In this document: piece after piece, positions 1 through 64,000 of the stretch | Layout of the letters: each line of letters begins with the position of its first letter | How positions within the stretch are numbered: the stretch's first letter is position 1 | Program-made: the position numbers and the translations under genes | Notes under the pieces: generated by a model | The model's input: the letters and a program-made list of their open reading frames with translations, nothing else | Told to the model about the DNA's origin: nothing | The model's database searches: none | Virus record (IMG/VR): IMGVR_UViG_3300032722_000006 | Span: 64,001-128,000 of that record | Source of the DNA: a virus | Direction: 5' to 3' (one strand) | Length of the DNA stretch: 64,000 bases

Positions 1-1
1 T

Positions 2-1288
2 ACGAATGTACCTTCTGGCACTTTCATTCGTGGTGAGAACGTCACGCAAACGAGTTCAGGCGCGCAAGGTGAGCTTTTGGGAATCGTGCAGGACGCTACA
101 GGTGGCGCCGGTTTCCTAGTCATCGCTCCTCGTGTTGTTGGCACAGGAAGTTACGCTAGTCCAGTCGCAACATATGGGTGGAATAACACAGCGAATGTTG
201 ACACAGTCACCGGAAGTTGGTCAGGTGCAACGGTCAACACTCCTGCTTCAAGCGTTCCAATCGCATACGTACGTGAAACTGTCATCTGGAAGAACTACAA
301 CAACTCTGGCATCATCTGGCACCAGTGTATCGATCAGAATTCATCAACCGAGAGTGCAATCACACCGAACACGGGTCGTCTATCGACAATGGCGAACACG
401 CTTCCACAGATGACAGGAAACATGGCGCCGGGAGGATCCGGTGGTTCGAACAACCCAACGCTAAATGGATTTTCGAATAATTGGGTCGGGACGTACTGCG
501 TCATGGGATACTGCGGTCAGGGTACGCCGTTTGGAAGCGCGCCTGTAAACAATGCGTGGGCGTATTGGCCCGGGTGCATAAACATCTCGCCTGGAACTGG
601 CAAGGCACAATTGCTAGTTGCGAACTGCGTTGAACAACAAGGAATTTCCGCCGATGGAACATGGCTCTACCTTCAGGGCGTTCCATCGACGGGCTACCAG
701 TGCTTGTCATATCTACGACTAGACAATCAGGAAGACGGTGATCTTGATCCGTACGTGCACCAAGCACATTATAACGGTTCATTGAACGGTGCTGCAACAA
801 GAATCATCAGTACGAATGCAACCAGTGGGTCGGGGAGCACGACAGACAACATGAACACTGCAGCAGCGTGGAATAACTCCACAGCCTCGCATGGATTCAC
901 AGGATTCCGTCGAAGAGGTTTGCTTGGCGAAACGTTCAATAATTTCAGCGTTGCTATCCTCAGAGATTATGCATCATCAAATTATCCGATAACGACAAAC
1001 ACGTCAAATCCTGACACGGTGAGTCATGCAGTGACATCAACGTGGGTGCGTGAGCCATTTTGGTTGTACTTGACACCATTTCCCAACAATCTCGCGTCAG
1101 GTCGTATGCGAAAGGGCACACCCCGTTGGTTACAGTTGGTCGAGTCCTATCAGACAAACGGCACGGCAATGGCAGTCAATTCTACGTTCGACAGTGCTGA
1201 ATGGGTAGTTCTATCACCGACTTCAAACGCATCATTCACTGTGGGTCTATTCGATGGTGGCACTAGCAACGGCGCCCCCATATTCTGA
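2..1288 (+). CDS. Ser/Thr/Gly-rich virion (tail-fibre-like) protein, 5'-truncated, paralogue 1
   Basis: Frame open from window edge (TNVPSGTFIRGENV...). Shares RLDNQEDGDLDPY and GRMRKGTPRW motifs with the next two genes. Confidence 0.7.
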   Translation, partial: TNVPSGTFIRGENVTQTSSGAQGELLGIVQDATGGAGFLVIAPRVVGTGSYASPVATYGWNNTANVDTVTGSWSGATVNTPASSVPIAYVRETVIWKNYNNSGIIWHQCIDQNSSTESAITPNTGRLSTMANTLPQMTGNMAPGGSGGSNNPTLNGFSNNWVGTYCVMGYCGQGTPFGSAPVNNAWAYWPGCINISPGTGKAQLLVANCVEQQGISADGTWLYLQGVPSTGYQCLSYLRLDNQEDGDLDPYVHQAHYNGSLNGAATRIISTNATSGSGSTTDNMNTAAAWNNSTASHGFTGFRRRGLLGETFNNFSVAILRDYASSNYPITTNTSNPDTVSHAVTSTWVREPFWLYLTPFPNNLASGRMRKGTPRWLQLVESYQTNGTAMAVNSTFDSAEWVVLSPTSNASFTVGLFDGGTSNGAPIF

Positions 1289-1294
1289 AAACAC

Positions 1295-3403
1295 ATGGCA
1301 AACGCTTGCGATCCAAACTTTAGCATCCTCAACACTTCTGGCTCATCGTCAGAGTACTTCTGCGCGATGTGGAAGTTGAGCCGTACGCTCATCTCGGCCG
1401 GCTGGAGGTACAAGTCATCGGGTAACGGACAAACGTCCGGTGTCAAAGACACGTCTGCGAATGAAGCCACTGACCAGTGGGCCGTCGGCGGCGCAGTGAA
1501 TTTGACATCTGCAGGACGCATATCGAACTCCGGTTCAGGAATTTCGATCGCAGCCGCTAGCGCTAGCACAGGTCTCGCAGTAATTTCAGGCATCACGAGC
1601 GCGAACAGTTACTCTGTGGGAGACTATCTCACGATCACAGGTTCAACTTCGCAAGGTGGCGCAACAATCTCAGGCACGAGCGTCATAGGCACAAACAACG
1701 GATCGTATCGAATCACTGCACAGACAGGAACTACAGTCACAGTGTACGCTCCCGGCATGGTTGCAGAAACTGGAAATTCCGCGCTGGCTGTCGTTGAACA
1801 ATTTGGAGGAGCTAGCGCTCAGATAACGTCATTCTCGACTGTCACGACAAGTGGAGGAAATGGTCAGTCGACCCTCATGACAGTCACGGGCCTAAGCGGC
1901 CTGTCGAGTGCCGACGTTGGTCGAGTGATCACGATCATCAACGCTTCGTCTGGTGCTAACAATGGCACGTTCCTGATCGTGACTGTGTTGTCGTCATCCA
2001 GTTGCCTCATCTACAACCCAAATGCAGTTGCAAGCGATGCGCAGAACGGCGTCGGAATTCAATGGGTCGAAGTTGATCCCAATGCTATGCTGTACCCTGC
2101 ATACTTTGCCGGCAGCTCAGGGGTAGGCGCATGGATCAACCTTCAAGGCCCTACGATCTTGAAGATCCCGATCGGTACGAACCTTCCCACAGGGTCGTTC
2201 GTACGTGGTGAAAACGTCATTCAGACAGGCACCGGTGCTCAAGGTGAGATGTTGGGAATTGTCACCGACTCTTCTGGAGGCACGGGATATCTCGTCATTG
2301 CTCCAAGAACTGTTGGAACTGGTGCGTCTGCTGGTTCAATCGCGTTGTATGGTTGGAACATCTCTGGCACTGACACGATCACAGGAGGTTGGTCAGGCGC
2401 AACCGTGACGTCAACGTCCGGACCTCCAGTAGCATACGTCTCCGAGATGATCATCTGGAAAGGCAGCGCAACGACAGGACACATCTATCACCAACGTGTT
2501 GATCAGAACGCTGCGGGTGAAAGCAACACAACTTCAACGACCGGTCGTTTTTCAACGATGTCGACATTGTCGTATGCAACGTCATTGATCCCACCTGGTG
2601 GTGCAACCGGTGGATCGCCTGTCACAGGAGGTTTTGCGTCTGCATGGACGGGTACCTACGTAGTCATAGGAACGGGTGGATCAGGCGCCGGAGGTACGAG
2701 CGCTGCATTGTGGCCAGGGACGCAGACGCCAACAAATCCGGGAAAAGCGCACCTCATTGCTGCGAACTGTGTTGAACAACAGGGAGTTTCTGCGGACGGA
2801 ACGTGGTTGTACCTGCAATCATGCAATAGTGCAGGCTACCAATGCCTGTCATATCTTAGGATGGACAACCAAGAAGACGGCGATCTAGATCCGTATGTTC
2901 ATCAGTTACATGGCCTTTCAGCGATCAGCAGCACCGCGAGTCGTACAGCAGATGTAGGAAATACAAACGTCGGATCGCAAACTGACAACATGAACGCCGT
3001 GAACGCATGGTTCAACAACACAGGATATCATGGGTTCAAGGGATTTCGCCGGCGTGGATTGTCAAGCGAGACATTCAACTACTTCAGTGTTGCGTTATTG
3101 TACGATTACGCAAATGCTTCATGGCTCACAGAGAACTCAAACAGTGGGAATCCAGATCAGATAGGTTCGAACATTGCAACGACAAGTGTTAGAGACGTGT
3201 TCTGGTTGTGGCTGACACCTTTCACTGCGCAGCTAGCGTCCGGACGCATGCGAAAAGGAACTCCTCGTTGGATGCAGATCATACAATCAAACACGGGTGT
3301 ACACACAACGTTTGATTCCAAATTGTGGGTTGCACTTTCATCGTCACCCTACACTACGTTCGTAGTTGGTCCATGGGATGGAACGACAACTCCCATGTTT
3401 TGA
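1295..3403 (+). CDS. virion/tail-fibre-like protein, paralogue 2
   Basis: 702 aa, T/S/G-rich. N-terminal WKLSRTLISAGWRYK and the C-terminal domain are shared with neighbours. Confidence 0.75.
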   Translation: MANACDPNFSILNTSGSSSEYFCAMWKLSRTLISAGWRYKSSGNGQTSGVKDTSANEATDQWAVGGAVNLTSAGRISNSGSGISIAAASASTGLAVISGITSANSYSVGDYLTITGSTSQGGATISGTSVIGTNNGSYRITAQTGTTVTVYAPGMVAETGNSALAVVEQFGGASAQITSFSTVTTSGGNGQSTLMTVTGLSGLSSADVGRVITIINASSGANNGTFLIVTVLSSSSCLIYNPNAVASDAQNGVGIQWVEVDPNAMLYPAYFAGSSGVGAWINLQGPTILKIPIGTNLPTGSFVRGENVIQTGTGAQGEMLGIVTDSSGGTGYLVIAPRTVGTGASAGSIALYGWNISGTDTITGGWSGATVTSTSGPPVAYVSEMIIWKGSATTGHIYHQRVDQNAAGESNTTSTTGRFSTMSTLSYATSLIPPGGATGGSPVTGGFASAWTGTYVVIGTGGSGAGGTSAALWPGTQTPTNPGKAHLIAANCVEQQGVSADGTWLYLQSCNSAGYQCLSYLRMDNQEDGDLDPYVHQLHGLSAISSTASRTADVGNTNVGSQTDNMNAVNAWFNNTGYHGFKGFRRRGLSSETFNYFSVALLYDYANASWLTENSNSGNPDQIGSNIATTSVRDVFWLWLTPFTAQLASGRMRKGTPRWMQIIQSNTGVHTTFDSKLWVALSSSPYTTFVVGPWDGTTTPMF

Positions 3404-3423
3404 TACTTGAGAGATAGAGAATC

Positions 3424-6399
3424 ATGGCAAACGCAGCAACAGTCAACCTTGTCGAACAAAACAATGGTGAATTGTTCCACGCAATCTGGAAGTTGACGCG
3501 GACGATGCTCGCTGCTGGGTGGCAATACAAAGCAAGCAGCCTGGCGCTGACAAACACGACGTGGTGGTACAACTATTACGAAACGAGCTACTATTCTCAG
3601 AACGTATACGGCGGATCGATATCGAGCACCGTGAACGCCGCGCAACAGTACACAGGCGCTAGCGTCACTGCGTATTCATCGTCATTGATGACACTCACGA
3701 TACCTGCGATACCGTTCTGTGGAGTACCACAGCCAAATACTTGCACGTGCACCAACGGTAGCCCAAACGTTACTGGGATACCAACCAATACTGCATGTAG
3801 CGCAGGCGATATTTTTACGTTCGTTCCTAGCACGTCAACAAGAAATCCTGGTTCAACGACGTTCTACGTCTGCTCAACGAATGAAAACGGAACTACGACG
3901 ATTCCACTAACGACAAACTTCGGAGGTACGACCGGTACGTACATCTTCTCAAGGTTGTCATGTATCGGCGGCCCAAACTCTGGCGGCCCGTGCACATTCA
4001 CGCTGGCGGCGTCATCATCAGTCACGACATCAGTCAACACGATTGGGTGGATCAACGTCGGCGATCAGATCATGTTCAGTTCACAGTTGAACACGTACTA
4101 CACTGTCACGGCAGTGACCTCAAGCTCGATCACACTCAACACTTCATACACGGGAACTACAGGTTCAGGGAAGTACGGCTACCTGGTATCGAATGGGTTC
4201 AACGCATCGTGTGTTGGACAAAACGTGACGATCTCTGGTGCTGCGAACTCGTCCGGAACGATCAATGGAACGTACCTGATCATTGCGCAACCAACGTTCA
4301 ATACCATTCAAGTGTACAATCCTTCGGGTGCGTCTACCGACTCAAACAATGGTTCGATTGCGCTGACACTCGTGAAGGATGCAGCGCTTGACCTGTGGGG
4401 CGTTGGAGGTGCAGTGAACATCCAGAACGTGTCGGGTACACACGGTTCTGGGTCTGGGACAGGCGTCACGATCGTACCAGGAGGTCCGTACAACGGTACG
4501 TACGGTTACGTTCAGAATTCAGGCATCATGGGATATGTCACCATCACAGGCGTGACAGGCTTCTCACAGACTGCATCACCCGGCAGGTACGTCACCATCA
4601 CGGGTTCAACGCAATTGTATAGCGGCGGCGCAACGCTTTTTTCAAACAATGGAAGCTATCGTATCGTTTCTGCAAATTCTGCCGGAACATCCGTCGTCAT
4701 ATATGCGCCACAATTGATCCCAGAGACGGGAAATTCATCGTTGACTGTCGTTGAGCAGTATGGCGGCGCAGATGGGACACTTGGCGCATTCTCAACGCTG
4801 AGTCCTTCGGGAACCGGTCAGTCGACCCTCATCAATTTCACCACCTCAACGTTCACAGGATTCACAGCGTCTGATGTTGGCAAGAGGATCACAATTCTCA
4901 ACGCTACGAACACGCTCACGAACAGCAACACGTTCACAATCGCTCAGTACGTCTCAAGCAACAACGTGTTACTCTATGGGCCAGGGTGCACTGCAAGCGA
5001 CAGCAATACGTCATTGCAGTGGGTTGAAACTGATCCTCTTCAACAAACATACAGTTCGAACTGGTGGGGTAACGGCTGCAGCGGATCATGGATTATTCTT
5101 CAGGGACCGTCGACGATCAAGGTCCCCATCGGTAACAACACTTCGACGGGCGTGCTAATTCGTGGTGAGAATGTTGTCCAATCCTCGACGGGCGCGCAAG
5201 GTGAACTTCTAGGTTACAACTATGATCCCACGGGAGGTGGTCAGGGCTACTTGGTGATCGCGCCGAGGGTTGTTGGCACCGGGTCGAGCGGTTGGTCAGG
5301 CTGCCTGTACGGATGGAATAATTCCGGCACTGACACTGTGACGGGCGGAATTTCTGGTGCGACGGTCACAACAACGGCAGGTCCACCTGTAGTGTACGTC
5401 CGCGAGATGATGATTCAGAAATTTTCATCCTCGACGGGAAACGTCTACTACCAGTGCATCGATCAAAACCCATTGACTGAAAGCGCTACGACGCCTGTCA
5501 CCGGTAGGTTCTCTACGATGGCGAATACGCTTACACAGTCGTGGGGGTGCATAAGTCACATCGTCGCCCCGGGCGGAAGTTTCTATCAGAATGCTGGTTC
5601 ATTGCTAAATGCATTGCCGCGCTATGGCACCATGGTCATGATAGGCTGGACTGGAACGGGCGTTCCAACATACTATGCTGCAACGACGTACGGAACCTCC
5701 ACGTATGGTTATTGGACAGGTTGCTCTAACGTTGGTAGTGAATGGGGTGCTCGTGCGCATACGCTCGTTGCGAACAACATAGAGCAACAAGGAATATCGC
5801 AAGACGGATCGTGGATCTACTTGCAGTCTGCATACTACTCGGGCAACCCATCTGCGTACCTCGGAATGGCATGCCAACGTCTAGACAATCAAGAGGACGG
5901 AGATGTCGATCCGTATGCTTGTCAGGTGATGTCGAGTTACACACCGGCCACCGCAGTAGCCACTGCATGCGGCACAACTAACATAAATAATGCTGACAAT
6001 TACTCGCTACCGAACGTGATATGGTCAAGCTATTCTCAATGGCGCGGGTTTCGTCGTCGTGGCATGGGACAAGGTGACAACTTTTATGGGTTGCAAATGG
6101 CGTACCTGTACGATCCGTATCAAGGAACTTACATCATGGGAACTTCCAATGGTGGCATTCCAGATCAAGTTGCAACTGCATTCACGCCGACAAACGTACG
6201 AGAGCCGATATGGCTGTACATCGGAGGAACAGCCGGCTATCCTCGCATGCGAAAAGGAACTCCTAGGTGGATGATGCTTTCACAAGGTACATTCTCTAAC
6301 CAGACGTTTGACAGCATGAAGTGGATCAGTCTCTCAAACTCTGGGAACGCACAGTTCGTTGTGGGTCCATGGGATGGCGCGACAGTTCCTACGTTCTGA
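3424..6399 (+). CDS. virion/tail-fibre-like protein, paralogue 3
   Basis: 991 aa, same N- and C-terminal modules with extra beta-rich inserts. Confidence 0.75.
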   Translation: MANAATVNLVEQNNGELFHAIWKLTRTMLAAGWQYKASSLALTNTTWWYNYYETSYYSQNVYGGSISSTVNAAQQYTGASVTAYSSSLMTLTIPAIPFCGVPQPNTCTCTNGSPNVTGIPTNTACSAGDIFTFVPSTSTRNPGSTTFYVCSTNENGTTTIPLTTNFGGTTGTYIFSRLSCIGGPNSGGPCTFTLAASSSVTTSVNTIGWINVGDQIMFSSQLNTYYTVTAVTSSSITLNTSYTGTTGSGKYGYLVSNGFNASCVGQNVTISGAANSSGTINGTYLIIAQPTFNTIQVYNPSGASTDSNNGSIALTLVKDAALDLWGVGGAVNIQNVSGTHGSGSGTGVTIVPGGPYNGTYGYVQNSGIMGYVTITGVTGFSQTASPGRYVTITGSTQLYSGGATLFSNNGSYRIVSANSAGTSVVIYAPQLIPETGNSSLTVVEQYGGADGTLGAFSTLSPSGTGQSTLINFTTSTFTGFTASDVGKRITILNATNTLTNSNTFTIAQYVSSNNVLLYGPGCTASDSNTSLQWVETDPLQQTYSSNWWGNGCSGSWIILQGPSTIKVPIGNNTSTGVLIRGENVVQSSTGAQGELLGYNYDPTGGGQGYLVIAPRVVGTGSSGWSGCLYGWNNSGTDTVTGGISGATVTTTAGPPVVYVREMMIQKFSSSTGNVYYQCIDQNPLTESATTPVTGRFSTMANTLTQSWGCISHIVAPGGSFYQNAGSLLNALPRYGTMVMIGWTGTGVPTYYAATTYGTSTYGYWTGCSNVGSEWGARAHTLVANNIEQQGISQDGSWIYLQSAYYSGNPSAYLGMACQRLDNQEDGDVDPYACQVMSSYTPATAVATACGTTNINNADNYSLPNVIWSSYSQWRGFRRRGMGQGDNFYGLQMAYLYDPYQGTYIMGTSNGGIPDQVATAFTPTNVREPIWLYIGGTAGYPRMRKGTPRWMMLSQGTFSNQTFDSMKWISLSNSGNAQFVVGPWDGATVPTF

Positions 6400-6408
6400 T
6401 CGGAGAAA

Positions 6409-6912
6409 TTGATGACTGATTATGGAAAGTCACAATGCCGTCAGACGGAGAACATAGGCAATTCGCCGTGTGGTCAGACAGGTTATCCCTTTGGTTCACG
6501 AGGAAATGCGTACCACGAGTATGGCACAGTGAAGGATGTACCGGTCCGCGCATCAAAAGACGGAAATCTATCCAGTTCGAGCGTGACGCCAGCTGGTTCA
6601 GGCTCAACGCAATCAGCCGGTGGACATCACTATTTCCGCCTTTCGACGTTGAAAGATGCTTTAAATCGTTATGGAAAATCGAACGGACTGTTCGGTGGAA
6701 AGTCAGGAACTTCAGGTGCAACGCAGGCAAACACTGGACCACTACCATTCCCACCATCGTCAGGGGGCACTGTCACGTATTACTCAATGCGCAGGACTGA
6801 CACTGCAGCAGCAAACGGTTACAGTCATTGGGTGAACACGACTGGTGACGCAACTGGGGCGCCGTCGTCTGTTGGATCGGTTGGCCCTCCTGTCATCATC
6901 ACAACGTTCTGA
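6409..6912 (+). CDS. hypothetical protein (virion module)
   Basis: 167-aa ORF tightly packed in the + operon. Confidence 0.6.
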   Translation: MMTDYGKSQCRQTENIGNSPCGQTGYPFGSRGNAYHEYGTVKDVPVRASKDGNLSSSSVTPAGSGSTQSAGGHHYFRLSTLKDALNRYGKSNGLFGGKSGTSGATQANTGPLPFPPSSGGTVTYYSMRRTDTAAANGYSHWVNTTGDATGAPSSVGSVGPPVIITTF

Positions 6913-6953
6913 CAGTGGATACGTATGAAACACGCTAACGTGAAGGAAGAACA

Positions 6954-9560
6954 GTGAGCTACAATGCCGTCATACAGGTGATTGGATCGCAAGGACCACA
7001 AGGCCCTGCTGGACCCAAGTCTCCCCTCGTTGACGGTGGAAATCAGGCATATGCCACGTCATCAGTCGCGTTTGATTCCCAGGGACAGTACGCCTCAGCG
7101 TTTGGAACTGACATCTTTCACTACGTCTCAGGTACACAAGGCCTAGGGCCAAATGCATCAGGAAGGCAGGTATTTGCGCTCGGCGGCGACATGTACTCCT
7201 CAGGCTCGGGCATCTTCGCCCAGGGCTTGACCGGCAGCATCACTCAACTTTCCAATGGAAATCCATTTCTTGTGGGAATGGGTAACATCACCGTCCTTAC
7301 GAATTCATTGGGTCAGATCGTTGTCAGCGGCTCGGGCGGCACGCCCACTGTCACAAACGTCACAGGCTCCGGAGGGACGAGCGTTTCAAACATCGGATCG
7401 ATCTTCACGGTTTCTTCTTCAGTCGGCGTGCTGAGCGTCATCCCGCAAGGGGGACTCGCTGCGTCGATTGCCGGATCAACGCTCACCGTCTCTGGTTCTG
7501 CGGGTGTGTTGAGCGTTGTACCGCATGGTGGAACTTCCGCGTCAATCACTGGAACTGCGTTGACTGTCTCGAGCTCTATTGTGTCGGTCAGTGGACAAGG
7601 AGGTACGTCAGTCACTAACGGTGGTGGAACAACGTTCACTGTGTCATCTTCTGCGGGAGTCTTGAGCGTAGTTCCACAAGGCGGAATTGCTGCGTCAATC
7701 ACTGGCACGGCCTTGACTGTCTCTGGATCTGCAGGCGTATTGAGTGTGGTTTCGCAAGGTGGAACATCCGCATCAATCACGGGAACTGCGCTCACGGTAT
7801 CTTCGTCAGTGGGTGTGCTCAGCGTAATCCCACAAGGAGGACTAGTTGCGTCGATCGCAGGGTCAGCACTGACGGTCTCGGGCACAGTGGGAGTGCTAGG
7901 CGTTGTCTCTCAAGGCGGAACACACGCATCGATCGCCGGCTCAATGCTCACAGTCTCTAGCTCAGTCGGTGCGAATGCATATTCATCGTACGTCGTGACC
8001 AATCCAGACGGTGAAAATCCAAATGAAAGATCGCTTGTTGGCAGAGGGTCTGTTCAAACGATCGACAATGGATCTGGCAATGCGTTCGTACTGCTTGTCA
8101 CGGGAACGTTGCAGGATACGGGAGCAGGTCAACTCTTCACAACAAGTTCGATCAGGTCAACGACAGGTCTTACAGGAAGCCTGACGCAGGTCTCTGCAGG
8201 AAATCCATTCCTGCTTCCAGGCACGAACGTCACGCTCTCCGCAAATCCTGCAGGGCAATGGACTATCTCTGCAGCTACTGGCAGCGGAGGTGGGGGTGGA
8301 GGAGGTTCCGGTGTTGACCCGTACGCTAGCTACGTCGTATTTTCGACAACAGGTTCACTAGCGAATGAAAGAACGTTGGCAGCAGGAGCAGGAATTTCGC
8401 TCACCGACGGAGGTCCTGGTGGGTTGTTGACGATCGGGAATACGGGTGGTGGTTCGTCAGGCTCGTGGACAACTTACGTTAATCTGACCGGCTACTATCA
8501 GTATGTACCGTACGATGGGCCAACAGACGTAATTCCCAGTACTGTGATCGTATCAGGCAGCGACAATAGTTTCTCTGGCGTTCAGTATTACATGCCAACA
8601 GGGACACCTTTCATCACAGTGATGTCGTCAACGTTGCCGTCTTCTGACGTAGCAGTGTTCATGACCGGAAGTTATCCTGGCGATGGTACGACCTTCAACA
8701 CTCTTAATCCCACGCTCGTGTACTCAGACGGAACGAACATGTTTTCCTCGTTTGAGTGTCCGAACGGCGAGTATGACCTATCGGTGATCAAAACCGTGGG
8801 TGGTGTCTATCCGCATGGTGGGCCGATGGCGAGGTACGTTTCATCTCTTGGCGGGATGAATCGTTATGCATACACAACAATGCCGTACATCCCAATGTAC
8901 GGATGCATGCTTAATCCTCAGGACAACGCTGCTAGCTATATTTCTTACCCAAACACCGGTGCTGGGAACACAGATGTTTTTCCGTACTATCCCACTGACA
9001 CGCTCGTCTGGCAACATAGTCCTTTGTCAACTTCACCCTACTTTCTTGTGGGTTGGATGGGCCAGACACAGACGGGAGGGTCACAGACGATCGTCCCGGA
9101 GGTCTTCTATCCTGACCCGTATTCACCTGGAAATGCGTGGATTTCACAGCAACAGAGCGAACTAATCATTAGGATCGGAGAAGCAATCGTTGGTCCCAAC
9201 GCTCTATTGACTGACTCAGTCACTCTTCCGGACACTGGGAACGGTACTACGACAACTCTAACCGTAGACATGACAGCTAAGATTAGCTACAGCGATGGAA
9301 CTGCATCGGATGTGCTCGGTGATTCGTGCTATGGTAAATTCTCAGCTACTTTCACAAGCATCGGTGGCGCTGTAACACAGTTGGGAACCACTACAACACT
9401 TGTGCCAATTGCAAACGCAGCTAGCACTTCAATGGCAGACCTGGTCTTCACCTTGAGTGCGGCCGGCACGGTCGTGTACTTACAAACAACGTCAGGTACG
9501 TTGATTGGCACTTCGTCGGTCATCGCGCTTCAATTCAAAGTCACCGCAGAGGTAAACTGA
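6954..9560 (+). CDS. tail fibre-like protein with ~26-aa tandem repeats
   Basis: Short GPQ collagen-like start, about 8 copies of GVLSVvPQGGxxASIxGxxLTVSxS, poly-Gly linker. Confidence 0.7.
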   Translation: MSYNAVIQVIGSQGPQGPAGPKSPLVDGGNQAYATSSVAFDSQGQYASAFGTDIFHYVSGTQGLGPNASGRQVFALGGDMYSSGSGIFAQGLTGSITQLSNGNPFLVGMGNITVLTNSLGQIVVSGSGGTPTVTNVTGSGGTSVSNIGSIFTVSSSVGVLSVIPQGGLAASIAGSTLTVSGSAGVLSVVPHGGTSASITGTALTVSSSIVSVSGQGGTSVTNGGGTTFTVSSSAGVLSVVPQGGIAASITGTALTVSGSAGVLSVVSQGGTSASITGTALTVSSSVGVLSVIPQGGLVASIAGSALTVSGTVGVLGVVSQGGTHASIAGSMLTVSSSVGANAYSSYVVTNPDGENPNERSLVGRGSVQTIDNGSGNAFVLLVTGTLQDTGAGQLFTTSSIRSTTGLTGSLTQVSAGNPFLLPGTNVTLSANPAGQWTISAATGSGGGGGGGSGVDPYASYVVFSTTGSLANERTLAAGAGISLTDGGPGGLLTIGNTGGGSSGSWTTYVNLTGYYQYVPYDGPTDVIPSTVIVSGSDNSFSGVQYYMPTGTPFITVMSSTLPSSDVAVFMTGSYPGDGTTFNTLNPTLVYSDGTNMFSSFECPNGEYDLSVIKTVGGVYPHGGPMARYVSSLGGMNRYAYTTMPYIPMYGCMLNPQDNAASYISYPNTGAGNTDVFPYYPTDTLVWQHSPLSTSPYFLVGWMGQTQTGGSQTIVPEVFYPDPYSPGNAWISQQQSELIIRIGEAIVGPNALLTDSVTLPDTGNGTTTTLTVDMTAKISYSDGTASDVLGDSCYGKFSATFTSIGGAVTQLGTTTTLVPIANAASTSMADLVFTLSAAGTVVYLQTTSGTLIGTSSVIALQFKVTAEVN
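7350..7970 (+). repeat. intragenic degenerate tandem repeat (~78 bp unit)
   Basis: Repeating peptide unit in 6954..9560. Confidence 0.75.
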
Positions 9561-9561
9561 A

Positions 9562-9921
9562 ATGGCCGGAAGATTCACGCTCTCAACACCTTACGTATCA
9601 ACCGCATGGAACATCACCGTGTCAACTTGGGACTACTCTCTCAACATGTACAACGGAAAAATCCGACACGTTGACATTCACTGGTACTCTAGCGCCGGGG
9701 CCGTCGTTGGACCTCAGGTCGTCCCAGGAGGTCCCGTGTCGAGCGTTGCTGTTCCCAAAGGTACTGCTCAGGGCGTCATTGCAGGAAAGATGTCAACTGT
9801 TGATACGCACATCGCAACGCTCATGGCAACTGCGGCGCTCGCGGGTGAAACGCCGATTCAAACCCTTGATAGGGCAGTCAAGACATACGCAATTGCACTG
9901 TACCCGGCCTTGACGTTCTAA
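9562..9921 (+). CDS. hypothetical protein
   Basis: 119-aa ORF starting 1 nt after the upstream stop. Confidence 0.6.
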   Translation: MAGRFTLSTPYVSTAWNITVSTWDYSLNMYNGKIRHVDIHWYSSAGAVVGPQVVPGGPVSSVAVPKGTAQGVIAGKMSTVDTHIATLMATAALAGETPIQTLDRAVKTYAIALYPALTF

Positions 9922-10076
9922 CGTTCAACGGGAACGATCTGAAGCATGAGAGCTCGCCTCATGAGCTCCTCCTCCCACGCGATACGTTCATCCTCCGTGG
10001 GCCCAACCTTCTCAGGCGTTGCAGGTACCATGATGACATCATTCTCGTCACCCATAAGATCAATCATGATGAACAT
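9918..10076 (-). CDS. small hypothetical protein (52 aa)
   Basis: MFIMIDLMGDEND...VPVER, preceded by GAGG and an ATACTTA motif. Not in the ORF track. Confidence 0.5.
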   Translation of the reverse strand: MFIMIDLMGDENDVIMVPATPEKVGPTEDERIAWEEELMRRALMLQIVPVER

Positions 10077-10194
10077 CTGACACCTCTCGTATTAAGTATC
10101 CCGGACACCTGCAACTGTCACCCGACCGGCCTTGTCGGCCAAACCTACGGCCCACGAGCGGCCCACGAAATAACTCGTGGGCCGCCATTATTGG

Positions 10195-11427
10195 CTACAA
10201 GGTCAGCCGCTCGATAATTGTGTCGAGTGACCCGGGTGACAGCTTGTTCTTCTCACAGTTGGATTTGAACCACTCTCGTGCGCTCTTGGCCTTGTTCTCC
10301 CACATGTTGAAGTACGGCGCCCCCCAATCACCCGAGAGGTTGACCAACGACGCGTAGTGCTTGCGTGAGCCGTCAGCCTCCTTGCGAAATTCCGCGACAC
10401 GAGCGTCGATTTCCTTGCAGTACTTGCCGAACTCGTACTGCATGCGAAGCAACCGGTCGCCGACCTCCTTGGGAACGAGGGGCACGATGTCGTCGACCTT
10501 CTCTAGGATCACGCACTCTAGAGCGTTACGCACCGAGGACGTCACAGTGTCCTTCGAACGGTGTGCGAGCACGTACGTCTTGTTCTTGACCTTCATGCGT
10601 CGGAAGTGCGAATCACATGCGACAGCACCCTCGAGCTCTGAAGGTGACGCATTGTCGACGAACGCTGAGAGCGTGACTACGTCCCTGATGGGCCACGTCT
10701 TGGGACGGCGTACCCACTGAAGCCTGACCTTCTCGATGGGCTCTTCTTTGCCCGTCGCGGTATGACGCACAGCGAGAAGGTACACACGAGGCTGAGGATA
10801 GACCACGACGACCTGGTTGTACGGGGAAACGAGCTCGAAGACGTACGTCAGTTCCTTGTTGAGATGGATGACATTGTCAATCCCATGGACGGGCCATACA
10901 ACCTTCTCCATCTCGAGTTCCTCACGAGTCTCGACGAGTGCGCGGAGGAACAGCTCTGCGAACGTCATGTTGCCAATCTCAAGATGATCCTTGACGATGG
11001 GCAGGTCCGCTTCTGGCACGGATCGCGTGCCGGCGTACCACCTGTCGTGCAGCGGGTCCCAGTACAAGATGATGCACGTGCCGTCGACCTTCTCATAGAC
11101 GCGAAGTTCCTTGTCGGTCCAGTTGACGTCCGCAGCGTGCGTATCGCCGTAGTTGTAGAAGCGATTCATCGGCCATGCGAGGACCTCAACGTCTCCAACC
11201 GTGTGATCCTTCCACGAGTCATCGTTGCCCCGCACAGAGAAAGGTCTGGGCCGGATGACGAGCCCGCGGCACTGTTCTGAGATCGGATCTCCCGGTTTCG
11301 CATCGATCATGTCATAATTTAATGTGAATTTATCGAACATGACGTTCGGACGGGCGTTGACACCGTGCTCCTTCTCGAGTTCACGAAAGGTGTGATGACG
11401 CAGGTATTCCTTGACAAGCAGTTCCAT
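10195..11427 (-). CDS. RNA ligase, T4 Rnl1-like
   Basis: Nucleotidyltransferase motifs YEKVDGT, VFELVSPYN, LEGAV, KVK. Start moved to 11427 based on a leaderless promoter. Confidence 0.85.
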   Translation of the reverse strand: MELLVKEYLRHHTFRELEKEHGVNARPNVMFDKFTLNYDMIDAKPGDPISEQCRGLVIRPRPFSVRGNDDSWKDHTVGDVEVLAWPMNRFYNYGDTHAADVNWTDKELRVYEKVDGTCIILYWDPLHDRWYAGTRSVPEADLPIVKDHLEIGNMTFAELFLRALVETREELEMEKVVWPVHGIDNVIHLNKELTYVFELVSPYNQVVVVYPQPRVYLLAVRHTATGKEEPIEKVRLQWVRRPKTWPIRDVVTLSAFVDNASPSELEGAVACDSHFRRMKVKNKTYVLAHRSKDTVTSSVRNALECVILEKVDDIVPLVPKEVGDRLLRMQYEFGKYCKEIDARVAEFRKEADGSRKHYASLVNLSGDWGAPYFNMWENKAKSAREWFKSNCEKNKLSPGSLDTIIERLTL

Positions 11428-11490
11428 GATCCTATCATAACACACCATGGCCTCTTGATACACTTGTTCTTGACCGGTTAGAATTCTAGC

Positions 11491-12066
11491 ATGGGATCAT
11501 CGACGAGGCTCCTGAGGGAGTTAATCAGCGAGATCGTCCTCGAAGAACCGGGTATTCGTAGATTGCGCGTGTTCGACTTTGACGATACGCTCGTTAGGAC
11601 GGACGCAATGGTGCATGTCACTGACGCAAACGGCATCACGCATCATCTCACGTCACACGAGTATGCATTTTACGAGAGGAAGGAGGGTGATACGCTCGAC
11701 TATTGCGACTTCGAGCGGTTGATCAACCCTCGTCCGATCAGGTGGACGAACAAGGTGCTTCGCACAGTGCATGAGAAGTACGGACCGAGCGGCGTAGCAG
11801 TCATGTCAGCGCGTGGCAACGGTGAGCCTATCAGGCAATTCCTCTCTAACATCGGCTACAATGAGATTGAGATCATTGCAATCGGCAACTCGGATCCGCA
11901 GCTGAAGGCAAAGTGGATCGACGAGAGGATAGTGCGCGATGGCCTGGACCTCGTGGAGTTCTTTGATGACTCTCACCGGTACAACGTAGCAGTCAACTGC
12001 CTGAGGCACAAGCACCCGAACGTGAGAATCATCACGCACGAGGTGACGAACACGTACTGGCGCTAG
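11491..12066 (+). CDS. HAD-superfamily phosphatase (RNA-repair-like)
   Basis: FDFDDTL motif I, SAR motif II, FFDD motif IV. Confidence 0.75.
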   Translation: MGSSTRLLRELISEIVLEEPGIRRLRVFDFDDTLVRTDAMVHVTDANGITHHLTSHEYAFYERKEGDTLDYCDFERLINPRPIRWTNKVLRTVHEKYGPSGVAVMSARGNGEPIRQFLSNIGYNEIEIIAIGNSDPQLKAKWIDERIVRDGLDLVEFFDDSHRYNVAVNCLRHKHPNVRIITHEVTNTYWR

Positions 12067-12500
12067 GGCTCGTCGGGTTCCTCATCGTCCATGTCATCCT
12101 TCACCGTTTCGAAATCAATTTTCGATTCTTCCTCGGTGATCGGCACAATCTCAATGTCAGCGTCAGAGAAGCTCTTCAACGGAAGGAGACCTGAGTTGAC
12201 CCAGCCACCGTGTACAGTGACAACGAGTCCGGCTGCGTTCCTTGATGGCATTGCCTTGCCAATCCTCACGACGTCAAGCCTGTGAAAACGATCCTTGTCC
12301 TCGAACGCATACTCGAACCCCAACAGTTCGACCTCCATGAAACCTCCGGGCTCGAGCAAAAGCTCCTCAAGGTCAGGCATGACCACTTGCTCATCTGCCT
12401 CGAGCGACTTCAACCAGACGTACAGCGATTCAGAGTTCGAGAACATGTAGATCTTCTTACCTGAAGATCCGGGCTTGAGTGTGACACGTACTTTTTTCAT
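12063..12500 (-). CDS. hypothetical protein
   Basis: 145-aa ORF with GGAG SD. Confidence 0.65.
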   Translation of the reverse strand: MKKVRVTLKPGSSGKKIYMFSNSESLYVWLKSLEADEQVVMPDLEELLLEPGGFMEVELLGFEYAFEDKDRFHRLDVVRIGKAMPSRNAAGLVVTVHGGWVNSGLLPLKSFSDADIEIVPITEEESKIDFETVKDDMDDEEPDEP

Positions 12501-12569
12501 TGGCTCCTGTCACGATAGTACGGAGCACGTGCAGATTTGTTCGTCTGCTCACTCGGAGTTGAACTCATT

Positions 12570-12661
12570 TGGTGGACCGCCAGGGAGTCGAACCCTGCAG
12601 TTATGCCGTATCAGAGCGTCGCGGAGGTATAAAACCCGCCCGGGCAACCGACCCGCGGTCC
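12570..12661 (-). tRNA. tRNA-Ile(UAU) with long variable arm
   Basis: Acceptor GGACCGC/GCGGTCC-A-CCA, loop TT-TAT-AC, T-loop TTCGACT. Confidence 0.7.
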
Positions 12662-12681
12662 AAGAATGGGAACCGCAGTCC

Positions 12682-13395
12682 TCATATGAGTGCGTTGAAC
12701 AGGTCCTTGTTGTCACCACAGTAGGCACCGAGCTTGTCGAGCCAGGCTTTCGACTTCTGTTTGAACATGATGGGCATCTTCGTCTTCTTGTCGTTCGACG
12801 CCTTGCAGACAACACCCTCGAACGTCATGCCGATGATCGTACCGGTACGCACGTTCTCAATGAACTGCGGCGTGACCTGCCCTGTGTATAGAGCCCGAGC
12901 ATGATCGATTCCCGCTCTTTCGACAAGGTTCAAGTACGCACCGGGCATCATGATTCCCTGATTGAAAGGCGCGATATCGAAGAGCGTGACGGTGATGTCA
13001 TCAGTCGGGTCATGCATCCCTGCAAATGACCTAGGTCCCCACATCTCGAAGAAGCACATGGCACGGTCATATCTTGCATCTTTGAGTGCCTTTGCTAAGG
13101 AATCGCCGTACTTGTTCAGTACGAGCTCAGGAGCGCGCCCGAACATAGGATCCGTGGCATCTACGAGGCGATGACGTGTGCCAAACTTGTGCCAACCCTT
13201 CTTGCTCGTCCACTCGGCTCGGATGTTGCTTCCGTCGAGCTTGTCGAACGCGATGATGGGCATGTGACACTCTGACGCATATGCGATCGACGGATACGTT
13301 TTCACAAGGCTCTCCGGATCTCTTCGTTCGTCAAATTCATTGTCTAGACGTGTGTCACGTCGCCTGTAATGCTCTTTCAACTTGCGTTCCTTCAT
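12682..13395 (-). CDS. RNA ligase, Rnl2-like
   Basis: FDKLDGSN, FFE, FEGVV, FKQK motifs. True start may be GTG at 13305. Confidence 0.8.
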   Translation of the reverse strand: MKERKLKEHYRRRDTRLDNEFDERRDPESLVKTYPSIAYASECHMPIIAFDKLDGSNIRAEWTSKKGWHKFGTRHRLVDATDPMFGRAPELVLNKYGDSLAKALKDARYDRAMCFFEMWGPRSFAGMHDPTDDITVTLFDIAPFNQGIMMPGAYLNLVERAGIDHARALYTGQVTPQFIENVRTGTIIGMTFEGVVCKASNDKKTKMPIMFKQKSKAWLDKLGAYCGDNKDLFNALI

Positions 13396-13470
13396 TCAAA
13401 CTACTTCCTGAAGATGAAACTCCTCTCTTCAGGATAGCACTGTACCACATTACGTTGCAGGTGTTCATTG

Positions 13471-13542
13471 AGCGACCGACGGGGTTCGGACCCGTGACCT
13501 CCTGGATGGGAACCAGACGCGTTGCCACTACGCTACGGTCGC
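13471..13542 (-). tRNA. tRNA-Gly(CCC)
   Basis: Cloverleaf, loop TT-CCC-AT. Confidence 0.88.
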
Positions 13543-13607
13543 AAAAACGATCTTCACCTTCTGCCTAGTTTGGATTTTGAGTGGGCCGATGGTCATCCCA
13601 CAAAGGG

Positions 13608-14021
13608 TTACTGATCGTTGGGAAAGACAAGATAATCAGAAGCATAATTCGTTGTGTTGAAATACTTTGTAGACTTCTCAAATCTAACACTCATTCCTCG
13701 AGTGTACTCTGTCAGTTTCTTCAACGTAACGTACAAAACCACGTTTCGATCGGTTACGTAAAGAGCCATCACATCAAACTCATCACCAATGTATGGTCGA
13801 GTGTGATCGTGTTGCTTACACGCTTCGAAAACAACAAGCTCATTCTTAGACGTTGAAGTCTTGACTTGAATTCTCGTGAATTTCGAGTTTTTGTATGCAA
13901 CGAGATCAATCTCGGATGAACCGGTGACCTCTTTAAAAACATCATATTCAAGACCGAGGAGCTGTTGTGTCACAGCTAGTTCACCAATCGTTCCTTTACG
14001 TGAAGTAGGTGAGGCACTCAT
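13608..14021 (-). CDS. PD-(D/E)XK homing endonuclease (I-Ssp6803I-like)
   Basis: KGTIGE...IDLV...RIQVKT motifs, lower GC, located between two Gly tRNAs. Confidence 0.8.
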   Translation of the reverse strand: MSASPTSRKGTIGELAVTQQLLGLEYDVFKEVTGSSEIDLVAYKNSKFTRIQVKTSTSKNELVVFEACKQHDHTRPYIGDEFDVMALYVTDRNVVLYVTLKKLTEYTRGMSVRFEKSTKYFNTTNYASDYLVFPNDQ

Positions 14022-14022
14022 C

Positions 14023-14104
14023 TGGAGCGGGTGGTGGGATTCGAACCCACGATGCTTTCGCGCCTGCTTGGAAGGCAGGTGATCTACCACTGACCGACAC
14101 CCGC
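14023..14104 (-). tRNA. tRNA-Gly(UCC) with extra variable-arm hairpin
   Basis: Loop CT-TCC-AA, variable region CGCGAAAGCATC, encoded CCA. Confidence 0.88.
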
Positions 14105-14126
14105 GTGTCTTTTCATAATTACTCTA

Positions 14127-15005
14127 CTACGCTGCGATGTCTCCGTTCAACCCTATCGAGATTCGCAGGTACCTCGTCAATATGTCAGTCTGGTCCTCGA
14201 GCACCGCTCGTTGGTGTGAGAATGCGAAGTGTGACACCAGTGCATTGCCGACGAGGTACAAGGGCCGTTTTAGTGCTCTCGGAATGCCCTTGGTCAAATC
14301 ACTTTCATCCCTAGGACCGACTCTACCTCCAAACAGGGCAAAATTCTCTCCTGCCCATGCCATGACGCCGATGCGCTGGTGTTGAATCGGAAGTTCCGCG
14401 TTGACGAAGTACAGAGATTTTACGTTCCCGGCGTTGAGAATGTCGAGGAATTGTCTGTGAATGTATGCTGCGAACTCACCGTTTGTGCATGCGTACGGGC
14501 ACCTCGGGTCACCTGTGCAGTGTCCTAGCACATCACCGATGACGCCTTCATCCTGAAGGATCTTGGTGATATGCGGGATGTTGAAGACGTTCGTGACGCA
14601 TGCGAAGTTCGTGGGCGCTCGTTCGATGACAACCGGCATGAGGTTCTCGAAGAACTCGTCGTGTACGTAGCAGATGTCATCGTCCATCTTCACGTAGATC
14701 GTGTTCGGAGCGACGCACGCTGCGTAGAAAAGGTGGATCGAACTGCTGTACTGGAAGTGCTTTCGCCTGGCGTCGTAGAGTTCCTTCTTGAGGGGGCCCG
14801 GCGAGAAGATGCGCTTGACCTTCGGGAACGTCGCCTCGAGTCGTTCGAAGTACGCTAGGTCAGCGGGTTCGTCCGTGTTCACCCAGAGTTGAATCTCATC
14901 GATGATGCTAGCGAAGCGATCAGCAAGCAAGTACGGGAGAAGGATACGCATGTAGCGGTATCGTCCCGATGGGATACAGATGACGACTCTTTTGTCCTGA
15001 AACAT
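14127..15005 (-). CDS. glycosyltransferase-like (GT-A) protein
   Basis: VVICIP...GR start and YVKMDDDI DxD motif. Confidence 0.65.
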   Translation of the reverse strand: MFQDKRVVICIPSGRYRYMRILLPYLLADRFASIIDEIQLWVNTDEPADLAYFERLEATFPKVKRIFSPGPLKKELYDARRKHFQYSSSIHLFYAACVAPNTIYVKMDDDICYVHDEFFENLMPVVIERAPTNFACVTNVFNIPHITKILQDEGVIGDVLGHCTGDPRCPYACTNGEFAAYIHRQFLDILNAGNVKSLYFVNAELPIQHQRIGVMAWAGENFALFGGRVGPRDESDLTKGIPRALKRPLYLVGNALVSHFAFSHQRAVLEDQTDILTRYLRISIGLNGDIAA

Positions 15006-15024
15006 GTCTAGACCTTGAACAATC

Positions 15025-15213
15025 CTATCTCATCGAGAGATGACCGCGTTCAGGCACCATGAACGTGATGACGTCGCCGCACGCCGGACATTCATGTTCA
15101 TAGACACCTGGTGTGAACACCATCATGCTTGGAGGATTGTGTTCTGGGTGTTTGCAAACAGGGCGGCGTTTGTAAGCGCTGGCAGCGTTGTCATCAATTC
15201 TTCGAGTAGGCAT
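15025..15213 (-). CDS. small Zn-binding hypothetical protein
   Basis: CxHxxHNPP...CPAC. Confidence 0.6.
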   Translation of the reverse strand: MPTRRIDDNAASAYKRRPVCKHPEHNPPSMMVFTPGVYEHECPACGDVITFMVPERGHLSMR

Positions 15214-15223
15214 GTATTCTCCG

Positions 15224-15310
15224 AGGAAGGTGAGGGATTCGAACCCCCGGGACCCGTTAGGGTCCTTCCGCTTTCAAGGCGGACGCAATAGGCCTCTCTA
15301 CCAACCTTCC
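15224..15310 (-). tRNA. tRNA-Ser(UGA)
   Basis: Loop CT-TGA-AA, long V arm. Confidence 0.9.
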
Positions 15311-15736
15311 AAATGTCAGTTTCTTACTGCGGTACGTCGGTGTTTGTGAGTGACAATTGGGACACAATAGTTTCAAGTTGTTCAAGATGTGATTCGTTGA
15401 ACATCCATCAATGTGATCAAGCTCAAGTGAGATTGGTTCTCCATTCCATGTGTCAATTTGACACTTTTCGCATTTGTATTCTTTCAGACCTTCTTTGACT
15501 AGTCTCTTTGAGAGATGCGCTGTTGGGTATCCTGGGTATTTTCCTTCAAGAATCTCATTGAGAGGTGTTATTGCGCTTGATCGATTACGAATTTGTCGAT
15601 AAAGACCGCAATCTCTCGCAATTCGTTCGAACGTTCGTTGACACACGCCACTTTTCGCAGCAGCTTCACGAAGATTTCTACTTGTTTCAAACAGATGAGA
15701 AATTTCCTCTCGAGTAAGCGCTGCATTATTTCCCAC
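15257..15736 (-). CDS. HNH endonuclease
   Basis: CEKC...LELDHIDG...NNLKLLCPNCHSQT. 3' end runs into tRNA-Ser. Confidence 0.85.
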   Translation of the reverse strand: MGNNAALTREEISHLFETSRNLREAAAKSGVCQRTFERIARDCGLYRQIRNRSSAITPLNEILEGKYPGYPTAHLSKRLVKEGLKEYKCEKCQIDTWNGEPISLELDHIDGCSTNHILNNLKLLCPNCHSQTPTYRSKKLTFGRLVERPIASALKAEGP

Positions 15737-15742
15737 GTTCAA

Positions 15743-16006
15743 TCATATACTATGATGCATGAGATTGCACCTCAGGGAATTCTGTCGGTTGACCACTGGA
15801 CAGTGATCGCAACGTTGCCGACAGCATCGGTGTGAGGACGTATCCCAACATGATCGTGATGACAGTGCAATTTTTCTCCTTTGCACGCATCGGGAGGCGT
15901 CCTGTAGACGCTCCCTGTGTCCCACCACATGTTTGCTGTCGCGCAAGATGTGCAAAGCATCATCATGACGATCAGGAACCATCTCTTCATCCTGATACAT
16001 ATTCAC
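15743..16006 (-). CDS. hypothetical protein (the overlapping 15772..15990 lipoprotein-like frame is an alternative)
   Basis: Two overlapping minus-strand frames. 15772..15990 has a signal peptide and a TSC lipobox. Confidence 0.35.
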   Translation of the reverse strand: MNMYQDEEMVPDRHDDALHILRDSKHVVGHRERLQDASRCVQRRKIALSSRSCWDTSSHRCCRQRCDHCPVVNRQNSLRCNLMHHSI

Positions 16007-16191
16007 CTCTTTTCCTCCTTGAGGGCATACAGTTCAGGGTGTTTGAGCGTGATGTGATTGACGTAGCAATTCACACAGATGATCGCCGGACACAGTTGGC
16101 AGACCCACGCTTCGCCACCGAAAGGATTGTCTCGGGAGGGTCGTTCATGCTGCTCAACCTGGCTTGAGCATGATGGACATTTCATGTACAT
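16003..16191 (-). CDS. small Cys-rich zinc-finger protein
   Basis: CxxC...CxxC...CxxC...H...H. Confidence 0.6.
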   Translation of the reverse strand: MYMKCPSCSSQVEQHERPSRDNPFGGEAWVCQLCPAIICVNCYVNHITLKHPELYALKEEKR

Positions 16192-16193
16192 TG

Positions 16194-16277
16194 CGGAATC
16201 GGCAGGACTCGAACCTGCAAGACCTTGCGGCTCACGGGTTTAGCAAACCCGCTGTTTAACCATTCACACACGATTCC
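16194..16277 (-). tRNA. tRNA-Ser(GCU)
   Basis: Loop TT-GCT-AA, long V arm. Confidence 0.9.
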
Positions 16278-16301
16278 ATGTCCCGTACGTGGGACCGACG
16301 T

Positions 16302-16529
16302 TCACCAGCAGCTGAACCCGTTTCCAGGGATACCATTGCAGTAGCAGATCACGCCTGTCGGCCCGGGCGGGATGACGCACCGACGCATTCCATTCGTGTC
16401 GCAGCAGTATGTCACGGGCTGAGCCTCAACTGGTGAAGATTGAACGCCGATGATTGCGAGTGACATGATGACGAGCAAGGTAGTGATGATCTTTTTCATG
16501 ATCAGACATATTACTACGTCAGATGTCAC
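16302..16529 (-). CDS. secreted small Cys-rich protein
   Basis: Signal peptide (MKKIITTLL...VEA) followed by 6 Cys. Confidence 0.6.
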   Translation of the reverse strand: MTSDVVICLIMKKIITTLLVIMSLAIIGVQSSPVEAQPVTYCCDTNGMRRCVIPPGPTGVICYCNGIPGNGFSCW

Positions 16530-16533
16530 TTGT

Positions 16534-16899
16534 TCAATCAGCCTTTAGACTACCCACGACCCTGTTGATCTCCTGGATAGAGCACGGTCCGAACGCTGCA
16601 CAGGTCGGCTCGTCCTCTTCATCGAGAAAAGGGTGCACCTCAACGTCAGCGAGCTGGGCGCGGAAGATTAGGTCCTCCAATGCTCCGAGCGATTCAACGC
16701 TCATGATGACGGGAGCGAAGGAACCTGACAACCACGTTGCCTCCGCGGGGGTCAACCTGATGTGGACCTCGTCCCCTCGTTCTGCCTCGTTATTGTCAAC
16801 AAGGAACATCATTGACGCATGCGCAATCTGAGCGGCCTGCTCGTTCTTGTGCATGTTCAGATCACGTCTTACCACGATGACTTGCTTCACGTCGTCCAT
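16534..16899 (-). CDS. peptidyl-tRNA hydrolase 2 (Pth2) homologue, possibly inactive
   Basis: KQVIVVRRDLNM...AAQIAHA...PTCAAFGP. The GK and DAGxT motifs are degenerate. Confidence 0.8.
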   Translation of the reverse strand: MDDVKQVIVVRRDLNMHKNEQAAQIAHASMMFLVDNNEAERGDEVHIRLTPAEATWLSGSFAPVIMSVESLGALEDLIFRAQLADVEVHPFLDEEDEPTCAAFGPCSIQEINRVVGSLKAD

Positions 16900-16959
16900 G
16901 GTTTCCTCCGCTTTTCAAAGATCGTACTACGACACCGGCATCCGAGGATGTTGATGTTG

Positions 16960-17031
16960 TGATCCCAGTCGGGTTCGAACCGACGTCCTCCACCGTGTCA
17001 GGGTGGCGCGCTACCGCTGTGCCATGGGATC
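16960..17031 (-). tRNA. tRNA-Val(GAC)
   Basis: Loop CT-GAC-AC. Confidence 0.9.
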
Positions 17032-17094
17032 GTAAAGGAGCATGCGAGTGCATGGTGCCTGCTCCTCTAAGTAGGAAGTTCGTCCGTCAGTGCG

Positions 17095-17433
17095 TCACTT
17101 TCCCGGACGTTTCTGCTGAGAACGCTCTCGGCGCTCCTTCGCGCGCATTCGCTTCTCGGGCTCAGCAGACGCGACGGGCGCGGTCGGTGCTCCTACAGCC
17201 TCGACCACCTTCTTCGCGTCCTCAATCTTCGCAAGGATGCGAGCTCGCTGCTTCGCAGCACCGACGCCCTTTCCCAATCGAGAATCGAGCGCATCCAGCT
17301 GTGCCTGAGGCGACAAGCCCGTCCAGTGCTTCAGACGCTCGGTGCCCTCTTCCTGCTGGATCTTCCTGTGGTCGGGTCGGGGTCCACCACCTGTGAACCT
17401 GCGATCAGTGTTCGTCCTCTTTGCTTGTCCCAT
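17095..17433 (-). CDS. basic hypothetical phage protein
   Basis: LSPQAQLDALDSRLGKGVGAAKQRARI. Start at MGQAK. Confidence 0.65.
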   Translation of the reverse strand: MGQAKRTNTDRRFTGGGPRPDHRKIQQEEGTERLKHWTGLSPQAQLDALDSRLGKGVGAAKQRARILAKIEDAKKVVEAVGAPTAPVASAEPEKRMRAKERRERSQQKRPGK

Positions 17434-17488
17434 CGTCTTCACCTGGTCCTTTCGTTCCATCAGACACACGGTGACCATCACCGTGCAG

Positions 17489-17563
17489 CACCCTCGGCAG
17501 GATTCGAACCTGCGTTACTACAGCTTAGAAGGCTGCGGCCTAATCCGTTCGAGCCACGAGGGC
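17489..17563 (-). tRNA. tRNA-Arg(UCU)
   Basis: Loop CT-TCT-AA. Confidence 0.9.
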
Positions 17564-17567
17564 ATTG

Positions 17568-17641
17568 TCTTCACGGCAGGATTCGAACCCGCGACCTCTC
17601 GCTTCGGAGGCGAGTGTTCTGTTCCGCTGAACTACATGAAG
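17568..17641 (-). tRNA. tRNA-Arg(CCG)
   Basis: Loop CT-CCG-AA. Confidence 0.9.
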
Positions 17642-17645
17642 ATTG

Positions 17646-17720
17646 TCTCCTCGGAGGGATTCGAACCCCCGACACCCGGTTTAGGAAACCGGAGTTCTAT
17701 CCTGGCTGAACTACGAGGAG
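17646..17720 (-). tRNA. tRNA-Arg(CCU)
   Basis: Loop TT-CCT-AA. Confidence 0.9.
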
Positions 17721-17813
17721 ATGAGAAAGCACTTTCACCTGCCGCCGATCCCTACGTGAGACAGCTCACGATCCGTGAACGGGACAAATTATGCTGCGGT
17801 TACTCATGCTATG

Positions 17814-17896
17814 TGCCAACGGAGGGAGTTGCACCCTCACGCTCTTTCGAACGGCGGATTCTGAGTCCGCTGTGACTGCTGTTCCACCACGTTGGC
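17814..17896 (-). tRNA. tRNA-Leu(CAG)
   Basis: Loop CT-CAG-AA, V arm. Confidence 0.9.
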
Positions 17897-17897
17897 A

Positions 17898-18314
17898 TTA
17901 CGTGACCTTCTTGACCCTGCTGACCCACCACCTTCGAGCGAACCTTGAGACGAGATACGCTTCCGCGAGCCGCTTCGATCGCCACACCCTCTGTGCAAGA
18001 GCGCTGGGTGAGTACGATGACGTGACAGTGTATCCTTTCCTGAGACCGTATGCGATCGCTTCAGAATACAAGGCGAGTCCCAATCCTTTTCCTCTGTGCC
18101 CCTGATCGAGGTTTGAGTGCGTCTCGTACACCCTGACGGGATGACCCGCACAGTTTGCTGATGCTTCGACTACATTGACACTTCCGATCTCCTTGCCGTT
18201 GAACTTTAGCTTCACGGTGTAGTCAGTGAAGTTTTCCTTAGGAGTGACGCTGATTGCGTATCCGGCCGGCAGCTGCATGAGACCAACATACCACGTCGGT
18301 CTACGGATTTGCAC
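17898..18314 (-). CDS. GNAT-family acetyltransferase
   Basis: Acetyl-CoA motif HRGKGLGLALY, then S..A..VW. Confidence 0.7.
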   Translation of the reverse strand: MQIRRPTWYVGLMQLPAGYAISVTPKENFTDYTVKLKFNGKEIGSVNVVEASANCAGHPVRVYETHSNLDQGHRGKGLGLALYSEAIAYGLRKGYTVTSSYSPSALAQRVWRSKRLAEAYLVSRFARRWWVSRVKKVT

Positions 18315-18786
18315 TCTCTTCTTCGCTCCGACATTCCTCCCTAATTTCCATTAGAAGTCGCCCGAGCCAGTTCTGACCTACACCTTTGTAAACGCCCCAG
18401 AACTTGTCACCCCACGTGTTACCCTCGACCAACGGGATATCTTCTGTCGCAAGTAACATTGACCTAAGAAGGGGGTTCTTGAATTTTTCCTGCAGCAGAT
18501 TCCGCATCACTGTCACCTTCTGTAGGTCCCAGTCAGTGGGTAGCTTGACAGAGTAACCGAGCTTTTTTGCAATGCCCGGTGACGCTGCTTCGCGGATCAT
18601 CTTCTTCGTCACCGGGTCGGATGACTTCGCCGCCTGGTACGCATGCTCCACTGTTGGGTAACGATCACCGTCGACCCAAATTGATGCTGCGTAGAAATTG
18701 CTCAAGAACCCAAACTCACCTCTGAAGTGATCGATTTCTACGGGTTTCTCTGACGGAAGCTGCGGTTGGCGTGTTTCGTCGCTCAT
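18301..18786 (-). CDS. NADAR family protein
   Basis: FLSNFY, YPTVEHAYQAAK, KF..PLLR..LL.T, LVEGN.WGD.FWG, G.NWLG.LLM. Confidence 0.9.
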   Translation of the reverse strand: MSDETRQPQLPSEKPVEIDHFRGEFGFLSNFYAASIWVDGDRYPTVEHAYQAAKSSDPVTKKMIREAASPGIAKKLGYSVKLPTDWDLQKVTVMRNLLQEKFKNPLLRSMLLATEDIPLVEGNTWGDKFWGVYKGVGQNWLGRLLMEIREECRSEEESANP

Positions 18787-19322
18787 CTGCTTCTTGTGAC
18801 CTCTTCGCAAACGCTGACGTCATCTTCTTCATCGAGTTCCGTCGCCATGAGCGCCTGGATCCTCGAACCGTCGCCCCAATGGATCTTGGCAACGTTGTCA
18901 GTCGCGTTGTGACAGTGACCGTGTGTGTAAGCAGTCAGAAGGTTGCTGTTCTTCATGCCTGCCTTCTGGCAGGCGGCAATGCTTTCGTCGAGATGGTGCA
19001 ATGCGACGGCGGCTTGCTTCGAGACGTCAGGTGAACACAAAGCTGCTTTTTCTTGATCGTTGAACGGGTGGACCTGGAATGCGCCGAGTGCCTCGCCATG
19101 ATCGCCTCTGACCTTGCATGAAACTACATCATCACGCCACCCACCGGTTTCCCATCGAGCGATCTTGATCAAGGTCTCGACCTTCTGAGGATCTGTCGTC
19201 GTTTGCACGATCGCATCGACGACATTTGTCATCGTGTGAAAATCGTAAGGACCCCAGTTAGAATTCCACGTGCTGTCTGTCAGGTTCATTGCGAAGATGA
19301 GGGCTGCCGTGGCTAGATTCAT
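18783..19322 (-). CDS. lysozyme/transglycosylase-like protein
   Basis: IARWETG...GDHGEALGAFQV. Confidence 0.55.
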   Translation of the reverse strand: MNLATAALIFAMNLTDSTWNSNWGPYDFHTMTNVVDAIVQTTTDPQKVETLIKIARWETGGWRDDVVSCKVRGDHGEALGAFQVHPFNDQEKAALCSPDVSKQAAVALHHLDESIAACQKAGMKNSNLLTAYTHGHCHNATDNVAKIHWGDGSRIQALMATELDEEDDVSVCEEVTRSR

Positions 19323-19427
19323 TCTTGTGTAGACTCCATGATGCCGGCGAGATAGGTGCCGACACCCCGTCATTATACTTCACCTGTAAAAAATGTTTCA
19401 CTGCCATGTGTTCATGATGAATAATTG

Positions 19428-19501
19428 TCTCCTCGGTGGGATTCGAACCCACGACCTCCGGCTTCGCAGACCGGTGCTCTAATCCGCTGAGCTACGGGGA
19501 G
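19428..19501 (-). tRNA. tRNA-Arg(GCG)
   Basis: Stem CCGGT/GCCGG, loop CT-GCG-AA. Confidence 0.88.
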
Positions 19502-19970
19502 ATGATGTTATGAGCCTCCACGGGATATTCGCCTTGACGACGCGGTCTAGCATGTCTGCTGTTCCGCGACTGTCCTGGACGTTATTGTGAAATGCTACGC
19601 AAACATCGATGGGCTCTTCTGCCTTGTGTTCTTTGTCAAGCATCTGCTGGTTTCTGATGGGACCCGCAGCGTTCTTGAACTGAATCCAATCAGCAGGATA
19701 CGCTCTGACCTCAAAGTCCAACGCTTCTGCAACTGCAGCACAGATGATGTCCGCACCCTTGCATGCACCGTGAACTAGGATTGTGCCGGGCCTGTAGCCC
19801 TTCAGAACCTCAACGACTGAGGTGATGTCTGACCACTCCCTGTCACCGGTGACGAGAATTTTCTTGATGATCGTCTCGGAAGGTATGGTTCGACGCTCCT
19901 CATCGTCACGACGCTCGTGATAACGACGTTCGACTTTCTCACGACGAATTTTGCCTGTTCTTTGTTTCAT
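19479..19970 (-). CDS. SLOG/YspA-like (DUF2493) protein
   Basis: ILVTGDR, LVHGACKGAD, AAGPIRNQQML, SRGTADM. Confidence 0.85.
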   Translation of the reverse strand: MKQRTGKIRREKVERRYHERRDDEERRTIPSETIIKKILVTGDREWSDITSVVEVLKGYRPGTILVHGACKGADIICAAVAEALDFEVRAYPADWIQFKNAAGPIRNQQMLDKEHKAEEPIDVCVAFHNNVQDSRGTADMLDRVVKANIPWRLITSSPRSSAD

Positions 19971-20047
19971 GGTCTCCCTGGAGGGATTCGAACCCCCGAC
20001 CTTCACGTTCGTAGCGTGCTGCTCTGTCCGGGCTGAGCTACAAGGAG
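19970..20047 (-). tRNA. tRNA-Arg(ACG)
   Basis: Loop CT-ACG-AA, encoded CCA. Confidence 0.9.
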
Positions 20048-20054
20048 ATGATTT

Positions 20055-20261
20055 TCAACGAATGTCGAGTTCAGAAAGTTTGACACAACTAACGTCGCCG
20101 TCGGAGTGGTACCACCCGTCTTCTGACCATTCAACGATGACGTATTCTGGGCCTTTCTTCGAAAGGGCGATGATCGTGCAACCACCGACCTGTTTAGGTC
20201 CACAGCACAAATCACGTAGGAATGCATGTTGACCGATGAGCGTCTTTTTCTTGCCTAACAT
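20055..20261 (-). CDS. hypothetical protein
   Basis: Leaderless promoter places the start at MLGKK. Confidence 0.55.
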   Translation of the reverse strand: MLGKKKTLIGQHAFLRDLCCGPKQVGGCTIIALSKKGPEYVIVEWSEDGWYHSDGDVSCVKLSELDIR

Positions 20262-20304
20262 GTGACGATCGTACATCATCAGACAGATGAATTACACTCT
20301 TGCG

Positions 20305-20335
20305 TCCTGGTGATGGGATTCGGACCCACTACCAT
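20305..20335 (-). pseudogene. orphan tRNA 3' fragment (T arm + acceptor strand)
   Basis: GTGGG-TCCGAAT-CCCAT-CACCAGG-A with no 5' half. Abuts the HNH gene. Confidence 0.6.
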
Positions 20336-20365
20336 TTACGTGACACGTGTTGTATATTCGTATAC

Positions 20366-20926
20366 ATGAACACTTGCCTAGAATGTCACACAGATACGTA
20401 TAACGCTATGTTTTGTTCACGAAAATGTGCGGTTACGTTCAATAATCGTGGTGTTCAACACAACAAGGTCAAACCAAGAAATTGCGCAAAGTGCGGTGAC
20501 GTTTATTTCAACGTTTGCGGTCGACGTTCTCGCCTCTGCGTGAAATGCAGAGAAGAATTTGATAACAGAAGCGATGAGATTGACAATCGAACGTTGCGTT
20601 TCTATTGGGATAAGACAGGGCAAATAAGCTCTCCTGCAACGTTTCACGAGGTACGACATCACGCCAACAGGCGAAACAAACACCGTCTTCAAGCATGTCA
20701 ACGATGTGGTTATTCAAAACACATCGAGTATGCACACATCAAACCCATAATCAGCTTTGATCTTGATACACCGATCAAGATCGTCAACGCTGAATCGAAC
20801 ATTCTGCTCTTGTGTCCAAATTGTCATTGGGAATTTGATAATGGACATCTAAAACTTGTGCCGGGAATGGGACTCGAACCCACGCATGTCACTGCTTATG
20901 AAACAGCCGCTCTGCCTCTGAGCTAA
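20366..20926 (+). CDS. HNH endonuclease
   Basis: Cys-pair N-terminus, CQRCGY...AHIKPI...N...LCPNCHWEFD. Confidence 0.85.
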   Translation: MNTCLECHTDTYNAMFCSRKCAVTFNNRGVQHNKVKPRNCAKCGDVYFNVCGRRSRLCVKCREEFDNRSDEIDNRTLRFYWDKTGQISSPATFHEVRHHANRRNKHRLQACQRCGYSKHIEYAHIKPIISFDLDTPIKIVNAESNILLLCPNCHWEFDNGHLKLVPGMGLEPTHVTAYETAALPLS

Positions 20927-20932
20927 CCCGGC
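20859..20932 (-). tRNA. tRNA with CAU anticodon (elongator Met or Ile2)
   Basis: Loop TT-CAT-AA. Confidence 0.85.
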
Positions 20933-21039
20933 ATGATGGGACGTAACCACCACGCCCCCACCACATTCTCGCTTTCACCTTCAACGTTGGTGTACGTTTT
21001 CCGCATATTCAATTTGCGAATCAGACGGTTACTCGCTCG

Positions 21040-21122
21040 TACACCCAGAGGGACTCGAACCCCCACGCCCTTTCGGGCACTGCAGCCTAAGTGCAGCACG
21101 TCTACCATTCCGCCATGAGTGC
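21040..21122 (-). tRNA. tRNA-Leu(UAG)
   Basis: Loop CT-TAG-GC, V arm. Confidence 0.9.
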
Positions 21123-21217
21123 ATGCAGGGGATTCTATGAACCCCTGTCAATGACGCGATCATCCGTTGTCATTAACTAGCGACGATCATTGTCGATGAT
21201 GACGATCGTCGTTATTG

Positions 21218-21290
21218 TGCCCCCGGAAGGAATTGCACCTTCGACATCCGGTTTCGAAGACCGGCGTTCTTTCTGCTGAACTACGGGGGC
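21218..21290 (-). tRNA. tRNA-Arg(UCG)
   Basis: Loop CT-TCG-AA. Confidence 0.9.
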
Positions 21291-21291
21291 G

Positions 21292-21639
21292 TGGGTGGTA
21301 CGTAAGCGGGATTTTGTCTAGGATGATCATTCCTCTGTGATGTGTGTCACCACACATCTATAGCAACAACCCGCATGCTCGGGCGAACAGCCCTCAAACG
21401 CACACTGTTTGTCTTGCTCCGGGAGGGACCCCTTACCGTCTGCATTGCTGCATTCGTGGTGGGCTCTTACTCCACCGTTTCACCATCACCTGATCCTCTT
21501 TTGTGAGGCCATCGGCTGTCTTTTCTCTGTTGAGTCTTCCGTCACCTTGCGATGCCCAGTCGTTAGCTGGTTCCCTGTTCTATGGAGTCCCGACTTTCCT
21601 CTGCGCGTATAGTACGCAGCGATCATCTTTCTCCACCCC
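21292..21639 (-). ncRNA. rnpB: RNase P RNA (bacterial type A-like)
   Basis: GAGGAAAGTCGGGAC and ACAAAATCCCGCTTA P4 halves, ACAGAGAA, GGTGAAACGGTGGAGTAAGAGCCCACC, GGAGCAAG, terminal P1 pairing, about 350 nt. Confidence 0.93.
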
Positions 21640-21641
21640 TG

Positions 21642-21724
21642 TGCCATCGGAGGGAATTGCACCCTCACACCCTCGCGGGCGCCGGAGTTTGAAACCGGTG
21701 TGTCTGCTGTTTCACCACGATGGC
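21642..21724 (-). tRNA. tRNA-Leu(CAA)
   Basis: Stem CCGGT/TCCGG, loop TT-CAA-AC. Confidence 0.85.
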
Positions 21725-21818
21725 ATTACTTTTTCGTTTAGATTCTGAAATTTGTTTTCGAGTTTCAATTGTATGTTTTCTTCCTCGAAATCTGTGTGTT
21801 CCGGTGATAGAGTGACAA

Positions 21819-22325
21819 TTAGGACACAAATATTCGAGGCTTGCCCGATCCCACCCATGCGTTGATTTTCACTTTTTCCCATTGTTCTGGTGGACTACCG
21901 TTCTTGCCTAGCTGCAGGATGTTCATTGTCCTGTGCCAACCTTCGTACAATTCGTACCCGTCCACCCTCTTGATCACGATGATCGGTTCGTTCTTTCCTG
22001 TTGAGACCGCGAGTTCCTTGTGCCTTGCCATTCGTTCTTCGTCATTGTGAACTTCGTATGGATTTATCGCACCAAATTGTCTCTCGAGGATGCGCCTGCG
22101 TGTGTCTGGAGCGAAGTCACTCAAGTTGACTATGATGACCTGTTGATGCCAATTGAGGCGATCGAATGCCTTGTACAGGGGATGTTCACCCATCCCAGTC
22201 CTATAGAAATCGTGTAGTACGTATTCAGGGATGTTTGGGTACTTCCTGCGAAGTTCCTTGTAGAGACCTTTCCATCTCATCTCAATGATCAGGCTGATCG
22301 CCTCACGAAGCAACGTCAACGACAT
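21819..22325 (-). CDS. hypothetical protein (ParB-like EGWHR motif) with LRExI leader
   Basis: EPIIV...LYEGWHR. ATAGTTA upstream. Confidence 0.65.
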   Translation of the reverse strand: MSLTLLREAISLIIEMRWKGLYKELRRKYPNIPEYVLHDFYRTGMGEHPLYKAFDRLNWHQQVIIVNLSDFAPDTRRRILERQFGAINPYEVHNDEERMARHKELAVSTGKNEPIIVIKRVDGYELYEGWHRTMNILQLGKNGSPPEQWEKVKINAWVGSGKPRIFVS

Positions 22326-22341
22326 GTCAGTAACTATTCTG

Positions 22342-22425
22342 TGTCATCGAGGGGACTCGAACCCCTACGGCCTTTCGGCCACAAGCACCTCAAGCTTGCG
22401 CGGCTACCAATTACGCCACGATGAC
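22342..22425 (-). tRNA. tRNA-Leu(GAG)
   Basis: Loop TT-GAG-GT. Confidence 0.9.
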
Positions 22426-22505
22426 ATTGGAGGAGGGAATCTGGTCGCCTCCCTCCGAGGGCGTTTTATGCTGATCGTCAGCAATTTCTTGCCTCCCAGG
22501 CCAGG

Positions 22506-22588
22506 TGCTATCGAGGGGAGTTGCACCCCTACGCCCTTTTGGGCACAACGTTCTCACCGTTGCGTGACTGCTGTTCCACCACGATAGC
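22506..22588 (-). tRNA. tRNA-Leu(GAG), second copy
   Basis: Loop GT-GAG-AA. Confidence 0.85.
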
Positions 22589-22600
22589 GTGTGATGTCTG

Positions 22601-22675
22601 TGACCCCAACGGGATTCGAACCCGTGTTCCCTGCTTGAAAGGCAGGTCGCCTAGGCCTCTAGCATTGATGGGGCC
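22601..22675 (-). tRNA. tRNA-Glu(UUC)
   Basis: Loop CT-TTC-AA, lengthened acceptor-D connector. Confidence 0.85.
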
Positions 22676-22802
22676 ATTTTCCACCTGCTACTGCTCAGCT
22701 TTTTTCGGCCTGCCGTAGCTTTCCGGGTGATGGAAACCGTTGATTTGGTGACAATGCGAAGTTCGTTTTCCGTTCAAATTCGGTGTCCTTTCGCATTGTC
22801 GG

Positions 22803-22877
22803 GGTGACTGACGGGATTCGAACCCGCGAATATCCGATTCACAGTCGGACGCCTTAGGCCTCTTGGCTACAGCCACC
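22803..22877 (-). tRNA. tRNA-His(GUG)
   Basis: Loop CT-GTG-AA, G-1:C73. Confidence 0.92.
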
Positions 22878-23025
22878 ATGAAACACTACTTCTTCTTGTT
22901 CTTCTTTTCGAACTGATCCTTGTAGACGTACATTGCAACGACAACGATGACGACGGCTGCAGCAATCTTGAGTTTGTTGTTCATATAGAGAACATACCAC
23001 ACCGGCTGGTGTTAGTACACTCAGG

Positions 23026-23097
23026 AGCTGACGAAGGGATTCGAACCCTCACACGGGACTTTACAGGAGTCCAACCCGACCGTTGGGCGACATCAGC
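23026..23097 (-). tRNA. tRNA-Thr(UGU), C33
   Basis: Stem GGACT/AGTCC, loop CC-TGT-AA. Confidence 0.8.
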
Positions 23098-23107
23098 ACG
23101 TACCTTT

Positions 23108-23180
23108 CACTTTCGCTCAGGACTTGAACCTGATCTTAGGCTTGGACAGCCCCGTGCAACCGTTACACTAGCCTCAAGAG
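23108..23180 (-). pseudogene. degenerate tRNA
   Basis: D arm and T arm (TCAGG-TTCAAGT-CCTGA) present, acceptor poorly paired. Confidence 0.5.
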
Positions 23181-23191
23181 TTACTCAGTCG

Positions 23192-23270
23192 TGGTCCCAG
23201 AGGGATTCGAACCCTCACGCATTCGCAGCGATTTTTAAGATCGCCGTGTCTACCGTTCCACCATGAGACC
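23192..23270 (-). tRNA. tRNA-Leu(UAA)
   Basis: Loop CT-TAA-AA. Confidence 0.9.
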
Positions 23271-23288
23271 AGGTTCATCTCTTTCACC

Positions 23289-23375
23289 TGCATTCGATGG
23301 GACTCGAACCCATAAGCCTCGTCAGAGGCGCCAGCCTTTTTGTCGGCCCGCGTATGCCATTTCCGCCACGAATAT
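23289..23375 (-). pseudogene. Leu-type tRNA with irregular anticodon arm
   Basis: Leu-like D, V and T arms, anticodon region GGCC-GACAAAAA-GGCT. Confidence 0.55.
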
Positions 23376-23394
23376 TGATGGTTACTTGAAACGG

Positions 23395-23467
23395 AGCGGA
23401 TGACGGGATTCGAACCCGTGTGTCCAGAGTGGCGCTCTGGTGCCTGAAACCTCTCGGCCACACCCGC
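23395..23467 (-). tRNA. tRNA-Gly(GCC), G32/C33
   Basis: Loop GC-GCC-AC. Confidence 0.82.
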
Positions 23468-23468
23468 A

Positions 23469-23544
23469 TGGAGCTGACGATGGGACTCGAACCCATGTGT
23501 TCCTCTTTACCGAAGAGGGGCGCCTGCCTCTGCGCTACGTCAGC
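23469..23544 (-). tRNA. tRNA-Thr(GGU), C33
   Basis: Loop TC-GGT-AA, encoded CCA. Confidence 0.85.
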
Positions 23545-23674
23545 GTTGAGTCGAGAGAGGGAGTCGGACCCACATGCCCTTCAGATGCCTACGACATCGT
23601 CCGGGCGGCCCGTGTTGGAACACGTGCTGTGCCTGCCGGTTACACCACTGAGGATCGTGCCTCAGGCCATGCGT

Positions 23675-24418
23675 TTACTGGGTCGGAGTCGAGAGTCGGA
23701 CTTGAACCGACATACAGCTGTTTTGCAGACAGCTCGCTGAATCATTCGCGTACCTCGACGTAAATTGTGCAATTCTTTCTTGAAGTTGATCAATCGTGAT
23801 CAATGATTTTGCATTCTTTCGTTGATTCTCTGTGTGACGAACTAGACGACAATTAGCAGGATGTGCTATCAACGTTGGATCGATCCCGAATTTGAAACCA
23901 TCAGCGATCGAAATCAGGTGATCACGTGACACTCCGTTCAAATTTCCTCCTCTGTTAGAGGCTGAATACCACCCGTATTGTTTAAGCAGATCAAGATCGA
24001 AATGCTCTGGGTAGTCATACACGTTGAACGTAAAGAGGCACAAGTACTTGTAACTCTCGCGTGAACTCCGTTGTTCGGCATGAAATCCCTTGTAGCACTC
24101 TACGTTACAAAATCGATGCTTTTGACGTCCTCGACGGCCGTACACACGATTGGGTTTCCCACACAAGTCACACTTGAAATCATGTCCGGTAAGCGATCTA
24201 CCAACGCCCATACCCTTCCTAGGAGAAGGTCGACCCTTCATTGTTTGTCGCGTTTTTTCCCTTGATTCTGCGCTTTGATGACGATGATGTGATGCGCAAC
24301 TCTGTGTGCAGTGTTTGCGTCTCTTTGGAGATTTGAACTGCTTCTCAGTGAGAAGCAGTTCAAACGAACTACCGCATGGACAGATGAACGCGTATGACTT
24401 ACGTGATACCTGATACAC
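23675..24418 (-). CDS. putative homing endonuclease (Zn-finger/NUMOD-like + HNH-like)
   Basis: CPCG, CDLC, SRDH...HPANC...ENQRK. Reads through tRNA-Cys. Confidence 0.7.
   Translation of the reverse strand: MYQVSRKSYAFICPCGSSFELLLTEKQFKSPKRRKHCTQSCASHHRHQSAESREKTRQTMKGRPSPRKGMGVGRSLTGHDFKCDLCGKPNRVYGRRGRQKHRFCNVECYKGFHAEQRSSRESYKYLCLFTFNVYDYPEHFDLDLLKQYGWYSASNRGGNLNGVSRDHLISIADGFKFGIDPTLIAHPANCRLVRHTENQRKNAKSLITIDQLQERIAQFTSRYANDSASCLQNSCMSVQVRLSTPTQ
23687..23759 (-). tRNA. tRNA-Cys(GCA)
   Basis: Loop CT-GCA-AA, U73. Confidence 0.88.
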
Positions 24419-24448
24419 GTCAAATTGTAATCTGATGTACCAGATTGT

Positions 24449-24958
24449 TCAAGAAAGCGCTTCCCATTCTTGATTGATGTCATCCCATCGCATGATGCGA
24501 TTGAGAAGCGTTATGTTTAGTCCATCAGTACGTTTGTCGTTTGGATCTGCGTACAATGTTGGGGGGTTGTCATCTTCATCAACACGAAATTGCATTGTGT
24601 TCAGAAGCTCTTTGGGAGACATTCGTTGGGGTTGACCACCCAAGCTTCTTAGCATGACGATCCATCTCCTCGCAGCGTTTGGGAACATCATCAGTACCTG
24701 TTCGGGAGTTAGGATTCCTCCGTATGCCGGTGCAGTCGAAACGTTCGGTCCAGCGCTTCTTCCTCGAGGAGCCGGTTCCTTGTATGCATCCATGAACGCC
24801 TCACTGAGGCCTTCGACGTTGATGTCTCCCACACGAGCAGGATCGTCAAGATCTCGATCGTCTGCATCATCACGGCTGTTCGCACCACGTGGCAATCTTG
24901 CATGATCCGCGACCGCCTCACGGATTAGGCGCCTGAGCTGCTTCAAGGAAATCTTCAT
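24449..24958 (-). CDS. hypothetical protein with MKISLKQLRRLIRE leader
   Basis: Shared leader and ATACTTA upstream. Confidence 0.7.
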   Translation of the reverse strand: MKISLKQLRRLIREAVADHARLPRGANSRDDADDRDLDDPARVGDINVEGLSEAFMDAYKEPAPRGRSAGPNVSTAPAYGGILTPEQVLMMFPNAARRWIVMLRSLGGQPQRMSPKELLNTMQFRVDEDDNPPTLYADPNDKRTDGLNITLLNRIMRWDDINQEWEALS

Positions 24959-24975
24959 GTCCTAAGTATTCGTTG

Positions 24976-25047
24976 TCCACACAGTTGGAGTTGAACCAAC
25001 ACCTCCGGGGCTTCACTCCGGCGCGCGACCACCTACGCAATGTGTGG
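24976..25047 (-). tRNA. tRNA-Phe(GAA), divergent
   Basis: Loop GT-GAA-GC. Confidence 0.75.
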
Positions 25048-25051
25048 ATAG

Positions 25052-25124
25052 CGGTGAAGGTCGGAATTGAACCGACGCGACCCTGCTCTTCAGGCAGGTG
25101 CTCTACCAACTGAGCTACTTCACC
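25052..25124 (-). tRNA. tRNA-Phe(GAA)
   Basis: Loop CT-GAA-GA. Confidence 0.9.
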
Positions 25125-25131
25125 ATGTTTC

Positions 25132-25207
25132 TGGAGCTAGCAGTGGGAGTCGAACCCACGTGTTCCTCTTTACGGGAGAGGGGCGCCTGCCTCTGCGCTA
25201 TGCTAGC
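25132..25207 (-). tRNA. tRNA-Thr(CGU), C33
   Basis: Loop CC-CGT-AA, encoded CCA. Confidence 0.85.
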
Positions 25208-25215
25208 ATACGTTG

Positions 25216-25288
25216 TCAGGGTCGTGGGACTCGAACCCACATTCTCTCGCGTCCGAGGCGAGCGGGGCTCCATATCCCCTTCACCCTG
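25216..25288 (-). tRNA. tRNA-Pro(CGG)
   Basis: Loop CT-CGG-AC, C1:G72, A73. Confidence 0.85.
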
Positions 25289-25289
25289 A

Positions 25290-25367
25290 TGGTCGGAATG
25301 GCGGGAGTTGAACCCACGATCTCTCGTCCCCCAGACGAGCGCGATAACCAGGCTTCGCTACATTCCG
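25290..25367 (-). tRNA. tRNA-Pro(GGG)
   Basis: Loop CT-GGG-GG, encoded CCA. Confidence 0.9.
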
Positions 25368-26152
25368 ATGATTGCTTTCGGGAATCTCTTCTTGGCGTAT
25401 TCGAGCCACTCGTACCTCACCTGAACAAGTACGTTACGAATTTCGACTGCATCACAGCCTTTCTTGACCGCCGCCGTAGCGAGTTCATCAAGATGTTCAT
25501 CGATGACCTTGATGAAGGGTCTCCGCGTACGCTTGGCGAGGTGATAAAATCCTGCGACGAACGCTTCTTTTTCTGCGTCAGAGAGCATGTACCTTGCGAA
25601 AGTCCTAGGACTGTTCCATACGCTGTCTGGGATTGACATCAAGTCCTGGCTAGCTTGAATTCCTCCGAGCAATTTTTCGTCCGACTGGACAGAGTGTTCA
25701 AACTCGTGCCTGATGACCTCGTACGATTGTTGCTGGATCATCGAGAGGTGTTGAGGCTTCATGATTCCTGTCGTTGAATCGACAAAAATCTTGATGGAGA
25801 GCAGGTCCTTGATGGGAGACCATCCTCCTGATATTCCGACCTTGTCGACCGGAGCAGGCTTGTTGAGCAAGTAGATCATTAGTTGCACCGTCATCGCAGG
25901 AGGTGCGTTCGGATCGGTTCCCAAGGCCCGTGATCTTTCACGACGACCTTCGGGTGTTCCGAACCAGTCCTGCCTCTTCATGAATGCCGGCCACGACTGC
26001 AGGTACTTCATGTTGATGCCGCCTTGCTTGTTGACCTTGTCCATCACCTTCTTGCATGCACGGATCAATTTCTGCGTCACCATCCTCGTGAACGAGTCGA
26101 TCTTTGATTCTGCAAGAAGCTCAATGACGACCTGTTCGTACAACGTATGCAT
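25358..26152 (-). CDS. HExxH metallopeptidase-like protein
   Basis: VIRHEFEHSVQ...Y.LS..EKEAF. Confidence 0.65.
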   Translation of the reverse strand: MHTLYEQVVIELLAESKIDSFTRMVTQKLIRACKKVMDKVNKQGGINMKYLQSWPAFMKRQDWFGTPEGRRERSRALGTDPNAPPAMTVQLMIYLLNKPAPVDKVGISGGWSPIKDLLSIKIFVDSTTGIMKPQHLSMIQQQSYEVIRHEFEHSVQSDEKLLGGIQASQDLMSIPDSVWNSPRTFARYMLSDAEKEAFVAGFYHLAKRTRRPFIKVIDEHLDELATAAVKKGCDAVEIRNVLVQVRYEWLEYAKKRFPKAIIGM

Positions 26153-26173
26153 GAATGTAACTATTCTCATCTG

Positions 26174-26246
26174 TCGGGGTGGTGGGACTCGAACCCACGG
26201 CAGCCTGCTTGTAAGGCAGGTGATCTAGCCGCTGATCTACACCCCG
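26174..26246 (-). tRNA. tRNA-Val(UAC)
   Basis: Loop CT-TAC-AA. Confidence 0.9.
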
Positions 26247-26252
26247 ATTGTG

Positions 26253-26323
26253 TCAACGCGCCGGGATTCGAACCCGGGTTTCCTGCTTGTGATGCAGGCG
26301 CTCTGCCGTTGAGCTACGCATTG
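26253..26323 (-). tRNA. tRNA-Val(CAC)
   Basis: Loop AT-CAC-AA. Confidence 0.88.
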
Positions 26324-26326
26324 AAA

Positions 26327-26370
26327 GGAACGCAAGTTGTCAATGAACGGGAACGTCATACTGGCGTTCC
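26327..26370 (-). promoter_or_regulatory. hairpin + boxA-like element (copy 1)
   Basis: CGTTCATTGACAACTTGCGTTCC is identical at 46450..46472. Confidence 0.5.
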
Positions 26371-26375
26371 ATCCG

Positions 26376-26449
26376 TCAGCGAGGGGAGATTCGAACTCCC
26401 GAAAACCTGTATCCAAAACAGGTGCCCTAGGCCTCTAGGCGACTCGCTG
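26376..26449 (-). tRNA. tRNA-Pro(UGG)
   Basis: Loop TT-TGG-AT. Confidence 0.9.
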
Positions 26450-26646
26450 GTCTACTTCTGTCTTCCGTCGGGAGTCTCTTCCCGGCTAGCCACTTTCAAC
26501 CCTTTAAGGGGCGTGGCAATCGAAACGGCAGTACGCCTGAGGTATGGGACGTAAGGCAACAGACGCTTCCGCGCCGTTCGCTCTCACTCGTCCTACCTGT
26601 TAGCATACTCGACATCATTTGAATGACTCGTTTCGTAATCTATCTA

Positions 26647-26724
26647 TGGTGATCCCAAGGGGATTCGAACCCCTATTTCTGCGATGAGAACGCAGCTGCC
26701 TAAGCCGTTAGCAATGATGGGACC
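26647..26724 (-). tRNA. tRNA-Glu(CUC)
   Basis: Loop TT-CTC-AT, encoded CCA. Confidence 0.85.
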
Positions 26725-26783
26725 GTCGTGAGTATACATTACCCTCTTCAAGAAGAGGTGTACACGGAAAACGCTTCACACGT

Positions 26784-27056
26784 TCACTTTGTTATGGGCT
26801 GTTTCACTATCTTCAACAATGCACCCTGTGTCCATCCACTTCCGTCAGGCCCAAGAACGTACACGTCACGGCCATCAAGTCCCTTGACGGCGATGACCAA
26901 CGCAACGTTTCCAACCTTGAGCTTTGCAATGTGACGCAGATCCTTGCCGAAATATGCGCCGCCGGGCATGTTCGTCAGTTCAATCTCTCCATTGTCAGAA
27001 GTTGCTGACCATTCATGGGGCGTGACGAGTTGACCTGCCTTGAACAGTGATGTCAT
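26784..27056 (-). CDS. hypothetical protein
   Basis: ATGA-coupled to the upstream ORF. Confidence 0.6.
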   Translation of the reverse strand: MTSLFKAGQLVTPHEWSATSDNGEIELTNMPGGAYFGKDLRHIAKLKVGNVALVIAVKGLDGRDVYVLGPDGSGWTQGALLKIVKQPITK

Positions 27057-27316
27057 TCTTCGTCGTTGCCGTCCTTCTCCTTCTTACTTAGGATCGTCTC
27101 CAGCGCTGCGAGACCTTCGTTGAGAATCTTCGAACACGTCCAGATCAGCGACGTAATGACGAAGATGATGACAGCCTTCTCACCCTTGCCGGCGCAGTCG
27201 ACCACCATTCCAGCAATGACGATGAGCATGAAGGCGACCTTGATGAAGACACCGAAAGTGCCTCCGAACAAAGGGTTTTCGGGATCGTGAGGGTGAGGCT
27301 TAGGCATGATGTTCAT
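27053..27316 (-). CDS. small membrane protein
   Basis: Two hydrophobic segments. Confidence 0.6.
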   Translation of the reverse strand: MNIMPKPHPHDPENPLFGGTFGVFIKVAFMLIVIAGMVVDCAGKGEKAVIIFVITSLIWTCSKILNEGLAALETILSKKEKDGNDEE

Positions 27317-27322
27317 GATGAA

Positions 27323-28837
27323 TTACCTCCATGCGCCCGTCATGGGCCGTTCCTTGCTGAGAAAGATCTGAATCTCGTTCGACGGGAAGTGAAGATTGCA
27401 TCCTTGGCCGAGAACCCAACCCCGACGAACGCGGCTCGACTCAGGCGCAGGTGCCTGACCGTCAGTCATGATTAGCATTCCGTCCCACCGACCACGATTC
27501 TTCGTGCTGTTCACGACCTTCGTGGGAGCGTCAAAATTCGTTCCGCCGCTCTTGACGCGGGTGAGTAGCGGGTTCGTGCCCTTTTTCCATTCGAAGATGT
27601 CCTTGTCACTGCAACTGCAGTCGAACGGGAGGATCGAGATGTCGACCTTCTTCGTAAGCTGCGTCAATTCAGCAAAGAACATCTCAAGCATCTCATTGCC
27701 TACAGAACCTGACATGTCGATTGCAACGATAAGCTTTGCAACGTACCCTCTCTTGAGACCCGGGTGGATGTACGGGTAGCGCCTATTGATGCGCTTGATC
27801 GACGTTGTCCGTGTTCCGCGAACAAGCATGCCAACGAACTGCCTGAGAACTCCCCGCCAGTCGACGATGTTCGACACTGAGCGACGAATCTGCTCACGGA
27901 TGTCCATCGGAATCGATCCCCAACCTTCGGTCTGGCTGTCTGCGTGGCGCACAGCCTTCTCAACGAGCGACTTGCGCTTTCCCTCGATGTACTCACGTTC
28001 TTCTTCGGTGATGTTCTTCCACGCGCTGTGATCGTCCATCGATGGGATCGCAACGTAGATGTCACCTCCACTGCCGGCATCGCCTTCACCACCATCGTCC
28101 GATTGTTCCTCACCTCCCGGACCAGGATCGCCTTTTCCCGGATCGCCATCATTTCCGGGCGAGCCTTTTCCCTTGCCACCTTTTCCCGGTTTCTTTCCCT
28201 TCCTTTTCGACTTTGAGTTCGACTGCATCTTCAGGTACTCATTGAAGTAGTACTCTGACGACATCAAAGGAGGAAGTCCTACGATGAAGTCCGCGAGCTC
28301 ATTCGTCGCTTCCTGCTGCCACTTGGGCAACGTATCGAAGATCTCAGGATCGATCCACGGGCGTTGACCAGGGACGAGGGCACACCTCGGAAGCGGTCGT
28401 GCGACCTCGCCTGGTTTCAGGTCGCGAGGCATCTCAGCGCTCTTCACGATCAGAGAATCGATGCCGCAATCTGTGGCGATGTTCCAACCGTCGGAGGGTT
28501 CACGAACACGAGCGCTCAGGTGACCGAAGACGATGTGATCGAGCTCGTGCTCGATAACGCCCTGAATCTCCCAGTTGGTGAGTCGCTCCATCTTCCTGAC
28601 ACGCTTTTTCTTGTCGTGCGGGCTGACCCACTCACCGCCGGTCATGAACGTCGGATTCACGAACAGCACGAGCTCATCTGCAGACTTGTCGTAGCAGACA
28701 GCGGCTGTCGGAATGTCAAACGTGAAATGCTTGTGAATGTGACGCGACAACTCCGAATAGAACGGATTGTTAGCGAGGAACGGGATCAGGTGACGTGACA
28801 GGTTGAAGTCGACTTTGTCATCGCATACCGTGAACAT
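27323..28837 (-). CDS. DUF2201-type HExxH peptidase + VWA domain protein
   Basis: HELDH, WNIATD, MIDAS motif DMSGS, GGTNF, MTDG. Confidence 0.85.
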   Translation of the reverse strand: MFTVCDDKVDFNLSRHLIPFLANNPFYSELSRHIHKHFTFDIPTAAVCYDKSADELVLFVNPTFMTGGEWVSPHDKKKRVRKMERLTNWEIQGVIEHELDHIVFGHLSARVREPSDGWNIATDCGIDSLIVKSAEMPRDLKPGEVARPLPRCALVPGQRPWIDPEIFDTLPKWQQEATNELADFIVGLPPLMSSEYYFNEYLKMQSNSKSKRKGKKPGKGGKGKGSPGNDGDPGKGDPGPGGEEQSDDGGEGDAGSGGDIYVAIPSMDDHSAWKNITEEEREYIEGKRKSLVEKAVRHADSQTEGWGSIPMDIREQIRRSVSNIVDWRGVLRQFVGMLVRGTRTTSIKRINRRYPYIHPGLKRGYVAKLIVAIDMSGSVGNEMLEMFFAELTQLTKKVDISILPFDCSCSDKDIFEWKKGTNPLLTRVKSGGTNFDAPTKVVNSTKNRGRWDGMLIMTDGQAPAPESSRVRRGWVLGQGCNLHFPSNEIQIFLSKERPMTGAWR

Positions 28838-28875
28838 GATTGTATCCTACCACTTTCGTTGAACGAGGTTCACTG

Positions 28876-29097
28876 TCACGCCTTCGCTGTCCAGGCGCAC
28901 CCACCGATAAAACCAACGATCCCAACGATGATCATCGACGGGAAGAAGTCAATATTCAGCAGGAACACAAGTGGGAAGCCGACGACGAAGTACGATGCAA
29001 AACAGCTCATGAGTACGTACGTTGCGTACTTGAAACCCGACGGAAACATCGAGCTCAACGCTGCACACACGAGCAAAAGTTCAAGCACGCCTGTCAT
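28876..29097 (-). CDS. small membrane protein
   Basis: Hydrophobic, with a leaderless promoter. Confidence 0.55.
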   Translation of the reverse strand: MTGVLELLLVCAALSSMFPSGFKYATYVLMSCFASYFVVGFPLVFLLNIDFFPSMIIVGIVGFIGGCAWTAKA

Positions 29098-29234
29098 GGT
29101 CTGATATTACCATGGCTGTCTAGGCATTGCACTGACCACTTAGGTGGTCTTGGGCGGCCCACCGTTGCCCTCACGTGGGCCTTTTGGGTCCAAGACAGGG
29201 TATCCTACCACCTGCCCGGGCAATTGTCTGTGGG

Positions 29235-29678
29235 TCAATGAAGTGTAAGAATGATCGCAATGGGCACGAGGCACACAAGATGGAAGATTTGGTCCATCGT
29301 GATGACGAGAATGGCCCCTACGGGCGTCGACATCATTGCAATCATTGCGGACTTGTCGTCAATTCTCGTATCATCGAACGCAGGGTGATGTCGCACGTGC
29401 TTCGCCCACCACATGACAGGCCTGTAACTGTCAATGAAAAAGTGCGTGAAGAACAGGATGCAGATGACTGCAACACATGCAAAGACGTTGATGTTCAGAG
29501 CGCATGCCCACGCCGGAAAGAACAGCAACGTGTACTCAGCGCAGTGCCGAGCTCGAACACGAGCGTCCTGTGACTTGGCAATTGCCATCTTGTGCGACTG
29601 AAACGTCCAATCAACAAAGAAGTGCCAGAGCATGAGAAGCGAGAACAATCCGCCTACTTCAGAGAAGTACCTGGTCAT
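29235..29678 (-). CDS. DUF3307 membrane protein
   Basis: HFFVDW.FQ...K, H...Y, THFFID, DQIFH. Confidence 0.8.
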   Translation of the reverse strand: MTRYFSEVGGLFSLLMLWHFFVDWTFQSHKMAIAKSQDARVRARHCAEYTLLFFPAWACALNINVFACVAVICILFFTHFFIDSYRPVMWWAKHVRHHPAFDDTRIDDKSAMIAMMSTPVGAILVITMDQIFHLVCLVPIAIILTLH

Positions 29679-29947
29679 GTGTCCTTCTTCTTTGCAATGT
29701 TCGAACGTGGTTGACCAAGCTTGAGGTTGCCACTTTTCTGTCGTTGGAGGCGATTGACCTTGAACTTCTCGCCCTTGTAGACGATCGTCTGGTTGCCCAC
29801 GTCATCGTTCATGACAGTCCGTGTCACGCTCTCCTCAATCAGATCACCCGTCTTCAGCTCGACAACGTCAAACGTCACCTTCCAATGGTTCTCAGCGCGA
29901 GCGGTGCTCTCACCTGCCGGGCACATCTTGGGAGAGTAACCCATCAA
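29675..29947 (-). CDS. hypothetical protein
   Basis: Coupled ORF. Confidence 0.55.
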   Translation of the reverse strand: MMGYSPKMCPAGESTARAENHWKVTFDVVELKTGDLIEESVTRTVMNDDVGNQTIVYKGEKFKVNRLQRQKSGNLKLGQPRSNIAKKKDT

Positions 29948-30816
29948 CCGCCTTTATTCTCGTAGAGGGAAGTCTGGACATGCTTACGGAACAGATCTGA
30001 CGTCCTCTTCCCGATCGCCTTTCGCGCGTCCTTCGAGTCGACGATCTCACCTGCACCTTCACGGGTGACGTCCTCGACCATCGCGACGATGACATCCTTC
30101 ATGCGATCGAGACCGATCCCGGGATCGAGCTTGTCGAGGACGTGCTGCAACCGCGTAGGTGTGACCCACTCGTTCGCGATATCATCAGCAGCCTCGAGCA
30201 CCGCTAGCTTCGCAGGGTCGCCGACCTCGCGAGGCTTCGCTGTCTCACGTTCTTCGGCGCGCTTGTGCTTGCAGATGACGCGAGACCCGTCGTTCGTCTT
30301 GAATTCCTTCACTGGACGCAGTACGACCCCTTCACGGGGTTGATCGCCTTCGATCCCCCTGCGCTTTGCGACGATGGACGGTGCATCACGCTCAGCGTCG
30401 ATCGCCTCGAACGTGGACGGGATGCGCTTGTACGGGACGAACTCGAGACCCATGCGCTCGACAATCTGACATGCGTTGTCCTGGTCGAGCCAGCAGTCGC
30501 CCACCTTGACCTCGAACGCAATGAAACACAGCGTCTTTCCGTAGCGCCACGACTGTCCTTGCTGCTTTCCGCCGTACGCCTCACCAAAGATCACGATCTC
30601 AGGATGACCGATCGCCTCGAAGCCAGCCTTGAGCGCATCAACGTCAAAGATCTTGACGAAGTTATCGTGTTTCTCACCGCCGGCGAAAAGGTGCACGGTG
30701 CCCTCCTTCCACGAGATGTGCGCGGACGTGCCGTGCACCTTCTCAGAAGCAAAGAGTTCCTTGAAAAGGAGGAAGTCTTGTTCCTTGTATGCGTTCGCAA
30801 TGTGCATGTATCCCAT
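29944..30816 (-). CDS. RNA ligase, Rnl2 family
   Basis: SEKVHGT, FGEAYG, AFE, REGVVLRP, CKHK, C-terminal VT..RL..V. Confidence 0.85.
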   Translation of the reverse strand: MGYMHIANAYKEQDFLLFKELFASEKVHGTSAHISWKEGTVHLFAGGEKHDNFVKIFDVDALKAGFEAIGHPEIVIFGEAYGGKQQGQSWRYGKTLCFIAFEVKVGDCWLDQDNACQIVERMGLEFVPYKRIPSTFEAIDAERDAPSIVAKRRGIEGDQPREGVVLRPVKEFKTNDGSRVICKHKRAEERETAKPREVGDPAKLAVLEAADDIANEWVTPTRLQHVLDKLDPGIGLDRMKDVIVAMVEDVTREGAGEIVDSKDARKAIGKRTSDLFRKHVQTSLYENKGG

Positions 30817-30836
30817 AGTGTGTCTCCGTAATGATA

Positions 30837-31091
30837 TTAGATGCCTTCTACCGTGGCTCCGACAGCTGCAAACCTCTCGTATAGTTCACACGCCTCGCGG
30901 CGAGAGACGCAGCGTAGAATGCACACGCGTTCGCCCGCCCGGACTCGATTGTAGGCCTTGATGACGTCAGCCAGAGGCCGAGGTAGTCTGTTATCACCAT
31001 GGTGAAATTCCCTGATGAGTTTTAGTATCGCAAGCTTGTCACCGTCGACGCATGTGAGGTACGTATCGAACGTAGGAACAGGATCTGGCAA
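30837..31091 (-). CDS. ribosomal protein L7/L12 C-terminal-domain-like protein
   Basis: DKLAILKLIRE...VSRREA...F.AVGATVE. Confidence 0.5.
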   Translation of the reverse strand: MPDPVPTFDTYLTCVDGDKLAILKLIREFHHGDNRLPRPLADVIKAYNRVRAGERVCILRCVSRREACELYERFAAVGATVEGI

Positions 31092-31312
31092 GATCTCGTA
31101 CGGACCGGCATCATACGTTCTGCATCATCGTACTCAACGATCTCGTATCGAAGATCCTCATGCGGTGACATCACGTACTTCATCGTGAGTGCTTCACACA
31201 TGACGTCAGCCTTCTCACGCTCCCTTATGCCTTCAGCGATCTTGTGATGACCTATGCGACCTACCCCTGTGCCACTTCTGGACTCGACAATCAAAACAGT
31301 TTCATGTGTCCC

Positions 31313-31483
31313 TCACGGATCCCACGTCATCCCGCGGGCTTTCTTTTCGTGTCGTGTGAGAAGCCACCACACGAGAGCAACCAACTGCCTGTGACTCATC
31401 TCGTCAATGTCGTGCAGCTTAAGCGACCTTGCGAGCCTCAGCAGGTTCTCGTGCTTAGCTCGCTTGAGGTCTGACTTTTTCAT
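31313..31483 (-). CDS. small hypothetical protein (56 aa)
   Basis: MKKSDLKRAKHENLLRLARSL..., ATGA-coupled. Confidence 0.55.
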   Translation of the reverse strand: MKKSDLKRAKHENLLRLARSLKLHDIDEMSHRQLVALVWWLLTRHEKKARGMTWDP

Positions 31484-31764
31484 CGTTGAGGGTTGTTGCC
31501 GTTCTTCCTACCTTGCAATGCAACACGCATGATAGCAGGAATCTCCTTGTTGGGATCCGGGATCTCATGCTTAGCATAGCACACAGCGCAGGTAAGGTAG
31601 TACGTGTAGTAGCTCTTGCCCGATTCTGGTTCTCGCATGTCACAGTATCCTTCATGGAACTGTGTCATGACATCATCAGCGTCAGCTTCAAGCTCTGACT
31701 CGCACTTGGCACATGTGAACCGGTGTCTCCAGTTCGACCAGTCAACCTTCTTGATGATCTTCAT
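31480..31764 (-). CDS. zinc-ribbon protein
   Basis: FTCAKC...LTCAVC. Confidence 0.65.
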   Translation of the reverse strand: MKIIKKVDWSNWRHRFTCAKCESELEADADDVMTQFHEGYCDMREPESGKSYYTYYLTCAVCYAKHEIPDPNKEIPAIMRVALQGRKNGNNPQR

Positions 31765-31765
31765 C

Positions 31766-31969
31766 CTACACCTTCTTCTGTACCTCGATGTACGCCGCGA
31801 GGGCCTTGAAGAGCTTCTCTGCGTCGGACGGGATCAGAGAGAATCTGACAGTGCGTCCAGGGTTGTAGCGAGGTTGCATCTCAAAAGAGAACTCTCCCTT
31901 TGAGGTTTCCGCGCCCGGGTCGATGATGTGCATTTGTACAACTTTTTGTCCTTCATTTTCAATCATCAT
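31766..31969 (-). CDS. hypothetical protein
   Basis: Packed ORF. Confidence 0.5.
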   Translation of the reverse strand: MMIENEGQKVVQMHIIDPGAETSKGEFSFEMQPRYNPGRTVRFSLIPSDAEKLFKALAAYIEVQKKV

Positions 31970-32354
31970 GAACTTCCTTTGCTAGCCAGTGTGATTTGTT
32001 TGCGTATTGTAGAACGCGCTTTAGATAATCAAAATTCTCAATGATTCCAAGATTCAAATTACAACGTGCATGCAACAAACCTCTGACCGTGTTTGTCTGA
32101 TGATCGTGATCAATGTATGGTGGCATGTTTGGCGTAAACGGTTTCAAACATATCAAACACACACCTTTACATGCAATCAACAACGCATCATACGCAGGTT
32201 TCCCAATACCATACATTTGACATAGACGAGTATCACTCGTTGGTGCACACGTATAGCAAAATGCGCGCTTGTTGCCAACAGCATAATGATCAAATTCATT
32301 ACCACATACACGACAAATTAAGCGTCTAGGAATTCGTCGAACACCTCTAGTCAT
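31959..32354 (-). CDS. endonuclease VII-like (homing) nuclease
   Basis: YGI...Y...CLIC...IDHDH.T..VRGLL...CN..LG, lower GC. Confidence 0.85.
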   Translation of the reverse strand: MTRGVRRIPRRLICRVCGNEFDHYAVGNKRAFCYTCAPTSDTRLCQMYGIGKPAYDALLIACKGVCLICLKPFTPNMPPYIDHDHQTNTVRGLLHARCNLNLGIIENFDYLKRVLQYANKSHWLAKEVHDD

Positions 32355-32391
32355 GGTCACCACTGTACCACCTCGGGGCCACAAATTTCAC

Positions 32392-32607
32392 TCACCAGAG
32401 GTCCCATGTGCTCATCGTGGGGGCGTTGAAGCACTCGTCATCGAAACTCTCAGGATCGAGGACGAATCTCCGGGTAATGCGATTGAGTGCGCGCCGGTGG
32501 CGCCTGTTTGCTATCCTCTTGTGATCGCGGATACACTGTGATGAGATGCAGGCATAACGCTTGACGTGGCTGCAGTCTGCCTGGACTGCGGGCTTTGATG
32601 TGATCAT
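32392..32607 (-). CDS. small basic protein
   Basis: KRIANRRHRR...STWDLW, structured leader. Confidence 0.6.
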   Translation of the reverse strand: MITSKPAVQADCSHVKRYACISSQCIRDHKRIANRRHRRALNRITRRFVLDPESFDDECFNAPTMSTWDLW

Positions 32608-32673
32608 GGACAGGGTCTCCTTTCGAGCACCCTAAAGCATGTCACCCTCCATCATCATGATCGTACCTATCAC

Positions 32674-32934
32674 TCACTCGTGCGGATAGCCTTCAAACTG
32701 AGGCTCTTCGCCATGAAGAAACCAGCGTTCGGCCTCGTAGTTCCAGTGCCTGATGTCGTGAAGGTTGAATTCGAACATGTAACTTCGAAGCTGAACGCAA
32801 AACGACAACCCGGCGTGGTTGCCACGAGAATTGATGTGCAGGTAGCAATCGAATCCCTTGAACGTCGTGCCAGTCTGATAACCGACCTCGAGCGCCTTGT
32901 TGCGTCCCAACGGCCTTGAGAAGTACTTGTGCAT
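32674..32934 (-). CDS. hypothetical protein
   Basis: SD GGAG, D.RHWN.E..RW. Confidence 0.6.
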   Translation of the reverse strand: MHKYFSRPLGRNKALEVGYQTGTTFKGFDCYLHINSRGNHAGLSFCVQLRSYMFEFNLHDIRHWNYEAERWFLHGEEPQFEGYPHE

Positions 32935-32972
32935 TGTGTTGTCTCCGTAGCTATCGAACCGCATGAATGATC

Positions 32973-33320
32973 TCAGATGAACTGGTGCCAGACGTAGCAC
33001 ACGAGCAGGAACCACGGGTAGACGAACGCAATGTCTAAGAACTTCCAGAAGATGCTGTTCGCAATTGCCTCGTTAAGAGCGTCTTTCTTCTTGTCGTCAG
33101 ACGTCTTCGTGTCAAGATCAGGCTTCTTTGTAATGCCCGCAACGTACGAAAAGATCGAGATGAAGAGCATGAGTCCAACTGCATGCCACATGTTCACCTG
33201 CAGATCCGTGAACCTGCCGAGGATGAACCACAACCAGAGCTTAGCGATGATGAATCCCGCAAAGATGTCACGGACGATGCCGAATGCCAACGAAACAAGT
33301 CCGCCGAATAGTGTAACCAT
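32973..33320 (-). CDS. membrane protein
   Basis: LWLWF, three TM segments, leaderless promoter. Confidence 0.65.
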   Translation of the reverse strand: MVTLFGGLVSLAFGIVRDIFAGFIIAKLWLWFILGRFTDLQVNMWHAVGLMLFISIFSYVAGITKKPDLDTKTSDDKKKDALNEAIANSIFWKFLDIAFVYPWFLLVCYVWHQFI

Positions 33321-33337
33321 GCGTCAATCGTACATCA

Positions 33338-34189
33338 TCACGGGATGTCTTTACACCCGCGTGTACCCGTCTCATACCACGCGAATCCCTCATAGTGAGC
33401 GACAGTCATCGGTCGGGCTCGACCCCGAACCCCTTGGATGTGGCCGCCCTTGAGGCCTGAGTGGTACGGACGTCCGCTCTCGTTGACGACCCATTCGTCG
33501 ATATTTCCAACCTGATCGTGCACGCCAAATGGACTGACACACGTGTCACGTGTCCCAGACGGCTCAAGAAGGTTGTCGAGCGCTTTCGCCTCAGGCCCAT
33601 CAGATGTCGTCGCCTTGAATACGTCCAGGCCCCGGGGCAGGAAATTGTCAGTGTTGCAAGCGTTCCTGTTGCGATGGTAACCGTCGCCGTACGGGTACGG
33701 ATGCATGTCAGGACCTTCGGCGGCGAACGTCCATTCGCTGTCAGTGCACAGACGCTTTCCGATCGCCTCGAGCTCACGCTTAGCGTCGTACCACGTCATC
33801 CACGACCTCGGACGGGTACCCAAAGTGTTAGGAAATTCAAAGCGATCAATGCAGAAATGTTTGTGCAACGTGTGCTCTGACAAACACCGAGTTGGGAACT
33901 TGAATTCTCCGCATCGACCAACTTCGGGACCCATCTGATCCGGATCTTCTGTGGGTTCTCCTTTGATGTCGACCCAACGCAGGCACACCTCTTCAACCTG
34001 CGGGCAATACTCACTGTCTACCTCTACCATGTCATCCGGGCACACAGACCGACCCACGTATTCATTGACAGGCACGGATGGTGTATCTACGGTCGCTGCA
34101 ACACGCAAATTTTCAATCGGTTGGGCACCAAATCCTGGTAGCGCGACACCCGCACAGACAAAAGCCCCGACGATTACAACTCTTTTCAT
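33338..34189 (-). CDS. FGE/SUMF1 (formylglycine-generating-enzyme-like) domain secreted protein
   Basis: CPDDMV, FCIDRFEFPN, GKRLCTDSEW, YPYG, SPFGVHDQVGNIDEW. Confidence 0.85.
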   Translation of the reverse strand: MKRVVIVGAFVCAGVALPGFGAQPIENLRVAATVDTPSVPVNEYVGRSVCPDDMVEVDSEYCPQVEEVCLRWVDIKGEPTEDPDQMGPEVGRCGEFKFPTRCLSEHTLHKHFCIDRFEFPNTLGTRPRSWMTWYDAKRELEAIGKRLCTDSEWTFAAEGPDMHPYPYGDGYHRNRNACNTDNFLPRGLDVFKATTSDGPEAKALDNLLEPSGTRDTCVSPFGVHDQVGNIDEWVVNESGRPYHSGLKGGHIQGVRGRARPMTVAHYEGFAWYETGTRGCKDIP

Positions 34190-34192
34190 CTG

Positions 34193-34507
34193 TTATTCTT
34201 CACCTTCGTAACACCGGTCGCACCAGTCACCGCTCCAACAGAGGTGTACGAATCCCAGATCAAAACTGTCGTGGGGCCCATCGTAGTAACAGTGGTGACG
34301 TCCAAGCGACCAATATTTTGTGAACGTAATCAAGTAGTAACTCGACTTCATAAAGTGCCACTCGAGCGTCTTCGCATCCTGGTACTGCTGTGACCAGCCC
34401 AGACCAAAGAGTTCAGTGTGAAACACCCAACGCCAACCAAGGATGCTGGGTCGAGCGATACCGTCCGGACTGACGTTTCTGTCAGGCTTTGTGGCAAAGA
34501 AAATCAT
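34193..34507 (-). CDS. hypothetical protein
   Basis: Coupled ORF, YYDGPH motif. Confidence 0.6.
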   Translation of the reverse strand: MIFFATKPDRNVSPDGIARPSILGWRWVFHTELFGLGWSQQYQDAKTLEWHFMKSSYYLITFTKYWSLGRHHCYYDGPHDSFDLGFVHLCWSGDWCDRCYEGEE

Positions 34508-35862
34508 GTAGCTTCAATGTACCTCACTCCTGCCTCAATGACCTTCGGATCAACATCAGCAGCCGAGCGGAGACGCATGTACACCGGAAAGCGCATCTTG
34601 CCGTCCTTGCTCAGACCGTCAGCAGTGAGCGGATCAGGTTGCGCCTTACACTCCACGATCTTGCCGATCCATGCATCTGGAGTATCGAGTTGGATCTGAG
34701 CACGTTCTGCGTCATTGAACCCGCCTCCGCACCGGGTGACGATGCCGTTTGGAAGCACTACGTAGAAACCTCCCCACAGTCCTTCACGCTTGCTACCGCG
34801 GTGTCCCTCATAGTGACCCACGATGACGCCTTCGTACGTGACGAAAGGCTTCAGTTTGAGGATATTCTCGCTGCGCTTGAAGACGTACGGCGTATTGAGG
34901 GTCTTCAGCATGACGCCTTCGAAACCTTCGTCCATGCACTTCGCGAAGTACGCCTTGAGCTCGAGCTCATTCTTCGCCATGATGTGCGGGACCTGCCGCA
35001 CAGGAGATCCTTCAGGAAGAGCGTCCATGATGACGCCGACGTTCGCAGCTCGGAGACGATACTGTTCGTCGTCCTCCTGCGATTCCCAACTCTTGATGCT
35101 CACACAGTCGAAGACGTTGTAGATGAGGTTACTGTCATCTTTCTTCGTCTTTGACGACATCAGGACGCTGGCACTCTCGTTCCAATCAGCAGCCATGGCC
35201 TCGCCATCGAGTACGCTGTTATCGAACGGTGCAGCCTCGAGCACAGCCTTGATGCGCGGGAGCGTATCGAGCACCGTGCCGTTGCGGGTGTAGAAGGTGA
35301 CCACACCCTGCTTCTTCACTGCGATGCAGCGCAGGCCATCGAGCTTCGGCTCGACACGGACCGGGTAGCTCACGGGCTCGAGGATCTTGATGCCTTCGCC
35401 TTTGACGAACTCGCTCTTGAGGGTGCATGCGAGCGCGACAGCAAAGCTCTTGACGATGCCTGGCCACACCTTGTTGATGCTCGACTCCTGCACGCCACAA
35501 CGCAGGTTCTTCAGGAGGATGCGTAGGCACCACTTCTGGAGCGTCTCATTGGGCATTGACCTGAAGCGACTCTCCACCAGAGCCTTCGCTGCATTTCCCG
35601 TCACCTTCCGTGTGGACAGCTGCGTCTGTAGCGTATCAAGAAAATCCTCAAGAAATTCATCATCACTGATCTCATGTGAGAGCACGCCCGGCTTGGGCAT
35701 CTTGAACTTGTTGACGTAGTACACCGTGTAGGGATCCTGCGCCGCCACGAACACACGCTTCAGGAGCTCGTTTTTTCGATGAAGCTCCAGGATGTCGCGC
35801 TTCGCATTGCTTCCAGCAGTCGCCTCAAGCTCTTCGAGAATGTCAATGACCGTGTCGCTCAT
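34504..35862 (-). CDS. ATP-dependent DNA ligase
   Basis: EPKLDGLRC, LDGE, FD, EGVMLK, LKLK, C-terminal OB fold ending MRFPVY..R. Confidence 0.93.
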   Translation of the reverse strand: MSDTVIDILEELEATAGSNAKRDILELHRKNELLKRVFVAAQDPYTVYYVNKFKMPKPGVLSHEISDDEFLEDFLDTLQTQLSTRKVTGNAAKALVESRFRSMPNETLQKWCLRILLKNLRCGVQESSINKVWPGIVKSFAVALACTLKSEFVKGEGIKILEPVSYPVRVEPKLDGLRCIAVKKQGVVTFYTRNGTVLDTLPRIKAVLEAAPFDNSVLDGEAMAADWNESASVLMSSKTKKDDSNLIYNVFDCVSIKSWESQEDDEQYRLRAANVGVIMDALPEGSPVRQVPHIMAKNELELKAYFAKCMDEGFEGVMLKTLNTPYVFKRSENILKLKPFVTYEGVIVGHYEGHRGSKREGLWGGFYVVLPNGIVTRCGGGFNDAERAQIQLDTPDAWIGKIVECKAQPDPLTADGLSKDGKMRFPVYMRLRSAADVDPKVIEAGVRYIEAT

Positions 35863-36101
35863 GGGTCCACCTTACCACAGCCGCCCGCGGGTTGCACAAG
35901 TGCCCGGGCAAGAAGACTTGCTTCGATGCTTGTCATGACAGTGCGAATCGCTTCGCCGTCGTCATTTATCTGAACGATCTCAATCTCTCCCGAACGTCGA
36001 TCGCGATAGACGTAGATCGTTGATCGATCGTCAGCATCGTCATGCTCAAAGATCTGATCGCAGGAGTCCCTATACGTGTCGAGGTTGATGATGTCTCCCA
36101 T
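35859..36101 (-). CDS. hypothetical protein
   Basis: SD-led ORF. Confidence 0.6.
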   Translation of the reverse strand: MGDIINLDTYRDSCDQIFEHDDADDRSTIYVYRDRRSGEIEIVQINDDGEAIRTVMTSIEASLLARALVQPAGGCGKVDP

Positions 36102-36110
36102 TTCGATCTC

Positions 36111-36545
36111 CTACAGAAGCTTCAACACGTTTAGATCGTGGACTATGCAGCGACCGACGGGCGTGATGAACGTGTGCTTGACAACACGTACCTCATGAGG
36201 AACACCCGAGATTACCTTGCGTTCAGAGACCCTTACCGGTCCTGAATACATCAGTAGCGATCCTTTCGGAACAGGCGCCTTTCCATCATCACCATGATAT
36301 TTTTCGAGCGGAGCGAACGGATACACACCACGCTCAGTCGAAATCTTCATGTCAAACTTTGCCATCACTGGGTGACCGGTGACAAGCGCTGAGGCGATCT
36401 CGTTGTTCTTCAACGAGACGGGTGCTTTGTAGGGTGCCGGGATCGCTCGCTTGGACGAAATCGGTCCTGTTTGCGGATCCTTCCACTCGATCGTAGTGTC
36501 CACCGCAATCTTGATGGGCTTTTTATTGTTGGTGTAGTGCCGCAT
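36111..36545 (-). CDS. hypothetical protein
   Basis: Leaderless promoter. Confidence 0.65.
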   Translation of the reverse strand: MRHYTNNKKPIKIAVDTTIEWKDPQTGPISSKRAIPAPYKAPVSLKNNEIASALVTGHPVMAKFDMKISTERGVYPFAPLEKYHGDDGKAPVPKGSLLMYSGPVRVSERKVISGVPHEVRVVKHTFITPVGRCIVHDLNVLKLL

Positions 36546-36776
36546 AGAACAATACTACCACCCGTGGAGTGTACTTTACACAGTACGACAATGGGCCCGT
36601 GTCTCCGACGTTTGCTGTCGTATGACCGGGCCCTACGTTACTTGCGATAGGCAGTTCTCGCGTTCACATTCTCTTATCAAGTGACCCGCATGCGTGTGTT
36701 ACACGCTGCCCGGGCGCTTACTTGTGGGGGCCAAAGCACACTCCCCCAACGTTAGAACACTGTGTTTTTTCTCATG

Positions 36777-37217
36777 TCATGCACTTGTTCCTTTCGCCAT
36801 GCGTTCACGATCAGGGTTCTCAAATCTCTCTAGCAGAGGCACGATGTACTTTTCCCACATCATGTCACATACCATGTCCTTGCGTGCTGTCTTCTCGTCC
36901 CTAGATGGAGTCGTCTTTCCTACACCAAGCCTGTGCGTCAAACCGATCGATGCAGTTTCACTTGCGGATGTCCCCGACTGCTTCAGGACCTCATTTACCT
37001 TCGCTCGAGCTGCCTTGCGCCAAAGCTTGCGAAACTTGCGCTTGAGCGCGCGGGCTTCCTCGCGTGATAGCTGTGATAGCGCTCGACGCATGTCAAGATG
37101 AGAATTTTCCATGGGAAGGATACCGGACTCGAACATCACCGCGTTGATGAACGCACGGTCAACGTCCCTGAGTTCGCTAAGCCTCGTGCGTTTTTGCTTC
37201 TTTGTTGTCCACGCCAT
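36777..37217 (-). CDS. basic hypothetical protein
   Basis: 146-aa ORF. Confidence 0.6.
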   Translation of the reverse strand: MAWTTKKQKRTRLSELRDVDRAFINAVMFESGILPMENSHLDMRRALSQLSREEARALKRKFRKLWRKAARAKVNEVLKQSGTSASETASIGLTHRLGVGKTTPSRDEKTARKDMVCDMMWEKYIVPLLERFENPDRERMAKGTSA

Positions 37218-37752
37218 GTCCGTACCCGTCGACTTTCAATGCAGCTTTCAAGTGGGTCTTTATGCAGTCTGCTTTCGTACGATTGTATCTCTCCACGCTA
37301 AGATCTACATTCAAGCGTTCTGCAAGTTTGAGCCCACGTGCCCACGCTTCGAATTCTTCGTCTATGATGTCAACCTGATGAACGAACGTGCGCGTGACAT
37401 CAATGTCACTCGAGCGGTAACCGTTGCCAAACCTGTCAGTCGAATCTCGCTCCTTCGTCTCAACGAGATGGTGCCCGCATTCGTGCAAAAGCGTGTGAAG
37501 TTGCTTCTCGGGACCTAGATGACAGCTAATCTTGATACGTTTTTCATCATGAATGTAAACACCCCCGTTGGGGGTCTTCACAAACTCAACCATCACGCCA
37601 CGAGTTTTGCACCACTCGATGATGACTCCCAACCCCTCGATCGAAGGAATGTCGATCATGTACGTTGTTGACCGTCGTCCCGTTGCTACGACCTTCTGGA
37701 GTCGTTGGTACGCACGTGTCCTCCAGAGGTCCGGGTCGAAGCTTCTCGGCAC
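37177..37752 (-). CDS. ImmA/IrrE-like HExxH metallopeptidase
   Basis: TLLHECGH...EEFEAW.RG. Confidence 0.7.
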   Translation of the reverse strand: MPRSFDPDLWRTRAYQRLQKVVATGRRSTTYMIDIPSIEGLGVIIEWCKTRGVMVEFVKTPNGGVYIHDEKRIKISCHLGPEKQLHTLLHECGHHLVETKERDSTDRFGNGYRSSDIDVTRTFVHQVDIIDEEFEAWARGLKLAERLNVDLSVERYNRTKADCIKTHLKAALKVDGYGHGVDNKEAKTHEA

Positions 37753-37795
37753 GATCTAAGTACCGTTGACATCGACCCGGACGCCTCTCGTTACC

Positions 37796-39031
37796 TCACT
37801 TTGCCGCCTTCGGCGGGCTGAAGACGCCTGGAACGTTCGGGATGACGCCCACGCCTTGCTCGCCCATCGGGACACCGAACACTCCCAGGACCGTCGAAGC
37901 GCAGTACTTGTGAATGCTCTTCGCGAGGTCGACCTTGTCGATTCCGGACGCAGTGAGCTTGCTCCAGAGCGAGATTTTCAGCTCGTCAGGAAGATCCTTG
38001 ATGAGCTGCGAGATGTTGTTTCCCTGCTGTTCAGTGAGCTTATTGACGCTGCCACCGGTGACGTAGTCAGCAACCTTTTCAACAATCTCGTTGAGCTGAC
38101 CTTGCTTGCGACGACCAACCTTCGTCTTCACCTTGGGATCCTGCATGTACTTGTTGACGATTTCCTCGCCTGTGACTCGATTGTCGATGCTCTTTGCGTA
38201 CGCCCTGAATGCGATCGACGCCTCGACGCCGAGGAATCCCAGGCAGATGTGATAGAAGAGCCCGTTCTCCGGCTTCTCCAGGACGTCAGCGTACACGAGT
38301 GCATTGTGCGTCATGACCCACGAGCGAGGACTCGTTGTGACCTCACCCGGATCGACCTCCTTGGGAGGATACAGCCATGATCCTCCCTTCGGACGCTTTG
38401 TCGCGGCGATGAAGTCCGGGAACAGCGGGTCGAGATTGCCTCCCTGTTCCGGAGTCTTGTCACGTGCCCACTCGCACCACTCTTCCTCATCCGGCTCGAG
38501 ATCAATGACGAAGAAGCGGTCGAGCAGCGCCGGATCCATCTCATTGACCGTATAGATCGAACCTGTGTTGATCGCGCTGTACACCCGGCTTTCGGGGTGC
38601 AGCTTCCACCCATTGAGCTCACGATCAAGGACGATCTGGAACGCTGCCTGCATGACCTCAGGCGTAGCGCGGTTCAACTCGTCTAGGAAGAGTGCAGTCG
38701 GTTCTCTGCACGCTGCCTTGTACCAGTCGGGAGGATTGAAGCGAGTGCACTCACCATCAGTGCTCGGAAGACCTACCATGTCGCCTTCAGACATCTGGCT
38801 GAGGCGCCTGTCGGTGACCTTGAAGAAGTCCTTCAGGTCTTTGTACTTCGACATGTCTACGATCTTTACCGTCGCATCGCAGTGCTTCTTGCGAAGCAAC
38901 GAAACTACCTGCCTGATCACTTGCGACTTTCCGATGCCGTGCGGCGAGCGGAGCAGAACTGACGTGCAAGGAGGAAGCGCGATAGCGACCTTCTTGAACG
39001 TCTTGATGGACATTGACGTCTTCGTACCCAT
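37796..39031 (-). CDS. MoxR-type AAA+ ATPase
   Basis: SPHGIGKS, LFLDELNRA, MDPALLDRF, SPRSW. Confidence 0.9.
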   Translation of the reverse strand: MGTKTSMSIKTFKKVAIALPPCTSVLLRSPHGIGKSQVIRQVVSLLRKKHCDATVKIVDMSKYKDLKDFFKVTDRRLSQMSEGDMVGLPSTDGECTRFNPPDWYKAACREPTALFLDELNRATPEVMQAAFQIVLDRELNGWKLHPESRVYSAINTGSIYTVNEMDPALLDRFFVIDLEPDEEEWCEWARDKTPEQGGNLDPLFPDFIAATKRPKGGSWLYPPKEVDPGEVTTSPRSWVMTHNALVYADVLEKPENGLFYHICLGFLGVEASIAFRAYAKSIDNRVTGEEIVNKYMQDPKVKTKVGRRKQGQLNEIVEKVADYVTGGSVNKLTEQQGNNISQLIKDLPDELKISLWSKLTASGIDKVDLAKSIHKYCASTVLGVFGVPMGEQGVGVIPNVPGVFSPPKAAK

Positions 39032-39146
39032 TCGTCGTTCTCCTGGTTGATGGAGCTACCGTACCACGATGGAGCGCAAACTTACACTCGCATGACCGTG
39101 CAACATGGTTCAGTGTACCACTGCGTCACGCAGCTATACACTTTTG

Positions 39147-39545
39147 TCAAATGAGGCGCATACGCACACGAGCAGCGATCGTAGGAAGTTCATCCGCTAG
39201 CTCTTCGTATACTTTCCACTTACCTTTGAGGATCCTGTGGCATGTGTAGTACGACAGGCGTCCAATCGATTCAATGACCTCACGATCGCGTTCAATGCTA
39301 GCCGGCGCAATTGCATCGATCCACAACACCCAATCACCGATTCGTTGGAATGCCGTGAAGTCACCTGCTTTGCGAGCGTCGGCGTATGCAATTACAATCG
39401 AACGGTTCACAAAGACATCTTCGTCCGTTGGGTGACTCAGCGTCTTCAACACACTCGTGACGTACGCGACTGTTTCAGGTTCGTAGTTCAATCCTGTGAG
39501 CCTGTCGGCAAACCACGTATCCAAACTCTTGATGATGTCCATCAT
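39147..39545 (-). CDS. hypothetical protein
   Basis: FQRIGD...GRLSY...LADE helical protein. Confidence 0.65.
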   Translation of the reverse strand: MMDIIKSLDTWFADRLTGLNYEPETVAYVTSVLKTLSHPTDEDVFVNRSIVIAYADARKAGDFTAFQRIGDWVLWIDAIAPASIERDREVIESIGRLSYYTCHRILKGKWKVYEELADELPTIAARVRMRLI

Positions 39546-39584
39546 GGTTGCGTAACGGAGGCTGCCTCCTGGCTGTGATCCTAC

Positions 39585-40043
39585 TCAATCGTCTTGTGTA
39601 CCGCTCTTTTTATGTTCAGTGGTGGATACCACCTTCGTTGCACGAGCCTTTTTTGATGTGGCAACCGTGGGCCCGTCAATTGCCGTCAGGAACGGCACTG
39701 TGGATGTGAAAGAGACGCCTGGTTGTGACACCGGCGCGTCGGGGTCGATCGGCGTGCCTGTTGGTTCATCGATGACAGGAGGCGCTTCAAGAACGACCAC
39801 GCCTTCCCGTGCGCTGTTCACCTTTGCTGCTGCTGGAAAGGCATGAACGAACTCTTCTGCAGTAGGAGCGACCACACCCATACGATCGCACCATTGTTGC
39901 AGACCACCGTGGGTTGTCACGCCCAGTTCAGTGACAAATTTTGCAAGCGTCGTCTTCCGACGTCTGAGAAGATGTGCCAATGTCAACTTGGGCTGGTTCT
40001 TCAAGACTACCCGACCGGGCGTGCCACGTCCTTCTCTGGCCAT
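39585..40043 (-). CDS. hypothetical protein
   Basis: Start at MAREG after the upstream stop. Confidence 0.55.
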   Translation of the reverse strand: MAREGRGTPGRVVLKNQPKLTLAHLLRRRKTTLAKFVTELGVTTHGGLQQWCDRMGVVAPTAEEFVHAFPAAAKVNSAREGVVVLEAPPVIDEPTGTPIDPDAPVSQPGVSFTSTVPFLTAIDGPTVATSKKARATKVVSTTEHKKSGTQDD

Positions 40044-40047
40044 TGTC

Positions 40048-40356
40048 TTATCTATTCTTCCTACGCCGACGTTGCGCTTCGATGATCTGAAGAAGATCGG
40101 CCACTCCGTGTTGGAAGCCCGGATCTTTTGCGATCTCGTAGACTTTCTTTTCGTCGAAGTCAACGTCCATGTCGTCAGTGAATGCCTTCACGAACTTCTG
40201 CATGACGCGCAGGACGTAGTTACGCGCTGACGAGTGGTTCATGCTGAACCCAAGCTCTGTCATCGTGTCAGCGATCTCGCGGTAGTTGATGCCGTCGTCC
40301 TCTGTGACAGTTACGTATCCTCTGTTTACGTGTGAACCCTTGCGCAGTGTCATCAT
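40048..40356 (-). CDS. stand-alone sigma-region-4-like HTH protein
   Basis: DGINYREIADTM...GFSMNHSSARNYVLR. Confidence 0.6.
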   Translation of the reverse strand: MMTLRKGSHVNRGYVTVTEDDGINYREIADTMTELGFSMNHSSARNYVLRVMQKFVKAFTDDMDVDFDEKKVYEIAKDPGFQHGVADLLQIIEAQRRRRKNR

Positions 40357-40368
40357 AACCTCTTTCGT

Positions 40369-40800
40369 TCACTTCTCAGGCGTTGACTTCGATGATTGTT
40401 GTGCGACGGGCGTAGCCACAGGCTGACGCTCGTGACGACTTTCCTTGATGAATTGGACCCTATTGTTGGGAGGAACAGGCGCGGAACATGCGTCTCCGAC
40501 CGGCGCCTTACGTTGAGGTGGAGGTGGAGTGTCATCAGCATCGACGAAAATGCGCCTGCTAATCTGCGGTGCGAACATCGATGTTGCTTGCGTCAGTTCG
40601 CGCGTAAGCTTCTGAGCGTTTCCTTCACCTGCGTCAGCCACGATCTCTGACTGCTTAGCATACTGACTGTGCAATTGAGACTGTTGCACTGCAGGCGCAA
40701 GCGGCCTGCGAGCTGTCATGATCAGGCGGATTGATGTCGCAGTTGACAGCATCGCTAAGCTGCCAGCTGCGACATACGTGAAGAAATCCGATGGGATCAT
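40369..40800 (-). CDS. N-terminally membrane-anchored protein
   Basis: Hydrophobic N-terminal helix, ATGA-coupled to the sigma gene. Confidence 0.55.
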   Translation of the reverse strand: MIPSDFFTYVAAGSLAMLSTATSIRLIMTARRPLAPAVQQSQLHSQYAKQSEIVADAGEGNAQKLTRELTQATSMFAPQISRRIFVDADDTPPPPQRKAPVGDACSAPVPPNNRVQFIKESRHERQPVATPVAQQSSKSTPEK

Positions 40801-41642
40801 GTGAGCCCGGTGCCAGCCTCGAGGACCATGCGGGCTTCCTCCTCAGTGATCGGATACTCCGCTGAGTTCGTTGCGTCCTCTACGAGACCGAAACGAAGAC
40901 GAAGGATCGCCGCTTCTTTCTGTGAGAGACCATTGAGCACCTGCTGCGTGATCTCCAGCAGTTGCTTCTCTGCAACGTTCGTGAAGGGATCGCAACCGGG
41001 ACGTTCGTCCTCAACCTTATCCTCAATGGTGTCGCCGTCACCGCTCGAGGAGAGCGGTTGCTGCAGAGAGATCGTCCCGCGGCCAGAGTGCATCGTAGCC
41101 TTGACGACTGTCTCGCTTGCACCGACGATGCCCTGGAGTTCTTCCTGCGTGGGCTCACAACCCATTGTCTCGCGAAATTCCTCCGCTGCCTGCAACATCT
41201 TACGTTGCACTGCTGCTGCATGTGCCGGGAGACGAATGATGCGCTTTCGCTTCAGGATCGCCTGACCGATCGCCTGCTTGATCCACCACGTTGCGTATGT
41301 GGAGAACCTGAAGCCTTTCTCCCACTTGAAGCGGTCGATCGACTTCATGAGGCCGATGTTGCCCTCCTGGATGATGTCCTCGATTGGGATGTTGTGTCCC
41401 TTGTACTGCTTCGCGATCGAGACGACGAGACGGAGGTTGCACTCCGTCAACTTCGCTCGGATCTTCTTGGCTTCCGAAGTACGATCGATGACTTCGTTCT
41501 CCGCGTCACGAGTGCAGCCCGCATCGTACTTCTTGAAGAGCTCTACCACCTCAGGGTGCTTGAGCTGTGGGAAGTTGTGAAGTGCGTCAAGGTACGACCT
41601 GACGATGTTGTGTTCTGTGTTATCTGCGCGCATCAGCTCCAC
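40797..41642 (-). CDS. sigma70 (RpoD/RpoS-like) factor lacking region 4.2
   Basis: NLRLVVSIAKQY, DIIQEGNIGLMKSIDRF, GFRFSTYATWWIKQAI, IRLP, LS.KEA.ILRLRFGL. Confidence 0.93.
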   Translation of the reverse strand: MELMRADNTEHNIVRSYLDALHNFPQLKHPEVVELFKKYDAGCTRDAENEVIDRTSEAKKIRAKLTECNLRLVVSIAKQYKGHNIPIEDIIQEGNIGLMKSIDRFKWEKGFRFSTYATWWIKQAIGQAILKRKRIIRLPAHAAAVQRKMLQAAEEFRETMGCEPTQEELQGIVGASETVVKATMHSGRGTISLQQPLSSSGDGDTIEDKVEDERPGCDPFTNVAEKQLLEITQQVLNGLSQKEAAILRLRFGLVEDATNSAEYPITEEEARMVLEAGTGLT

Positions 41643-42022
41643 CTTGTGGGTCGTCCACCCGTTGCGGCGTACACGAACGCCATGTTGTCGAAGTCACCGG
41701 CGGGCAGGTGCCGCTCGTCGGACTCGAATTCTACGCCCGCAGTCCGGACGAACTCTGCATGCGTCTCGCGCCTGACTCGCCTGACCTGCTGTTCACGTCT
41801 GACGTAGGCAATCTCCTCCTGCCACACTCGAGGATCAGATCGACCGTTCGTTTCTGCACGGTCGAGCCCCTGCTCGAGGGCTCGCAGGTGGTCAATCATG
41901 TCCTCATCCGACATCGTCGCTAGCACATCGATGCTCACGACCTCAGGCGTGTTCACCGCGCTGTACGTGCGCTGCGTTGCGGTTTCAGTCGTCTCGTTGC
42001 GCTGCTTCCTATTCTTCTGCAC
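41633..42022 (-). CDS. hypothetical protein
   Basis: Overlaps the sigma start. WQEEIAYVRRE. Confidence 0.65.
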   Translation of the reverse strand: MQKNRKQRNETTETATQRTYSAVNTPEVVSIDVLATMSDEDMIDHLRALEQGLDRAETNGRSDPRVWQEEIAYVRREQQVRRVRRETHAEFVRTAGVEFESDERHLPAGDFDNMAFVYAATGGRPTRWS

Positions 42023-42148
42023 GTGTTCCTCTTTTCGTTAGGGCCCCGTGAAGGGCATTCAACGTTTGACATCTGTGTATGCTGTGAGGCAATTTAGACG
42101 TTAGGGACGTATGGTGTTTATATTACACCTCCTTCGAGGCTTGTACAA

Positions 42149-42352
42149 TCACTTTGTTTGAGGTGGATTCTTCGTGTTTGTGTGGCCGATCCTGATTCGC
42201 TTGATGTCATCCATCGCCCTGATCGTCGCAAGCGCGAGCTTCATCTGACCCTGCGAACCCGAGATCACCGCAGTGCATAGCACGTCAGCAGCGGCGACAA
42301 GGGCAGCGACCGCGTCAAGTACTTCGGTGTCAACTGTCACAGTTTTGTTCAT
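42149..42352 (-). CDS. hypothetical protein
   Basis: SD AAGGAG. Confidence 0.55.
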   Translation of the reverse strand: MNKTVTVDTEVLDAVAALVAAADVLCTAVISGSQGQMKLALATIRAMDDIKRIRIGHTNTKNPPQTK

Positions 42353-42364
42353 CAGGCGTCTCCT

Positions 42365-42757
42365 TCAGTTGAGGTCAGAACCAAACTTCTTCGTTGAGAT
42401 TGTTTCGACGAGCTGCTTTGTCTCATCAGCGATGCGTGTCAACTCAGTGACGTACCGGGAACAACGCTCGAACGTTTCATCATCGAGTTTCACCTTTATG
42501 TCCTCGTAGTATTCAGTCTCCAGGACAAAATTCATGATCTCGACGTATACGATGGCCGCCATCTTCATGTGCTTGCACGCCTTCGCAAGATCGGGCTTGA
42601 TGCCCAACGCTTCCTTCGAAAGGTTCAGCTGTTCATCTGCAACGTCAAGAGCCTTGTTGACAGTCTCGTTAAGCGTCAATGCGTCCATGGAGTACCCTAT
42701 CATGGTTTGTACCCACGTTGCACTGTCAGAGGAATGCCGCCGCACTTGATGGGACAC
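42365..42757 (-). CDS. hypothetical helical protein
   Basis: Start uncertain (possibly MDALT). Confidence 0.55.
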   Translation of the reverse strand: MSHQVRRHSSDSATWVQTMIGYSMDALTLNETVNKALDVADEQLNLSKEALGIKPDLAKACKHMKMAAIVYVEIMNFVLETEYYEDIKVKLDDETFERCSRYVTELTRIADETKQLVETISTKKFGSDLN

Positions 42758-43083
42758 AATGATTCATATATGCCCGTGCGATCTTTGATCACGTTCCAGA
42801 CGCCTGATTGCGGTTCAAAACGCCAGACGACATCCGCACCGGACATGAGGCCTGCCGGCATCCTACCACCTCTCTCGAGCATCCTCATTATCGATGCGTC
42901 CTCAATCACAACGAGATGGATCTGTCCATCATCTGGGCTGACGTACGTGTAGCTTCGCGGGATCGTCAATGCATTGATTGTTGTGACCAGGTCGTCTACC
43001 TCATCGCTGTCAGTTGTTCTCCTGATCCTGCGATAACACTCAATGAGCATTCGCGACCTTTCACCCACGAGAGGGACGTCCAT
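42700..43083 (-). CDS. hypothetical protein
   Basis: Leaderless promoter fixes the start at MDVPL. Confidence 0.55.
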   Translation of the reverse strand: MDVPLVGERSRMLIECYRRIRRTTDSDEVDDLVTTINALTIPRSYTYVSPDDGQIHLVVIEDASIMRMLERGGRMPAGLMSGADVVWRFEPQSGVWNVIKDRTGIYESLCPIKCGGIPLTVQRGYKP

Positions 43084-43230
43084 GAGAACATCATACCTCT
43101 CCAGAGAAGGGACTTGCACAACTTGCGTTCCGACGAAGCGCGGGGAGAAGACGGACCAGCCGTAGTCTCCCAGGCACAGTTATCCGGTGCGCACCGGACA
43201 CCCTTCCTTTTCAGGACGTGCTGTGGGATT

Positions 43231-43305
43231 TGGTTGAGGCAGTAGGACTTGCACCTACGTGATCAGGGTCAGAACCTGACATACTCGCTGCTGTATGATG
43301 CCTCA
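43231..43305 (-). tRNA. tRNA-Gln(CUG)
   Basis: Loop TT-CTG-AC, encoded CCA. Confidence 0.88.
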
Positions 43306-43306
43306 G

Positions 43307-43379
43307 TTGAGGTGGAGGGATTCGAACCCCCGTATGTGGCTTCAAAGACCACGGTCCTGGGCCGCTGGACGACACCTCA
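43307..43379 (-). tRNA. tRNA-Gln(UUG)
   Basis: Loop CT-TTG-AA. Confidence 0.9.
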
Positions 43380-43519
43380 ATGGTGATGCTTTTCTTTTAT
43401 CGTGCTACACACTCTTGTGCTGGTTCGACGTCGATAATTTCACTGGGAGAGCATCAACTCGCAATGAAAACAGCTAACGTTATCCACACAAGACACTGCG
43501 TCGATTTGAGCGCAGTTAG

Positions 43520-43591
43520 CAGGGGCACTCGGACTCGAACCGAGGTGATCCGTTTTGGAGACGGACATCCTAGCCGCTAAATGATACCCCT
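43520..43591 (-). tRNA. tRNA-Trp(CCA)
   Basis: Loop CT-CCA-AA, G73. Confidence 0.92.
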
Positions 43592-43630
43592 GTGAAACAC
43601 GCATGTTCTGCCGATTGAGCTACATTCACG
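43592..43630 (-). pseudogene. orphan tRNA 5' fragment (D arm)
   Basis: GAATG-TAGCTCAATCGGCAGAAC with no 3' half. Confidence 0.45.
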
Positions 43631-43693
43631 TTCCCTGCCACTGTCGAGGGATTGTGAAGACGACGTAGATAAACCGTAAAACATTGCGTGTAG

Positions 43694-43764
43694 CGGACAC
43701 GACGGGATTCGAACCCGCATGCGTTCCCTAGACAGGGGAATGGCCTCCAGTGGCCCACGTATCC
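43694..43764 (-). tRNA. tRNA-Asp(GUC)
   Basis: Loop CT-GTC-TA (pyrimidine at 37), G73. Confidence 0.85.
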
Positions 43765-43776
43765 ATTTCGTATCAG

Positions 43777-43907
43777 TGCCGACTCCTGGTGTTGAGCCAG
43801 GCCAATCCTCCTGTGACCGCTTCACATCACTGATTCGCAATGATTCGAGATCTCGGTGTGAATGCCGGCTGATGTAGCCGGTGGGTTTCGTCGCTCCCTC
43901 AATCGGC
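43777..43907 (-). ncRNA. tRNA-like RNA, CAU loop, ~60-nt variable domain
   Basis: Acceptor GCCGATT/AGTCGGC-A, CCGGC-TACATCA-GCCGG, CCTGG-CTCAACA-CCAGG. Confidence 0.6.
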
Positions 43908-43983
43908 GTAAGATGCTGCTGACTCCCGGGAGGCGAACGCCTCCACTCGAGAGGCGTGAATTCGTCTCTCTAGGACTCAGCGG

Positions 43984-44056
43984 TGGAATTGAAGGGATTC
44001 GAACCCTCTACCTCCTGCATGCCGTGCAGGCGCTCTCCCAATTGAGCTACAATCCC
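43984..44056 (-). tRNA. tRNA-Ala(GGC), C33
   Basis: G3:U70, loop AC-GGC-AT. Confidence 0.88.
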
Positions 44057-44057
44057 G

Positions 44058-44134
44058 TGGACCCGGAGGGAGTCGAACCCTCAATCACGTAGGTTCCATT
44101 GTCGGCTTTCCTATGTGACTCGCCTTTCAGGCCC
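44058..44134 (-). ncRNA. tmRNA-TLD-like small RNA (alanine acceptor, no anticodon arm or message region)
   Basis: GGGCCTG/CGGGTCC-A with G3:U70, stemless D loop AAAGGCGAG, long helix, canonical T arm. Confidence 0.65.
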
Positions 44135-44178
44135 TTTTACGCCGAGTGAAACACAACCGCACTGTGCCATGGCGTTAG

Positions 44179-44251
44179 TGGAACTCACGGGATTCGAACC
44201 CGTCGCCTCCTGCGTGCAAAGCAGGCGCTCTCCCAAATGAGCTAGAGTCCC
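44179..44251 (-). tRNA. tRNA-Ala(UGC)
   Basis: G3:U70, loop TT-TGC-AC. Confidence 0.92.
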
Positions 44252-44286
44252 AAAAGAGGCAGATTGACCGCTGCCTTCCTGGTATC

Positions 44287-45042
44287 TTACTGTAAGCCTG
44301 CCTGTTGCGTGATCGTCTGAATCGCCGCTGTTCCCCTGACATTGGACATCCCAAGGTCGATGAGTACAAGCGTGCCGTCGTCTCTTTTCATCATGTTGCC
44401 GGCATGGTAGTCGTGAAAGTCAATGCCAAGTTCCGTGAGAGTCTCGAACAATCCCTTCACACCGTACTTCTTGACTAGGAGGCTCCACTGTTCGTTTGCG
44501 TGTGCGATGAACTTCTGCGCTTCAGGTGAGGTGAAAGACTTGAACTTCTTCTTTGCAGTTTCCTTGATGTGTTCCTTCGTGAGTTCCTTGACCTTGTCCC
44601 AGGAGCCTCCTGCACGTTTGACCCAAAGCGGAAATGCTGTCGTCACAAGTGCGTCATTAAACGATTTGCCTTCTTCTGCGCTGATAGTTTGCAACTTTTC
44701 TTGCAGGATCGCGAATGTACCCGTGTCGCCTAGGCTCCATACGCCGTAAAAATTCACAACTCCGCTGACGTTCTTTCCCACGAGGATTGATGCTGCGTGC
44801 GCTTCTTTGCCGTCGTTCGTGACCTTGAGAACCTTGTCGCCTACCTCGAAAACTGTACCCCGCGTGCCCGTACCGATCGGTTGTAATGAATCAACGTCCT
44901 TGATTCCTAGTTTCGCCGCACCTTTCGGAAAGCGTTTGAGAAGTTCTTTCGCCTCATCGGGCGTCACGGGCTTGTTTTCCTTCGCCTCGAAAATGAGTGC
45001 CTCACGCACGAGTCGACGAAGACGTCCTAGCTTGATTCTCAT
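44287..45042 (-). CDS. protein-kinase-like fold enzyme with LRRLVRE leader
   Basis: IGTGTRGTVF, VLKVT, DYHAGN, LIDLG. Confidence 0.8.
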   Translation of the reverse strand: MRIKLGRLRRLVREALIFEAKENKPVTPDEAKELLKRFPKGAAKLGIKDVDSLQPIGTGTRGTVFEVGDKVLKVTNDGKEAHAASILVGKNVSGVVNFYGVWSLGDTGTFAILQEKLQTISAEEGKSFNDALVTTAFPLWVKRAGGSWDKVKELTKEHIKETAKKKFKSFTSPEAQKFIAHANEQWSLLVKKYGVKGLFETLTELGIDFHDYHAGNMMKRDDGTLVLIDLGMSNVRGTAAIQTITQQAGLQ

Positions 45043-45063
45043 TGCTGTAAGTATGCCCTTCTT

Positions 45064-45140
45064 TGGAAGCGGAGGTCGGATTTGAACCGACGACTTCGAG
45101 GTTATGGGCCTCGCGAGCTACCTGGCTGCTCTACTCCGCA
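45064..45140 (-). tRNA. initiator-type tRNA-fMet(CAU), C33
   Basis: 1:72 mismatch, TAGAGCAGCCAGGTAGCTCG D arm, loop CC-CAT-AA. Confidence 0.85.
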
Positions 45141-45141
45141 G

Positions 45142-45214
45142 TGAATCCAGAGGGAGTTGAACCCTCAACCCTCGGGGTAAAAGCCCGCTGCGCTGCCAAT
45201 TGCGCCATGGATTC
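45142..45214 (-). tRNA. tRNA-Lys(UUU)
   Basis: Loop CT-TTT-AC. Confidence 0.88.
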
Positions 45215-45215
45215 A

Positions 45216-45593
45216 TTATCGATATTTGCCGGCATATTTCTTCATAGTCTTAGCGCGTTTACTGTTCACCACTTTACCGATATTGCGACCACGATATGTT
45301 GATGTTTGCGCATGGCAATTTGGACAGATGAGTCTGAGATTTTCTTTTGCTTGGTTCTCAGGATTCCCATCAATGTGATCAATTTCGATTGGGATGGGTC
45401 TATTCAACCAAATTGACGTGTTACACACTTCACATTTGTGTCCTCTTTCTTCAAGAAGACATCTTTTCTTAATACGGATGTCGTCTGTTCCTTCGAACGT
45501 CTTGCGATATTTCTCAGGAAAGTGTGCTCGTCGATGACCACCCAACGCCCCGGGAGTTTCAAACTCCTGTAAACATGTCTTACACACATACAT
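45216..45593 (-). CDS. HNH endonuclease with N-terminal C2H2 finger
   Basis: CKTC...GHRRAH, CEVC...IEIDHIDG...ENLRLICPNCHAQT. Confidence 0.85.
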   Translation of the reverse strand: MYVCKTCLQEFETPGALGGHRRAHFPEKYRKTFEGTDDIRIKKRCLLEERGHKCEVCNTSIWLNRPIPIEIDHIDGNPENQAKENLRLICPNCHAQTSTYRGRNIGKVVNSKRAKTMKKYAGKYR

Positions 45594-45616
45594 GCTAGAT
45601 AGTACCCCACCCGTTG

Positions 45617-45686
45617 AGCCCAAGGTTGGAGTTGAACCAGCGACCTCCCAGTGGATACCGGGCGCTCTGCACTGAGCTACGTGGGC
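45617..45686 (-). ncRNA. tRNA-like gene with 6-nt anticodon loop
   Basis: Cloverleaf intact, CCCGG-TATCCA-CTGGG. Confidence 0.6.
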
Positions 45687-45688
45687 AG

Positions 45689-45762
45689 TTGCAAAGGAAG
45701 GGCTTTAACCTCCGACCTCCGGGCCATTACGCCCGGCGCTCTCTCTCCTGAGCTACTTCGCA
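45689..45762 (-). ncRNA. tRNA-like gene with 8-nt anticodon loop
   Basis: CCGGG-CGTAATGG-CCCGG, T loop TTAAAGC. Confidence 0.6.
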
Positions 45763-45763
45763 G

Positions 45764-45836
45764 TGGGAAGGGAACGGATTGAACGTCCGACCTGCGGGCT
45801 AAATGCCCGCTGCTCTTTCTCCTGAGCTACCTCCCC
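45764..45836 (-). ncRNA. tRNA-like gene, UUU with A33
   Basis: GCGGG-CATTTAG-CCCGC. Confidence 0.6.
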
Positions 45837-45914
45837 ATAATCATCGATGATTTCACCTCCGCCGGCAGCTTCAAAGGCTGACAGTGTCGCTTGCGCTGGT
45901 TACTTGATCGACTG

Positions 45915-45989
45915 TGCCTCCGGTGGGATTCGAACCCGCAACTTTCGGTGTAAGAGACCGCTACTCTAATCCAGTTGAGTTACGAAGGC
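45915..45989 (-). tRNA. tRNA-Lys(CUU)
   Basis: Loop CT-CTT-AC. Confidence 0.85.
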
Positions 45990-46123
45990 ATTGCGAGCGT
46001 TTTTGTCGTGGGGCGCTCGCCCACGGGTGAATTCCGCTGTGAGTTTGTTGGGTTCACCATTCCCGGTGCTCACATGCTAATGACGCTGGATGGGCCCGCG
46101 ATTGCAGACACTACCAACGTCGG

Positions 46124-46196
46124 CTGCTCATATGGGAATCGAACCCATCGTCTTCCGCTTAACAGGCGGCCGCTGCACCAAGCCAGCTAATGAGCA
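46124..46196 (-). tRNA. tRNA-Asn(GUU)
   Basis: Loop CT-GTT-AA, G73. Confidence 0.88.
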
Positions 46197-46273
46197 ATGA
46201 AAGTTTTTGGCGGGACCTCAGATCAAACGCTCAGATGAATACCACCCATGTTGCGATTCATCCTCAGTCCCTG

Positions 46274-46346
46274 CTGGCACAGTAGGTTTCGAACCTACAT
46301 CCTCTCGGTTAACAGCCGAGCGCACTGCCAATTGTGCTACATGCCA
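46274..46346 (-). tRNA. tRNA-Asn(GUU), second copy
   Basis: Loop CT-GTT-AA, G73. Confidence 0.9.
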
Positions 46347-46373
46347 ATGAGCCGATACGCTTTCTTGTATCGG

Positions 46374-46445
46374 TGCCCCCGGGGATGGGTTCGGGCCATC
46401 GTCTCCGCCACAAAGAGGCGGGCTCTGCACTGAGCTACCCAGGGA
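46374..46445 (-). ncRNA. aberrant tRNA-like gene (UUU, C33)
   Basis: CCGCC-TCTTTGT-GGCGG, T loop CCCGAAC. Confidence 0.55.
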
Positions 46446-46449
46446 TATC

Positions 46450-46489
46450 GGAACGCAAGTTGTCAATGAACGTGAAGGACTATGCCTTC
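46450..46489 (-). promoter_or_regulatory. hairpin + boxA-like element (copy 2)
   Basis: 23-bp identity with 26327..26349. Confidence 0.5.
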
Positions 46490-46493
46490 GCGG

Positions 46494-46574
46494 TGCAGGG
46501 GGCCGGATTCGAACCGACACAGTACTAAACGGGTGGTTTACAGCCACTTGAGCTCGCCGATGCTCAGCCCCTAC
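46494..46574 (-). tRNA. tRNA-Tyr(GUA)
   Basis: Loop CT-GTA-AA, V arm. Confidence 0.88.
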
Positions 46575-46589
46575 ATGTGTGTTTAAACG

Positions 46590-46621
46590 AAAAAACCGAG
46601 AGAAGATCCTTTCTTCCTCGG
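46590..46621 (-). terminator. intrinsic terminator (attenuator) upstream of the tRNA array
   Basis: CCGAGGAAGA-AAGGA-TCTTCTCTCGG-TTTTTT. Confidence 0.75.
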
Positions 46622-46685
46622 CGTCGAATTGGCTTCTATTCCCAACTCATTCGCTCCGGAAGCTCGGAGCGAGAGTGCGCTCCGT

Positions 46686-46757
46686 TCACGTATCCGTATT
46701 TGCGGCGGCATACTGCCACTGCTTTTGCTGATCCTTGTTATATGTTGAAGTTTTCAT
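46686..46757 (-). CDS. putative leader peptide MKTSTYNKDQQKQWQYAAANTDT
   Basis: 23-codon ORF followed by alternative hairpins and a terminator. Confidence 0.6.
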   Translation of the reverse strand: MKTSTYNKDQQKQWQYAAANTDT

Positions 46758-46831
46758 GACCGTGTGGTGCGTGTTGCTTACTAGTACTCTATCCAAGACC
46801 TGTGCTTTGTTTCACAGTTTTTTCAATTTTG

Positions 46832-46905
46832 TCGGTACGAGTGGAATTGAACCACCGACCTCCTGCTTATCAGGCAGGCGCTCTAGACCCCTGAGCTACG
46901 TACCG
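46832..46905 (-). tRNA. tRNA-Ile(GAU)
   Basis: Loop CT-GAT-AA. Confidence 0.92.
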
Positions 46906-47013
46906 CTGCACTAACAAGAGTAACTATACTGCTGTAGCCCACTCACGTACACTTTTGTTTTGCACTGTGACGTTGGTGGTTCGCGTGTATGTTACATAGT
47001 GATCAGACAACCG

Positions 47014-48288
47014 ATGAATGCGCCCGCGATCCACGTGCACACCGTGTCAGACCGTTCGACCGTCAAGTACGTACAGTTCATGTGGGATACGATGCGTAAC
47101 CTGGCGACTCGCCCTGACGATCTTAGGTTGACTGTGCATTGCCTAGGAAACATCGTCAACGCGTTCGGTGAACTGAAGAACGGACGCTGCGTCATCGTCA
47201 ACATCAACAAGGACAATGAAACAGGATCGAACGCGCATGCCGCCGGCGTTGCTGACGCGATCAGGCAAACAAACGACGGCGCGATTCACATCATAGCCGA
47301 CTCTGACACCGTCGTTGTCGTGAAAGGTTGGGACGACTACGTCAGGTGTAAGCTCATCGATGAAAAGATCGGGATTGTCGGCGTGACGTATGAGGACGTC
47401 GGCGGCTTCAGCTCGGGCGACAAGAGAACGCAAACGTACAAAGGCATACCGAACGTCGTCTGGTGCGCACTATCGCCTAGGCACAGTTGGTCAGGATTGT
47501 CCGTGATGCCTGCGAAGCACAAGACTTTCCAGATCAGCAATGATCGTATGTCAAAGATCTACAACCTACCAATCGGGTACGACCTGTTGCGCGATGTTGC
47601 ATGGCAGATCCCGCAGTACCTTGCCGACAACAACATCACGTACGTCGGCTGGAAACACCTGAAGGGATCACGCGGTGGGAAGGTCCTTGCGAAGGACATC
47701 AGCGATTACAGTGAAGAATTTCATGTCGATGATGGAATCCCGTTCGTCGTCCACCAGCGCGGAAGCCTCAGGAACGGCTACCGTGACAATGGAGTCTCCA
47801 AGAACTTTTACGATCGCGTGGATGCGCACCTGAACGTTGAAAGTGCTGCGCCACCGAGATGGACGTGGAATGGAATGTACGAGGTCGTCACGCCATCGCC
47901 TGCGATTGTGTCGGTCGATCCGATCATACCTGACGATCCCACTGCGTCGTCGGGGGACGGTGGCAATTGCCCAGCGGGCGAATGGATCAAGGCAACATTT
48001 GATGGGACTATCGTGTGGCCCAAGCAAAGGACGCCGGCCCCTAAGACGCTTGACGTCAAGTTCTTACCCGATCATGGGATCAAGAGCCTGAGGCTCGAAG
48101 GGACGACGAAAGATCTGTTCGTTGCAGTCCCTCCGCTGAACGGGTACGCTCACGCGATGACGATCAGGAACATGACAGCGGGCGTCGTGACTGTCAAAAC
48201 GTCAGAAGGCGATCGCACCGTCGCAGTGCCCAAGGACGCGTGTTGGATGTTGCTCGTTGATATTGACGGCGTCGTGCACGTTACGTAG
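47014..48288 (+). CDS. glycosyltransferase-like (GT-A) protein with C-terminal beta domain
   Basis: GS.AHA, IIADSDTVV..GWD, RDVAW. Confidence 0.6.
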   Translation: MNAPAIHVHTVSDRSTVKYVQFMWDTMRNLATRPDDLRLTVHCLGNIVNAFGELKNGRCVIVNINKDNETGSNAHAAGVADAIRQTNDGAIHIIADSDTVVVVKGWDDYVRCKLIDEKIGIVGVTYEDVGGFSSGDKRTQTYKGIPNVVWCALSPRHSWSGLSVMPAKHKTFQISNDRMSKIYNLPIGYDLLRDVAWQIPQYLADNNITYVGWKHLKGSRGGKVLAKDISDYSEEFHVDDGIPFVVHQRGSLRNGYRDNGVSKNFYDRVDAHLNVESAAPPRWTWNGMYEVVTPSPAIVSVDPIIPDDPTASSGDGGNCPAGEWIKATFDGTIVWPKQRTPAPKTLDVKFLPDHGIKSLRLEGTTKDLFVAVPPLNGYAHAMTIRNMTAGVVTVKTSEGDRTVAVPKDACWMLLVDIDGVVHVT

Positions 48289-48667
48289 ACCTCGGACATC
48301 TCCGCATGACGATGAACGCTCCGATCGCAGCGATGAGTATGAGCGCCTGCTCGACGTACGTCACCTGCCTGTTCGATGGGATGAACCCGAAGACGTAACG
48401 AGCGAACTTGACTGTAAACCACTCGTTGTCCCACGTCCCACCGGCCCACCTCGCCATGCGTGTCAGGATGCACTCTCCCAGGATGTAGTGTGACACGCGG
48501 TTGACGACGATGAACGACACGACGTAGATCGCAGACCATGTCGAGAGAACGCGCCACCTGTGCCAGAACATGAACGGGAAGGACGCGACCCATGCGACCA
48601 TCAGCAACGCGTGGATGAACTCAATGATCGTCGTCATCATCGAGTACAATGTGAAACAGGTCGACAT
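48281..48667 (-). CDS. membrane protein (DUF2784-like)
   Basis: IH.L...GECILT..., multiple TM segments. Confidence 0.55.
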   Translation of the reverse strand: MSTCFTLYSMMTTIIEFIHALLMVAWVASFPFMFWHRWRVLSTWSAIYVVSFIVVNRVSHYILGECILTRMARWAGGTWDNEWFTVKFARYVFGFIPSNRQVTYVEQALILIAAIGAFIVMRRCPRST

Positions 48668-48935
48668 GTTGATGCGTGCCGAACGTAGTAGTGGCGTCCT
48701 TCGCAGTCCACATCACGTGTACGGTTGATTTCTTCACGTCTGTACCCGGCATGAACATCTCGAACCTCTCTTCCACGCCTATGACGATGCCGATGCGTCC
48801 ACTTCTACGAACGGAGAAGTTCCTCAATTCAACGAGGTCACCAGGCGCAAAGTTCTCGTCCCATTCCTTGCTGATGCGTATGATCTGCTTTTGCGTGAGA
48901 ACAGGCTCGACGGTTGATCCGGACTTGAACATCAT
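48621..48935 (-). CDS. hypothetical SH3/KOW-like protein
   Basis: F.PGDLVEL...GIVI...VHVMW. Confidence 0.55.
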   Translation of the reverse strand: MMFKSGSTVEPVLTQKQIIRISKEWDENFAPGDLVELRNFSVRRSGRIGIVIGVEERFEMFMPGTDVKKSTVHVMWTAKDATTTFGTHQHVDLFHIVLDDDDDH

Positions 48936-49267
48936 TTCCCGACGCTACGCAGGGCCCTTGCGATCGCTCTGCACTCCGCCATCTTTGAGTACCACATATC
49001 ATCGAGCTTCTTCGTCAGTAGATGAAAGATTGATTCATCAGCGTTATCACCCCAAGCACACCAGTACCCTTCAAGAGAGCCGCAATTAACGAGGTAGGAT
49101 ACCCCACGAGCATTTTTGCAGCACTCTCCTCGGTCAGGGTGTGCCTCGCAGGAGCCTTCTACCTTACAACTGGAAACAAGCGTGTCATTCCTCGACCAGG
49201 CGCAGTCGATCTCCGTGAGCAACGTCGCGATCCTGTCAACGTAGTTCGCAGGAGGCAGTTCGTTCAT
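48932..49267 (-). CDS. hypothetical protein
   Basis: Leaderless promoter. Confidence 0.55.
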   Translation of the reverse strand: MNELPPANYVDRIATLLTEIDCAWSRNDTLVSSCKVEGSCEAHPDRGECCKNARGVSYLVNCGSLEGYWCAWGDNADESIFHLLTKKLDDMWYSKMAECRAIARALRSVGK

Positions 49268-49282
49268 GGTCGTACAGTACCA

Positions 49283-49684
49283 TCAGCGTGCCTGGACTTG
49301 CACCTCTCGCCAACGTGTCGACCGCTTCTCCTGAAGTGCACGTATCACTTCGTCCGCGCGACCGCCCTTCCCAGCGTGACGATCATGGCGGATGCCCTTT
49401 TCATTGTTGCACCTGCTGCAAGCCAGCGCAAGATTGTGAGGATCGGTGGGATCACCTCCGTCGCATAACGGTGCGATGTGCTCGATCGTTGACTCTGTTG
49501 AACCTTGCATCGTCACGTAGAGATGTGTCTCACAGTGGATACAGCGTCCCATCCAACCAATCTGACTTCTTAGAGACAGACGATGTGCAAACTCTTCTTG
49601 CGTCGGACGTCCGACGACGGGAGAGAATGTGTTGTCAGTGGCGACGATCGACAGGACTACCTCAGCTCTCTTGTTTTTGTTCAT
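49283..49684 (-). CDS. HNH endonuclease
   Basis: CIHC...TIEHI.P...GG...NLALACSRCNNEKG. Confidence 0.8.
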   Translation of the reverse strand: MNKNKRAEVVLSIVATDNTFSPVVGRPTQEEFAHRLSLRSQIGWMGRCIHCETHLYVTMQGSTESTIEHIAPLCDGGDPTDPHNLALACSRCNNEKGIRHDRHAGKGGRADEVIRALQEKRSTRWREVQVQAR

Positions 49685-50321
49685 ACTTAATTTCACCGTT
49701 GATAACAACACGCTTACAACCTTTATTACCGGGAGAACGACCCTTACTAGCGAGCGATATCTTTGACCGTGTGACATCACTCATTCGTTTTCCCCTGTGA
49801 GAAAGGGACATTTTCATCTTTGTTTCATCTGATAATGGGTGTGCATCAAATGTAGCCTTGACCGCAGCTGACAATTTTGCTTTGTGTGTATCAGATTTTG
49901 CCTTTCCTTTGAAAGAGGCAGACATTCTTGCACGAGTTTCTATTGATAGATGACATCCTGCAGTGCCTTCGCCACCATGAGTGAAGTTACACCCGATGTC
50001 GTTGTCATCATCATGTGAATGGTTCGTCGAAAACGTCTTCATCAACGTGATATTCTCAATCTCCCAAGTACATGCCGCTACGTCAGCAGGACATCTTTCG
50101 CCAGAAAGATGTTTATGTTCATTGCACATAAATGATATGCATTCCTCAACACGAAGTCCAAGTCGTTTGACGATTGCATGCCACTTGTGATTACGTTTAT
50201 GTAAACTTCTAGAACGACCTTCAAGTCCCTTACCCACATTGAAGCAGCGAGAAGGTTCTTCAAGAGACCAATGTTTGTAACCATAGAACGTCTTTGCGCT
50301 AGCGCGTTCACTCATAATCAA
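49662..50321 (-). CDS. GIY-YIG-like homing endonuclease with NUMOD3 repeats
   Basis: Y.Y.H...F.VGKG...R, N.T.GGEG, repeated S.ET..K(M/I)S...G, lower GC. Confidence 0.8.
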   Translation of the reverse strand: MIMSERASAKTFYGYKHWSLEEPSRCFNVGKGLEGRSRSLHKRNHKWHAIVKRLGLRVEECISFMCNEHKHLSGERCPADVAACTWEIENITLMKTFSTNHSHDDDNDIGCNFTHGGEGTAGCHLSIETRARMSASFKGKAKSDTHKAKLSAAVKATFDAHPLSDETKMKMSLSHRGKRMSDVTRSKISLASKGRSPGNKGCKRVVINGEIKYEQKQES

Positions 50322-50333
50322 TTCTACAGTTCG

Positions 50334-51218
50334 TTACAAGGATTGTTCACTTGCATCATCAGAGTTTTCTTCTCCCTCTTCTCCTTCGACGCCCTCGCCT
50401 TCTTCGCCTTCTTCCCCATCGCCCGATCCTACATCACTTGCCGGCGCCTTTGCACTTGGCCCCAACATCGTTGATGTATCGCCTCCACCAGAGAGTTGCC
50501 AAATTTCGGGCGCTCTGCGAGATGCATTTCCTTCCTCACCGTTTACCGCAGGATGCGACGTTGAATCCCTGCGATCGGGTGGGTGAAAGCCCAAGCGTGA
50601 CGCAGGATCCTCAGTGCGGAACGGATCGCCTGCCGTCCCCTTCTGTTGCCCGGGCGACTTGTACCACGTAGCGGACAAGTCGTCAGTGCCCGTGTGATCC
50701 TTGACAGGGTCATAATTCGTGTAGAAACCCTTCGGGTCCTTCGTGGGATCCACCATGCCCGCTCCGGCAGGGTATTCCTGAAGCATGTATCGTTTGATCT
50801 CACGGTTGAGCATCGTTGCTTCCTGGACGTCCTTCATCACCTCGTTGTCAGGCGGGTCGCCCAGAGACAATTTTTCATCGTCACCACGCAAGTGGGCGGA
50901 GATCCTGAAGTCATCGCTGTCTGGGTCATTGCGATCCTTCTCTCCATTGCCGAGGTTATCGCCTATGTTGAAGCCGTCAGTCTCACCGAGAGGTTCTCCC
51001 AACCTGGACGCTTCGTCGTCATCGAGGGGCTCTCCCTCGGTCGGATTCCACCTACCGGGAACCCATGCCTCTTCATCGATCGCAGCACTGTCCGGTAACT
51101 CTGATGGAAGATGACCCGGAGTCTGTGCATCATCGTCGCTGCGCGCTGAACTGCTGTTTGCACGAGCAACAAGTTCCTCATTGATGAGCCTGCGTAGGTC
51201 GCCTAGTCTGATCTTCAC
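50334..51218 (-). CDS. acidic protein with MKIRLGDLRRLINEE leader
   Basis: Shared leader, ATAGTTA upstream. Confidence 0.7.
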   Translation of the reverse strand: MKIRLGDLRRLINEELVARANSSSARSDDDAQTPGHLPSELPDSAAIDEEAWVPGRWNPTEGEPLDDDEASRLGEPLGETDGFNIGDNLGNGEKDRNDPDSDDFRISAHLRGDDEKLSLGDPPDNEVMKDVQEATMLNREIKRYMLQEYPAGAGMVDPTKDPKGFYTNYDPVKDHTGTDDLSATWYKSPGQQKGTAGDPFRTEDPASRLGFHPPDRRDSTSHPAVNGEEGNASRRAPEIWQLSGGGDTSTMLGPSAKAPASDVGSGDGEEGEEGEGVEGEEGEENSDDASEQSL

Positions 51219-51230
51219 GTGAGTAACTAT

Positions 51231-52535
51231 TCACTTCCTTGGATCTGCGTTGAACACGTCGATGATGCGCATCGCAACCTTGTCCCACGTGTTCTCTGAA
51301 ATGTACTCGAGTTGACGGTCAACCTGAACTTTGCGCGCACATGGATTCGAGAACATGCAGTCAAGATTGTTCGCAATTTCCTCAGGCGTGTCAGCCTTGA
51401 TCGTTGGAACATCAGAGAAGTGATTTGCGCTCGAAGTGATGACTGGTAACGCCTTCGACATCGCGTAACGTGCAGCACCGGACGCACCGAACACCTCGTG
51501 TTCATGGTGAGTGACGTATGGAAACACGATCGCCTGGTTCGTTCTCATGTATGAGTCAAGCGCAGTGTCAGACTGATAGCCGCGAATGATCGCCACGTTG
51601 TTTGACATGTCGAGCTCGTTGACCAACCTCATAAGCTCATCGTAGTACACCTGGTGATCGACAGCATTGAACGGTGACTCGCTGAATAGGGCCGTGAAGA
51701 AGACATCACTGTATTTTTCGTGCAGCACATGTGCGGCTCGAATCGCCGTCTCCCAACCCTTGTACCTGAAACCGAACCCTGCTTGCATGAACGTGTGCTC
51801 GCTCTTGTAGAAGTTCCACAGGCGCTCAGTTTCAGTGACTGGCATGCAACCGTGCGGGATGACGTGGATCGGCGCTGTGATCCCTTTTTCATCCTGCAAC
51901 ACCTTCCTCGCGCCGTCGAGGTGAACTATGATCTCAGGCATCGCTGCCTCGACAATCGTCTTGTCACGATGATGAAAGACTGAATGCATAGTCACGATGA
52001 CACGATAGTCGCTGAGCTGGCTCATGAACGACAACCATGCCGCAGCATTGCTCCACAGGCCAAATTCGTGTTGGATCCACACGATATCGGGGTCGTACGA
52101 CTTGATCTCGCCGATCAACTCTCCCAGAGGTTGTCCTCTGTTCCAGCACGACATGACCTTGTCGGGCGGCACGGCAAGGTTTCCTATGACGTTGATCGGG
52201 CCGGTCGGACAGTCATTTCTCTCGATGAACAGTTTGAAATCGCCGACGTGCTTAGCGACCTCGGGCCACAGGTTCTCACTGTACGTCGCGATGCCGCATC
52301 GCATCTTCCAATTGCCGACGAACGCTACTTTGAGTGTGGATGCTTTGCCGCCGTACCGTCGCTTCAATCTCCCGTTGACAACGCGAAAATCTGTGAAGAC
52401 GCTTGCCTTGGAAAACTCACAACCATCAGTCGGGACGTTCAGAACCTCAATTCCTGGGTCATCGCTGACAATCGGCGAGCTTGATACGACGTAGATGCTT
52501 CCGCTACGGATCCCTGCGTACAGATTCTTCGACAC
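51231..52535 (-). CDS. glycosyltransferase family 4 (GT-B)
   Basis: CGIATYS, IQHEFGL, VIPHG, GF...YKG, SGA...A...PVI. Confidence 0.85.
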   Translation of the reverse strand: MSKNLYAGIRSGSIYVVSSSPIVSDDPGIEVLNVPTDGCEFSKASVFTDFRVVNGRLKRRYGGKASTLKVAFVGNWKMRCGIATYSENLWPEVAKHVGDFKLFIERNDCPTGPINVIGNLAVPPDKVMSCWNRGQPLGELIGEIKSYDPDIVWIQHEFGLWSNAAAWLSFMSQLSDYRVIVTMHSVFHHRDKTIVEAAMPEIIVHLDGARKVLQDEKGITAPIHVIPHGCMPVTETERLWNFYKSEHTFMQAGFGFRYKGWETAIRAAHVLHEKYSDVFFTALFSESPFNAVDHQVYYDELMRLVNELDMSNNVAIIRGYQSDTALDSYMRTNQAIVFPYVTHHEHEVFGASGAARYAMSKALPVITSSANHFSDVPTIKADTPEEIANNLDCMFSNPCARKVQVDRQLEYISENTWDKVAMRIIDVFNADPRK

Positions 52536-53526
52536 GGGATCTCCTTTCCTGCGTGACGATCTGCGACATGGCGGAGGCAAGACCGTCGTACACCTCCCGA
52601 GAAACACGTGATGGTTCACACTTTGACTTCATCGCAGACTTGCACGCCGAGAACAACCCATCCTTCGTTAGGCCGTGATATGGAAGATTTTCGCCGCGGC
52701 GTGGCCATGCATACTTCAACTTATCATGATGATCGATTGAGATGCATGGGACTCCCGCCATCTCCGCAAGGATGATGCCGTGATAACGCTGCGTGATGAC
52801 GACCTTGTACCTGCTGACGAGATTCGTCAGGTGTTGACTGTCAACTGGCTGGTTTGCATGCAGGTCGAAGTATGTTGAGCGATTCTTCATCCTTGCAACG
52901 ATCTCCGTTGCCACCCAGGCATCGTTCACCGAGCTGTTCTGGCACATGATCAGGAACGCCGGACACTTCGTTAGACGTTCATCGATGACCTGGTCCATGA
53001 ACTGGGCACACTCGTCCTTAAAACGCTCGAATGCGACGTGTTTCCAGTGAGGCTCGTTCCACGTGGGTAACACCTCTACGTTTGGAATGAATAGAACATC
53101 GTGCTTATCATCGTCAACGTCGCCTTGAGGCAATGCATACACGAGGTCAGGCGCTCCGTATGTTTGCTTGGGAACCCAATCGGGCCACGGTGTGGGGGAA
53201 CGTGTGATGACTACCCTTGCGATCTGCATGAGCGATCGGTGATCAGCATGAACCTCTGTTTCGATCCCGACACCCACGTAGAAGCATGGCCGCATGTTCT
53301 TCTGCAACATGTCAAACGCATCCTTGTCAATGACGGGCTTGTCATACAGCATGCTGCCGCCGCCGAAGATGACGCCATCGCTCTGGATGAGCATCGTGCC
53401 GGTTATGTAGTCAACGAACTGCAGGTCGATGCCGTGAGGATTCAGCATCGACAGCAACGCTTGCGCCATCAATTCATCGCCGAGATTCCCGCGCCCGTAC
53501 CAGCCGTACACCAAGACCTTTGCCAT
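52504..53526 (-). CDS. polysaccharide pyruvyl transferase family protein
   Basis: GWYGRGNLGDE, FGGGS, GVG, PDL, RYHG.I.A...GVP. Confidence 0.85.
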   Translation of the reverse strand: MAKVLVYGWYGRGNLGDELMAQALLSMLNPHGIDLQFVDYITGTMLIQSDGVIFGGGSMLYDKPVIDKDAFDMLQKNMRPCFYVGVGIETEVHADHRSLMQIARVVITRSPTPWPDWVPKQTYGAPDLVYALPQGDVDDDKHDVLFIPNVEVLPTWNEPHWKHVAFERFKDECAQFMDQVIDERLTKCPAFLIMCQNSSVNDAWVATEIVARMKNRSTYFDLHANQPVDSQHLTNLVSRYKVVITQRYHGIILAEMAGVPCISIDHHDKLKYAWPRRGENLPYHGLTKDGLFSACKSAMKSKCEPSRVSREVYDGLASAMSQIVTQERRSRVEESVRRDP

Positions 53527-53549
53527 GCCTTGATTGTACACGATCTACG

Positions 53550-53873
53550 TCACTCTGGGATGTAGATCTTCCACAAGATAGTTCGCGCTGTGCTCACCGT
53601 CCAGATGATCTTGAGCCGTAGCTCCTCTTTTTGGGTAAACTTCGCAAGTCTGGGATTTTCACTGTGCACGGTGCGCAGGAACAGCTCCCAATCAAGATCG
53701 TCAGGCGAGTCGCTGCCACACGGCGGGGGACACGGTTCGTCAGGATCAAATTCCACGCTGATGAAGATCTCCGGAGACTCGAGCACTGAACGAGGCAACA
53801 CCTCATTAACGACTGCTGAACCTGATGACGTGACGAGCAGCTCTCCTTCGGCAAAGATGTTCTTGTGTTTCAT
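53550..53873 (-). CDS. hypothetical protein
   Basis: ATACTTA upstream. Confidence 0.6.
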   Translation of the reverse strand: MKHKNIFAEGELLVTSSGSAVVNEVLPRSVLESPEIFISVEFDPDEPCPPPCGSDSPDDLDWELFLRTVHSENPRLAKFTQKEELRLKIIWTVSTARTILWKIYIPE

Positions 53874-53894
53874 GTCAAACTCTCTTGGTAAGTA

Positions 53895-54353
53895 TCAAGG
53901 CAACACCCACTTCGCCTGAATAGAAATATTCTCCATCGGGAATTGAGGTTTGATCTCAACTTTCACTGTCATGACGCCGGGATCATCACCTGCTTTTGGA
54001 TCTGATAACACGACACCGTGTCCTTCACCGTCAGACGAGATGATCAACCCTTCGCACACCTCCTTGATAGTTCCCGTCCTTTCATCATCAACCTTGACGA
54101 TGAATAAATCACCGGGTAGTGCATCGACTGGGATGTCAGTCTCATACAATGCCTTATGTCCCTTGTTGTCGACGACGTCAACGTTGAAGTTCTTAATCGC
54201 GTCTTGACTTATCAAGTTCAACAATGATGCATAGATCATTGAATGAAGCTGCTGCACCGAAATGCCTTGTAACGCATTATTGACTACCTGACGGATATTG
54301 TCCTTGACGAGCTTCGTCAGACGCGCGCGATTAATTTCTGTTTCATAAGACAT
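53895..54353 (-). CDS. hypothetical protein (weak resemblance to a tail-sheath C-terminus)
   Basis: Ends VKVEIKP..PMENI.I. Confidence 0.5.
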   Translation of the reverse strand: MSYETEINRARLTKLVKDNIRQVVNNALQGISVQQLHSMIYASLLNLISQDAIKNFNVDVVDNKGHKALYETDIPVDALPGDLFIVKVDDERTGTIKEVCEGLIISSDGEGHGVVLSDPKAGDDPGVMTVKVEIKPQFPMENISIQAKWVLP

Positions 54354-54480
54354 GTGCAGATCGTATCATCAACACGCGCGATGTACAGACGATACTTATG
54401 CGTATGAGAATGACATTGGGTGAGCTACGTTGTATGCTTTATGAAGCGATGAGTCTCAGACCAAGGGCGATGAGTGGGAA

Positions 54481-55266
54481 GTGACAGCCGATCTGATCGC
54501 AGGTGATTATATGGGTTTCACGATAAATCGTGGAGACATAATGAAGAATAAAGAACCTGGATACACTACGAATGGAATCTGGGCGCCTATGCAAGCGTTG
54601 AAGGAAAAGAATGTCGATCTGAATTGGGTCACAGGGCACCCTGTCCCGAATGCCAATGTTACTGCGAATGAAATGTTGGACGTCTTAAAAACGGGAAGAT
54701 CACTTACGACAAAAACGGGTATTAAATTGATACCTGAGCCTGATCTGCTTGAAAAGGTCACGACAAAACTTGCAAGAATGACATTCACGCAAGTCAAGGG
54801 ATTGAAACCTGACTATGTCGTGACGCCTGAATCAAGCAGTCGTGTTGCAGAATTATTCGGTGACAAGTTAGCAGCATTGTTGGGGGCAGATCACGTCCCG
54901 GCGGGGGTAATAAAGACAAGAGACGCAAACAAGCCTCGCTTCGACGTCCCACAAAAAATGAAAGGGAAGCCGTCTGAAAAGACGGCACTCGCTTCACTTG
55001 AGCGATGGAAAAAGAAAATACGTAAGGGTGAGACGCCTAGCTTACGATCGCACTTTGATGCCCGTTCGCGTCATCATCTAAGTCATTTTATGGATCCTAG
55101 CGATAAACTTATACAACGTTGGGCCGAAGAACCCACGGGCAAGACTGTGTTACTTGCTGATGACGTCGTCACAACGGGGACAACGCAGAAGGACTCGAGG
55201 CGAGCACTAGAAGAGTTGGGTTACGTGATCGTAGGTAGCGTTGCAATGTTCAAAGAACAAAGCTAG
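54481..55266 (+). CDS. type I phosphoribosyltransferase domain protein
   Basis: PRPP motif VLLADDVVTTGTT and PESSS. Confidence 0.8.
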   Translation: MTADLIAGDYMGFTINRGDIMKNKEPGYTTNGIWAPMQALKEKNVDLNWVTGHPVPNANVTANEMLDVLKTGRSLTTKTGIKLIPEPDLLEKVTTKLARMTFTQVKGLKPDYVVTPESSSRVAELFGDKLAALLGADHVPAGVIKTRDANKPRFDVPQKMKGKPSEKTALASLERWKKKIRKGETPSLRSHFDARSRHHLSHFMDPSDKLIQRWAEEPTGKTVLLADDVVTTGTTQKDSRRALEELGYVIVGSVAMFKEQS

Positions 55267-56015
55267 CGCATTAGTTGGTCCCAGCGCGCCTCGAGAAACC
55301 TCGCATAGATGATGCTTGGCAACCCGTAGGAGCCGACTGCGTACCCTTCGTTCGCCTCAATGAGGACGGTCGTTTGACGATCTTCTTCGCTAAACGGCAC
55401 GATCTCGCGGACTACACCCAGGTCGAGGACGTACGCATCAGGCATCTTTCCCCTTCCTTCACGAACTGCACGCTCGAGGACGCCGAGCGTAGGTGCGTAC
55501 CCCCAGTCGCCCTTGTAGTGTTTGACACCGACGACCTTGTGGTGCCTGATGAAGCACCGCCACTCGCTGATGATGTCGATCTCGTCAGCTACGAGGCACG
55601 GCGTATCTGATTCGTAGATCGCAACGTTCAATCGCGATCGTGGATCATCAGGGTCCCAAACGAAACCGGTGAACTGCTTCTGCTGCACAGGCTTGACAAA
55701 CTTGCGGGTGATGAGACCACGCACTTCCTCAAGCGTACACTCCTTGATCTCCCGTCCCAGCATCCACCTCAGATGATCGGGATAGTCGATGTTGGGAGGG
55801 ATTGGCTTTCCACACATTGTGAGCGCGGACCTGATATCACCGATGTGACCGCAGACGATGACGTTGGGCCCGATGTCACCGAACTTCTCTAGGTCACCAA
55901 ACCCATAGTACGGAACGACAGGGATTCCCTGCTGAACAAAGCCGTCCGCCGCGGCATAGGTGTTCTGGTTGTCGGGCAGGTTCTCACGAAACCTGACGTA
56001 CGCCTTGTCGATCAT
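55263..56015 (-). CDS. ATP-grasp (R2K/DUF4343-like) protein
   Basis: DYP..L...LGR, FVKP..K.FTG, SEWRCF, D.G, LIEAN...GSYG. Confidence 0.8.
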   Translation of the reverse strand: MIDKAYVRFRENLPDNQNTYAAADGFVQQGIPVVPYYGFGDLEKFGDIGPNVIVCGHIGDIRSALTMCGKPIPPNIDYPDHLRWMLGREIKECTLEEVRGLITRKFVKPVQQKQFTGFVWDPDDPRSRLNVAIYESDTPCLVADEIDIISEWRCFIRHHKVVGVKHYKGDWGYAPTLGVLERAVREGRGKMPDAYVLDLGVVREIVPFSEEDRQTTVLIEANEGYAVGSYGLPSIIYARFLEARWDQLMR

Positions 56016-57001
56016 CAGTCAGTCTCCCCTCTTCTGTCGAGAACATCCTGCATGTCTGCGTGAATCTCTCTTGCGATCTCTTCCTGCAAAGCGAAGAGTG
56101 CCTTCGTTCCTTCGACGGCGTACCACTCGGCGTCCTTGTCGGTCGGGAGGTCGCCGGAAAACATCATCTGCTCGAGACCGTCGCGGATCGCGTTCAGTGC
56201 AGGGCCGATGCTACAGATCCCGCGCTGAATGATGATGCCCATTGTGTTCTTAGGAAGCCTGGGCCTTGCGTCATCGATACGAACATCGATCACGCGCTTC
56301 ACCATCGCGTCCACCCGCGCCACGTTCGCAGCACGCTTCGATACGAACTTTGACGTAGCGTCAGCTCGCCCGAGCGCAGCGAGCAGGGTGAATCCCACGC
56401 TTCCACCCATGTCAGCTACGATGCGCCTGCAGCTCGAGTCTGTCCAGTGATCGACATTGCAGTGAACGCGCATGTGATTGTACACGAGCCGATCGACAAG
56501 GTCGTAGGTCTTGTCGTCGAACAGCTTCATGCGTTCCTGCAGCTTTTCGAGCATGCGCCCGCCGACTGCATCGTGACCGTGAAACGTCACTTTCCCCTCG
56601 ATGAACCTGAGGGTGCGTGCCTTCCCAATGTCGTGGAAGAGGGCACCGTATCGTAGCGGACGAATCTTCGCTGTGTTTGCAACGACTTGCTTGGTGTGCA
56701 GCCACACGTCCTTGTGTTTCAGTCCCTTTCCGTCAGTCTCACCATCGTTCCCAAGGTCCTTCAACGCCTGAAGCTCTGGAAAGAGAGCGCGGATGATGCC
56801 GGCCTTCATCAGTAGCTCGAGGCCGTCAGCGACGTGGTCGCCCAGGATGAGTTCATCGAACAGCTGGACACAGCGGTCGTGATTGAGAGCGTACATCTGC
56901 TCGTACTCTCCCAGAGAAAAGATGTGTGGGACTACAATGTCATCAGGCGCGCCGCGGAGGGATCCTTCAACACATAGCTCAAGTACTTCGATGGGTTCCA
57001 T
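56015..57001 (-). CDS. HD-domain protein resembling the C-terminal half of CCA-adding enzymes
   Basis: FPEL, HKDVWLHT, LFHDIGK, F.GHDAVG, HM, AD. No nucleotidyltransferase head. Confidence 0.8.
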   Translation of the reverse strand: MEPIEVLELCVEGSLRGAPDDIVVPHIFSLGEYEQMYALNHDRCVQLFDELILGDHVADGLELLMKAGIIRALFPELQALKDLGNDGETDGKGLKHKDVWLHTKQVVANTAKIRPLRYGALFHDIGKARTLRFIEGKVTFHGHDAVGGRMLEKLQERMKLFDDKTYDLVDRLVYNHMRVHCNVDHWTDSSCRRIVADMGGSVGFTLLAALGRADATSKFVSKRAANVARVDAMVKRVIDVRIDDARPRLPKNTMGIIIQRGICSIGPALNAIRDGLEQMMFSGDLPTDKDAEWYAVEGTKALFALQEEIAREIHADMQDVLDRRGETD

Positions 57002-57037
57002 GCTCTCATTCTAACACAGGATGAGGTAAATTTGCAC
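57002..57037 (-). promoter_or_regulatory. GTGCAA-N18-TAGAAT leaderless promoter (example of the family)
   Basis: ATG lies 6 nt after the -10. Same architecture at 15 or more loci. Confidence 0.75.
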
Positions 57038-57059
57038 TGTGGTGGTGTAGGATGTGAAG

Positions 57060-58022
57060 ATGAAGGCCCAGTTATACGATCTCATCGAGAGTCACGAGTA
57101 CGATGCGAACGACCTCTACATGACGAACATCAGCGAGACGTTGGAGGAACGATTCAACATCGTGAAGGTGACGAAGAAGCAGTTGTATGCCCTAACACCT
57201 GGCGCGCTCGATTACGGGATGCAGAAGAACAACGTCCTGTGTCGATTGAAACTGCGTACTTTGTACAACGACATCGATCGTATCGCTCCGTTGCTCAAGA
57301 ACACGAATCTGATCGTCAATGACTTCGACACGACTGAGAACTTCATGCCAGACTCTCCTTACTTCGGATCATACCAGAAGATCATGGAGAAACTGCCCAA
57401 CATTCGCAGATGGCTCGTCCAGTCGTGGTGGTGGTCAGAGCAGGTGCGAATGGCTGGAATGCCTTGCGTTGCGGCAAAACAGTGGATCAATCCGAAGTAT
57501 TGCTGTCAACCCATCCCGTGGAAAGACAGACAACGTGATGTCGTTTTCAGCGGATCGATGCATGGGCACAGAAAGGTGTTCTTTGAAGAGCTTCAGAAGG
57601 CCGGGTTGAAGGTCGAGGTGAGGCAGAGGACGCCCGGGTTCATCGACTACCTCAACTACTTGTCGAACTCACGCGTCATGGTCAGGAGCGAGCGGCGCAA
57701 CCAGGTCGTGCGACTTCCTGGGACACGTTTCTTCTACGACATGGAACTTCCGATGCCAAACACGCTCTGGCAACGTGACGTGGAATGCGCAGGACGAGGT
57801 TGCTTCTCACTTCGGGAACCCGACGAAGAGATGTACAACTGGCGTGTGCACGATGTCCCATCAATCGTCACGTTTGAGACGATCGAGGAGTGCGTACGCT
57901 TGGTAAAGACGATCTTGAACAACCCGTCAGTTGAGACGCTCGTTGAGGAAGGAATCGAGGTTGTGAAGTTCGATGGGGGTCACACGTCAGTCGCGGACCT
58001 GGTCGCATCGTTCATCGAATGA
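57060..58022 (+). CDS. glycosyltransferase-like (GT-B C-terminal domain) protein
   Basis: DVVFSGS..HR, Y..YL..S, RDVECAGRGCF. Confidence 0.6.
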   Translation: MKAQLYDLIESHEYDANDLYMTNISETLEERFNIVKVTKKQLYALTPGALDYGMQKNNVLCRLKLRTLYNDIDRIAPLLKNTNLIVNDFDTTENFMPDSPYFGSYQKIMEKLPNIRRWLVQSWWWSEQVRMAGMPCVAAKQWINPKYCCQPIPWKDRQRDVVFSGSMHGHRKVFFEELQKAGLKVEVRQRTPGFIDYLNYLSNSRVMVRSERRNQVVRLPGTRFFYDMELPMPNTLWQRDVECAGRGCFSLREPDEEMYNWRVHDVPSIVTFETIEECVRLVKTILNNPSVETLVEEGIEVVKFDGGHTSVADLVASFIE

Positions 58023-58286
58023 TCACAGGTTCTCGATCTGACTGTCAGGGAACAACACACCTAGACACCTGATCATGTCAACCAACCGCCTCTGACGCTC
58101 ACCGTAGGACATCTCGATGCCTGACCAGAACACAGCCAGGCGAGAAAGGAGCGCGTAGGCCAGGTAGGACTGTTCACCGCCGGCATCGATTATTCCTGAG
58201 AGCCTCTGTGCCGTGGCTTGGGCCGCCGGAGGGTACGCAGGGACGCGTGGTTGCCTGTTCCTCGCCTGCTCTGTTTTCTTGCTCAT
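58023..58286 (-). CDS. hypothetical protein
   Basis: ATGA-coupled. Confidence 0.5.
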   Translation of the reverse strand: MSKKTEQARNRQPRVPAYPPAAQATAQRLSGIIDAGGEQSYLAYALLSRLAVFWSGIEMSYGERQRRLVDMIRCLGVLFPDSQIENL

Positions 58287-58744
58287 GCTCGCTTCTTTCT
58301 CTTTCCGGTGAGGACGATAGAGTCGTACTTGTTGTTCTTCCACAACTCGGCGTAGTATGCGTTCGTATTGTGCTCCTGGTTTGGGCCCGGGTCAAGGAAC
58401 CTCTTCTTGAAAGGATCCCAGACGACAGCATGGCATGCGTTCGGATCGCCAGGGTACGCCCTCCCGGGTAGATGGTACGAGAGGAACGTGACGACAGGAA
58501 GGTCAACGTCGCAAGGATTCTCCTTCCGAAACTCAACCGTGAATCCCAGCCGCTGGATGACCTTGAGCATCGCCTGAGCTGAGACCCACAGTCGCTTGTC
58601 GTCCTTGATGACCTTGCGTCGAGGAAAGAACTCGTGCCGGGCCCGCTCGTACGAGACGCCGCACACTGTCGCAGTCGCACCGATGCCGCAGCCGTTCCAG
58701 TCGCCTTGCTCAACGCGCTTGATCTCAAAGAACCAACGATCCAT
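58283..58744 (-). CDS. C39-like cysteine peptidase
   Basis: Q....GCG, HAVVWD, DP. Confidence 0.7.
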   Translation of the reverse strand: MDRWFFEIKRVEQGDWNGCGIGATATVCGVSYERARHEFFPRRKVIKDDKRLWVSAQAMLKVIQRLGFTVEFRKENPCDVDLPVVTFLSYHLPGRAYPGDPNACHAVVWDPFKKRFLDPGPNQEHNTNAYYAELWKNNKYDSIVLTGKRKKRA

Positions 58745-59193
58745 CAGAACTTCACACTCTCTTCCTTGTCGTTGAACTTCAGCTCGATGTCACTGTGGTT
58801 GAGTTCGACAGCGTCGACGACCTCGAACTGTTCAATGATCTTCCACGCCTTCGCCGCAGATTCCTCATCCTTGAAGTGCACTAGCGGCGTCCTCTGCGGC
58901 TTCTCGACCAGGTCCTTTGCAAGCTTGAGGGGCATGTCCTCTAGCTGACGGATCGCCTTGATCAGGTTGATCTTGCTCACCTTGTACCAATTGACGTCCT
59001 TCCTGAGCGTGAGCACCATGGGACGCTTGAGACCCATGAACACGTGCTCGATTGCCAGGCCACAGCGTTGGAAGAAATCGTATAGGTTGAGCAGTGTGAC
59101 CTCGTCGCCCATCGTCACGAAGCGCGCCTCATCCGTGGATCCCTCGTCGAGGATCTCACTCACTCGAAAGTCAATGCGGAACTTGGCTGTCAT
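58744..59193 (-). CDS. protein with ribosomal L7/L12 C-terminal-like domain
   Basis: KINLIKAIRQL..MPLKLAKDLVE. Confidence 0.7.
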   Translation of the reverse strand: MTAKFRIDFRVSEILDEGSTDEARFVTMGDEVTLLNLYDFFQRCGLAIEHVFMGLKRPMVLTLRKDVNWYKVSKINLIKAIRQLEDMPLKLAKDLVEKPQRTPLVHFKDEESAAKAWKIIEQFEVVDAVELNHSDIELKFNDKEESVKF

Positions 59194-59229
59194 GCTAGCA
59201 TCGTACCACGGTCGCTAGCCCAGTTGCAC
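59194..59229 (-). promoter_or_regulatory. GTGCAA-N18-TACGAT leaderless promoter
   Basis: ATG lies 6 nt after the -10. Confidence 0.75.
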
Positions 59230-59296
59230 TGTCCCAGGTTAAGACGCACACCGCCATTCACAGACGACGCAGGATGCGATCGCTGATGAACTTTCG

Positions 59297-59494
59297 CTAT
59301 TCTGTCAAACGCGTGAAGGACACCAAGCACGTCTCGTCGCTCTCTTCTTCTTCCACGTTTTGGGCCGCACGAAGTACGTCCTCGATCGTCAAGAAGGTGT
59401 TTGCCTCTGCACAGTCAAGAGCGTCCCCGATCGCGTAGCAACCACAGGAGGCACACTGAGGAACGAGAGAATCATCGTAGGCGTGGGCACACAT
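59297..59494 (-). CDS. small Cys-containing protein
   Basis: CASCGC. Confidence 0.5.
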   Translation of the reverse strand: MCAHAYDDSLVPQCASCGCYAIGDALDCAEANTFLTIEDVLRAAQNVEEEESDETCLVSFTRLTE

Positions 59495-59496
59495 CG

Positions 59497-59796
59497 TTAC
59501 CTCGGACCGGTACGAGGGAATTCATCGTGGTACAGCGTGCTAGCCGTGTCAGGAGGGATGGGAAGCATCGAAGATGAATCCTGATCCTGAACGAGGCGAT
59601 CGATGTCAGAGTTTGACCTGAATTCCTTCTTGATCGGCTCGTGATCGAAGAAGCTCTCGTGCGTGCGATCGATGTTTTCAACAAGCTTCACTGCGTCCTC
59701 GATGAAGACTGTCACCATCACGCGGTCCGTGATGGCGTGGGGCTCTTGTTCGAGCATCTGCAACACCAACCTCGCAATGAAGTCCTTTTTTGTCAT
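59497..59796 (-). CDS. hypothetical protein
   Basis: Start at MTKKD. Confidence 0.5.
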   Translation of the reverse strand: MTKKDFIARLVLQMLEQEPHAITDRVMVTVFIEDAVKLVENIDRTHESFFDHEPIKKEFRSNSDIDRLVQDQDSSSMLPIPPDTASTLYHDEFPRTGPR

Positions 59797-59975
59797 GAGC
59801 TTCTTTCTTCGCGTGAAATCATCGCCCCACATGCGTACATCACGGGATGCGATAACCCCACTTCTTGAAAACATATTCACATCCCCTCCTGACGAGCCAG
59901 GAAAGTCCGCGCGCAGCAAAGTACGCGGCGATGATGAATATCGTTATTGATGCGTACAGGATGATGATCAAGCGG

Positions 59976-60170
59976 TTATTCGACCTTCTTCAAGGCAGAC
60001 ACGAGGGTTTCAAGCCTGTGAACCGCTCCGGATTCATCATACCATACGCAGCTGGCTATTGCACCGTCCGTGTAGTCGACGGTCATCCTCAGATCCGAGA
60101 GTCCCGGAGGACCGCACTTGAGCGAGACGGTGTCGCCCTCGAGGATCACCCTGTCAAAGAAGTCGTTCAT
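59976..60170 (-). CDS. DUF2158/YodC-like protein
   Basis: GDTV.LK.G...MTV...C.WY. Confidence 0.65.
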   Translation of the reverse strand: MNDFFDRVILEGDTVSLKCGPPGLSDLRMTVDYTDGAIASCVWYDESGAVHRLETLVSALKKVE

Positions 60171-60781
60171 GGTCGATTTCCTCTACCCGTGATGATCTGC
60201 TCGGTGACCCGCGCGGCGGGCACCTCCGCAGGATCGATCGCACCCGCTAGCTTGAACGGGCTGACGATCACGCGCACCTCGAAGTACACGGGCTTCACGT
60301 CGGTGCCGTTCGGGTCCTTGCACAGGATCCACGTGCCCTCAGCGGAGGGAGGGGCGAAGAGGCCGTTCGGATCGGCCTGAGGCATGACGTCCCCGCGCCA
60401 GAGGGGCGTACCTGAGCGGACTGAATCGCGTGTGTACTGCAGCTTCTGAGGGGAGGTGTACTGCGTCGCGTACGGGAGACCGTAGCCGACAGAGCGACAC
60501 CGCATGATGAGCTGACCCGACATCGTCTCCGAGTAGGTGAACGTCGACAGGCCTGCCTGGTCCCTCAGTTCGATGATGTCCTTCATGAGCTTGCGCTCTG
60601 TGAAGTTCCTGATCGCCGGCATCCCCGTCTGGGCTGTGCCTTCCTTCAGGATCGTCTCCTGCTGCTCACGTTGAATCTCGTCGGCGGACGGGGGCGTGTT
60701 GTCGCAGGAGGCAACCCCGAGTGACAACGCAAGGCAGCACGCCGCCACCAGGAGGCACCGGTTCGATCGATCGCCGATCAC
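60167..60781 (-). CDS. phage lipoprotein
   Basis: VASC lipobox, GMPAI.NF.E, SVGYGLPY.TQYT.P, PQADPNGLF. Confidence 0.75.
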   Translation of the reverse strand: MIGDRSNRCLLVAACCLALSLGVASCDNTPPSADEIQREQQETILKEGTAQTGMPAIRNFTERKLMKDIIELRDQAGLSTFTYSETMSGQLIMRCRSVGYGLPYATQYTSPQKLQYTRDSVRSGTPLWRGDVMPQADPNGLFAPPSAEGTWILCKDPNGTDVKPVYFEVRVIVSPFKLAGAIDPAEVPAARVTEQIITGRGNRP

Positions 60782-60783
60782 GG

Positions 60784-60972
60784 TCAGCCTCCCGTCGCAG
60801 CGTCGAGGGTGACGACCGCGGGTGCGGACCCATCAGGCCCAACGCCTGCATCGGTGAGCGTGATCGTGGCGTCCGGACGGGACGGAAGGTTGTTGGGCGC
60901 CGAGCACAGCAGGCCGACAACGCAGACGACGAACAGGACGACGATGACGAGACCGATCTTCTTGAGATTCAT
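60784..60972 (-). CDS. small membrane protein
   Basis: N-terminal TM segment. Confidence 0.5.
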   Translation of the reverse strand: MNLKKIGLVIVVLFVVCVVGLLCSAPNNLPSRPDATITLTDAGVGPDGSAPAVVTLDAATGG

Positions 60973-61009
60973 TTTGAACAGTTTCCTTTCAATTGTTGAT
61001 GATGAGAGG

Positions 61010-61408
61010 TCAGCGGCCGAATTGCCGCGAACGTAGGTCAGAGACGAACATCTGCAGGTCAGGCGACAAACGGGACACATCAACGCTTGCGACCTCGTGG
61101 AGGACGATCGATGCGATGGCGTCCTTCTGGTCCTTGTCGCCCTTGACGAACTCGACCTGGAGCTGGTGGAGGTGCTGGTTCACGCCGTCGACGTAGGCCT
61201 GCGAATGGGTGAACGTATCGTGGCGAACCTGCTCGTAGGCAGGGTCAAAGACCTTGTGCTGGGCGAGGTCGTTCGCCTGACCGCACCATCCCAATGCAAC
61301 GCTGCTCATGACGATGCACATGCCGGCGGCGACGGTGCCCACGATACCGAGTCCCCATTTCACGAGCGACACTGATTCATCTTCTTGAAGGTTCATGTAG
61401 TGACCCAT
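61010..61408 (-). CDS. membrane-anchored protein, lipoprotein partner
   Basis: TM then F.P..E.VR..TF..SQAYVDG. Confidence 0.7.
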   Translation of the reverse strand: MGHYMNLQEDESVSLVKWGLGIVGTVAAGMCIVMSSVALGWCGQANDLAQHKVFDPAYEQVRHDTFTHSQAYVDGVNQHLHQLQVEFVKGDKDQKDAIASIVLHEVASVDVSRLSPDLQMFVSDLRSRQFGR

Positions 61409-61499
61409 CTATGTATTCCTCACACGTGTTTGGTCGTCCAGCCTGCAGCTCGGAGCTTGAGAATCAGGTCAGCGCTAATGTCGTGCATGCTCGTTTCAT

Positions 61500-61721
61500 T
61501 CATAGCAACCCCACCTCGTGTTCCGCGAACTTGATGAACGCGCGTTCGTCGCCGCACGTCACCCATAGCCCTCCGCAACCCTCGGTTGCGGGTCCCAGCT
61601 TGAGGCACCAACCGGCCAAACAATCCGTACGATCATCATGCCGTTCGGAGATCGACCAACCCAGCGAGATCAGCACGTCCATCGCGTGCTGAAGCCCAAT
61701 GATCTTCGTTGAGATGCTCAT
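61500..61721 (-). CDS. hypothetical protein
   Basis: Packed ORF. Confidence 0.5.
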   Translation of the reverse strand: MSISTKIIGLQHAMDVLISLGWSISERHDDRTDCLAGWCLKLGPATEGCGGLWVTCGDERAFIKFAEHEVGLL

Positions 61722-61725
61722 CGTT

Positions 61726-62049
61726 TCATCCGATCAGGTTGTACATGACCGTCCCGTTCGAGAGCGGGTTGAACCGGCCGAAGACGCGGGGGTGTCGCTT
61801 CAGGGCGAGGAACACTGCGGCGTACGTGACGTGCCGGGCGTTCGTCGGGTGTTCGCGTAGGGCGGCGAGGAGCTGCGGGATCGACGCGAGCTCGTGGCCG
61901 CGTCGACCCATGACCTCCTTGAGGAGGGAAGGAACGGAGCGGACGAGAAATGCGTCACTCCTCGGCATCCTGGGTTGCTTGACCCAACGCTGCATGGTGT
62001 TGGCGGGCTTGTATTGCCTGACGGTGTTGGGAGCTAGCCTGGTCTTCAT
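61726..62049 (-). CDS. hypothetical protein
   Basis: Leaderless-type start. Confidence 0.55.
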   Translation of the reverse strand: MKTRLAPNTVRQYKPANTMQRWVKQPRMPRSDAFLVRSVPSLLKEVMGRRGHELASIPQLLAALREHPTNARHVTYAAVFLALKRHPRVFGRFNPLSNGTVMYNLIG

Positions 62050-62102
62050 GCTCTGGATGGTACCAACTGGGCACCCAAATATACACCGTCATGGGTAGGC
62101 GG

Positions 62103-62294
62103 TCACTTCTTTTCGAAGAACAAGGCGTGCACGATGGTGCCCACGACGACCACGGGGGCCAGGACGACGAAGGCGGCCTGGAACAGCAGCCCGAACGCTG
62201 CAATCAGCGGGATCATTGCGATGATGACAGCGGTGAAACCCGCGATCCAAGCGTAGTCCTTCAGCACGAGAGGCTCAACATTCTGCTTTTTCAT
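62103..62294 (-). CDS. small membrane protein
   Basis: Two TM segments. Confidence 0.6.
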   Translation of the reverse strand: MKKQNVEPLVLKDYAWIAGFTAVIIAMIPLIAAFGLLFQAAFVVLAPVVVVGTIVHALFFEKK

Positions 62295-62727
62295 CTGCGA
62301 CGTCGCCCTTCTTCGTGGAAAGGTCCCGTCGACGACGTGCAGAAGCGCACACCTTCGTATTCTCGCTACGTGGTAGTGGTAGTGTTGTTCATCCTCAGGG
62401 GGATGAGACTGCTGTCACGGCACCTTTCCACGGATCTAAGTAGGATCGCGCGGGGACTTTGTTAGAGCTGTACCATTCGAGTGCGCATCAAGGCCGTCAG
62501 CGCGCAATGTCACGAAATTTCTCGTGTCACGTGCGCACAGTGAACTTAGGTGCACGGGATCTTGCGCGTGATTTTTGTGCAGCCGGATCAGGCGTACGCA
62601 CCGCGGGATGGCCCTACAAAGGTTGCCAGAGGGGTGGGGGGCCCCACCCCCTTTTAGGGGGCTTCGTATGGGGCCTCGCGTGCCTTCCCGAGGGGCCCCG
62701 CCCCATGGGGCCCCCTGTGACCCCGTT

Positions 62728-62943
62728 TCACCCGGCGACCTTGATCCACCCGCCGTCGAGCCACACGTACTTCTGACCCTTCCCGGTGCCGAGACCGGCG
62801 CCGAAGAAGGAGAAGCAGTTGAGGCACATGTTCGCCCAGGGACCGCGGCGCGTCTTGCCGTCGACGTAGGCGTGGTCGCAGGAGGTGCTGCAGAAGTCGC
62901 AGTTGATGTGATCGGCGTGGGTGGAGGCGGCGTGGTTGATCAT
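62728..62943 (-). CDS. small Zn-binding protein
   Basis: CDFC...DGKT..GPWANMC..C...GLG.G.GQ.Y, leaderless promoter. Confidence 0.7.
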   Translation of the reverse strand: MINHAASTHADHINCDFCSTSCDHAYVDGKTRRGPWANMCLNCFSFFGAGLGTGKGQKYVWLDGGWIKVAG

Positions 62944-63012
62944 GATCTAGATCCTATCATCGAAAGCCGATGGCTTTCACTGAGGCTTTCCACCACCGTT
63001 GGGACCAGGTTT

Positions 63013-63237
63013 TCACCGCATCTCATCGAGGAGGTCGACGAAGGCGAAGGCGTCCGGGGTGAGGCACTCTGCCACGTACCCGGCAGGGACGTGCTTGACG
63101 TTGAGGTCAACCTGGTCGACCCTCTTGCCGAAGGGAGCGAGGACGCCAATCTCGTCTCCCATGTCGTTGCGAATCGAGACGACGAGGCCGAGCTGGTGCG
63201 AGGTGACCATGACCTGAGTTTCGGTGAGGATGATCAT
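63013..63237 (-). CDS. hypothetical protein
   Basis: Leaderless promoter. Confidence 0.6.
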   Translation of the reverse strand: MIILTETQVMVTSHQLGLVVSIRNDMGDEIGVLAPFGKRVDQVDLNVKHVPAGYVAECLTPDAFAFVDLLDEMR

Positions 63238-63267
63238 GATCAGACTGTACCACCGATCGTGGTTGGG

Positions 63268-63480
63268 TTACACCGCCTCGCAGTTCCGGTCGTGGTCCTC
63301 CCCCGCCGGCTGACCGCAGCCATGGCAGTCGCCGTCCCCGATGAGAAAGGGAGGCAGAAGCTTCCCGCAGCCGGCCGGGCCATGACAGTACAGCGCATCC
63401 TCGTGGAGAGGTCCGGCGTTGCAGAACGGGCACTTCCAGGGATCCTTGCCTGACCACAGCGGGTTGATTTTGGCTTCCAT
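63268..63480 (-). CDS. small Cys-rich protein
   Basis: Leaderless promoter, several CxxC. Confidence 0.6.
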   Translation of the reverse strand: MEAKINPLWSGKDPWKCPFCNAGPLHEDALYCHGPAGCGKLLPPFLIGDGDCHGCGQPAGEDHDRNCEAV

Positions 63481-64000
63481 GGTCCGATCTTACCACCTAT
63501 CTCAGTCGAGTTGCACCGTCGCACCGAGCAACCGCGCCAGCCGCTTCGCCCTCTGGCCGCAGATGTAGTGCAGTTGGCCGGTCTTCTTCACCCGCACGCA
63601 GATCATCAGGCCGATCCACATCTGGACGTCCACCACGTCGAGGTAGGCGTTCATCGTCTGCCGACGTTCGACCAGGCAAAGAGCGTGATGATTGCTGCGA
63701 CGATGCAGACGAAGATGCCGATGGGTCCCATGGTTCAGTCTACCACGGTCTGAAGTGCCGTTGCACTGAAGCACCTCAGGTCGAGCCGATGGCTTTCACT
63801 GAGGCTTTCCACCACTGAAGTCGTTGGTGTTGCACCTCACATCCACTCGCAGGTGGCCGCCGTGCCGGAACCCTGCAGGAGCTCCTTCTGCTCGCCGCAC
63901 GTCCATCGCAGTGCACTGGGCTGCACTGCTGAGACCTTCGCTGCCGGAGCGTGGCCGACGATGACCATCATCGGCACCCGGATGATCAGGGGAGGGTCGG

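Follow-up and report, generated by a model that had tools for sequence, protein, structure and literature searches.

Results

An RNase P RNA gene between two tRNA genes

The window analysed in this study is a stretch of 64,000 nucleotides that forms bases 64001-128000 of a 145,283-bp IMG/VR virus record. CheckV rates the completeness of the record at 39%, which implies a genome of about 370 kb. When the window was compared with all Rfam models by cmscan, the interval 21640..21287 on the minus strand matched the bacterial class A RNase P RNA model, RNaseP_bact_a (RF00010), with 224.4 bits and an E-value of 1.5e-71; the gathering score of this model is 100 bits. Model positions 1-367 of 367 were aligned without truncation, and a scan of the whole record gave the same result. 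Class A was kept as the match within clan CL00002, with the P13, P14 and P18 segments all aligned; these mark class A, where class B has P5.1, P10.1 and P15.1. An earlier note on this DNA, made from the letters alone, had placed an RNase P RNA at 21292-21639 and had named a covariance-model search with RNaseP_bact_a as the way to check it. The search, with its score of more than twice the gathering value over the whole model, returned that very object. The gene and its two neighbours are listed in the order in which they would be read.

21641..21724, minus strand: tRNA-Leu(CAA), directly upstream of the RNase P gene (ARAGORN; Rfam tRNA model, 46.2 bits; acceptor-stem parse)
21291..21640, minus strand: RNase P RNA gene, rnpB-like, bacterial class A, about 350 nt (full RF00010 model)
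21217..21290, minus strand: tRNA-Arg(UCG), directly downstream of the RNase P gene (ARAGORN; Rfam tRNA model, 67.8 bits)

The 3' limit of the RNase P gene was put at 21291 because G+1 of tRNA-Arg is position 21290. On the other side, the acceptor stem of tRNA-Leu(CAA) ends at 21643 and its discriminator A is 21642; CCA is not encoded, the letters being A-C-A and then P1. The order on the RNA strand is thus the Leu discriminator A, C, A, the P1 5' strand, the body of the ribozyme, the P1 3' strand, A, C and G+1 of tRNA-Arg. Read from the sequence, the spacers between the RNase P gene and its flanking tRNAs are 2 nt on each side, in agreement with the packing of 1-2 nt that had been claimed, and the 3' tail "AC" of the RNase P RNA is at the same time the 2-nt leader of tRNA-Arg(UCG).

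With 224 bits, the gene scores well under the 300-350 bits that are typical of rnpB in 95 Gammaproteobacteria, and it falls within the range of divergent cellular rnpB genes, such as those of Usitatibacter (218), Ilumatobacteraceae (202) and a Chloroflexi MAG (191). Of the 101 genomes in the survey of Gammaproteobacteria, a single one is unpublished; its sequence was left unused, and nothing stated here depends on it. The object is confirmed as a full-length bacterial class A RNase P RNA, an ordinary member of RF00010 in a previously unreported kind of carrier.

Anatomy of the ribozyme

The principal elements of the RNA, all on the minus strand, are listed from its 5' end to its 3' end.

21633..21639, minus strand: P1 5' strand GGGGUGG, the pairing partner of CCACCC at 21293-21298
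21588..21596, minus strand: P4 5' strand AAGUCGGGA, with bulged U (model alignment)
21422..21575, minus strand: specificity domain P7-P14, complete, limits approximate (all model segments aligned)
21368..21373, minus strand: L15 loop CGGGUU with the GGU motif (GGU kept in 11 of 11 phage homologues)
21339..21359, minus strand: P18 hairpin with GUGA tetraloop (two-sided changes in 8 of 11 P18 pairs)
21327..21337, minus strand: J18/2, 3' of P18
21321..21328, minus strand: P2 3' strand, 3' of P18 and J18/2
21312..21319, minus strand: J2/4 AGACAAAA, just before the P4 3' strand (model alignment)
21304..21311, minus strand: P4 3' strand UCCCGCUU (model alignment)

The specificity domain (S-domain) holds P8, an L9 GCAA loop, J11/12, P12, J12/13, P13 and P14 with a GCAA loop, and both J11/12 and J12/13 are A-rich joints. 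P2 is a perfect helix of 7 bp (GAUGAUC/GAUCAUC), and P3, P5, P7-P11 and P15-P17 were aligned as further elements. GNRA loops cap three of the hairpins: GCAA in L9, GCAA in L14 and GUGA in L18. In class A enzymes the GGU of L15 is the pairing site for the 3' CCA of the tRNA, and the S-domain serves to recognise the T-loop. The substrate-reading elements of canonical type, namely a full S-domain, the L15 GGU and J5/15, are all present.

In class A RNAs, P4 is a pseudoknot helix with a bulged U, and the conserved GAGGAAAGUC and ACAGAA..GCUUA blocks flank it. The bulged U is present here, and the 5' strand, AAG-U-CGGGA, pairs with UCCCGCUU at all positions. As compared to the usual AAGUCCGGG/CCCGGCUU, two pairs are altered on both sides, one from C-G to G-C and one from G-C to A-U, so that the compensatory changes described in the earlier note are borne out on both strands. 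We considered whether this variant could be a phage signature or adaptation and rejected the idea, as a scan of one genome per prokaryotic species found the variant 5' block in at least 120 cellular genomes. Among the matches listed, these are mostly Acidimicrobiia, with some Burkholderiales/Usitatibacter, Clostridium and Acidobacteriota, and in the 5 genomes with the variant that were searched whole the variant copy is the sole RNase P RNA. The P4 sequence is therefore an ordinary natural variant. J2/4 likewise differs at one conserved base and reads ACAAAA in place of ACAGAA. Of 151 sequences that were compared, 10 share this G-to-A change, counting the window copy and cellular ones, and it is therefore not a defect.

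The tRNA array and its predicted substrates

ARAGORN finds 51 tRNA genes in the window, all on the minus strand, where about 50 had been claimed. They fall into two blocks.

12570..26724, minus strand: tRNA array block 1, with 34 tRNA genes interspersed with small ORFs and homing endonucleases; the RNase P gene lies in this block
43231..46905, minus strand: tRNA array block 2, with 17 tRNA genes (ARAGORN)

C74 directly follows the discriminator in 50 of the 51 tRNAs, while CCA is encoded in only 9 of them. The leaders carry A(-2) in 41 of 51 cases and U(-1) in 35 of 51, with either U or C at -1 in 48, and the 3' tail "AC" of the ribozyme matches this leader pattern. Judged by their sequences, the phage pre-tRNAs would suit a class A enzyme, as they offer C74, the partner of the L15 GGU, together with U(-1) and A(-2). 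The conservation of C74 may reflect pairing with the L15 GGU, or else a particular 3'-end pathway; the CCA-adding enzyme family PF01743 had no match in the record. The suggestion that the RNA is tuned to aberrant substrates found no support: the RNA has standard recognition elements, and hence gives no sign of such tuning, and the pre-tRNAs carry canonical U(-1) and C74.

At 12570-12661 (minus strand) ARAGORN reports a 92-nt tRNA with encoded CCA and an anticodon, UUA, that would decode the stop codon UAA; it falls below threshold with the Rfam tRNA model. Recoding of UAA is not obvious, since ORFs read with the standard code take up 85% of the record. The genes at 23289-23375, 45616-45686 and 45688-45762 (all on the minus strand) are tRNA-like, with irregular anticodon loops and an anticodon that ARAGORN leaves undefined.

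Relatives in other large virus records

Relatives were found by pattern scans of IMG/VR followed by cmscan, and all of them lie in tRNA-rich stretches of large virus contigs.

L002 and L003: contigs of 279 kb (95% complete) and 129 kb; RNase P RNA of 268.5 bits
L007: contig of 94 kb; RNase P RNA of 262 bits
L008: contig of 252 kb; RNase P RNA of 263 bits
L010: contig of 102.5 kb; RNase P RNA of 259 bits
L147, L148 and L150: contigs of 446.5, 94 and 33.6 kb; RNase P RNA of 283-288 bits
L137: contig of 463 kb; RNase P RNA of 208 bits
L142: contig of 101 kb; RNase P RNA of 209 bits
L004 and L009: contigs of 74 and 205 kb; 340-627, minus strand, and 7749-8036, plus strand; RNase P RNA of 288 nt, 167 bits
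L006: contig of 14 kb; 6109-6388, minus strand; RNase P RNA of 280 nt, 82.6 bits, below the Rfam cut-off, with the S-domain mostly gone

L004/L009 and L142/L139 are duplicate pairs. The stretches fetched around these genes hold 2-26 tRNAs each, with at least 10 in most and 2-6 in L147, L148 and L150. In five other distinct phage RNAs, from L004/L009, L007, L137 and L142, too, a tRNA begins 0-6 nt past the RNase P gene. Cellular rnpB loci are different in this respect: of 105, a single one was accompanied by as many as 3 tRNAs, and not one lay in an array. Near-universal C74 was found in each of the other RNase-P-bearing phage arrays surveyed (L002, L007, L008, L009, L010, L137, L142, L149, L138 and L006), for example in 21 of 21 tRNAs in L007, 4 of them with CCA, and in 22 of 23 in L010, 7 with CCA.

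Two further observations concern these records. A tmRNA gene lies at 4074-4409 (minus strand) in L007 and at 7997-8332 (plus strand) in L010, a few kb from the RNase P gene and in the same tRNA-rich stretch. The record of L147, at 446,541 bp, is classed as a provirus and rated as 100% complete; its one match to a tail sheath was weak (E 9.4e-6), and it is taken here as a putative virus.

An alignment of 11 phage copies contained 68 consensus pairs. In these, 93.6% of the cells were paired, and 49 of the 68 pairs were changed on both sides. Among 500 shuffles none reached the value of the alignment, and slid controls paired just 34-46%. P4 was paired in 100% of the cells of the phage homologues, with two of its pairs covarying (G-C/U-G/C-G and G-C/U-A); P1 covaried in 10 of 10 pairs, and P14 and P18 covaried as well. 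Such pairing and covariation suggest an RNA that has been kept functional over long divergence, this being the pattern expected of one.

The protein subunit and the function of the RNA

The protein subunit of the bacterial enzyme, RnpA (PF00825), was matched nowhere in the 145-kb record, and the outcome was the same for seven further virus records with an RNase P RNA, 3 of which are at least 95% complete; a control search with the same model was positive in 10 of 14 control genomes. The statement of the earlier note that no rnpA is visible in the window thus extends to the whole record and to seven more. Since the record lacks rnpA, the RNA must use the RnpA of the host, an unrecognised partner or no protein at all, and host RnpA is most likely. 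J18/2 and J2/4, which are neighbours of the protein in the known structures of class A holoenzymes, are conserved in the window RNA, and class A RNAs function with RnpA proteins from other species.

We regard it as probable, with good confidence, that the phage gene specifies a functional RNase P RNA and with it the catalytic part of an enzyme that cuts tRNA 5' leaders; this RNA would be freed from the tRNA array and partnered with host RnpA. A different function could be imagined for the same molecule, in which it serves mainly as a decoy or competitor that soaks up host RnpA or pre-tRNAs and so redirects or throttles host tRNA maturation. With rnpA absent from all eight records, the RNA must indeed compete with the M1 RNA of the host for RnpA, and a camelpox RNase P-like candidate that proved inactive has been discussed as a possible decoy (PMC3001073). 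However, a sponge for the protein would require the protein-binding region alone, whereas here conservation extends over the catalytic core (the bulged U of P4, J2/4, J5/15 and the L15 GGU) and over the S-domain in full, helices covary throughout and the phage's own tRNAs retain the signals for RNase P recognition. We therefore give this alternative a low probability.

Divergence, phylogeny and shortened copies

The window copy shares 67% identity with the phage relative closest to it and about 64% with the nearest sampled cellular sequence; at the latter distance it is not a recent capture. FastTree placed nine phage copies, including that of the window, in one clade with a local support of 0.987. 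IQ-TREE grouped eight full-length phage copies, the window's included (SH-aLRT 96, ultrafast bootstrap 26), and set this group beside the Gammaproteobacteria sample with a weak support of 23/87. Both trees are to be read with an alignment that is not structure-based, with long branches and with a cellular sample biased towards genomes with the P4 variant plus 30 Gammaproteobacteria. Within the sampled genomes neither method resolves a cellular sister, and the phylogeny that had been proposed as a way to the donor or host led to no donor. On these comparisons the phage copies appear more like each other than like any sampled cell, with no close donor found.

L004/L009 and L006 are shortened forms on contigs that share the P4 variant, and, taken with the full-size copies, they look like a reduction series. 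These forms bear on the idea that the gene is a passenger or decaying relic, a host rnpB taken up with neighbouring DNA, unused and heading for loss. The shortened copies (288 nt in L004/L009; 280 nt and 82.6 bits in L006) speak for it, as does a bit score in the window that is lower than that of most cellular copies (224 versus 300-350). Yet the fold is intact at no more than about 64% identity to any sampled cellular sequence, the exact tRNA-ribozyme-tRNA packing recurs, and the clustering and covariation of the phage copies require long purifying selection inside phages. A relic is, in our estimate, very improbable, and we retain the reading of a working RNase P RNA.

The carrier is probably a huge phage

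The record encodes a baseplate-like pair. A 156-aa protein matches GPW_gp25 (baseplate wedge) with an E-value of 7e-5, below the Pfam cut-off, and the adjacent 614-aa protein matches a PHROG baseplate wedge family (E 1.6e-6). By language-model features and by predicted structure the nearest clusters of the 614-aa protein are viral, and Baseplate_J or Gp6-like families occur in several of those found by features. After the pair comes a series of very large orphan ORFs. Other genes typical of phages are those for Rnl1- and Rnl2-type (T4-type) RNA ligases, endonuclease VII and, within the tRNA array, several HNH/NUMOD homing endonucleases, and the record also encodes an ATP-dependent DNA ligase, a sigma factor, NAMPT, PTH2 and an L7/L12 C-terminal domain. 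Apart from the tRNAs, no rRNA or other Rfam RNA was found in the rest of the record.

Several of these genes concern RNA or translation. A T4 Rnl1-like RNA ligase lies at 10195-11463 (minus strand), and two more RNA-ligase ORFs (phrog_548) lie in the window, one of which may be the source of a PF09414 RNA_ligase match. The L7/L12 C-terminal domain ORF is also in the window, and the ORF for the peptidyl-tRNA hydrolase PTH2 is in the record outside the tRNA blocks. The RNA and translation genes around the tRNA and RNase P region suggest that tRNAs are repaired as well as supplied.

Genes for a capsid, a portal or a terminase could not be recognised in the record, a fragment rated as 39% complete. 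The Pfam models Terminase_6N, Terminase_6C and Phage_sheath_1 had no match here, nor in relatives rated 95-100% complete; the absence of Pfam virion hallmarks says little, since the same models miss such complete relatives. A PHROG match to a "head maturation protease" was set aside, as it is actually ClpP beside a helicase and not a gene of a head module. A search for a 1248-aa ORF had no match in four other RNase-P-bearing records, and a search by way of the upstream 168-aa ORF found no syntenic relatives.

The DNA of the stretch recurs in at least 12 lake-water metagenome runs. A lake-water contig from an independent sample (X6) is identical over 21227-22400, which takes in tRNA-Arg, the RNase P gene and tRNA-Leu, and a contig from X5, which may be the same sample as the record, is identical over 20800-22210. 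As the identical contig comes from an independent assembly, the junctions are not an artefact of one assembly and a chimeric join is unlikely.

The earlier note had taken the contig for phage and not cellular DNA, and the baseplate-like pair, the RNA ligases, the homing endonucleases and the lack of rRNA show it to be phage-like. The least probable of the alternatives, to which we give hardly any credence, is that the carrier is cellular DNA, for instance from a chromosome, a megaplasmid or a tRNA-array island, which was either misclassified or joined to phage DNA by the assembler. The missing capsid, portal and terminase genes speak for it, as do the glycosyltransferases, ClpP and sugar-nucleotide enzymes of the record and the cellular or probably cellular nature of some GenBank "phage" records and short IMG/VR contigs in which RNase P was found. 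The gp25/gp6-like pair with its viral nearest clusters, the homing endonucleases and T4-type RNA ligases in the array, the lack of rRNA, the junctions shared with an independent sample, and at least 8 other large virus records with RNase P in tRNA-rich stretches, as against cellular rnpB loci without such arrays, all oppose it. The carrier is most probably a huge freshwater phage.

Discussion

Expression and release of the RNA

Around the RNase P gene, a search for promoter or terminator consensus found nothing above chance on the strand of the gene. Co-transcription with the array is the simplest reading of this result, which fits it and does not show it. The RNase P gene would then be transcribed with the tRNA array as a single long minus-strand precursor, and its RNA would be released as the neighbouring tRNAs mature. 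Maturation of the abutting tRNA-Leu(CAA) at its 3' end would leave the 5' end of the RNase P RNA. The 3' end of the RNase P RNA would be made by an RNase P cut at the 5' end of the abutting tRNA-Arg(UCG); since the tail "AC" is the leader of this tRNA and fits the array pattern, cleavage of tRNA-Arg would create the 3' end of the ribozyme. The first such cuts would fall to the host enzyme and later ones to the phage-made enzyme. We infer this route of release, and it is well supported by the anatomy of the locus, by its recurrence in other phages and by a precedent in yeast mitochondria that is described below. Once freed, the RNA would join host RnpA and add 5'-processing capacity for a burst of about 51 phage pre-tRNAs, probably while transcription of host rnpB falls and perhaps after host transcription is shut off.

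RNA runs that share words with the stretch (X19 from soil and X20 from moss) held only RNase P RNAs of other organisms, at a likeness of 85-95%, and neither gave cover on the ORFs that flank the RNase P gene. One 167-nt contig of the X20 moss metatranscriptome is 91% identical to 21302-21467, the 3' half of the RNase P RNA. Where the contig departs from the window in P18, the changes compensate each other (21343-21346 versus 21351-21353), and it is closer than any DNA relative found.

A possible phage lineage of RNase P

The results allow a wider reading, which we offer as a tentative proposal that may well prove wrong. Huge phages might hold an old RNase P ribozyme lineage of their own, not recent captures from hosts, in the form of a self-releasing module that frees its own 3' end by cleaving the abutting tRNA. 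The module might be co-adapted with its substrates, given that nearly all array tRNAs keep C74 even without encoded CCA and carry an A(-2)U(-1) leader, and it might let the phage take over tRNA maturation with host RnpA after shut-down of host transcription.

Whatever its history, the locus presents a natural tRNA-ribozyme-tRNA cassette whose enzyme may cut out its own 3' end, and it offers an RNA subunit that would have to work with a foreign protein subunit. The full-length, shortened and heavily reduced forms within one related phage group could show which parts of the ribozyme are dispensable.

Comparison with known systems

RNase P RNA is, to our knowledge, one of two universal cellular ribozymes, and we know of no standard phage annotation pipeline that searches for it; phage RNase P RNA genes would for this reason now go unannotated. 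In GenBank phage records, RNase P matches were seen only in mislabelled bacterial assemblies and in three unannotated faecal "Bacteriophage sp." contigs. The record "Acinetobacter phage MD-2021a" (CAKLQF020000022.1, match at 47360-47657; our locus L181) was rejected as a piece of bacterial chromosome, with coaD, fdx, a LysR regulator and a prophage integrase beside rnpB. CAKLQH020000044.1 and AGRM01000002.1 (including a Salmonella assembly) are phage-collection records that are likewise bacterial, and their RNase P genes are the hosts' own. The three human faecal contigs (MT835553.1 at 23882-24180, MT836823.1 at 4029-4301 and MT835850.1 at 1-185) are 8.6-33.6 kb long, with about 68% identity to bacterial RNase P RNA.

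We found no literature report of a phage-encoded RNase P RNA, and the camelpox candidate is the only virus case found. The camelpox RNA has a loose structural similarity to RNase P RNA and no pre-tRNA processing activity (PMC3001073). Both RNAs are virus-encoded and have been likened to RNase P RNA, the phage RNA being an unambiguous member of the family.

Among phage systems, the translation genes of huge phages (tRNA arrays, tmRNA and ribosomal proteins; Al-Shayeb et al. 2020, PMC7162821) belong to the same type of genome and follow the same logic, in which a phage brings along components for translation; the main text of that survey mentions tmRNA and not RNase P. A full-size, conserved phage copy extends the list of translation parts in huge phages to tRNA maturation.

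Compared with the class A RNase P RNAs of bacteria, such as M1 RNA (rnpB) of Escherichia coli and the P RNA of Thermotoga maritima, the phage RNA belongs to the same family, with helices P1-P18 including P13, P14 and P18, the same P4 pseudoknot with its bulged U, the L15 GGU and conserved J18/2 and J2/4. In contrast to cellular rnpB, it is encoded by a virus without rnpA, sits between tRNAs with 2-nt spacers and is at most about 64% identical to the sampled copies.

The nearest likeness in gene arrangement is RPM1 of yeast mitochondria, which tRNase Z and RNase P free from a tRNAfMet-RPM1-tRNAPro precursor (PMC3866640). The two units are alike in their flanking tRNA genes, in a shared precursor and in a protein subunit that is encoded in another genome, although for the phage this mechanism is drawn by analogy. 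RPM1 is highly reduced, AU-rich and organellar, with a second promoter of its own and longer spacers, whereas the phage RNA is a full-size class A molecule with tRNAs within 2 nt of both its ends.

Follow-up and report, generated by a model that had tools for sequence, protein, structure and literature searches.

A putative ribosome-coupled attenuator and two complementary leader ORFs at the tRNA gene arrays of an uncultured jumbo phage

Leader-peptide attenuators are known from amino-acid operons, for example trpL, hisL and pheL of E. coli and Salmonella, the multivalent thrL and ilvGMEDA leaders, and pheM, which precedes pheST. T-box riboswitches couple antitermination to tRNA charging; they bind one tRNA directly and do not need translation. 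Leader attenuation at hisL is treated in PMC12360218. A large tRNA array, the trn operon on a plasmid of Anabaena PCC 7120, is normally silent, repressed by TrcR and induced under translational stress (PMC10272220). The large tRNA sets of phages have been a long-standing puzzle, and the leading idea is that they replace host tRNAs destroyed or depleted in infection (PMC10264068), with anticodon nucleases as the cause of depletion (PMC10264068; PMC7824862). In a literature search that mostly did not cover subscription journals, we found no description of leader control of this kind for tRNA genes.

The DNA analysed here, referred to as the window, is a 64-kb stretch (64,000 nucleotides) within 145 kb of sequence from an uncultured jumbo phage. 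The tRNA genes of this phage are split into two blocks, each headed by a short ORF written in the codons of its block; the first of these ORFs, leader 1, sits between tRNA-Ile and tRNA-Tyr. We consider it likely that the system is a ribosome-coupled transcription attenuator, which would test whether the codons that the downstream array serves are being decoded. As read from the sequence, the order of the putative elements is promoter, short ORF made from the array amino acids, four segments (1-4) that can fold in two mutually exclusive ways, terminator, and array. The features of the first block are:

46923-46951, minus strand: promoter-like site (-35, 17 nt, -10) upstream of tRNA-Ile; matrix score 14.2; same motif there in 11 of 12 relatives
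46831-46905, minus strand: tRNA-Ile(GAT), upstream of leader 1 and hence outside its control; position kept in 12 relatives
46786-46814, minus strand: second promoter-like site, 29 nt ahead of the leader 1 ATG; matrix score 21.6, the best in the window
46686-46757, minus strand: leader 1 (P0002), 23-codon ORF, 23 aa; roster Y/N/K/A/D/W/Q
46678-46684, minus strand: segment 1, beginning 2 nt past the leader 1 stop; would be covered by a ribosome at the stop
46665-46671, minus strand: segment 2, partner of segment 1 or segment 3
46652-46662, minus strand: CUUCC plus segment 3 (46658-46652); serves either as the antiterminator's 5' strand or, in the 2:3 protector hairpin, as 3' strand and loop
46626-46648, minus strand: inner hairpin, placing segment 3 beside segment 4
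46590-46622, minus strand: terminator hairpin with six-U tail; 5' arm is segment 4 (46623-46613)
46460-46471, minus strand: boxA-like motif of array 1, about 20 nt past tRNA-Tyr; same place in 7 relatives
43231-46574, minus strand: tRNA array 1, with Tyr, Asn x2, Lys CTT/TTT, Met (initiator-like), Ala TGC/GGC, Asp, Trp and Gln TTG/CTG

A preliminary description had interpreted this region as a tRNA-sensing attenuator, and our analysis supports that interpretation: the ORF is conserved, its codons track the arrays, and a search for phage promoters between the terminator and tRNA-Tyr, where the description had said that one would speak against it, found none. The tRNAs it assigned to array 1 and the other parts it listed are all there. 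It had left out tRNA-Ile(GAT) (46905-46831), the promoter-like sites at 46951 and 46814 and, in the array interior, an HNH gene, a kinase-like gene and four tRNA-like genes that are degenerate. With the promoter matrix used, sequence shuffles yield 0-1 sites above 13 per strand. An ATG where the leader region meets tRNA-Tyr was set aside, since an A-U ordinarily precedes a G+1 tRNA, and a hairpin near 54999 was dropped because no tRNA faces it. A search for relatives of the protein encoded at 41633-42022 found none, and no cellular or cultured-phage protein comes close to the phage sigma factor (about 41% at most).

The previously reported position (46757-46686, minus strand) and 23-aa translation of leader 1 were verified, as was its composition: the seven array amino acids account for 17 of the 22 post-Met codons, with Lys and Gln each represented by both of their codons and Ala by GCC/GCA, and the remainder consists of four Thr and one Ser. 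Every one of codons 6-20 is on the roster. Roster codons make up 31% of the phage proteome (binomial p 1.2e-5), and shuffled versions of the leader hold on average 7.8 of them when mononucleotides are shuffled (p 0.0002) and 9.2 when dinucleotides are (p 0.001); the other two frames contain 4 and 10. All seven amino acids occur together in 1.5% of random 22-codon strings. Thr is frequent in leader 1 (27/294) even though the Thr tRNAs belong to array 2. There is no Shine-Dalgarno site ahead of the leader 1 ATG in this genome, and Shine-Dalgarno enrichment is only modest in the phage's genes (AGGA in 22/121). Single-base codon differences between leader copies are distributed over the three positions as 160/31/236, a coding signature.

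Leader 1 is conserved in 12 of 12 syntenic relatives and in one distant phage (G005). Its length is 18-26 codons in the relatives and 37 in the distant phage, mean column identity is 48%, and all seven array 1 amino acids are found in 14/14 copies. In G005, array 1 includes Glu, Ile, Pro and Arg tRNAs, and leader 1 gains the corresponding codons: three of its 36 codons are Glu, compared to 0/294 in the other leader 1 copies (p 0.001). Glu is absent from the leader 2 of G005, compared to 12/297 in the other leader 2 copies. Arg CGY codons appear in the leader 1 core in 4/4 cases with an array Arg tRNA and in 0/10 without, which represents at most 2-3 independent events and possibly one origin among close relatives. 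Tracking of Val was not significant (5/8 vs 1/6, p 0.12). The preliminary description had suggested looking in related phages for a conserved ORF and terminator with codons that follow array content; the ORF is kept and its codons do follow the array, both across phages and, through leader 2, within this genome, whereas the U-tailed terminator is rarely kept. Searching viral contigs with the leader-start DNA pattern gave 78 matches and no homolog, none of the matches listed for the switch pattern in metagenome contigs was tRNA-linked, and the leader 1 core pattern retrieved no relatives beyond the known set.

That array 2 has its own leader, built on amino acids complementary to those of leader 1, is new in this analysis. 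The features are:

26736-26764, minus strand: promoter-like site heading array 2; matrix score 13.2
26647-26724, minus strand: tRNA-Glu(CTC), upstream of leader 2, mirroring the layout of tRNA-Ile before leader 1
26496-26618, minus strand: leader 2 (P0001), 40-codon ORF; roster P/V/T/F/C/G/L/H/E/R/S/M; 33 distinct codons
26467-26528, minus strand: conserved leader-2 structures, namely a stop-spanning hairpin, a downstream hairpin without U tail, and a possible loop pairing with 26528-26522
26337-26348, minus strand: boxA-like motif of array 2, past tRNA-Pro(TGG); identical to the array 1 motif
13470-26449, minus strand: tRNA array 2, with Pro, Val, Thr, Phe, Cys, Gly, Leu, His, Glu, Arg, Met, Ser and RNase P RNA

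Complementary amino acids provide 36 of the 39 codons of leader 2. A-set and B-set codons number 17/5 in leader 1 and 1/36 in leader 2 (Fisher 1.5e-9), and 248/68 and 9/312 when copies are pooled. In leader 1, codon-level diversity is no higher than expected (p 0.51), and only some leader-2 copies exceed expectation (p 0.0014 in this genome); the match between leader and array is thus firm for amino acids and weak for isoacceptors. The ORF is intact in 8/9 relatives, the copy in L297 being out of frame. In the leader-2 structures 98% of cells are paired and four pairs show compensatory change; the loop pairing with 26528-26522 has variation on one side only. We looked for a U-tailed hairpin or terminator in leader 2 and found none, and nested folding gave no clear two-state switch. 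Array 2 contains two further promoter-like sites (19400 and 14149).

At leader 1, the hairpin with its U tail and the three segments whose pairings exclude one another are present as noted earlier, and the antiterminator that had then eluded definition was found by folding and depends on ribosome position. When ribosome footprints were placed on the RNA, as had been suggested, two exclusive states resulted (1.00 vs 0.02). With the ribosome at codons 1-21, 1:2 is formed and 46662-46658 pairs with the terminator 5' arm (P 1.00); with the ribosome at the stop, 2:3 replaces 1:2 and the antiterminator probability is 0.02; with no ribosome, it is 0.96. These outcomes vary with the assumed footprint length. 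Across the 13 leaders, the antiterminator probability is 0.98-1.00 in 13/13 when segment 1 is free and below 0.5 in 11/13 when the ribosome is at the stop. Segment 1 starts +1 to +5 past the stop and the segment triplet 1/2/3 covaries in all 13, in five sequence versions; UCCG in the CUUCC/segment 3 region is invariant. Substituting segment 1 in silico switches the RNA to the other fold, and the spacer folds with a z of -3.25. The antiterminator had to be folded on truncated transcripts; folding at full-length equilibrium does not discriminate, as the terminator appears in all states and is favoured in both, by 8.7 and 13.5 kcal/mol, and the switch must therefore be kinetic. By eye, a possible pseudoknot can be envisaged between the 2:3 loop and a conserved GAAG in leader 1.

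The leader 1 switch probably lets transcription go on only if ribosomes stall on array codons. In our model, a ribosome at the last two codons or the stop would cover segment 1, so that 2:3 pairs, segment 4 is left free and the terminator forms; a ribosome lagging at codons 1-21, or none at all, would allow 1:2, and CUUCC plus segment 3 would then capture segment 4 and permit read-through. Array 1 would turn on whenever the ribosome is slowed because one of the charged tRNAs for Tyr, Asn, Lys, Ala, Asp, Trp or Gln has run short, whether through host anticodon nucleases or through starvation, and any slow decoding may have the same effect; the newly made tRNAs would restore decoding and close the switch. 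Leader 2 may keep the same account for the other twelve amino acids ahead of array 2, and the two leaders together would therefore span nearly the whole code.

The preliminary description was right about an intrinsic terminator in this genome: the hairpin (46622-46595, -14.1 kcal/mol) is followed by a six-U run (46595-46590) and lies 15 nt ahead of tRNA-Tyr. The U-tailed terminator is not, as it turns out, the conserved part. Among the first 8 nt after the hairpin there are 6 U here and in G005 and 0-4 U in six relatives with the same hairpin; six further relatives are without it. Array 1 output in this genome is probably set by intrinsic termination. Rather unlikely, in our estimate, is the variant in which the same codon-sensing leader and 1:2/2:3/3:4 switch originally acted through Rho-dependent termination or a factor-assisted pause, in the style of mgtL/corL, and the U tail was added late. 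The switch is kept in 13/13 leaders with a U tail in 1 of those 13, and leader 2 has no U tail. The boxA-like motif, with 3 exact matches in the window vs 0.10 expected, comes after the first tRNA in both arrays, and Rho may for this reason be involved; we take its function to be that known from rrn antitermination. The leader 1 RNA freed in the "off" state is purine-rich, whereas a typical Rho site is C-rich, and hairpin and six U make a complete intrinsic terminator here. BoxA recruits NusB/E, which gives resistance to Rho, and at mgtA/corA a stall in the uORF leads to a Rho-resistant fold and complete translation to termination (PMC12360218). An effect on processing or decay, with segment 4 in the tRNA-Tyr 5' leader and its pairing setting the access of RNase P or another nuclease, seems improbable: it would affect mainly the first tRNA, yet the leader lists all tRNAs of a 3.3-kb array, and this genome has a full terminator, even if segment 4 ends about 15 nt or less from tRNA-Tyr in four hairpin-less relatives and the phage encodes RNase P RNA in array 2.

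We likewise give little credence to the leaders being nascent-peptide arrest or general translation-stress sensors whose peptide motif counts and whose array match is incidental. Such sensors would fit the KQWQ-like core of most leader 1 copies and the Pro/Arg-rich end conserved in leader 2, as well as the predicted read-through without a ribosome, by which any translation block would open the switch. The rest of each peptide, however, varies freely and keeps to its roster, G005 is without the motif and still has 31/31 core codons on its enlarged roster, and one genome carries two leaders of complementary content. That leader 1 is an ORF arisen by chance in A-rich spacer DNA ahead of an ordinary terminator, and leader 2 a non-coding rod-shaped RNA, is already disfavoured and we hold it to be very improbable indeed. 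Array 1 amino acids do mostly have A at the middle codon position, which A-rich DNA favours, and untranslated leader-2 RNA does fold as a long covarying rod; base-composition shuffles, however, reach 8-9/22 and not 17, and frame, start and stop are kept in 13 relatives for leader 1 and 8 for leader 2, with length changes of whole codons and coding substitutions.

If the attenuator reading is true, a feedback switch that lists its own tRNAs would have phage tRNA genes made on demand, the replacement idea would become testable with a 150-nt reporter, and attenuation would reach beyond amino-acid enzymes to tRNA supply. It would also show how one compact sensor can respond to any of many tRNAs, and such a sensor could serve to report anticodon-nuclease defence; the leader codons hint at which annotated tRNA genes the phage treats as functional. 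Tentatively, and somewhat short of even confidence, we suggest that these jumbo phages split the code over two tRNA operons and watch nearly all codon classes by means of a complementary pair of test genes, which are re-edited as tRNA genes shift operon, and that most of the clade ends transcription without a U-tailed terminator, by an uncharacterised ribosome-gated termination or antitermination.

Over the leader, no T-box or other Rfam family matched at gathering score or at E up to 1, and on this evidence the leader has neither the Stem I with specifier loop nor the antiterminator bulge of a T-box. In the Anabaena trn operon a DNA-binding repressor acts at the promoter, whereas the putative sensor of the phage is a cis-acting leader matched to array codons and presumably translated. 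The tRNA-replacement idea explains what the array is probably for; the words leader and attenuation have 0 hits in the two papers on it, which leave on-demand control aside (PMC10264068; PMC7824862). Salmonella mgtL/mgtA and corL/corA resemble the behaviour predicted for the phage leader in that a uORF stall gives a read-through fold and efficient translation gives termination; they are Rho-dependent, sense Mg2+ (mgtL via Pro codons) and control transporters (PMC12360218), whereas the phage leaders precede tRNAs. With trp/his-type attenuators leader 1 shares a short ORF of sensed codons upstream on the same transcript (between the promoter-like site at 46814 and tRNA-Tyr), codons that relate to what the regulated genes produce (17/22, with a complementary leader 2), overlapping alternative hairpins with exclusive terminator and antiterminator folds set by ribosome position, as judged by folding and covariation, and charged-tRNA supply as the presumed signal. 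The hairpin and U tract of an intrinsic terminator before the first gene are found here and in G005, while 12 close relatives have a weak U tail or none and leader 2 has none. The trp/his-type leaders control enzymes that make or charge the sensed amino acid and use a run of one codon; the phage leaders would control tRNA genes and use one to five codons for each of seven (twelve) specificities. The trp/his-style logic proposed earlier stands insofar as stalling would lead to read-through, and has to be corrected in its polarity, which is inverted relative to trp. There, a stalled ribosome hides segment 1 and yields the antiterminator, and no translation leads to termination; here, segment 1 lies past the stop. 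Due to its inverted logic the switch would be blind to the identity of the stalling codon, which suits a many-tRNA sensor. Compared to trp/his, the phage leader 1 has one extra helix, and is predicted to terminate with the ribosome at the stop and to read through upon an earlier stall or without translation.

The 23-codon ORF at 46757-46686 (-) (leader 1) was confirmed on re-reading, and everything placed behind its stop in the preliminary description was found there: three mutually exclusive pairing stretches (segments 1, 2 and 3), an inner hairpin, and a terminator hairpin ending in six U. Array 1, which follows, also has the content ascribed to it: Tyr, two Asn, Lys CTT/TTT, an initiator-like Met, Ala TGC/GGC, Asp, Trp and Gln TTG/CTG. 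The reported match of 17 of the 22 post-Met codons to the seven amino acids Y/N/K/A/D/W/Q (the roster of array 1) holds and is above chance (p = 1.2e-5 against the proteome background). Base-composition shuffles gave means of 7.8 and 9.2, and the other two frames of the ORF gave counts of 4 and 10. Codons 6-20 are entirely on-roster, with the Thr and Ser codons confined to both ends. No Shine-Dalgarno site was found before the window's leader 1. The following features accompany array 1:

Just upstream of leader 1 (-): tRNA-Ile(GAT), absent from the preliminary description
46375-46444, 45763-45836, 45688-45762 and 45616-45686 (-): four tRNA-like genes, stems intact, anticodon loops abnormal
45216-45623 (-): HNH gene, within array 1
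44287-45042 (-): kinase-like gene (weak ABC1 match), within array 1
44058-44134 (-): short RNA between both Ala tRNAs, weak match to tmRNA 3' end and YrlA

Since the kinase-like and HNH genes lie inside array 1, they would share its control. The four abnormal-loop genes are possible decoys or pseudogenes; similar ones occur at the same places in relatives, with varying loops. Also noted in relatives are tRNA calls with TTA and CTA anticodons in array 1 of L085 and L089, and a tRNA-Tyr in L088 (5070-5640) whose anticodon loop is apparently interrupted by ~500 nt of inserted sequence. At the end of array 1 (43220-43100, -) there are hairpins but no terminator with a U tail. Such terminators are rare in this genome, and transcription may therefore continue in the direction of the sigma factor gene.

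The window comprises bases 64001-128000 of a virus record totalling 145,283 bases. Syntenic relatives measure 309-369 kb and one of them has terminal repeats, so the record probably represents only part of a jumbo phage genome. Besides a sigma-70-family protein and an RNase P RNA, the phage encodes ~50 tRNA genes, divided between two arrays on the minus strand; a search for a cultured relative or host found neither. Twelve syntenic phages, located via two neighbouring genes (sigma factor and kinase-like), share the gene order Ile - spacer - Tyr - array. Conservation of the ORF, proposed earlier as a check, was found in all of them (12/12, 18-26 codons), with a per-column spacer identity of only 48%. 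The distant phage G005 (= L162) has a 37-codon ORF ahead of its Tyr-led array. All seven roster amino acids occur in 14/14 leader-1 peptides (1.5% expected per random 22-codon string); as the peptides are homologs, this shows retention and does not count as 14 separate trials. At codon positions 1/2/3 the single-base differences number 160/31/236. In L091, which has only Tyr and Lys tRNAs, a promoter-like site directly precedes Tyr and no leader was evident by eye.

The predicted co-variation of codon content with array content was seen in G005 and for Arg CGT/CGC. Array 1 of G005 includes Glu CTC/TTC, Ile GAT, Pro TGG and Arg ACG, its array 2 is without a Glu tRNA, and its leader 1 contains Glu (3/36 codons vs 0/294 in the others, p = 0.001) and Ile (5/36 vs 9/294, p = 0.011). 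All 31 codons of the leader-1 core are on the roster of G005 itself, whose leader 2 is free of Glu codons. Across 14 leaders, CGT/CGC was present in the leader-1 core in 4/4 cases with Arg GCG or ACG in the array and in 0/10 otherwise; this array-1 Arg tRNA and the codon are both present in L080, the window's nearest relative, and both absent from the window. The tree needs two Arg changes among close relatives and is also compatible with a single origin. Tracking of Val GAC was not significant (p = 0.12).

The start of array 2, which serves as a control within the same genome, mirrors that of array 1: a promoter-like site, a single tRNA (Glu CTC), a spacer and the array. The spacer contains a 40-codon ORF at 26618-26496 (-) (leader 2), whose 39 post-Met codons comprise 36 for P/V/T/F/C/G/L/H/E/R/S, two Met and one Lys. 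These eleven are exactly the specificities of array 2, plus a second Met tRNA. The amino-acid sets of the two leaders differ (2x2 table, p = 1.5e-9), and pooled counts of roster/complementary amino acids are 248/68 (leader 1) and 9/312 (leader 2). An intact leader 2 is present in 8/9 relatives, its frame, start and stop being kept despite whole-codon length changes. Its hairpins covary (98% paired, 4 compensatory pairs), and in folding the untranslated RNA forms a rod that buries the start codon. A loop pairing with a Pro-Phe-Arg-coding segment is kept in 39/40 cells, with variation on one side only. Neither a U tail nor, in nested folding, a clear switch was found for leader 2. Its conserved Pro/Arg-rich end is reminiscent of arrest motifs. 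In L297 (14848-15018) leader 2 goes out of frame toward the end, and in L295 (15950-16540) an inserted ORF separates leader 2 from tRNA-Pro. Two further RNA genes were noted:

21287-21640 (-): RNase P RNA, bacterial class A, within array 2 (224 bits)
12570-12661 (-): long tRNA-like gene, anticodon called as TTA

Translation/conflict-related genes lie at 16534-16899, 18301-18810, 19479-20006 and 56015-57001 (-); their products are PTH2 peptidyl-tRNA hydrolase, NADAR, SLOG and an HD-domain protein, the last of which weakly matches a poly(A) polymerase RNA-binding region.

The antiterminator of leader 1, left undefined in the preliminary description, emerged from folding of a transcript truncated at the 5' arm of the terminator, with the ribosome position varied: CUUCC plus segment 3 pairs with that arm around the inner hairpin. 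With a mid-ORF ribosome, hairpin 1:2 stays formed and the antiterminator pairs (probability 1.00 in the window vs 0.02 at stop); with the ribosome at stop, segments 2 and 3 pair with each other and leave the arm free. Scanning the window ORF predicted read-through at codons 1-21 and also without a ribosome (0.96), and termination at codons 22, 23 and stop. In 13/13 homologs the antiterminator probability is 0.98-1.00 when segment 1 is free, and with the ribosome at stop it is below 0.5 in 11/13 (9-nt footprint; fewer with other footprints). The triplet core exists as GGAG/CUCC/GGAG, GAAG/CUUC/GAAG, GGGG/CCCC/GGGG, GAGG/CCUC/GAGG and GAGA/UCUC/GAGA, always with segment 1 1-5 nt past the stop. 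For the full-length RNA at equilibrium, the terminator is the favoured fold in either state, so the choice of fold would have to be made during transcription.

The U-tailed intrinsic terminator described earlier is present in the window, but its U tail is weak or absent in six relatives sharing the hairpin. The eight nt after the hairpin contain six U in the window and in G005, and 2, 4, 2, 3, 0 and 3 in six such relatives, which share CGUUU a few bases further on. Six further relatives are without the terminator hairpin and keep the 1:2, 2:3 and 3:4 helices (segment 4 being the terminator's 5' arm). A boxA-like motif has three matches in the window (0.10 expected):

46471-46460 (-): after the first tRNA of array 1
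26348-26337 (-): after the first tRNA of array 2
16923-16912 (-): after a tRNA gene

In seven relatives it lies 20-45 nt past tRNA-Tyr. BoxA recruits Nus factors, counteracting Rho (PMC12360218). Because the U tail is not shared across the clade and boxA-like motifs follow the first tRNAs, the ancestral output may have been factor-dependent; the position of these motifs after tRNA genes also suggests that the phage borrows rRNA-type antitermination for long non-coding operons.

With a promoter matrix trained on relatives only, the best score in the whole window fell at 46814, between tRNA-Ile and the leader-1 ATG, and a second promoter-like site was found at 46951. A promoter between the terminator and tRNA-Tyr had been considered as the driver of the array; no site scores there. 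Inside array 1 the best site (11.1, in the HNH gene) is under threshold. Promoter-like sites at 19400 and 14149 (-), both within array 2, suggest an additional way of transcribing its far end that bypasses leader 2.

The leader system is real and conserved, and very probably it regulates tRNA arrays by sensing codons. That it works by attenuation as modelled by folding we consider likely. No Rfam family matched over the leader, and a literature search found no description of such leader control of tRNA arrays; leaders go unmentioned in papers that treat phage tRNAs as substitutes for depleted host ones (PMC10264068, PMC7824862). In its working, leader 1 resembles a multivalent leader-peptide attenuator. 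However, it departs from the trp/his family in two features that define the latter: polarity, and the kind of genes under control. In polarity it agrees with Salmonella mgtL/corL (PMC12360218). In function its closest analogue is the trn operon of Anabaena, which is induced by stress and uses a repressor protein (PMC10272220).

Follow-up and report, generated by a model that had tools for sequence, protein, structure and literature searches.

Genomic context of the element

The window analysed here is a 64,000-nt stretch (positions 64,001 to 128,000) of a 145-kb IMG/VR virus record, IMGVR_UViG_3300032722_000006, which is estimated to be 39% complete. ARAGORN called 51 tRNA genes in the window, in two arrays that both lie on the minus strand. 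A 77-nt gene, called the mini-tmRNA below, lies at 44058-44134 between two tRNA-Ala genes, as the first-pass annotation had stated, and its coordinates and strand were confirmed when read from the sequence. ARAGORN identified the upstream neighbour as tRNA-Ala(UGC) and the downstream one as tRNA-Ala(GGC). The end of tRNA-Ala(UGC) is separated from the mini-tmRNA by 43 nt, and the mini-tmRNA is separated from tRNA-Ala(GGC) by one base (C, 44057). The features of the locus, in the order of transcription, are as follows.

44178-44251, minus strand: tRNA-Ala(UGC), upstream neighbour of the mini-tmRNA (ARAGORN; Rfam tRNA model, 64.6 bits)
44058-44134, minus strand: whole mini-tmRNA gene, 77 nt, from G1 to the discriminator A (read from the sequence; 65.5 bits on family model R1 and 48.1 bits on family model R2)
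44128-44134, minus strand: acceptor stem, 5' strand GGGCCUG, with G3 at 44132 (7/7 pairs with 44059-44065)
44119-44127, minus strand: D region AAAGGCGAG, stemless, 9 nt, with a conserved GG (unpaired in the fold)
44110-44118, minus strand: 5' strand of the P2 (H2-like) helix (9 bp, one A.C mismatch)
44094-44109, minus strand: apical module, comprising internal loop AAAG, stem CCG, tetraloop ACAA, stem UGG and AA (by homology)
44085-44093, minus strand: 3' strand of the P2 helix (pairs with 44110-44118)
44083-44084, minus strand: connector UU, where canonical members have (G)GAC (model alignment)
44066-44082, minus strand: T arm GAGGG-UUCGACU-CCCUC, perfect (read from the sequence)
44058-44065, minus strand: acceptor stem, 3' strand CGGGUCC, with U70 at 44061, and discriminator A at 44058 (read from the sequence)
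44057-44057, minus strand: single C between the mini-tmRNA and tRNA-Ala(GGC), which would be C74 of the CCA end (read from the sequence; a C follows the discriminator in 75/78 family members)
43982-44056, minus strand: tRNA-Ala(GGC), downstream neighbour of the mini-tmRNA (ARAGORN; Rfam tRNA model, 60.3 bits)

Other genes of the arrays were also recorded. A full-length gene for a bacterial type-A RNase P RNA (21287-21640, minus strand; 224 bits, model positions 1-367) was found within the first tRNA array, adjoining tRNA-Arg(UCG) and tRNA-Leu(CAA); judging from this gene, the phage appears to carry its own ribozyme for tRNA 5' processing. In addition, ARAGORN reported a 92-nt tRNA with anticodon UUA, which would read UAA (12570-12661, minus strand), and irregular anticodon loops in three tRNA-shaped genes (23289-23375, 45616-45686 and 45688-45762, minus strand). 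An ORF of 251 aa inside the tRNA array (44287-45042, minus strand) is kinase-like: it matches the ABC1 atypical kinase domain weakly, at 19.4 bits, which is below the cut-off of 22.9.

Standard detectors did not identify the mini-tmRNA. ARAGORN called neither a tRNA nor a tmRNA at 44058-44134 and found no tag, and the cut-off of the Rfam tRNA model was not reached there. The comparison with the Rfam tmRNA model (RF00023), which the first-pass annotation had proposed, gave an end-to-end match with the middle skipped, but at 14.9 bits against a gathering score of 47 bits. Three ordinary tRNAs of this genome, for Ala(GGC), Gln and Pro, score higher on this model (18.7-22.8 bits), so the score is non-discriminating for the window copy and was dropped as a test of its identity. 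A match to the YrlA (Y RNA-like) model at 44030-44088 (30 bits; cut-off, 69 bits) was set aside as an artefact of two adjoining tRNA-like pieces, namely the T arm of the mini-tmRNA and the D arm of the tRNA that follows.

Architecture of the mini-tmRNA

Each feature that the first-pass annotation had listed is present in the sequence and fold: the acceptor stem with its G3:U70 pair, A73, the D region without a stem, the long helix, the 2-nt connector and the perfect T arm. The acceptor stem has seven pairs of seven, including G3:U70 and a U6:G67 wobble. G3:U70 and A73 are determinants of alanyl-tRNA synthetase (AlaRS; Hou and Schimmel 1988, as reviewed in PMC3968760), and a reduced, stemless D loop together with a tRNA-like T arm is a defining feature of the tRNA-like domain (TLD) of tmRNA (PMC3968760). 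When folded without constraints, the mini-tmRNA reached -30.1 kcal/mol (z = -2.4 against shuffles) and showed no anticodon arm; the minimum free energy fold lengthens the P2 helix to 11 bp, consuming the 2-nt connector. The length of 77 nt leaves no room for the pseudoknots PK1-PK4.

The stretch that had been described as a 16-nt loop does have this length, but it is not an open loop: it consists of an internal loop (AAAG / AA) and an ACAA tetraloop on a 3-bp stem, CCG/UGG. In the model alignment, the D region corresponds to the GGUUUCGAC D loop of canonical family members, without its UUCGAC. The joint UUCGAC...GGAC at the base of helix 2 is absent, and the window copy reads GAGUC ... UU instead. 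Both components of the tmRNA elbow, the T loop and the D-region GG, are still present.

Homologues in other phages

The 25 nt that form the T arm and acceptor 3' strand of the mini-tmRNA recur unchanged at the 3' ends of true phage tmRNAs of the one-piece and the permuted type. Relatives of the window phage were traced through the kinase-like gene (44287-45042), which is conserved with 54-61% identity in four related jumbo-phage contigs. One relative, G001 (340 kb, 99% complete), contains a 77-nt homologue that occupies the equivalent place in its array, flanked by tRNA-Ala genes on both sides, and this homologue has been kept even though the neighbouring kinase is only 58% identical. Compared with the window copy, its acceptor stem has C4:G69 changed to G:C and U6:G67 changed to U:A, with both positions still paired; its long helix is different yet paired, and its apical sequence is identical. 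Genes for tRNA-Ala also adjoin the mini-tmRNA in G002, L183 and L195. In contrast, G014 (91% complete) and G015 (86% complete) have the kinase gene and no mini-tmRNA, which indicates that it is dispensable or accessory. In the syntenic spacer of G014 (L028 5172-5298), a look-alike of the apical sequence was found, but it had no model match.

The apical sequence combined with a T-loop anchor served as a search key in viral, metagenome and prokaryotic collections. Further members came to light on 16 viral and 27 metagenome contigs, and the four matches in prokaryotic genome assemblies were all due to chance, without a tRNA-like domain. Scans with the exact 5' 16-mer returned chance matches only, in coding DNA, and those with the bare apical 14-mer returned mostly chance matches. 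Many of the viral carriers are Streptomyces phages of cluster BE, such as Jay2Jay, in which the element lies between tRNA-Val and tRNA-Leu (KM652554 87505-87584) and is unannotated. Altogether, 44 Streptomyces phage records matched, and the mini-tmRNA is unannotated in those cluster BE records. Publications credit the cluster BE phages with 'one tmRNA'; these phages therefore hold two tmRNA-derived genes, since the unannotated mini-tmRNA adds to the published one.

The apical module AAAG-CCG[ACAA]UGG was identical in G001, the Streptomyces BE phages and the metagenome contigs despite their differing helices. This invariance is partly a search bias, because all copies other than that of G001 were retrieved by the apical sequence itself.

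A family of TLD-only tmRNAs

Because the apical sequence had been a search key, we used a loop-independent scan for TTCGAC and GGAC motifs, 22-52 nt apart, together with the start of the T arm, and at least 120 contigs matched. Among the matches listed, 78 of 96 distinct sequences had the full tRNA-like domain. In these listed complete members, G3:U70 was found in 77/78 and A73 in 78/78, with the acceptor stem lying outside the search pattern, a C followed the discriminator in 75/78, and the full CCA was encoded in 19. The tips of the loop-independent members vary while their pairing is kept (e.g., CCG[CACG]CGG, CCA[CAAG]UGG and CCC[GUGA]GGG). The family comprises at least 98 distinct TLD-only members of about 78 nt, and the connector is GAC in 77 of 98. 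Canonical members, with their GGUUUCGAC and GGAC motifs, score 55-76 bits on the Rfam tmRNA model, above its cut-off. In ten whole contigs with a canonical mini-tmRNA, six of them genomes at least 96% complete, it was the sole match above this cut-off. In the window clade, GAGUC-like sequences stand for UUCGAC at the elbow, and two pyrimidines stand for the (G)GAC connector.

Two covariance models were built. On R1, made from 96 members, the window mini-tmRNA scored 65.5 bits, the flanking tRNA-Ala genes 34.8 and 32.8 bits, and every other tRNA of the window less than 25 bits. R2 is a held-out model made from the loop-independent set alone, without the window element, its clade or the published TLD-only tmRNA of mycobacteriophage DS6A. 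On R2, DS6A scored 60.9 bits, the G001 copy 53.4 bits, the Jay2Jay copy 50.0 bits and the window copy 48.1 bits, which is about 21 bits above the better of the flanking tRNA-Ala genes (27.0 and 25.4 bits). The best tRNA in any source searched reached 36.8 bits.

The first-pass annotation had also called for homologues with covariation, and compensatory changes were seen in many phages. In a model-based alignment of the 98 distinct members, 95.1% of cells were paired, compared with 67.3% in shuffles, and changes on both sides were present in 18/23 pairs (P2, 8/8; T arm, 4/5; acceptor, 4/7; mini-stem, 2/3). The covariation score was 0.668, compared with 0.136 when shuffled and at most 0.088 with slid partners. 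This alignment was fitted to the model, and pairing of the acceptor stem and T arm had been a selection criterion, while that of P2 and the mini-stem had not. The module of internal loop and 3-bp mini-hairpin covaries across the family, and the window version, CCG[ACAA]UGG, contains a G.U pair. A conserved reading frame was not found in the 98 members; a stop precedes the T arm in only 13-30 of them, depending on the frame. The window mini-tmRNA is a member of this phage family of TLD-only tmRNAs, and is neither a chance fold nor a decaying tRNA. The tRNA-like domain of a tmRNA, with alanine identity and no message, that the first-pass annotation had proposed is borne out by the family membership, the covariation and the lack of a conserved frame.

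Two further kinds of gene were noted. A 95-nt mini-tmRNA with a far longer P2 helix was found on two viral contigs, at L230 11908-12002 and L242 11235-11329 (plus strand), with 51 bits on the family model. A 68-nt tRNA-like gene with G3:U70, a normal D arm and a shortened anticodon region was found at L225 4992-5059 and L227 12825-12892; each of these contigs also holds a canonical mini-tmRNA.

Partner genes and co-occurring tmRNA

A gene for SmpB was not found in the window's fragment, G001, G002, G003, Jay2Jay or DS6A, so any SmpB-dependent action in these carriers would use the host protein. Similarly, a gene for a CCA-adding enzyme was not found in the window's fragment, and peptidyl-tRNA hydrolase was not found in the five genomes searched. 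Full-length tmRNA genes were identified alongside the mini-tmRNA in Jay2Jay (97949-98233, tag ANSNVAFALAA) and in G001 (309390-309751, tag ANDNGALPLRLAA). In addition, proteins of 198-207 aa with an RF-1 domain are encoded in G001 (L323 1453-2076, minus strand) and G002 (L322 1450-2046, minus strand), two jumbo-phage relatives whose mini-tmRNAs belong to the window subfamily, and a counterpart was not found in the window's 145-kb fragment. These proteins have the PPT motif and GGQ and no N-terminal domain; with these motifs they are RF1-like, and their identification as ArfB was ruled out.

Functional interpretation

The window element is a real, conserved and folded tmRNA derivative, with alanine identity and without a tag, in a tRNA operon. 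From its features we infer expression, processing, charging, SmpB binding and an effect on trans-translation. The explanation that we favour, with somewhat more than even confidence, is that it is a functional, message-less TLD-only mini-tmRNA gene of the DS6A family, which most likely competes with host trans-translation. The mini-tmRNA would be transcribed within the minus-strand tRNA array, and RNase P would free its 5' end. Its 3' end (...A-C) might be set by the RNase P cut of the tRNA-Ala that starts one base downstream, and the CCA end would be finished by the CCA-adding enzyme of the host. Host AlaRS could then charge the RNA with alanine via G3:U70 and A73. The product would compete with the full-length tmRNA of the host, and with any of the phage, for SmpB, EF-Tu and stalled ribosomes, and tagging for proteolysis would be blocked or bypassed during infection. 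The mini-tmRNA cannot add a degradation tag itself, since the resume codon, the reading frame and the stop are all missing from it.

Descent from tmRNA, which is suggested by the 25-nt identity with the 3' ends of full phage tmRNAs and by the GGUUUCGAC and GGAC motifs of the canonical members, was counted for this competition reading. Membership of the family, the covariation, the alanine identity, the missing tag and the reliance on host SmpB were counted for it as well. The inhibition of tmRNA by a DS6A-type molecule in E. coli, as cited in PMC4131195, was taken as a functional precedent; that this molecule was an engineered one weighs on the other side. SmpB binds at the elbow of canonical tmRNA and grips the single-stranded D loop (PMC3968760). 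Binding is less certain for the window clade than for canonical members, because the UUCGAC/GGAC joint of the elbow has been replaced. Furthermore, the presence of a full-length tmRNA with a normal tag beside the mini-tmRNA in Jay2Jay and G001 fits poorly with a pure off-switch of trans-translation, and the absence of the mini-tmRNA from G014 and G015 counts against the favoured reading, as it indicates that this RNA is dispensable.

A productive, tag-less rescue would make use of the same structural features and is compatible with the coexisting full tmRNA of Jay2Jay and G001. Here the alanyl-mini-tmRNA, with SmpB and EF-Tu, would move into the vacant A site of a ribosome on a non-stop message and take over the nascent chain; the peptidyl-RNA would be released by drop-off or hydrolysis, the ribosome would be recycled, and a protein with one additional alanine would escape degradation. 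A parallel is offered by PMC11915505, in that mitochondrial tmRNAs without a coding sequence (CDS), kept together with SmpB, are thought to aid incomplete mRNAs. However, no linked release activity was found: peptidyl-tRNA hydrolase was missing from the five genomes searched, and the RF-1-domain proteins of G001 and G002 are RF1-like rather than ArfB-like and absent from the window's fragment. The sole experiment on record (PMC4131195) reports inhibition rather than rescue. We consider productive rescue rather unlikely.

The window subfamily, formed by the jumbo-phage relatives and the BE phages, may have left simple competition with tmRNA and become an RNA that is charged with alanine and recognised, at its apical module, by a partner of its own, although we give this only a slim chance. 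The subfamily may no longer be a simple competitor because the UUCGAC/GGAC joint is lost, the apical module is identical, and a full tmRNA stands alongside in at least two genomes. The same loss of the canonical elbow joint and coexistence with full tmRNA, and an apical module that is identical in G001, the Streptomyces BE phages and the metagenome contigs with their differing helices, would suit a role independent of SmpB, in which the RNA acts as a non-ribosomal alanine donor or as a decoy or ligand read through the apical module by a phage or host factor. This role seems decidedly improbable, since the invariance is in part a product of the search, the loop-independent set varies at this site while keeping its pairing, a candidate partner was not found, and the GG of the tmRNA elbow and the T loop have been retained.

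A pure processing signal (t-element), that is, a tRNA-shaped structure marking the RNase P and RNase Z cuts in the array transcript, might be expected in a polycistronic tRNA array with a phage RNase P RNA gene nearby. It is very improbable in view of the punctuation already provided by tRNAs 1 nt and 43 nt away, of the near-invariant G3:U70, A73 and following C, which RNase P cleavage does not need, and of the conservation of the P2 helix and apical module as well. The sub-threshold scores on the Rfam tRNA and tmRNA models, the location among tRNA-Ala genes and the two relatives without a mini-tmRNA (G014 and G015) would agree with a tmRNA pseudogene, a chance fold or the decaying tRNA-Ala that the first-pass annotation had named as its refutation, but such origins are scarcely tenable, being contradicted by compensatory changes in every helix across 98 distinct homologues, by retention at the same array position in G001 and beside tRNA-Ala genes in G002, L183 and L195, and by the roughly 21 bits that set the mini-tmRNA apart from the flanking tRNA-Ala genes on the held-out model.

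Several further ideas were examined and rejected. The apical GCC GAC AAU GG is similar to ANDNG, with which the G001 tag begins, but it was rejected as a remnant resume region because an in-frame stop is missing, third positions vary no more than the other two, and different sequences occupy this site in the wider family. A short frame that opens with AUG and closes in the P2 3' strand occurs in the window copy and several members and is missing from many. A pseudoknot of a GGC in the D region with a GCC in the apical module was discarded, since this GG is the one typical of the elbow and the apical CC is already paired in the mini-hairpin. Antisense pairing of the apical module with the phage full-length tmRNAs was limited to matches of at most 5 nt.

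Implications

Trans-translation is the main ribosome-rescue and protein quality-control pathway of bacteria. If the mini-tmRNA acts on this pathway without a tag, a phage could spare proteins made from damaged messages or re-route rescue. If the window subfamily does have a partner of its own, this would be a second, distinct phage hold on stalled ribosomes or on alanine transfer. The earlier record consists of one phage, known since 2009, with a function given only for an engineered analogue. The present analysis adds scale, with at least 98 distinct members, and an architecture backed by covariation. It also brings to light dozens of cultured cluster BE phages of Streptomyces with an unannotated mini-tmRNA in addition to a full tmRNA. 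With cultured BE phages and laboratory hosts, the role of a tag-less tmRNA in infection is directly testable.

Comparison with known systems

The closest known system is the tmRNA of mycobacteriophage DS6A, which Hudson et al. (2014) entered as "TLD only" (PMC4131195). The 2025 tmRNA database paper (PMC11915505) repeats this entry and counts nine "Standard, no CDS" sequences, and both cite Mao et al. (2009) as the source. According to PMC4131195, an engineered DS6A-like molecule strongly inhibits tmRNA in E. coli, perhaps via titration of SmpB, so that the SmpB-decoy idea has already been published for a molecule of this type. The first-pass annotation had cited protist mitochondria as the precedent; CDS-less organellar tmRNAs are indeed known, but it overrated the novelty, as a TLD-only tmRNA was already reported from a phage in 2009 and RNAs of this form are common among phage contigs.

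We located the DS6A RNA at JN698994 28478-28560 (tmRNA Website tmID 11587 / Phage__Mycobacterium.9). Like the window copy, it is phage-encoded and about 80 nt long, has a T arm and an acceptor with G3:U70 and A73, and lacks both a D stem and a tag frame; its short P2 helix ends in an A-rich internal loop and a 3-bp mini-hairpin. Both match the same held-out model R2 (60.9 bits for DS6A and 48.1 bits for the window copy), and SmpB was found in neither genome. They differ at the end of the D loop, which is (U)CGAC in DS6A and GAGUC, with a UU connector, in the window copy, and in the apical hairpin, which is CCG[CACG]CGG in DS6A and CCG[ACAA]UGG in the window copy. The DS6A RNA is a lone gene among protein genes of a 60-kb temperate phage, whereas the window copy lies in a 51-tRNA array of a jumbo phage, and their scores on the Rfam tmRNA model are 43.2 and 14.9 bits, respectively.

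One-piece tmRNAs (RF00023) share with the window copy the G3:U70 acceptor, A73, stemless D loop, T arm and P2 helix off the elbow, and the 25-nt 3' end is identical to those of several phage tmRNAs. In contrast, they are 285-490 nt long, compared with 77 nt for the window copy, which is below the Rfam gathering score and is without pseudoknots, a resume codon or a tag ORF with a stop. The CDS-less tmRNAs of organelles (jakobids, oomycetes and Mallomonadaceae; RF02544), as described in PMC11915505, also consist of the TLD only, without a tag frame, and in both cases the presumed action needs SmpB from another source. Unlike the window copy, a phage gene in standard order, they are usually circularly permuted and descend from the bacterial ancestor of the organelle, and the homology shown here is that of the TLD. 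The tRNA-Ala genes have the acceptor identity elements and T arm in common with the window copy, which lies with the Ala isoacceptor genes in the array. However, the window copy has no D stem, anticodon arm or anticodon and is below the cut-off of the Rfam tRNA model, and on the family models it scores 20-30 bits more than tRNA-Ala genes.

Taken together, the kind of RNA found here is already published, and the window copy is a somewhat divergent further member rather than a new class. New beyond the DS6A papers are the apical mini-hairpin, the unannotated copies in BE phages, the occurrence of mini-tmRNA and full tmRNA together, and the lost elbow joint.
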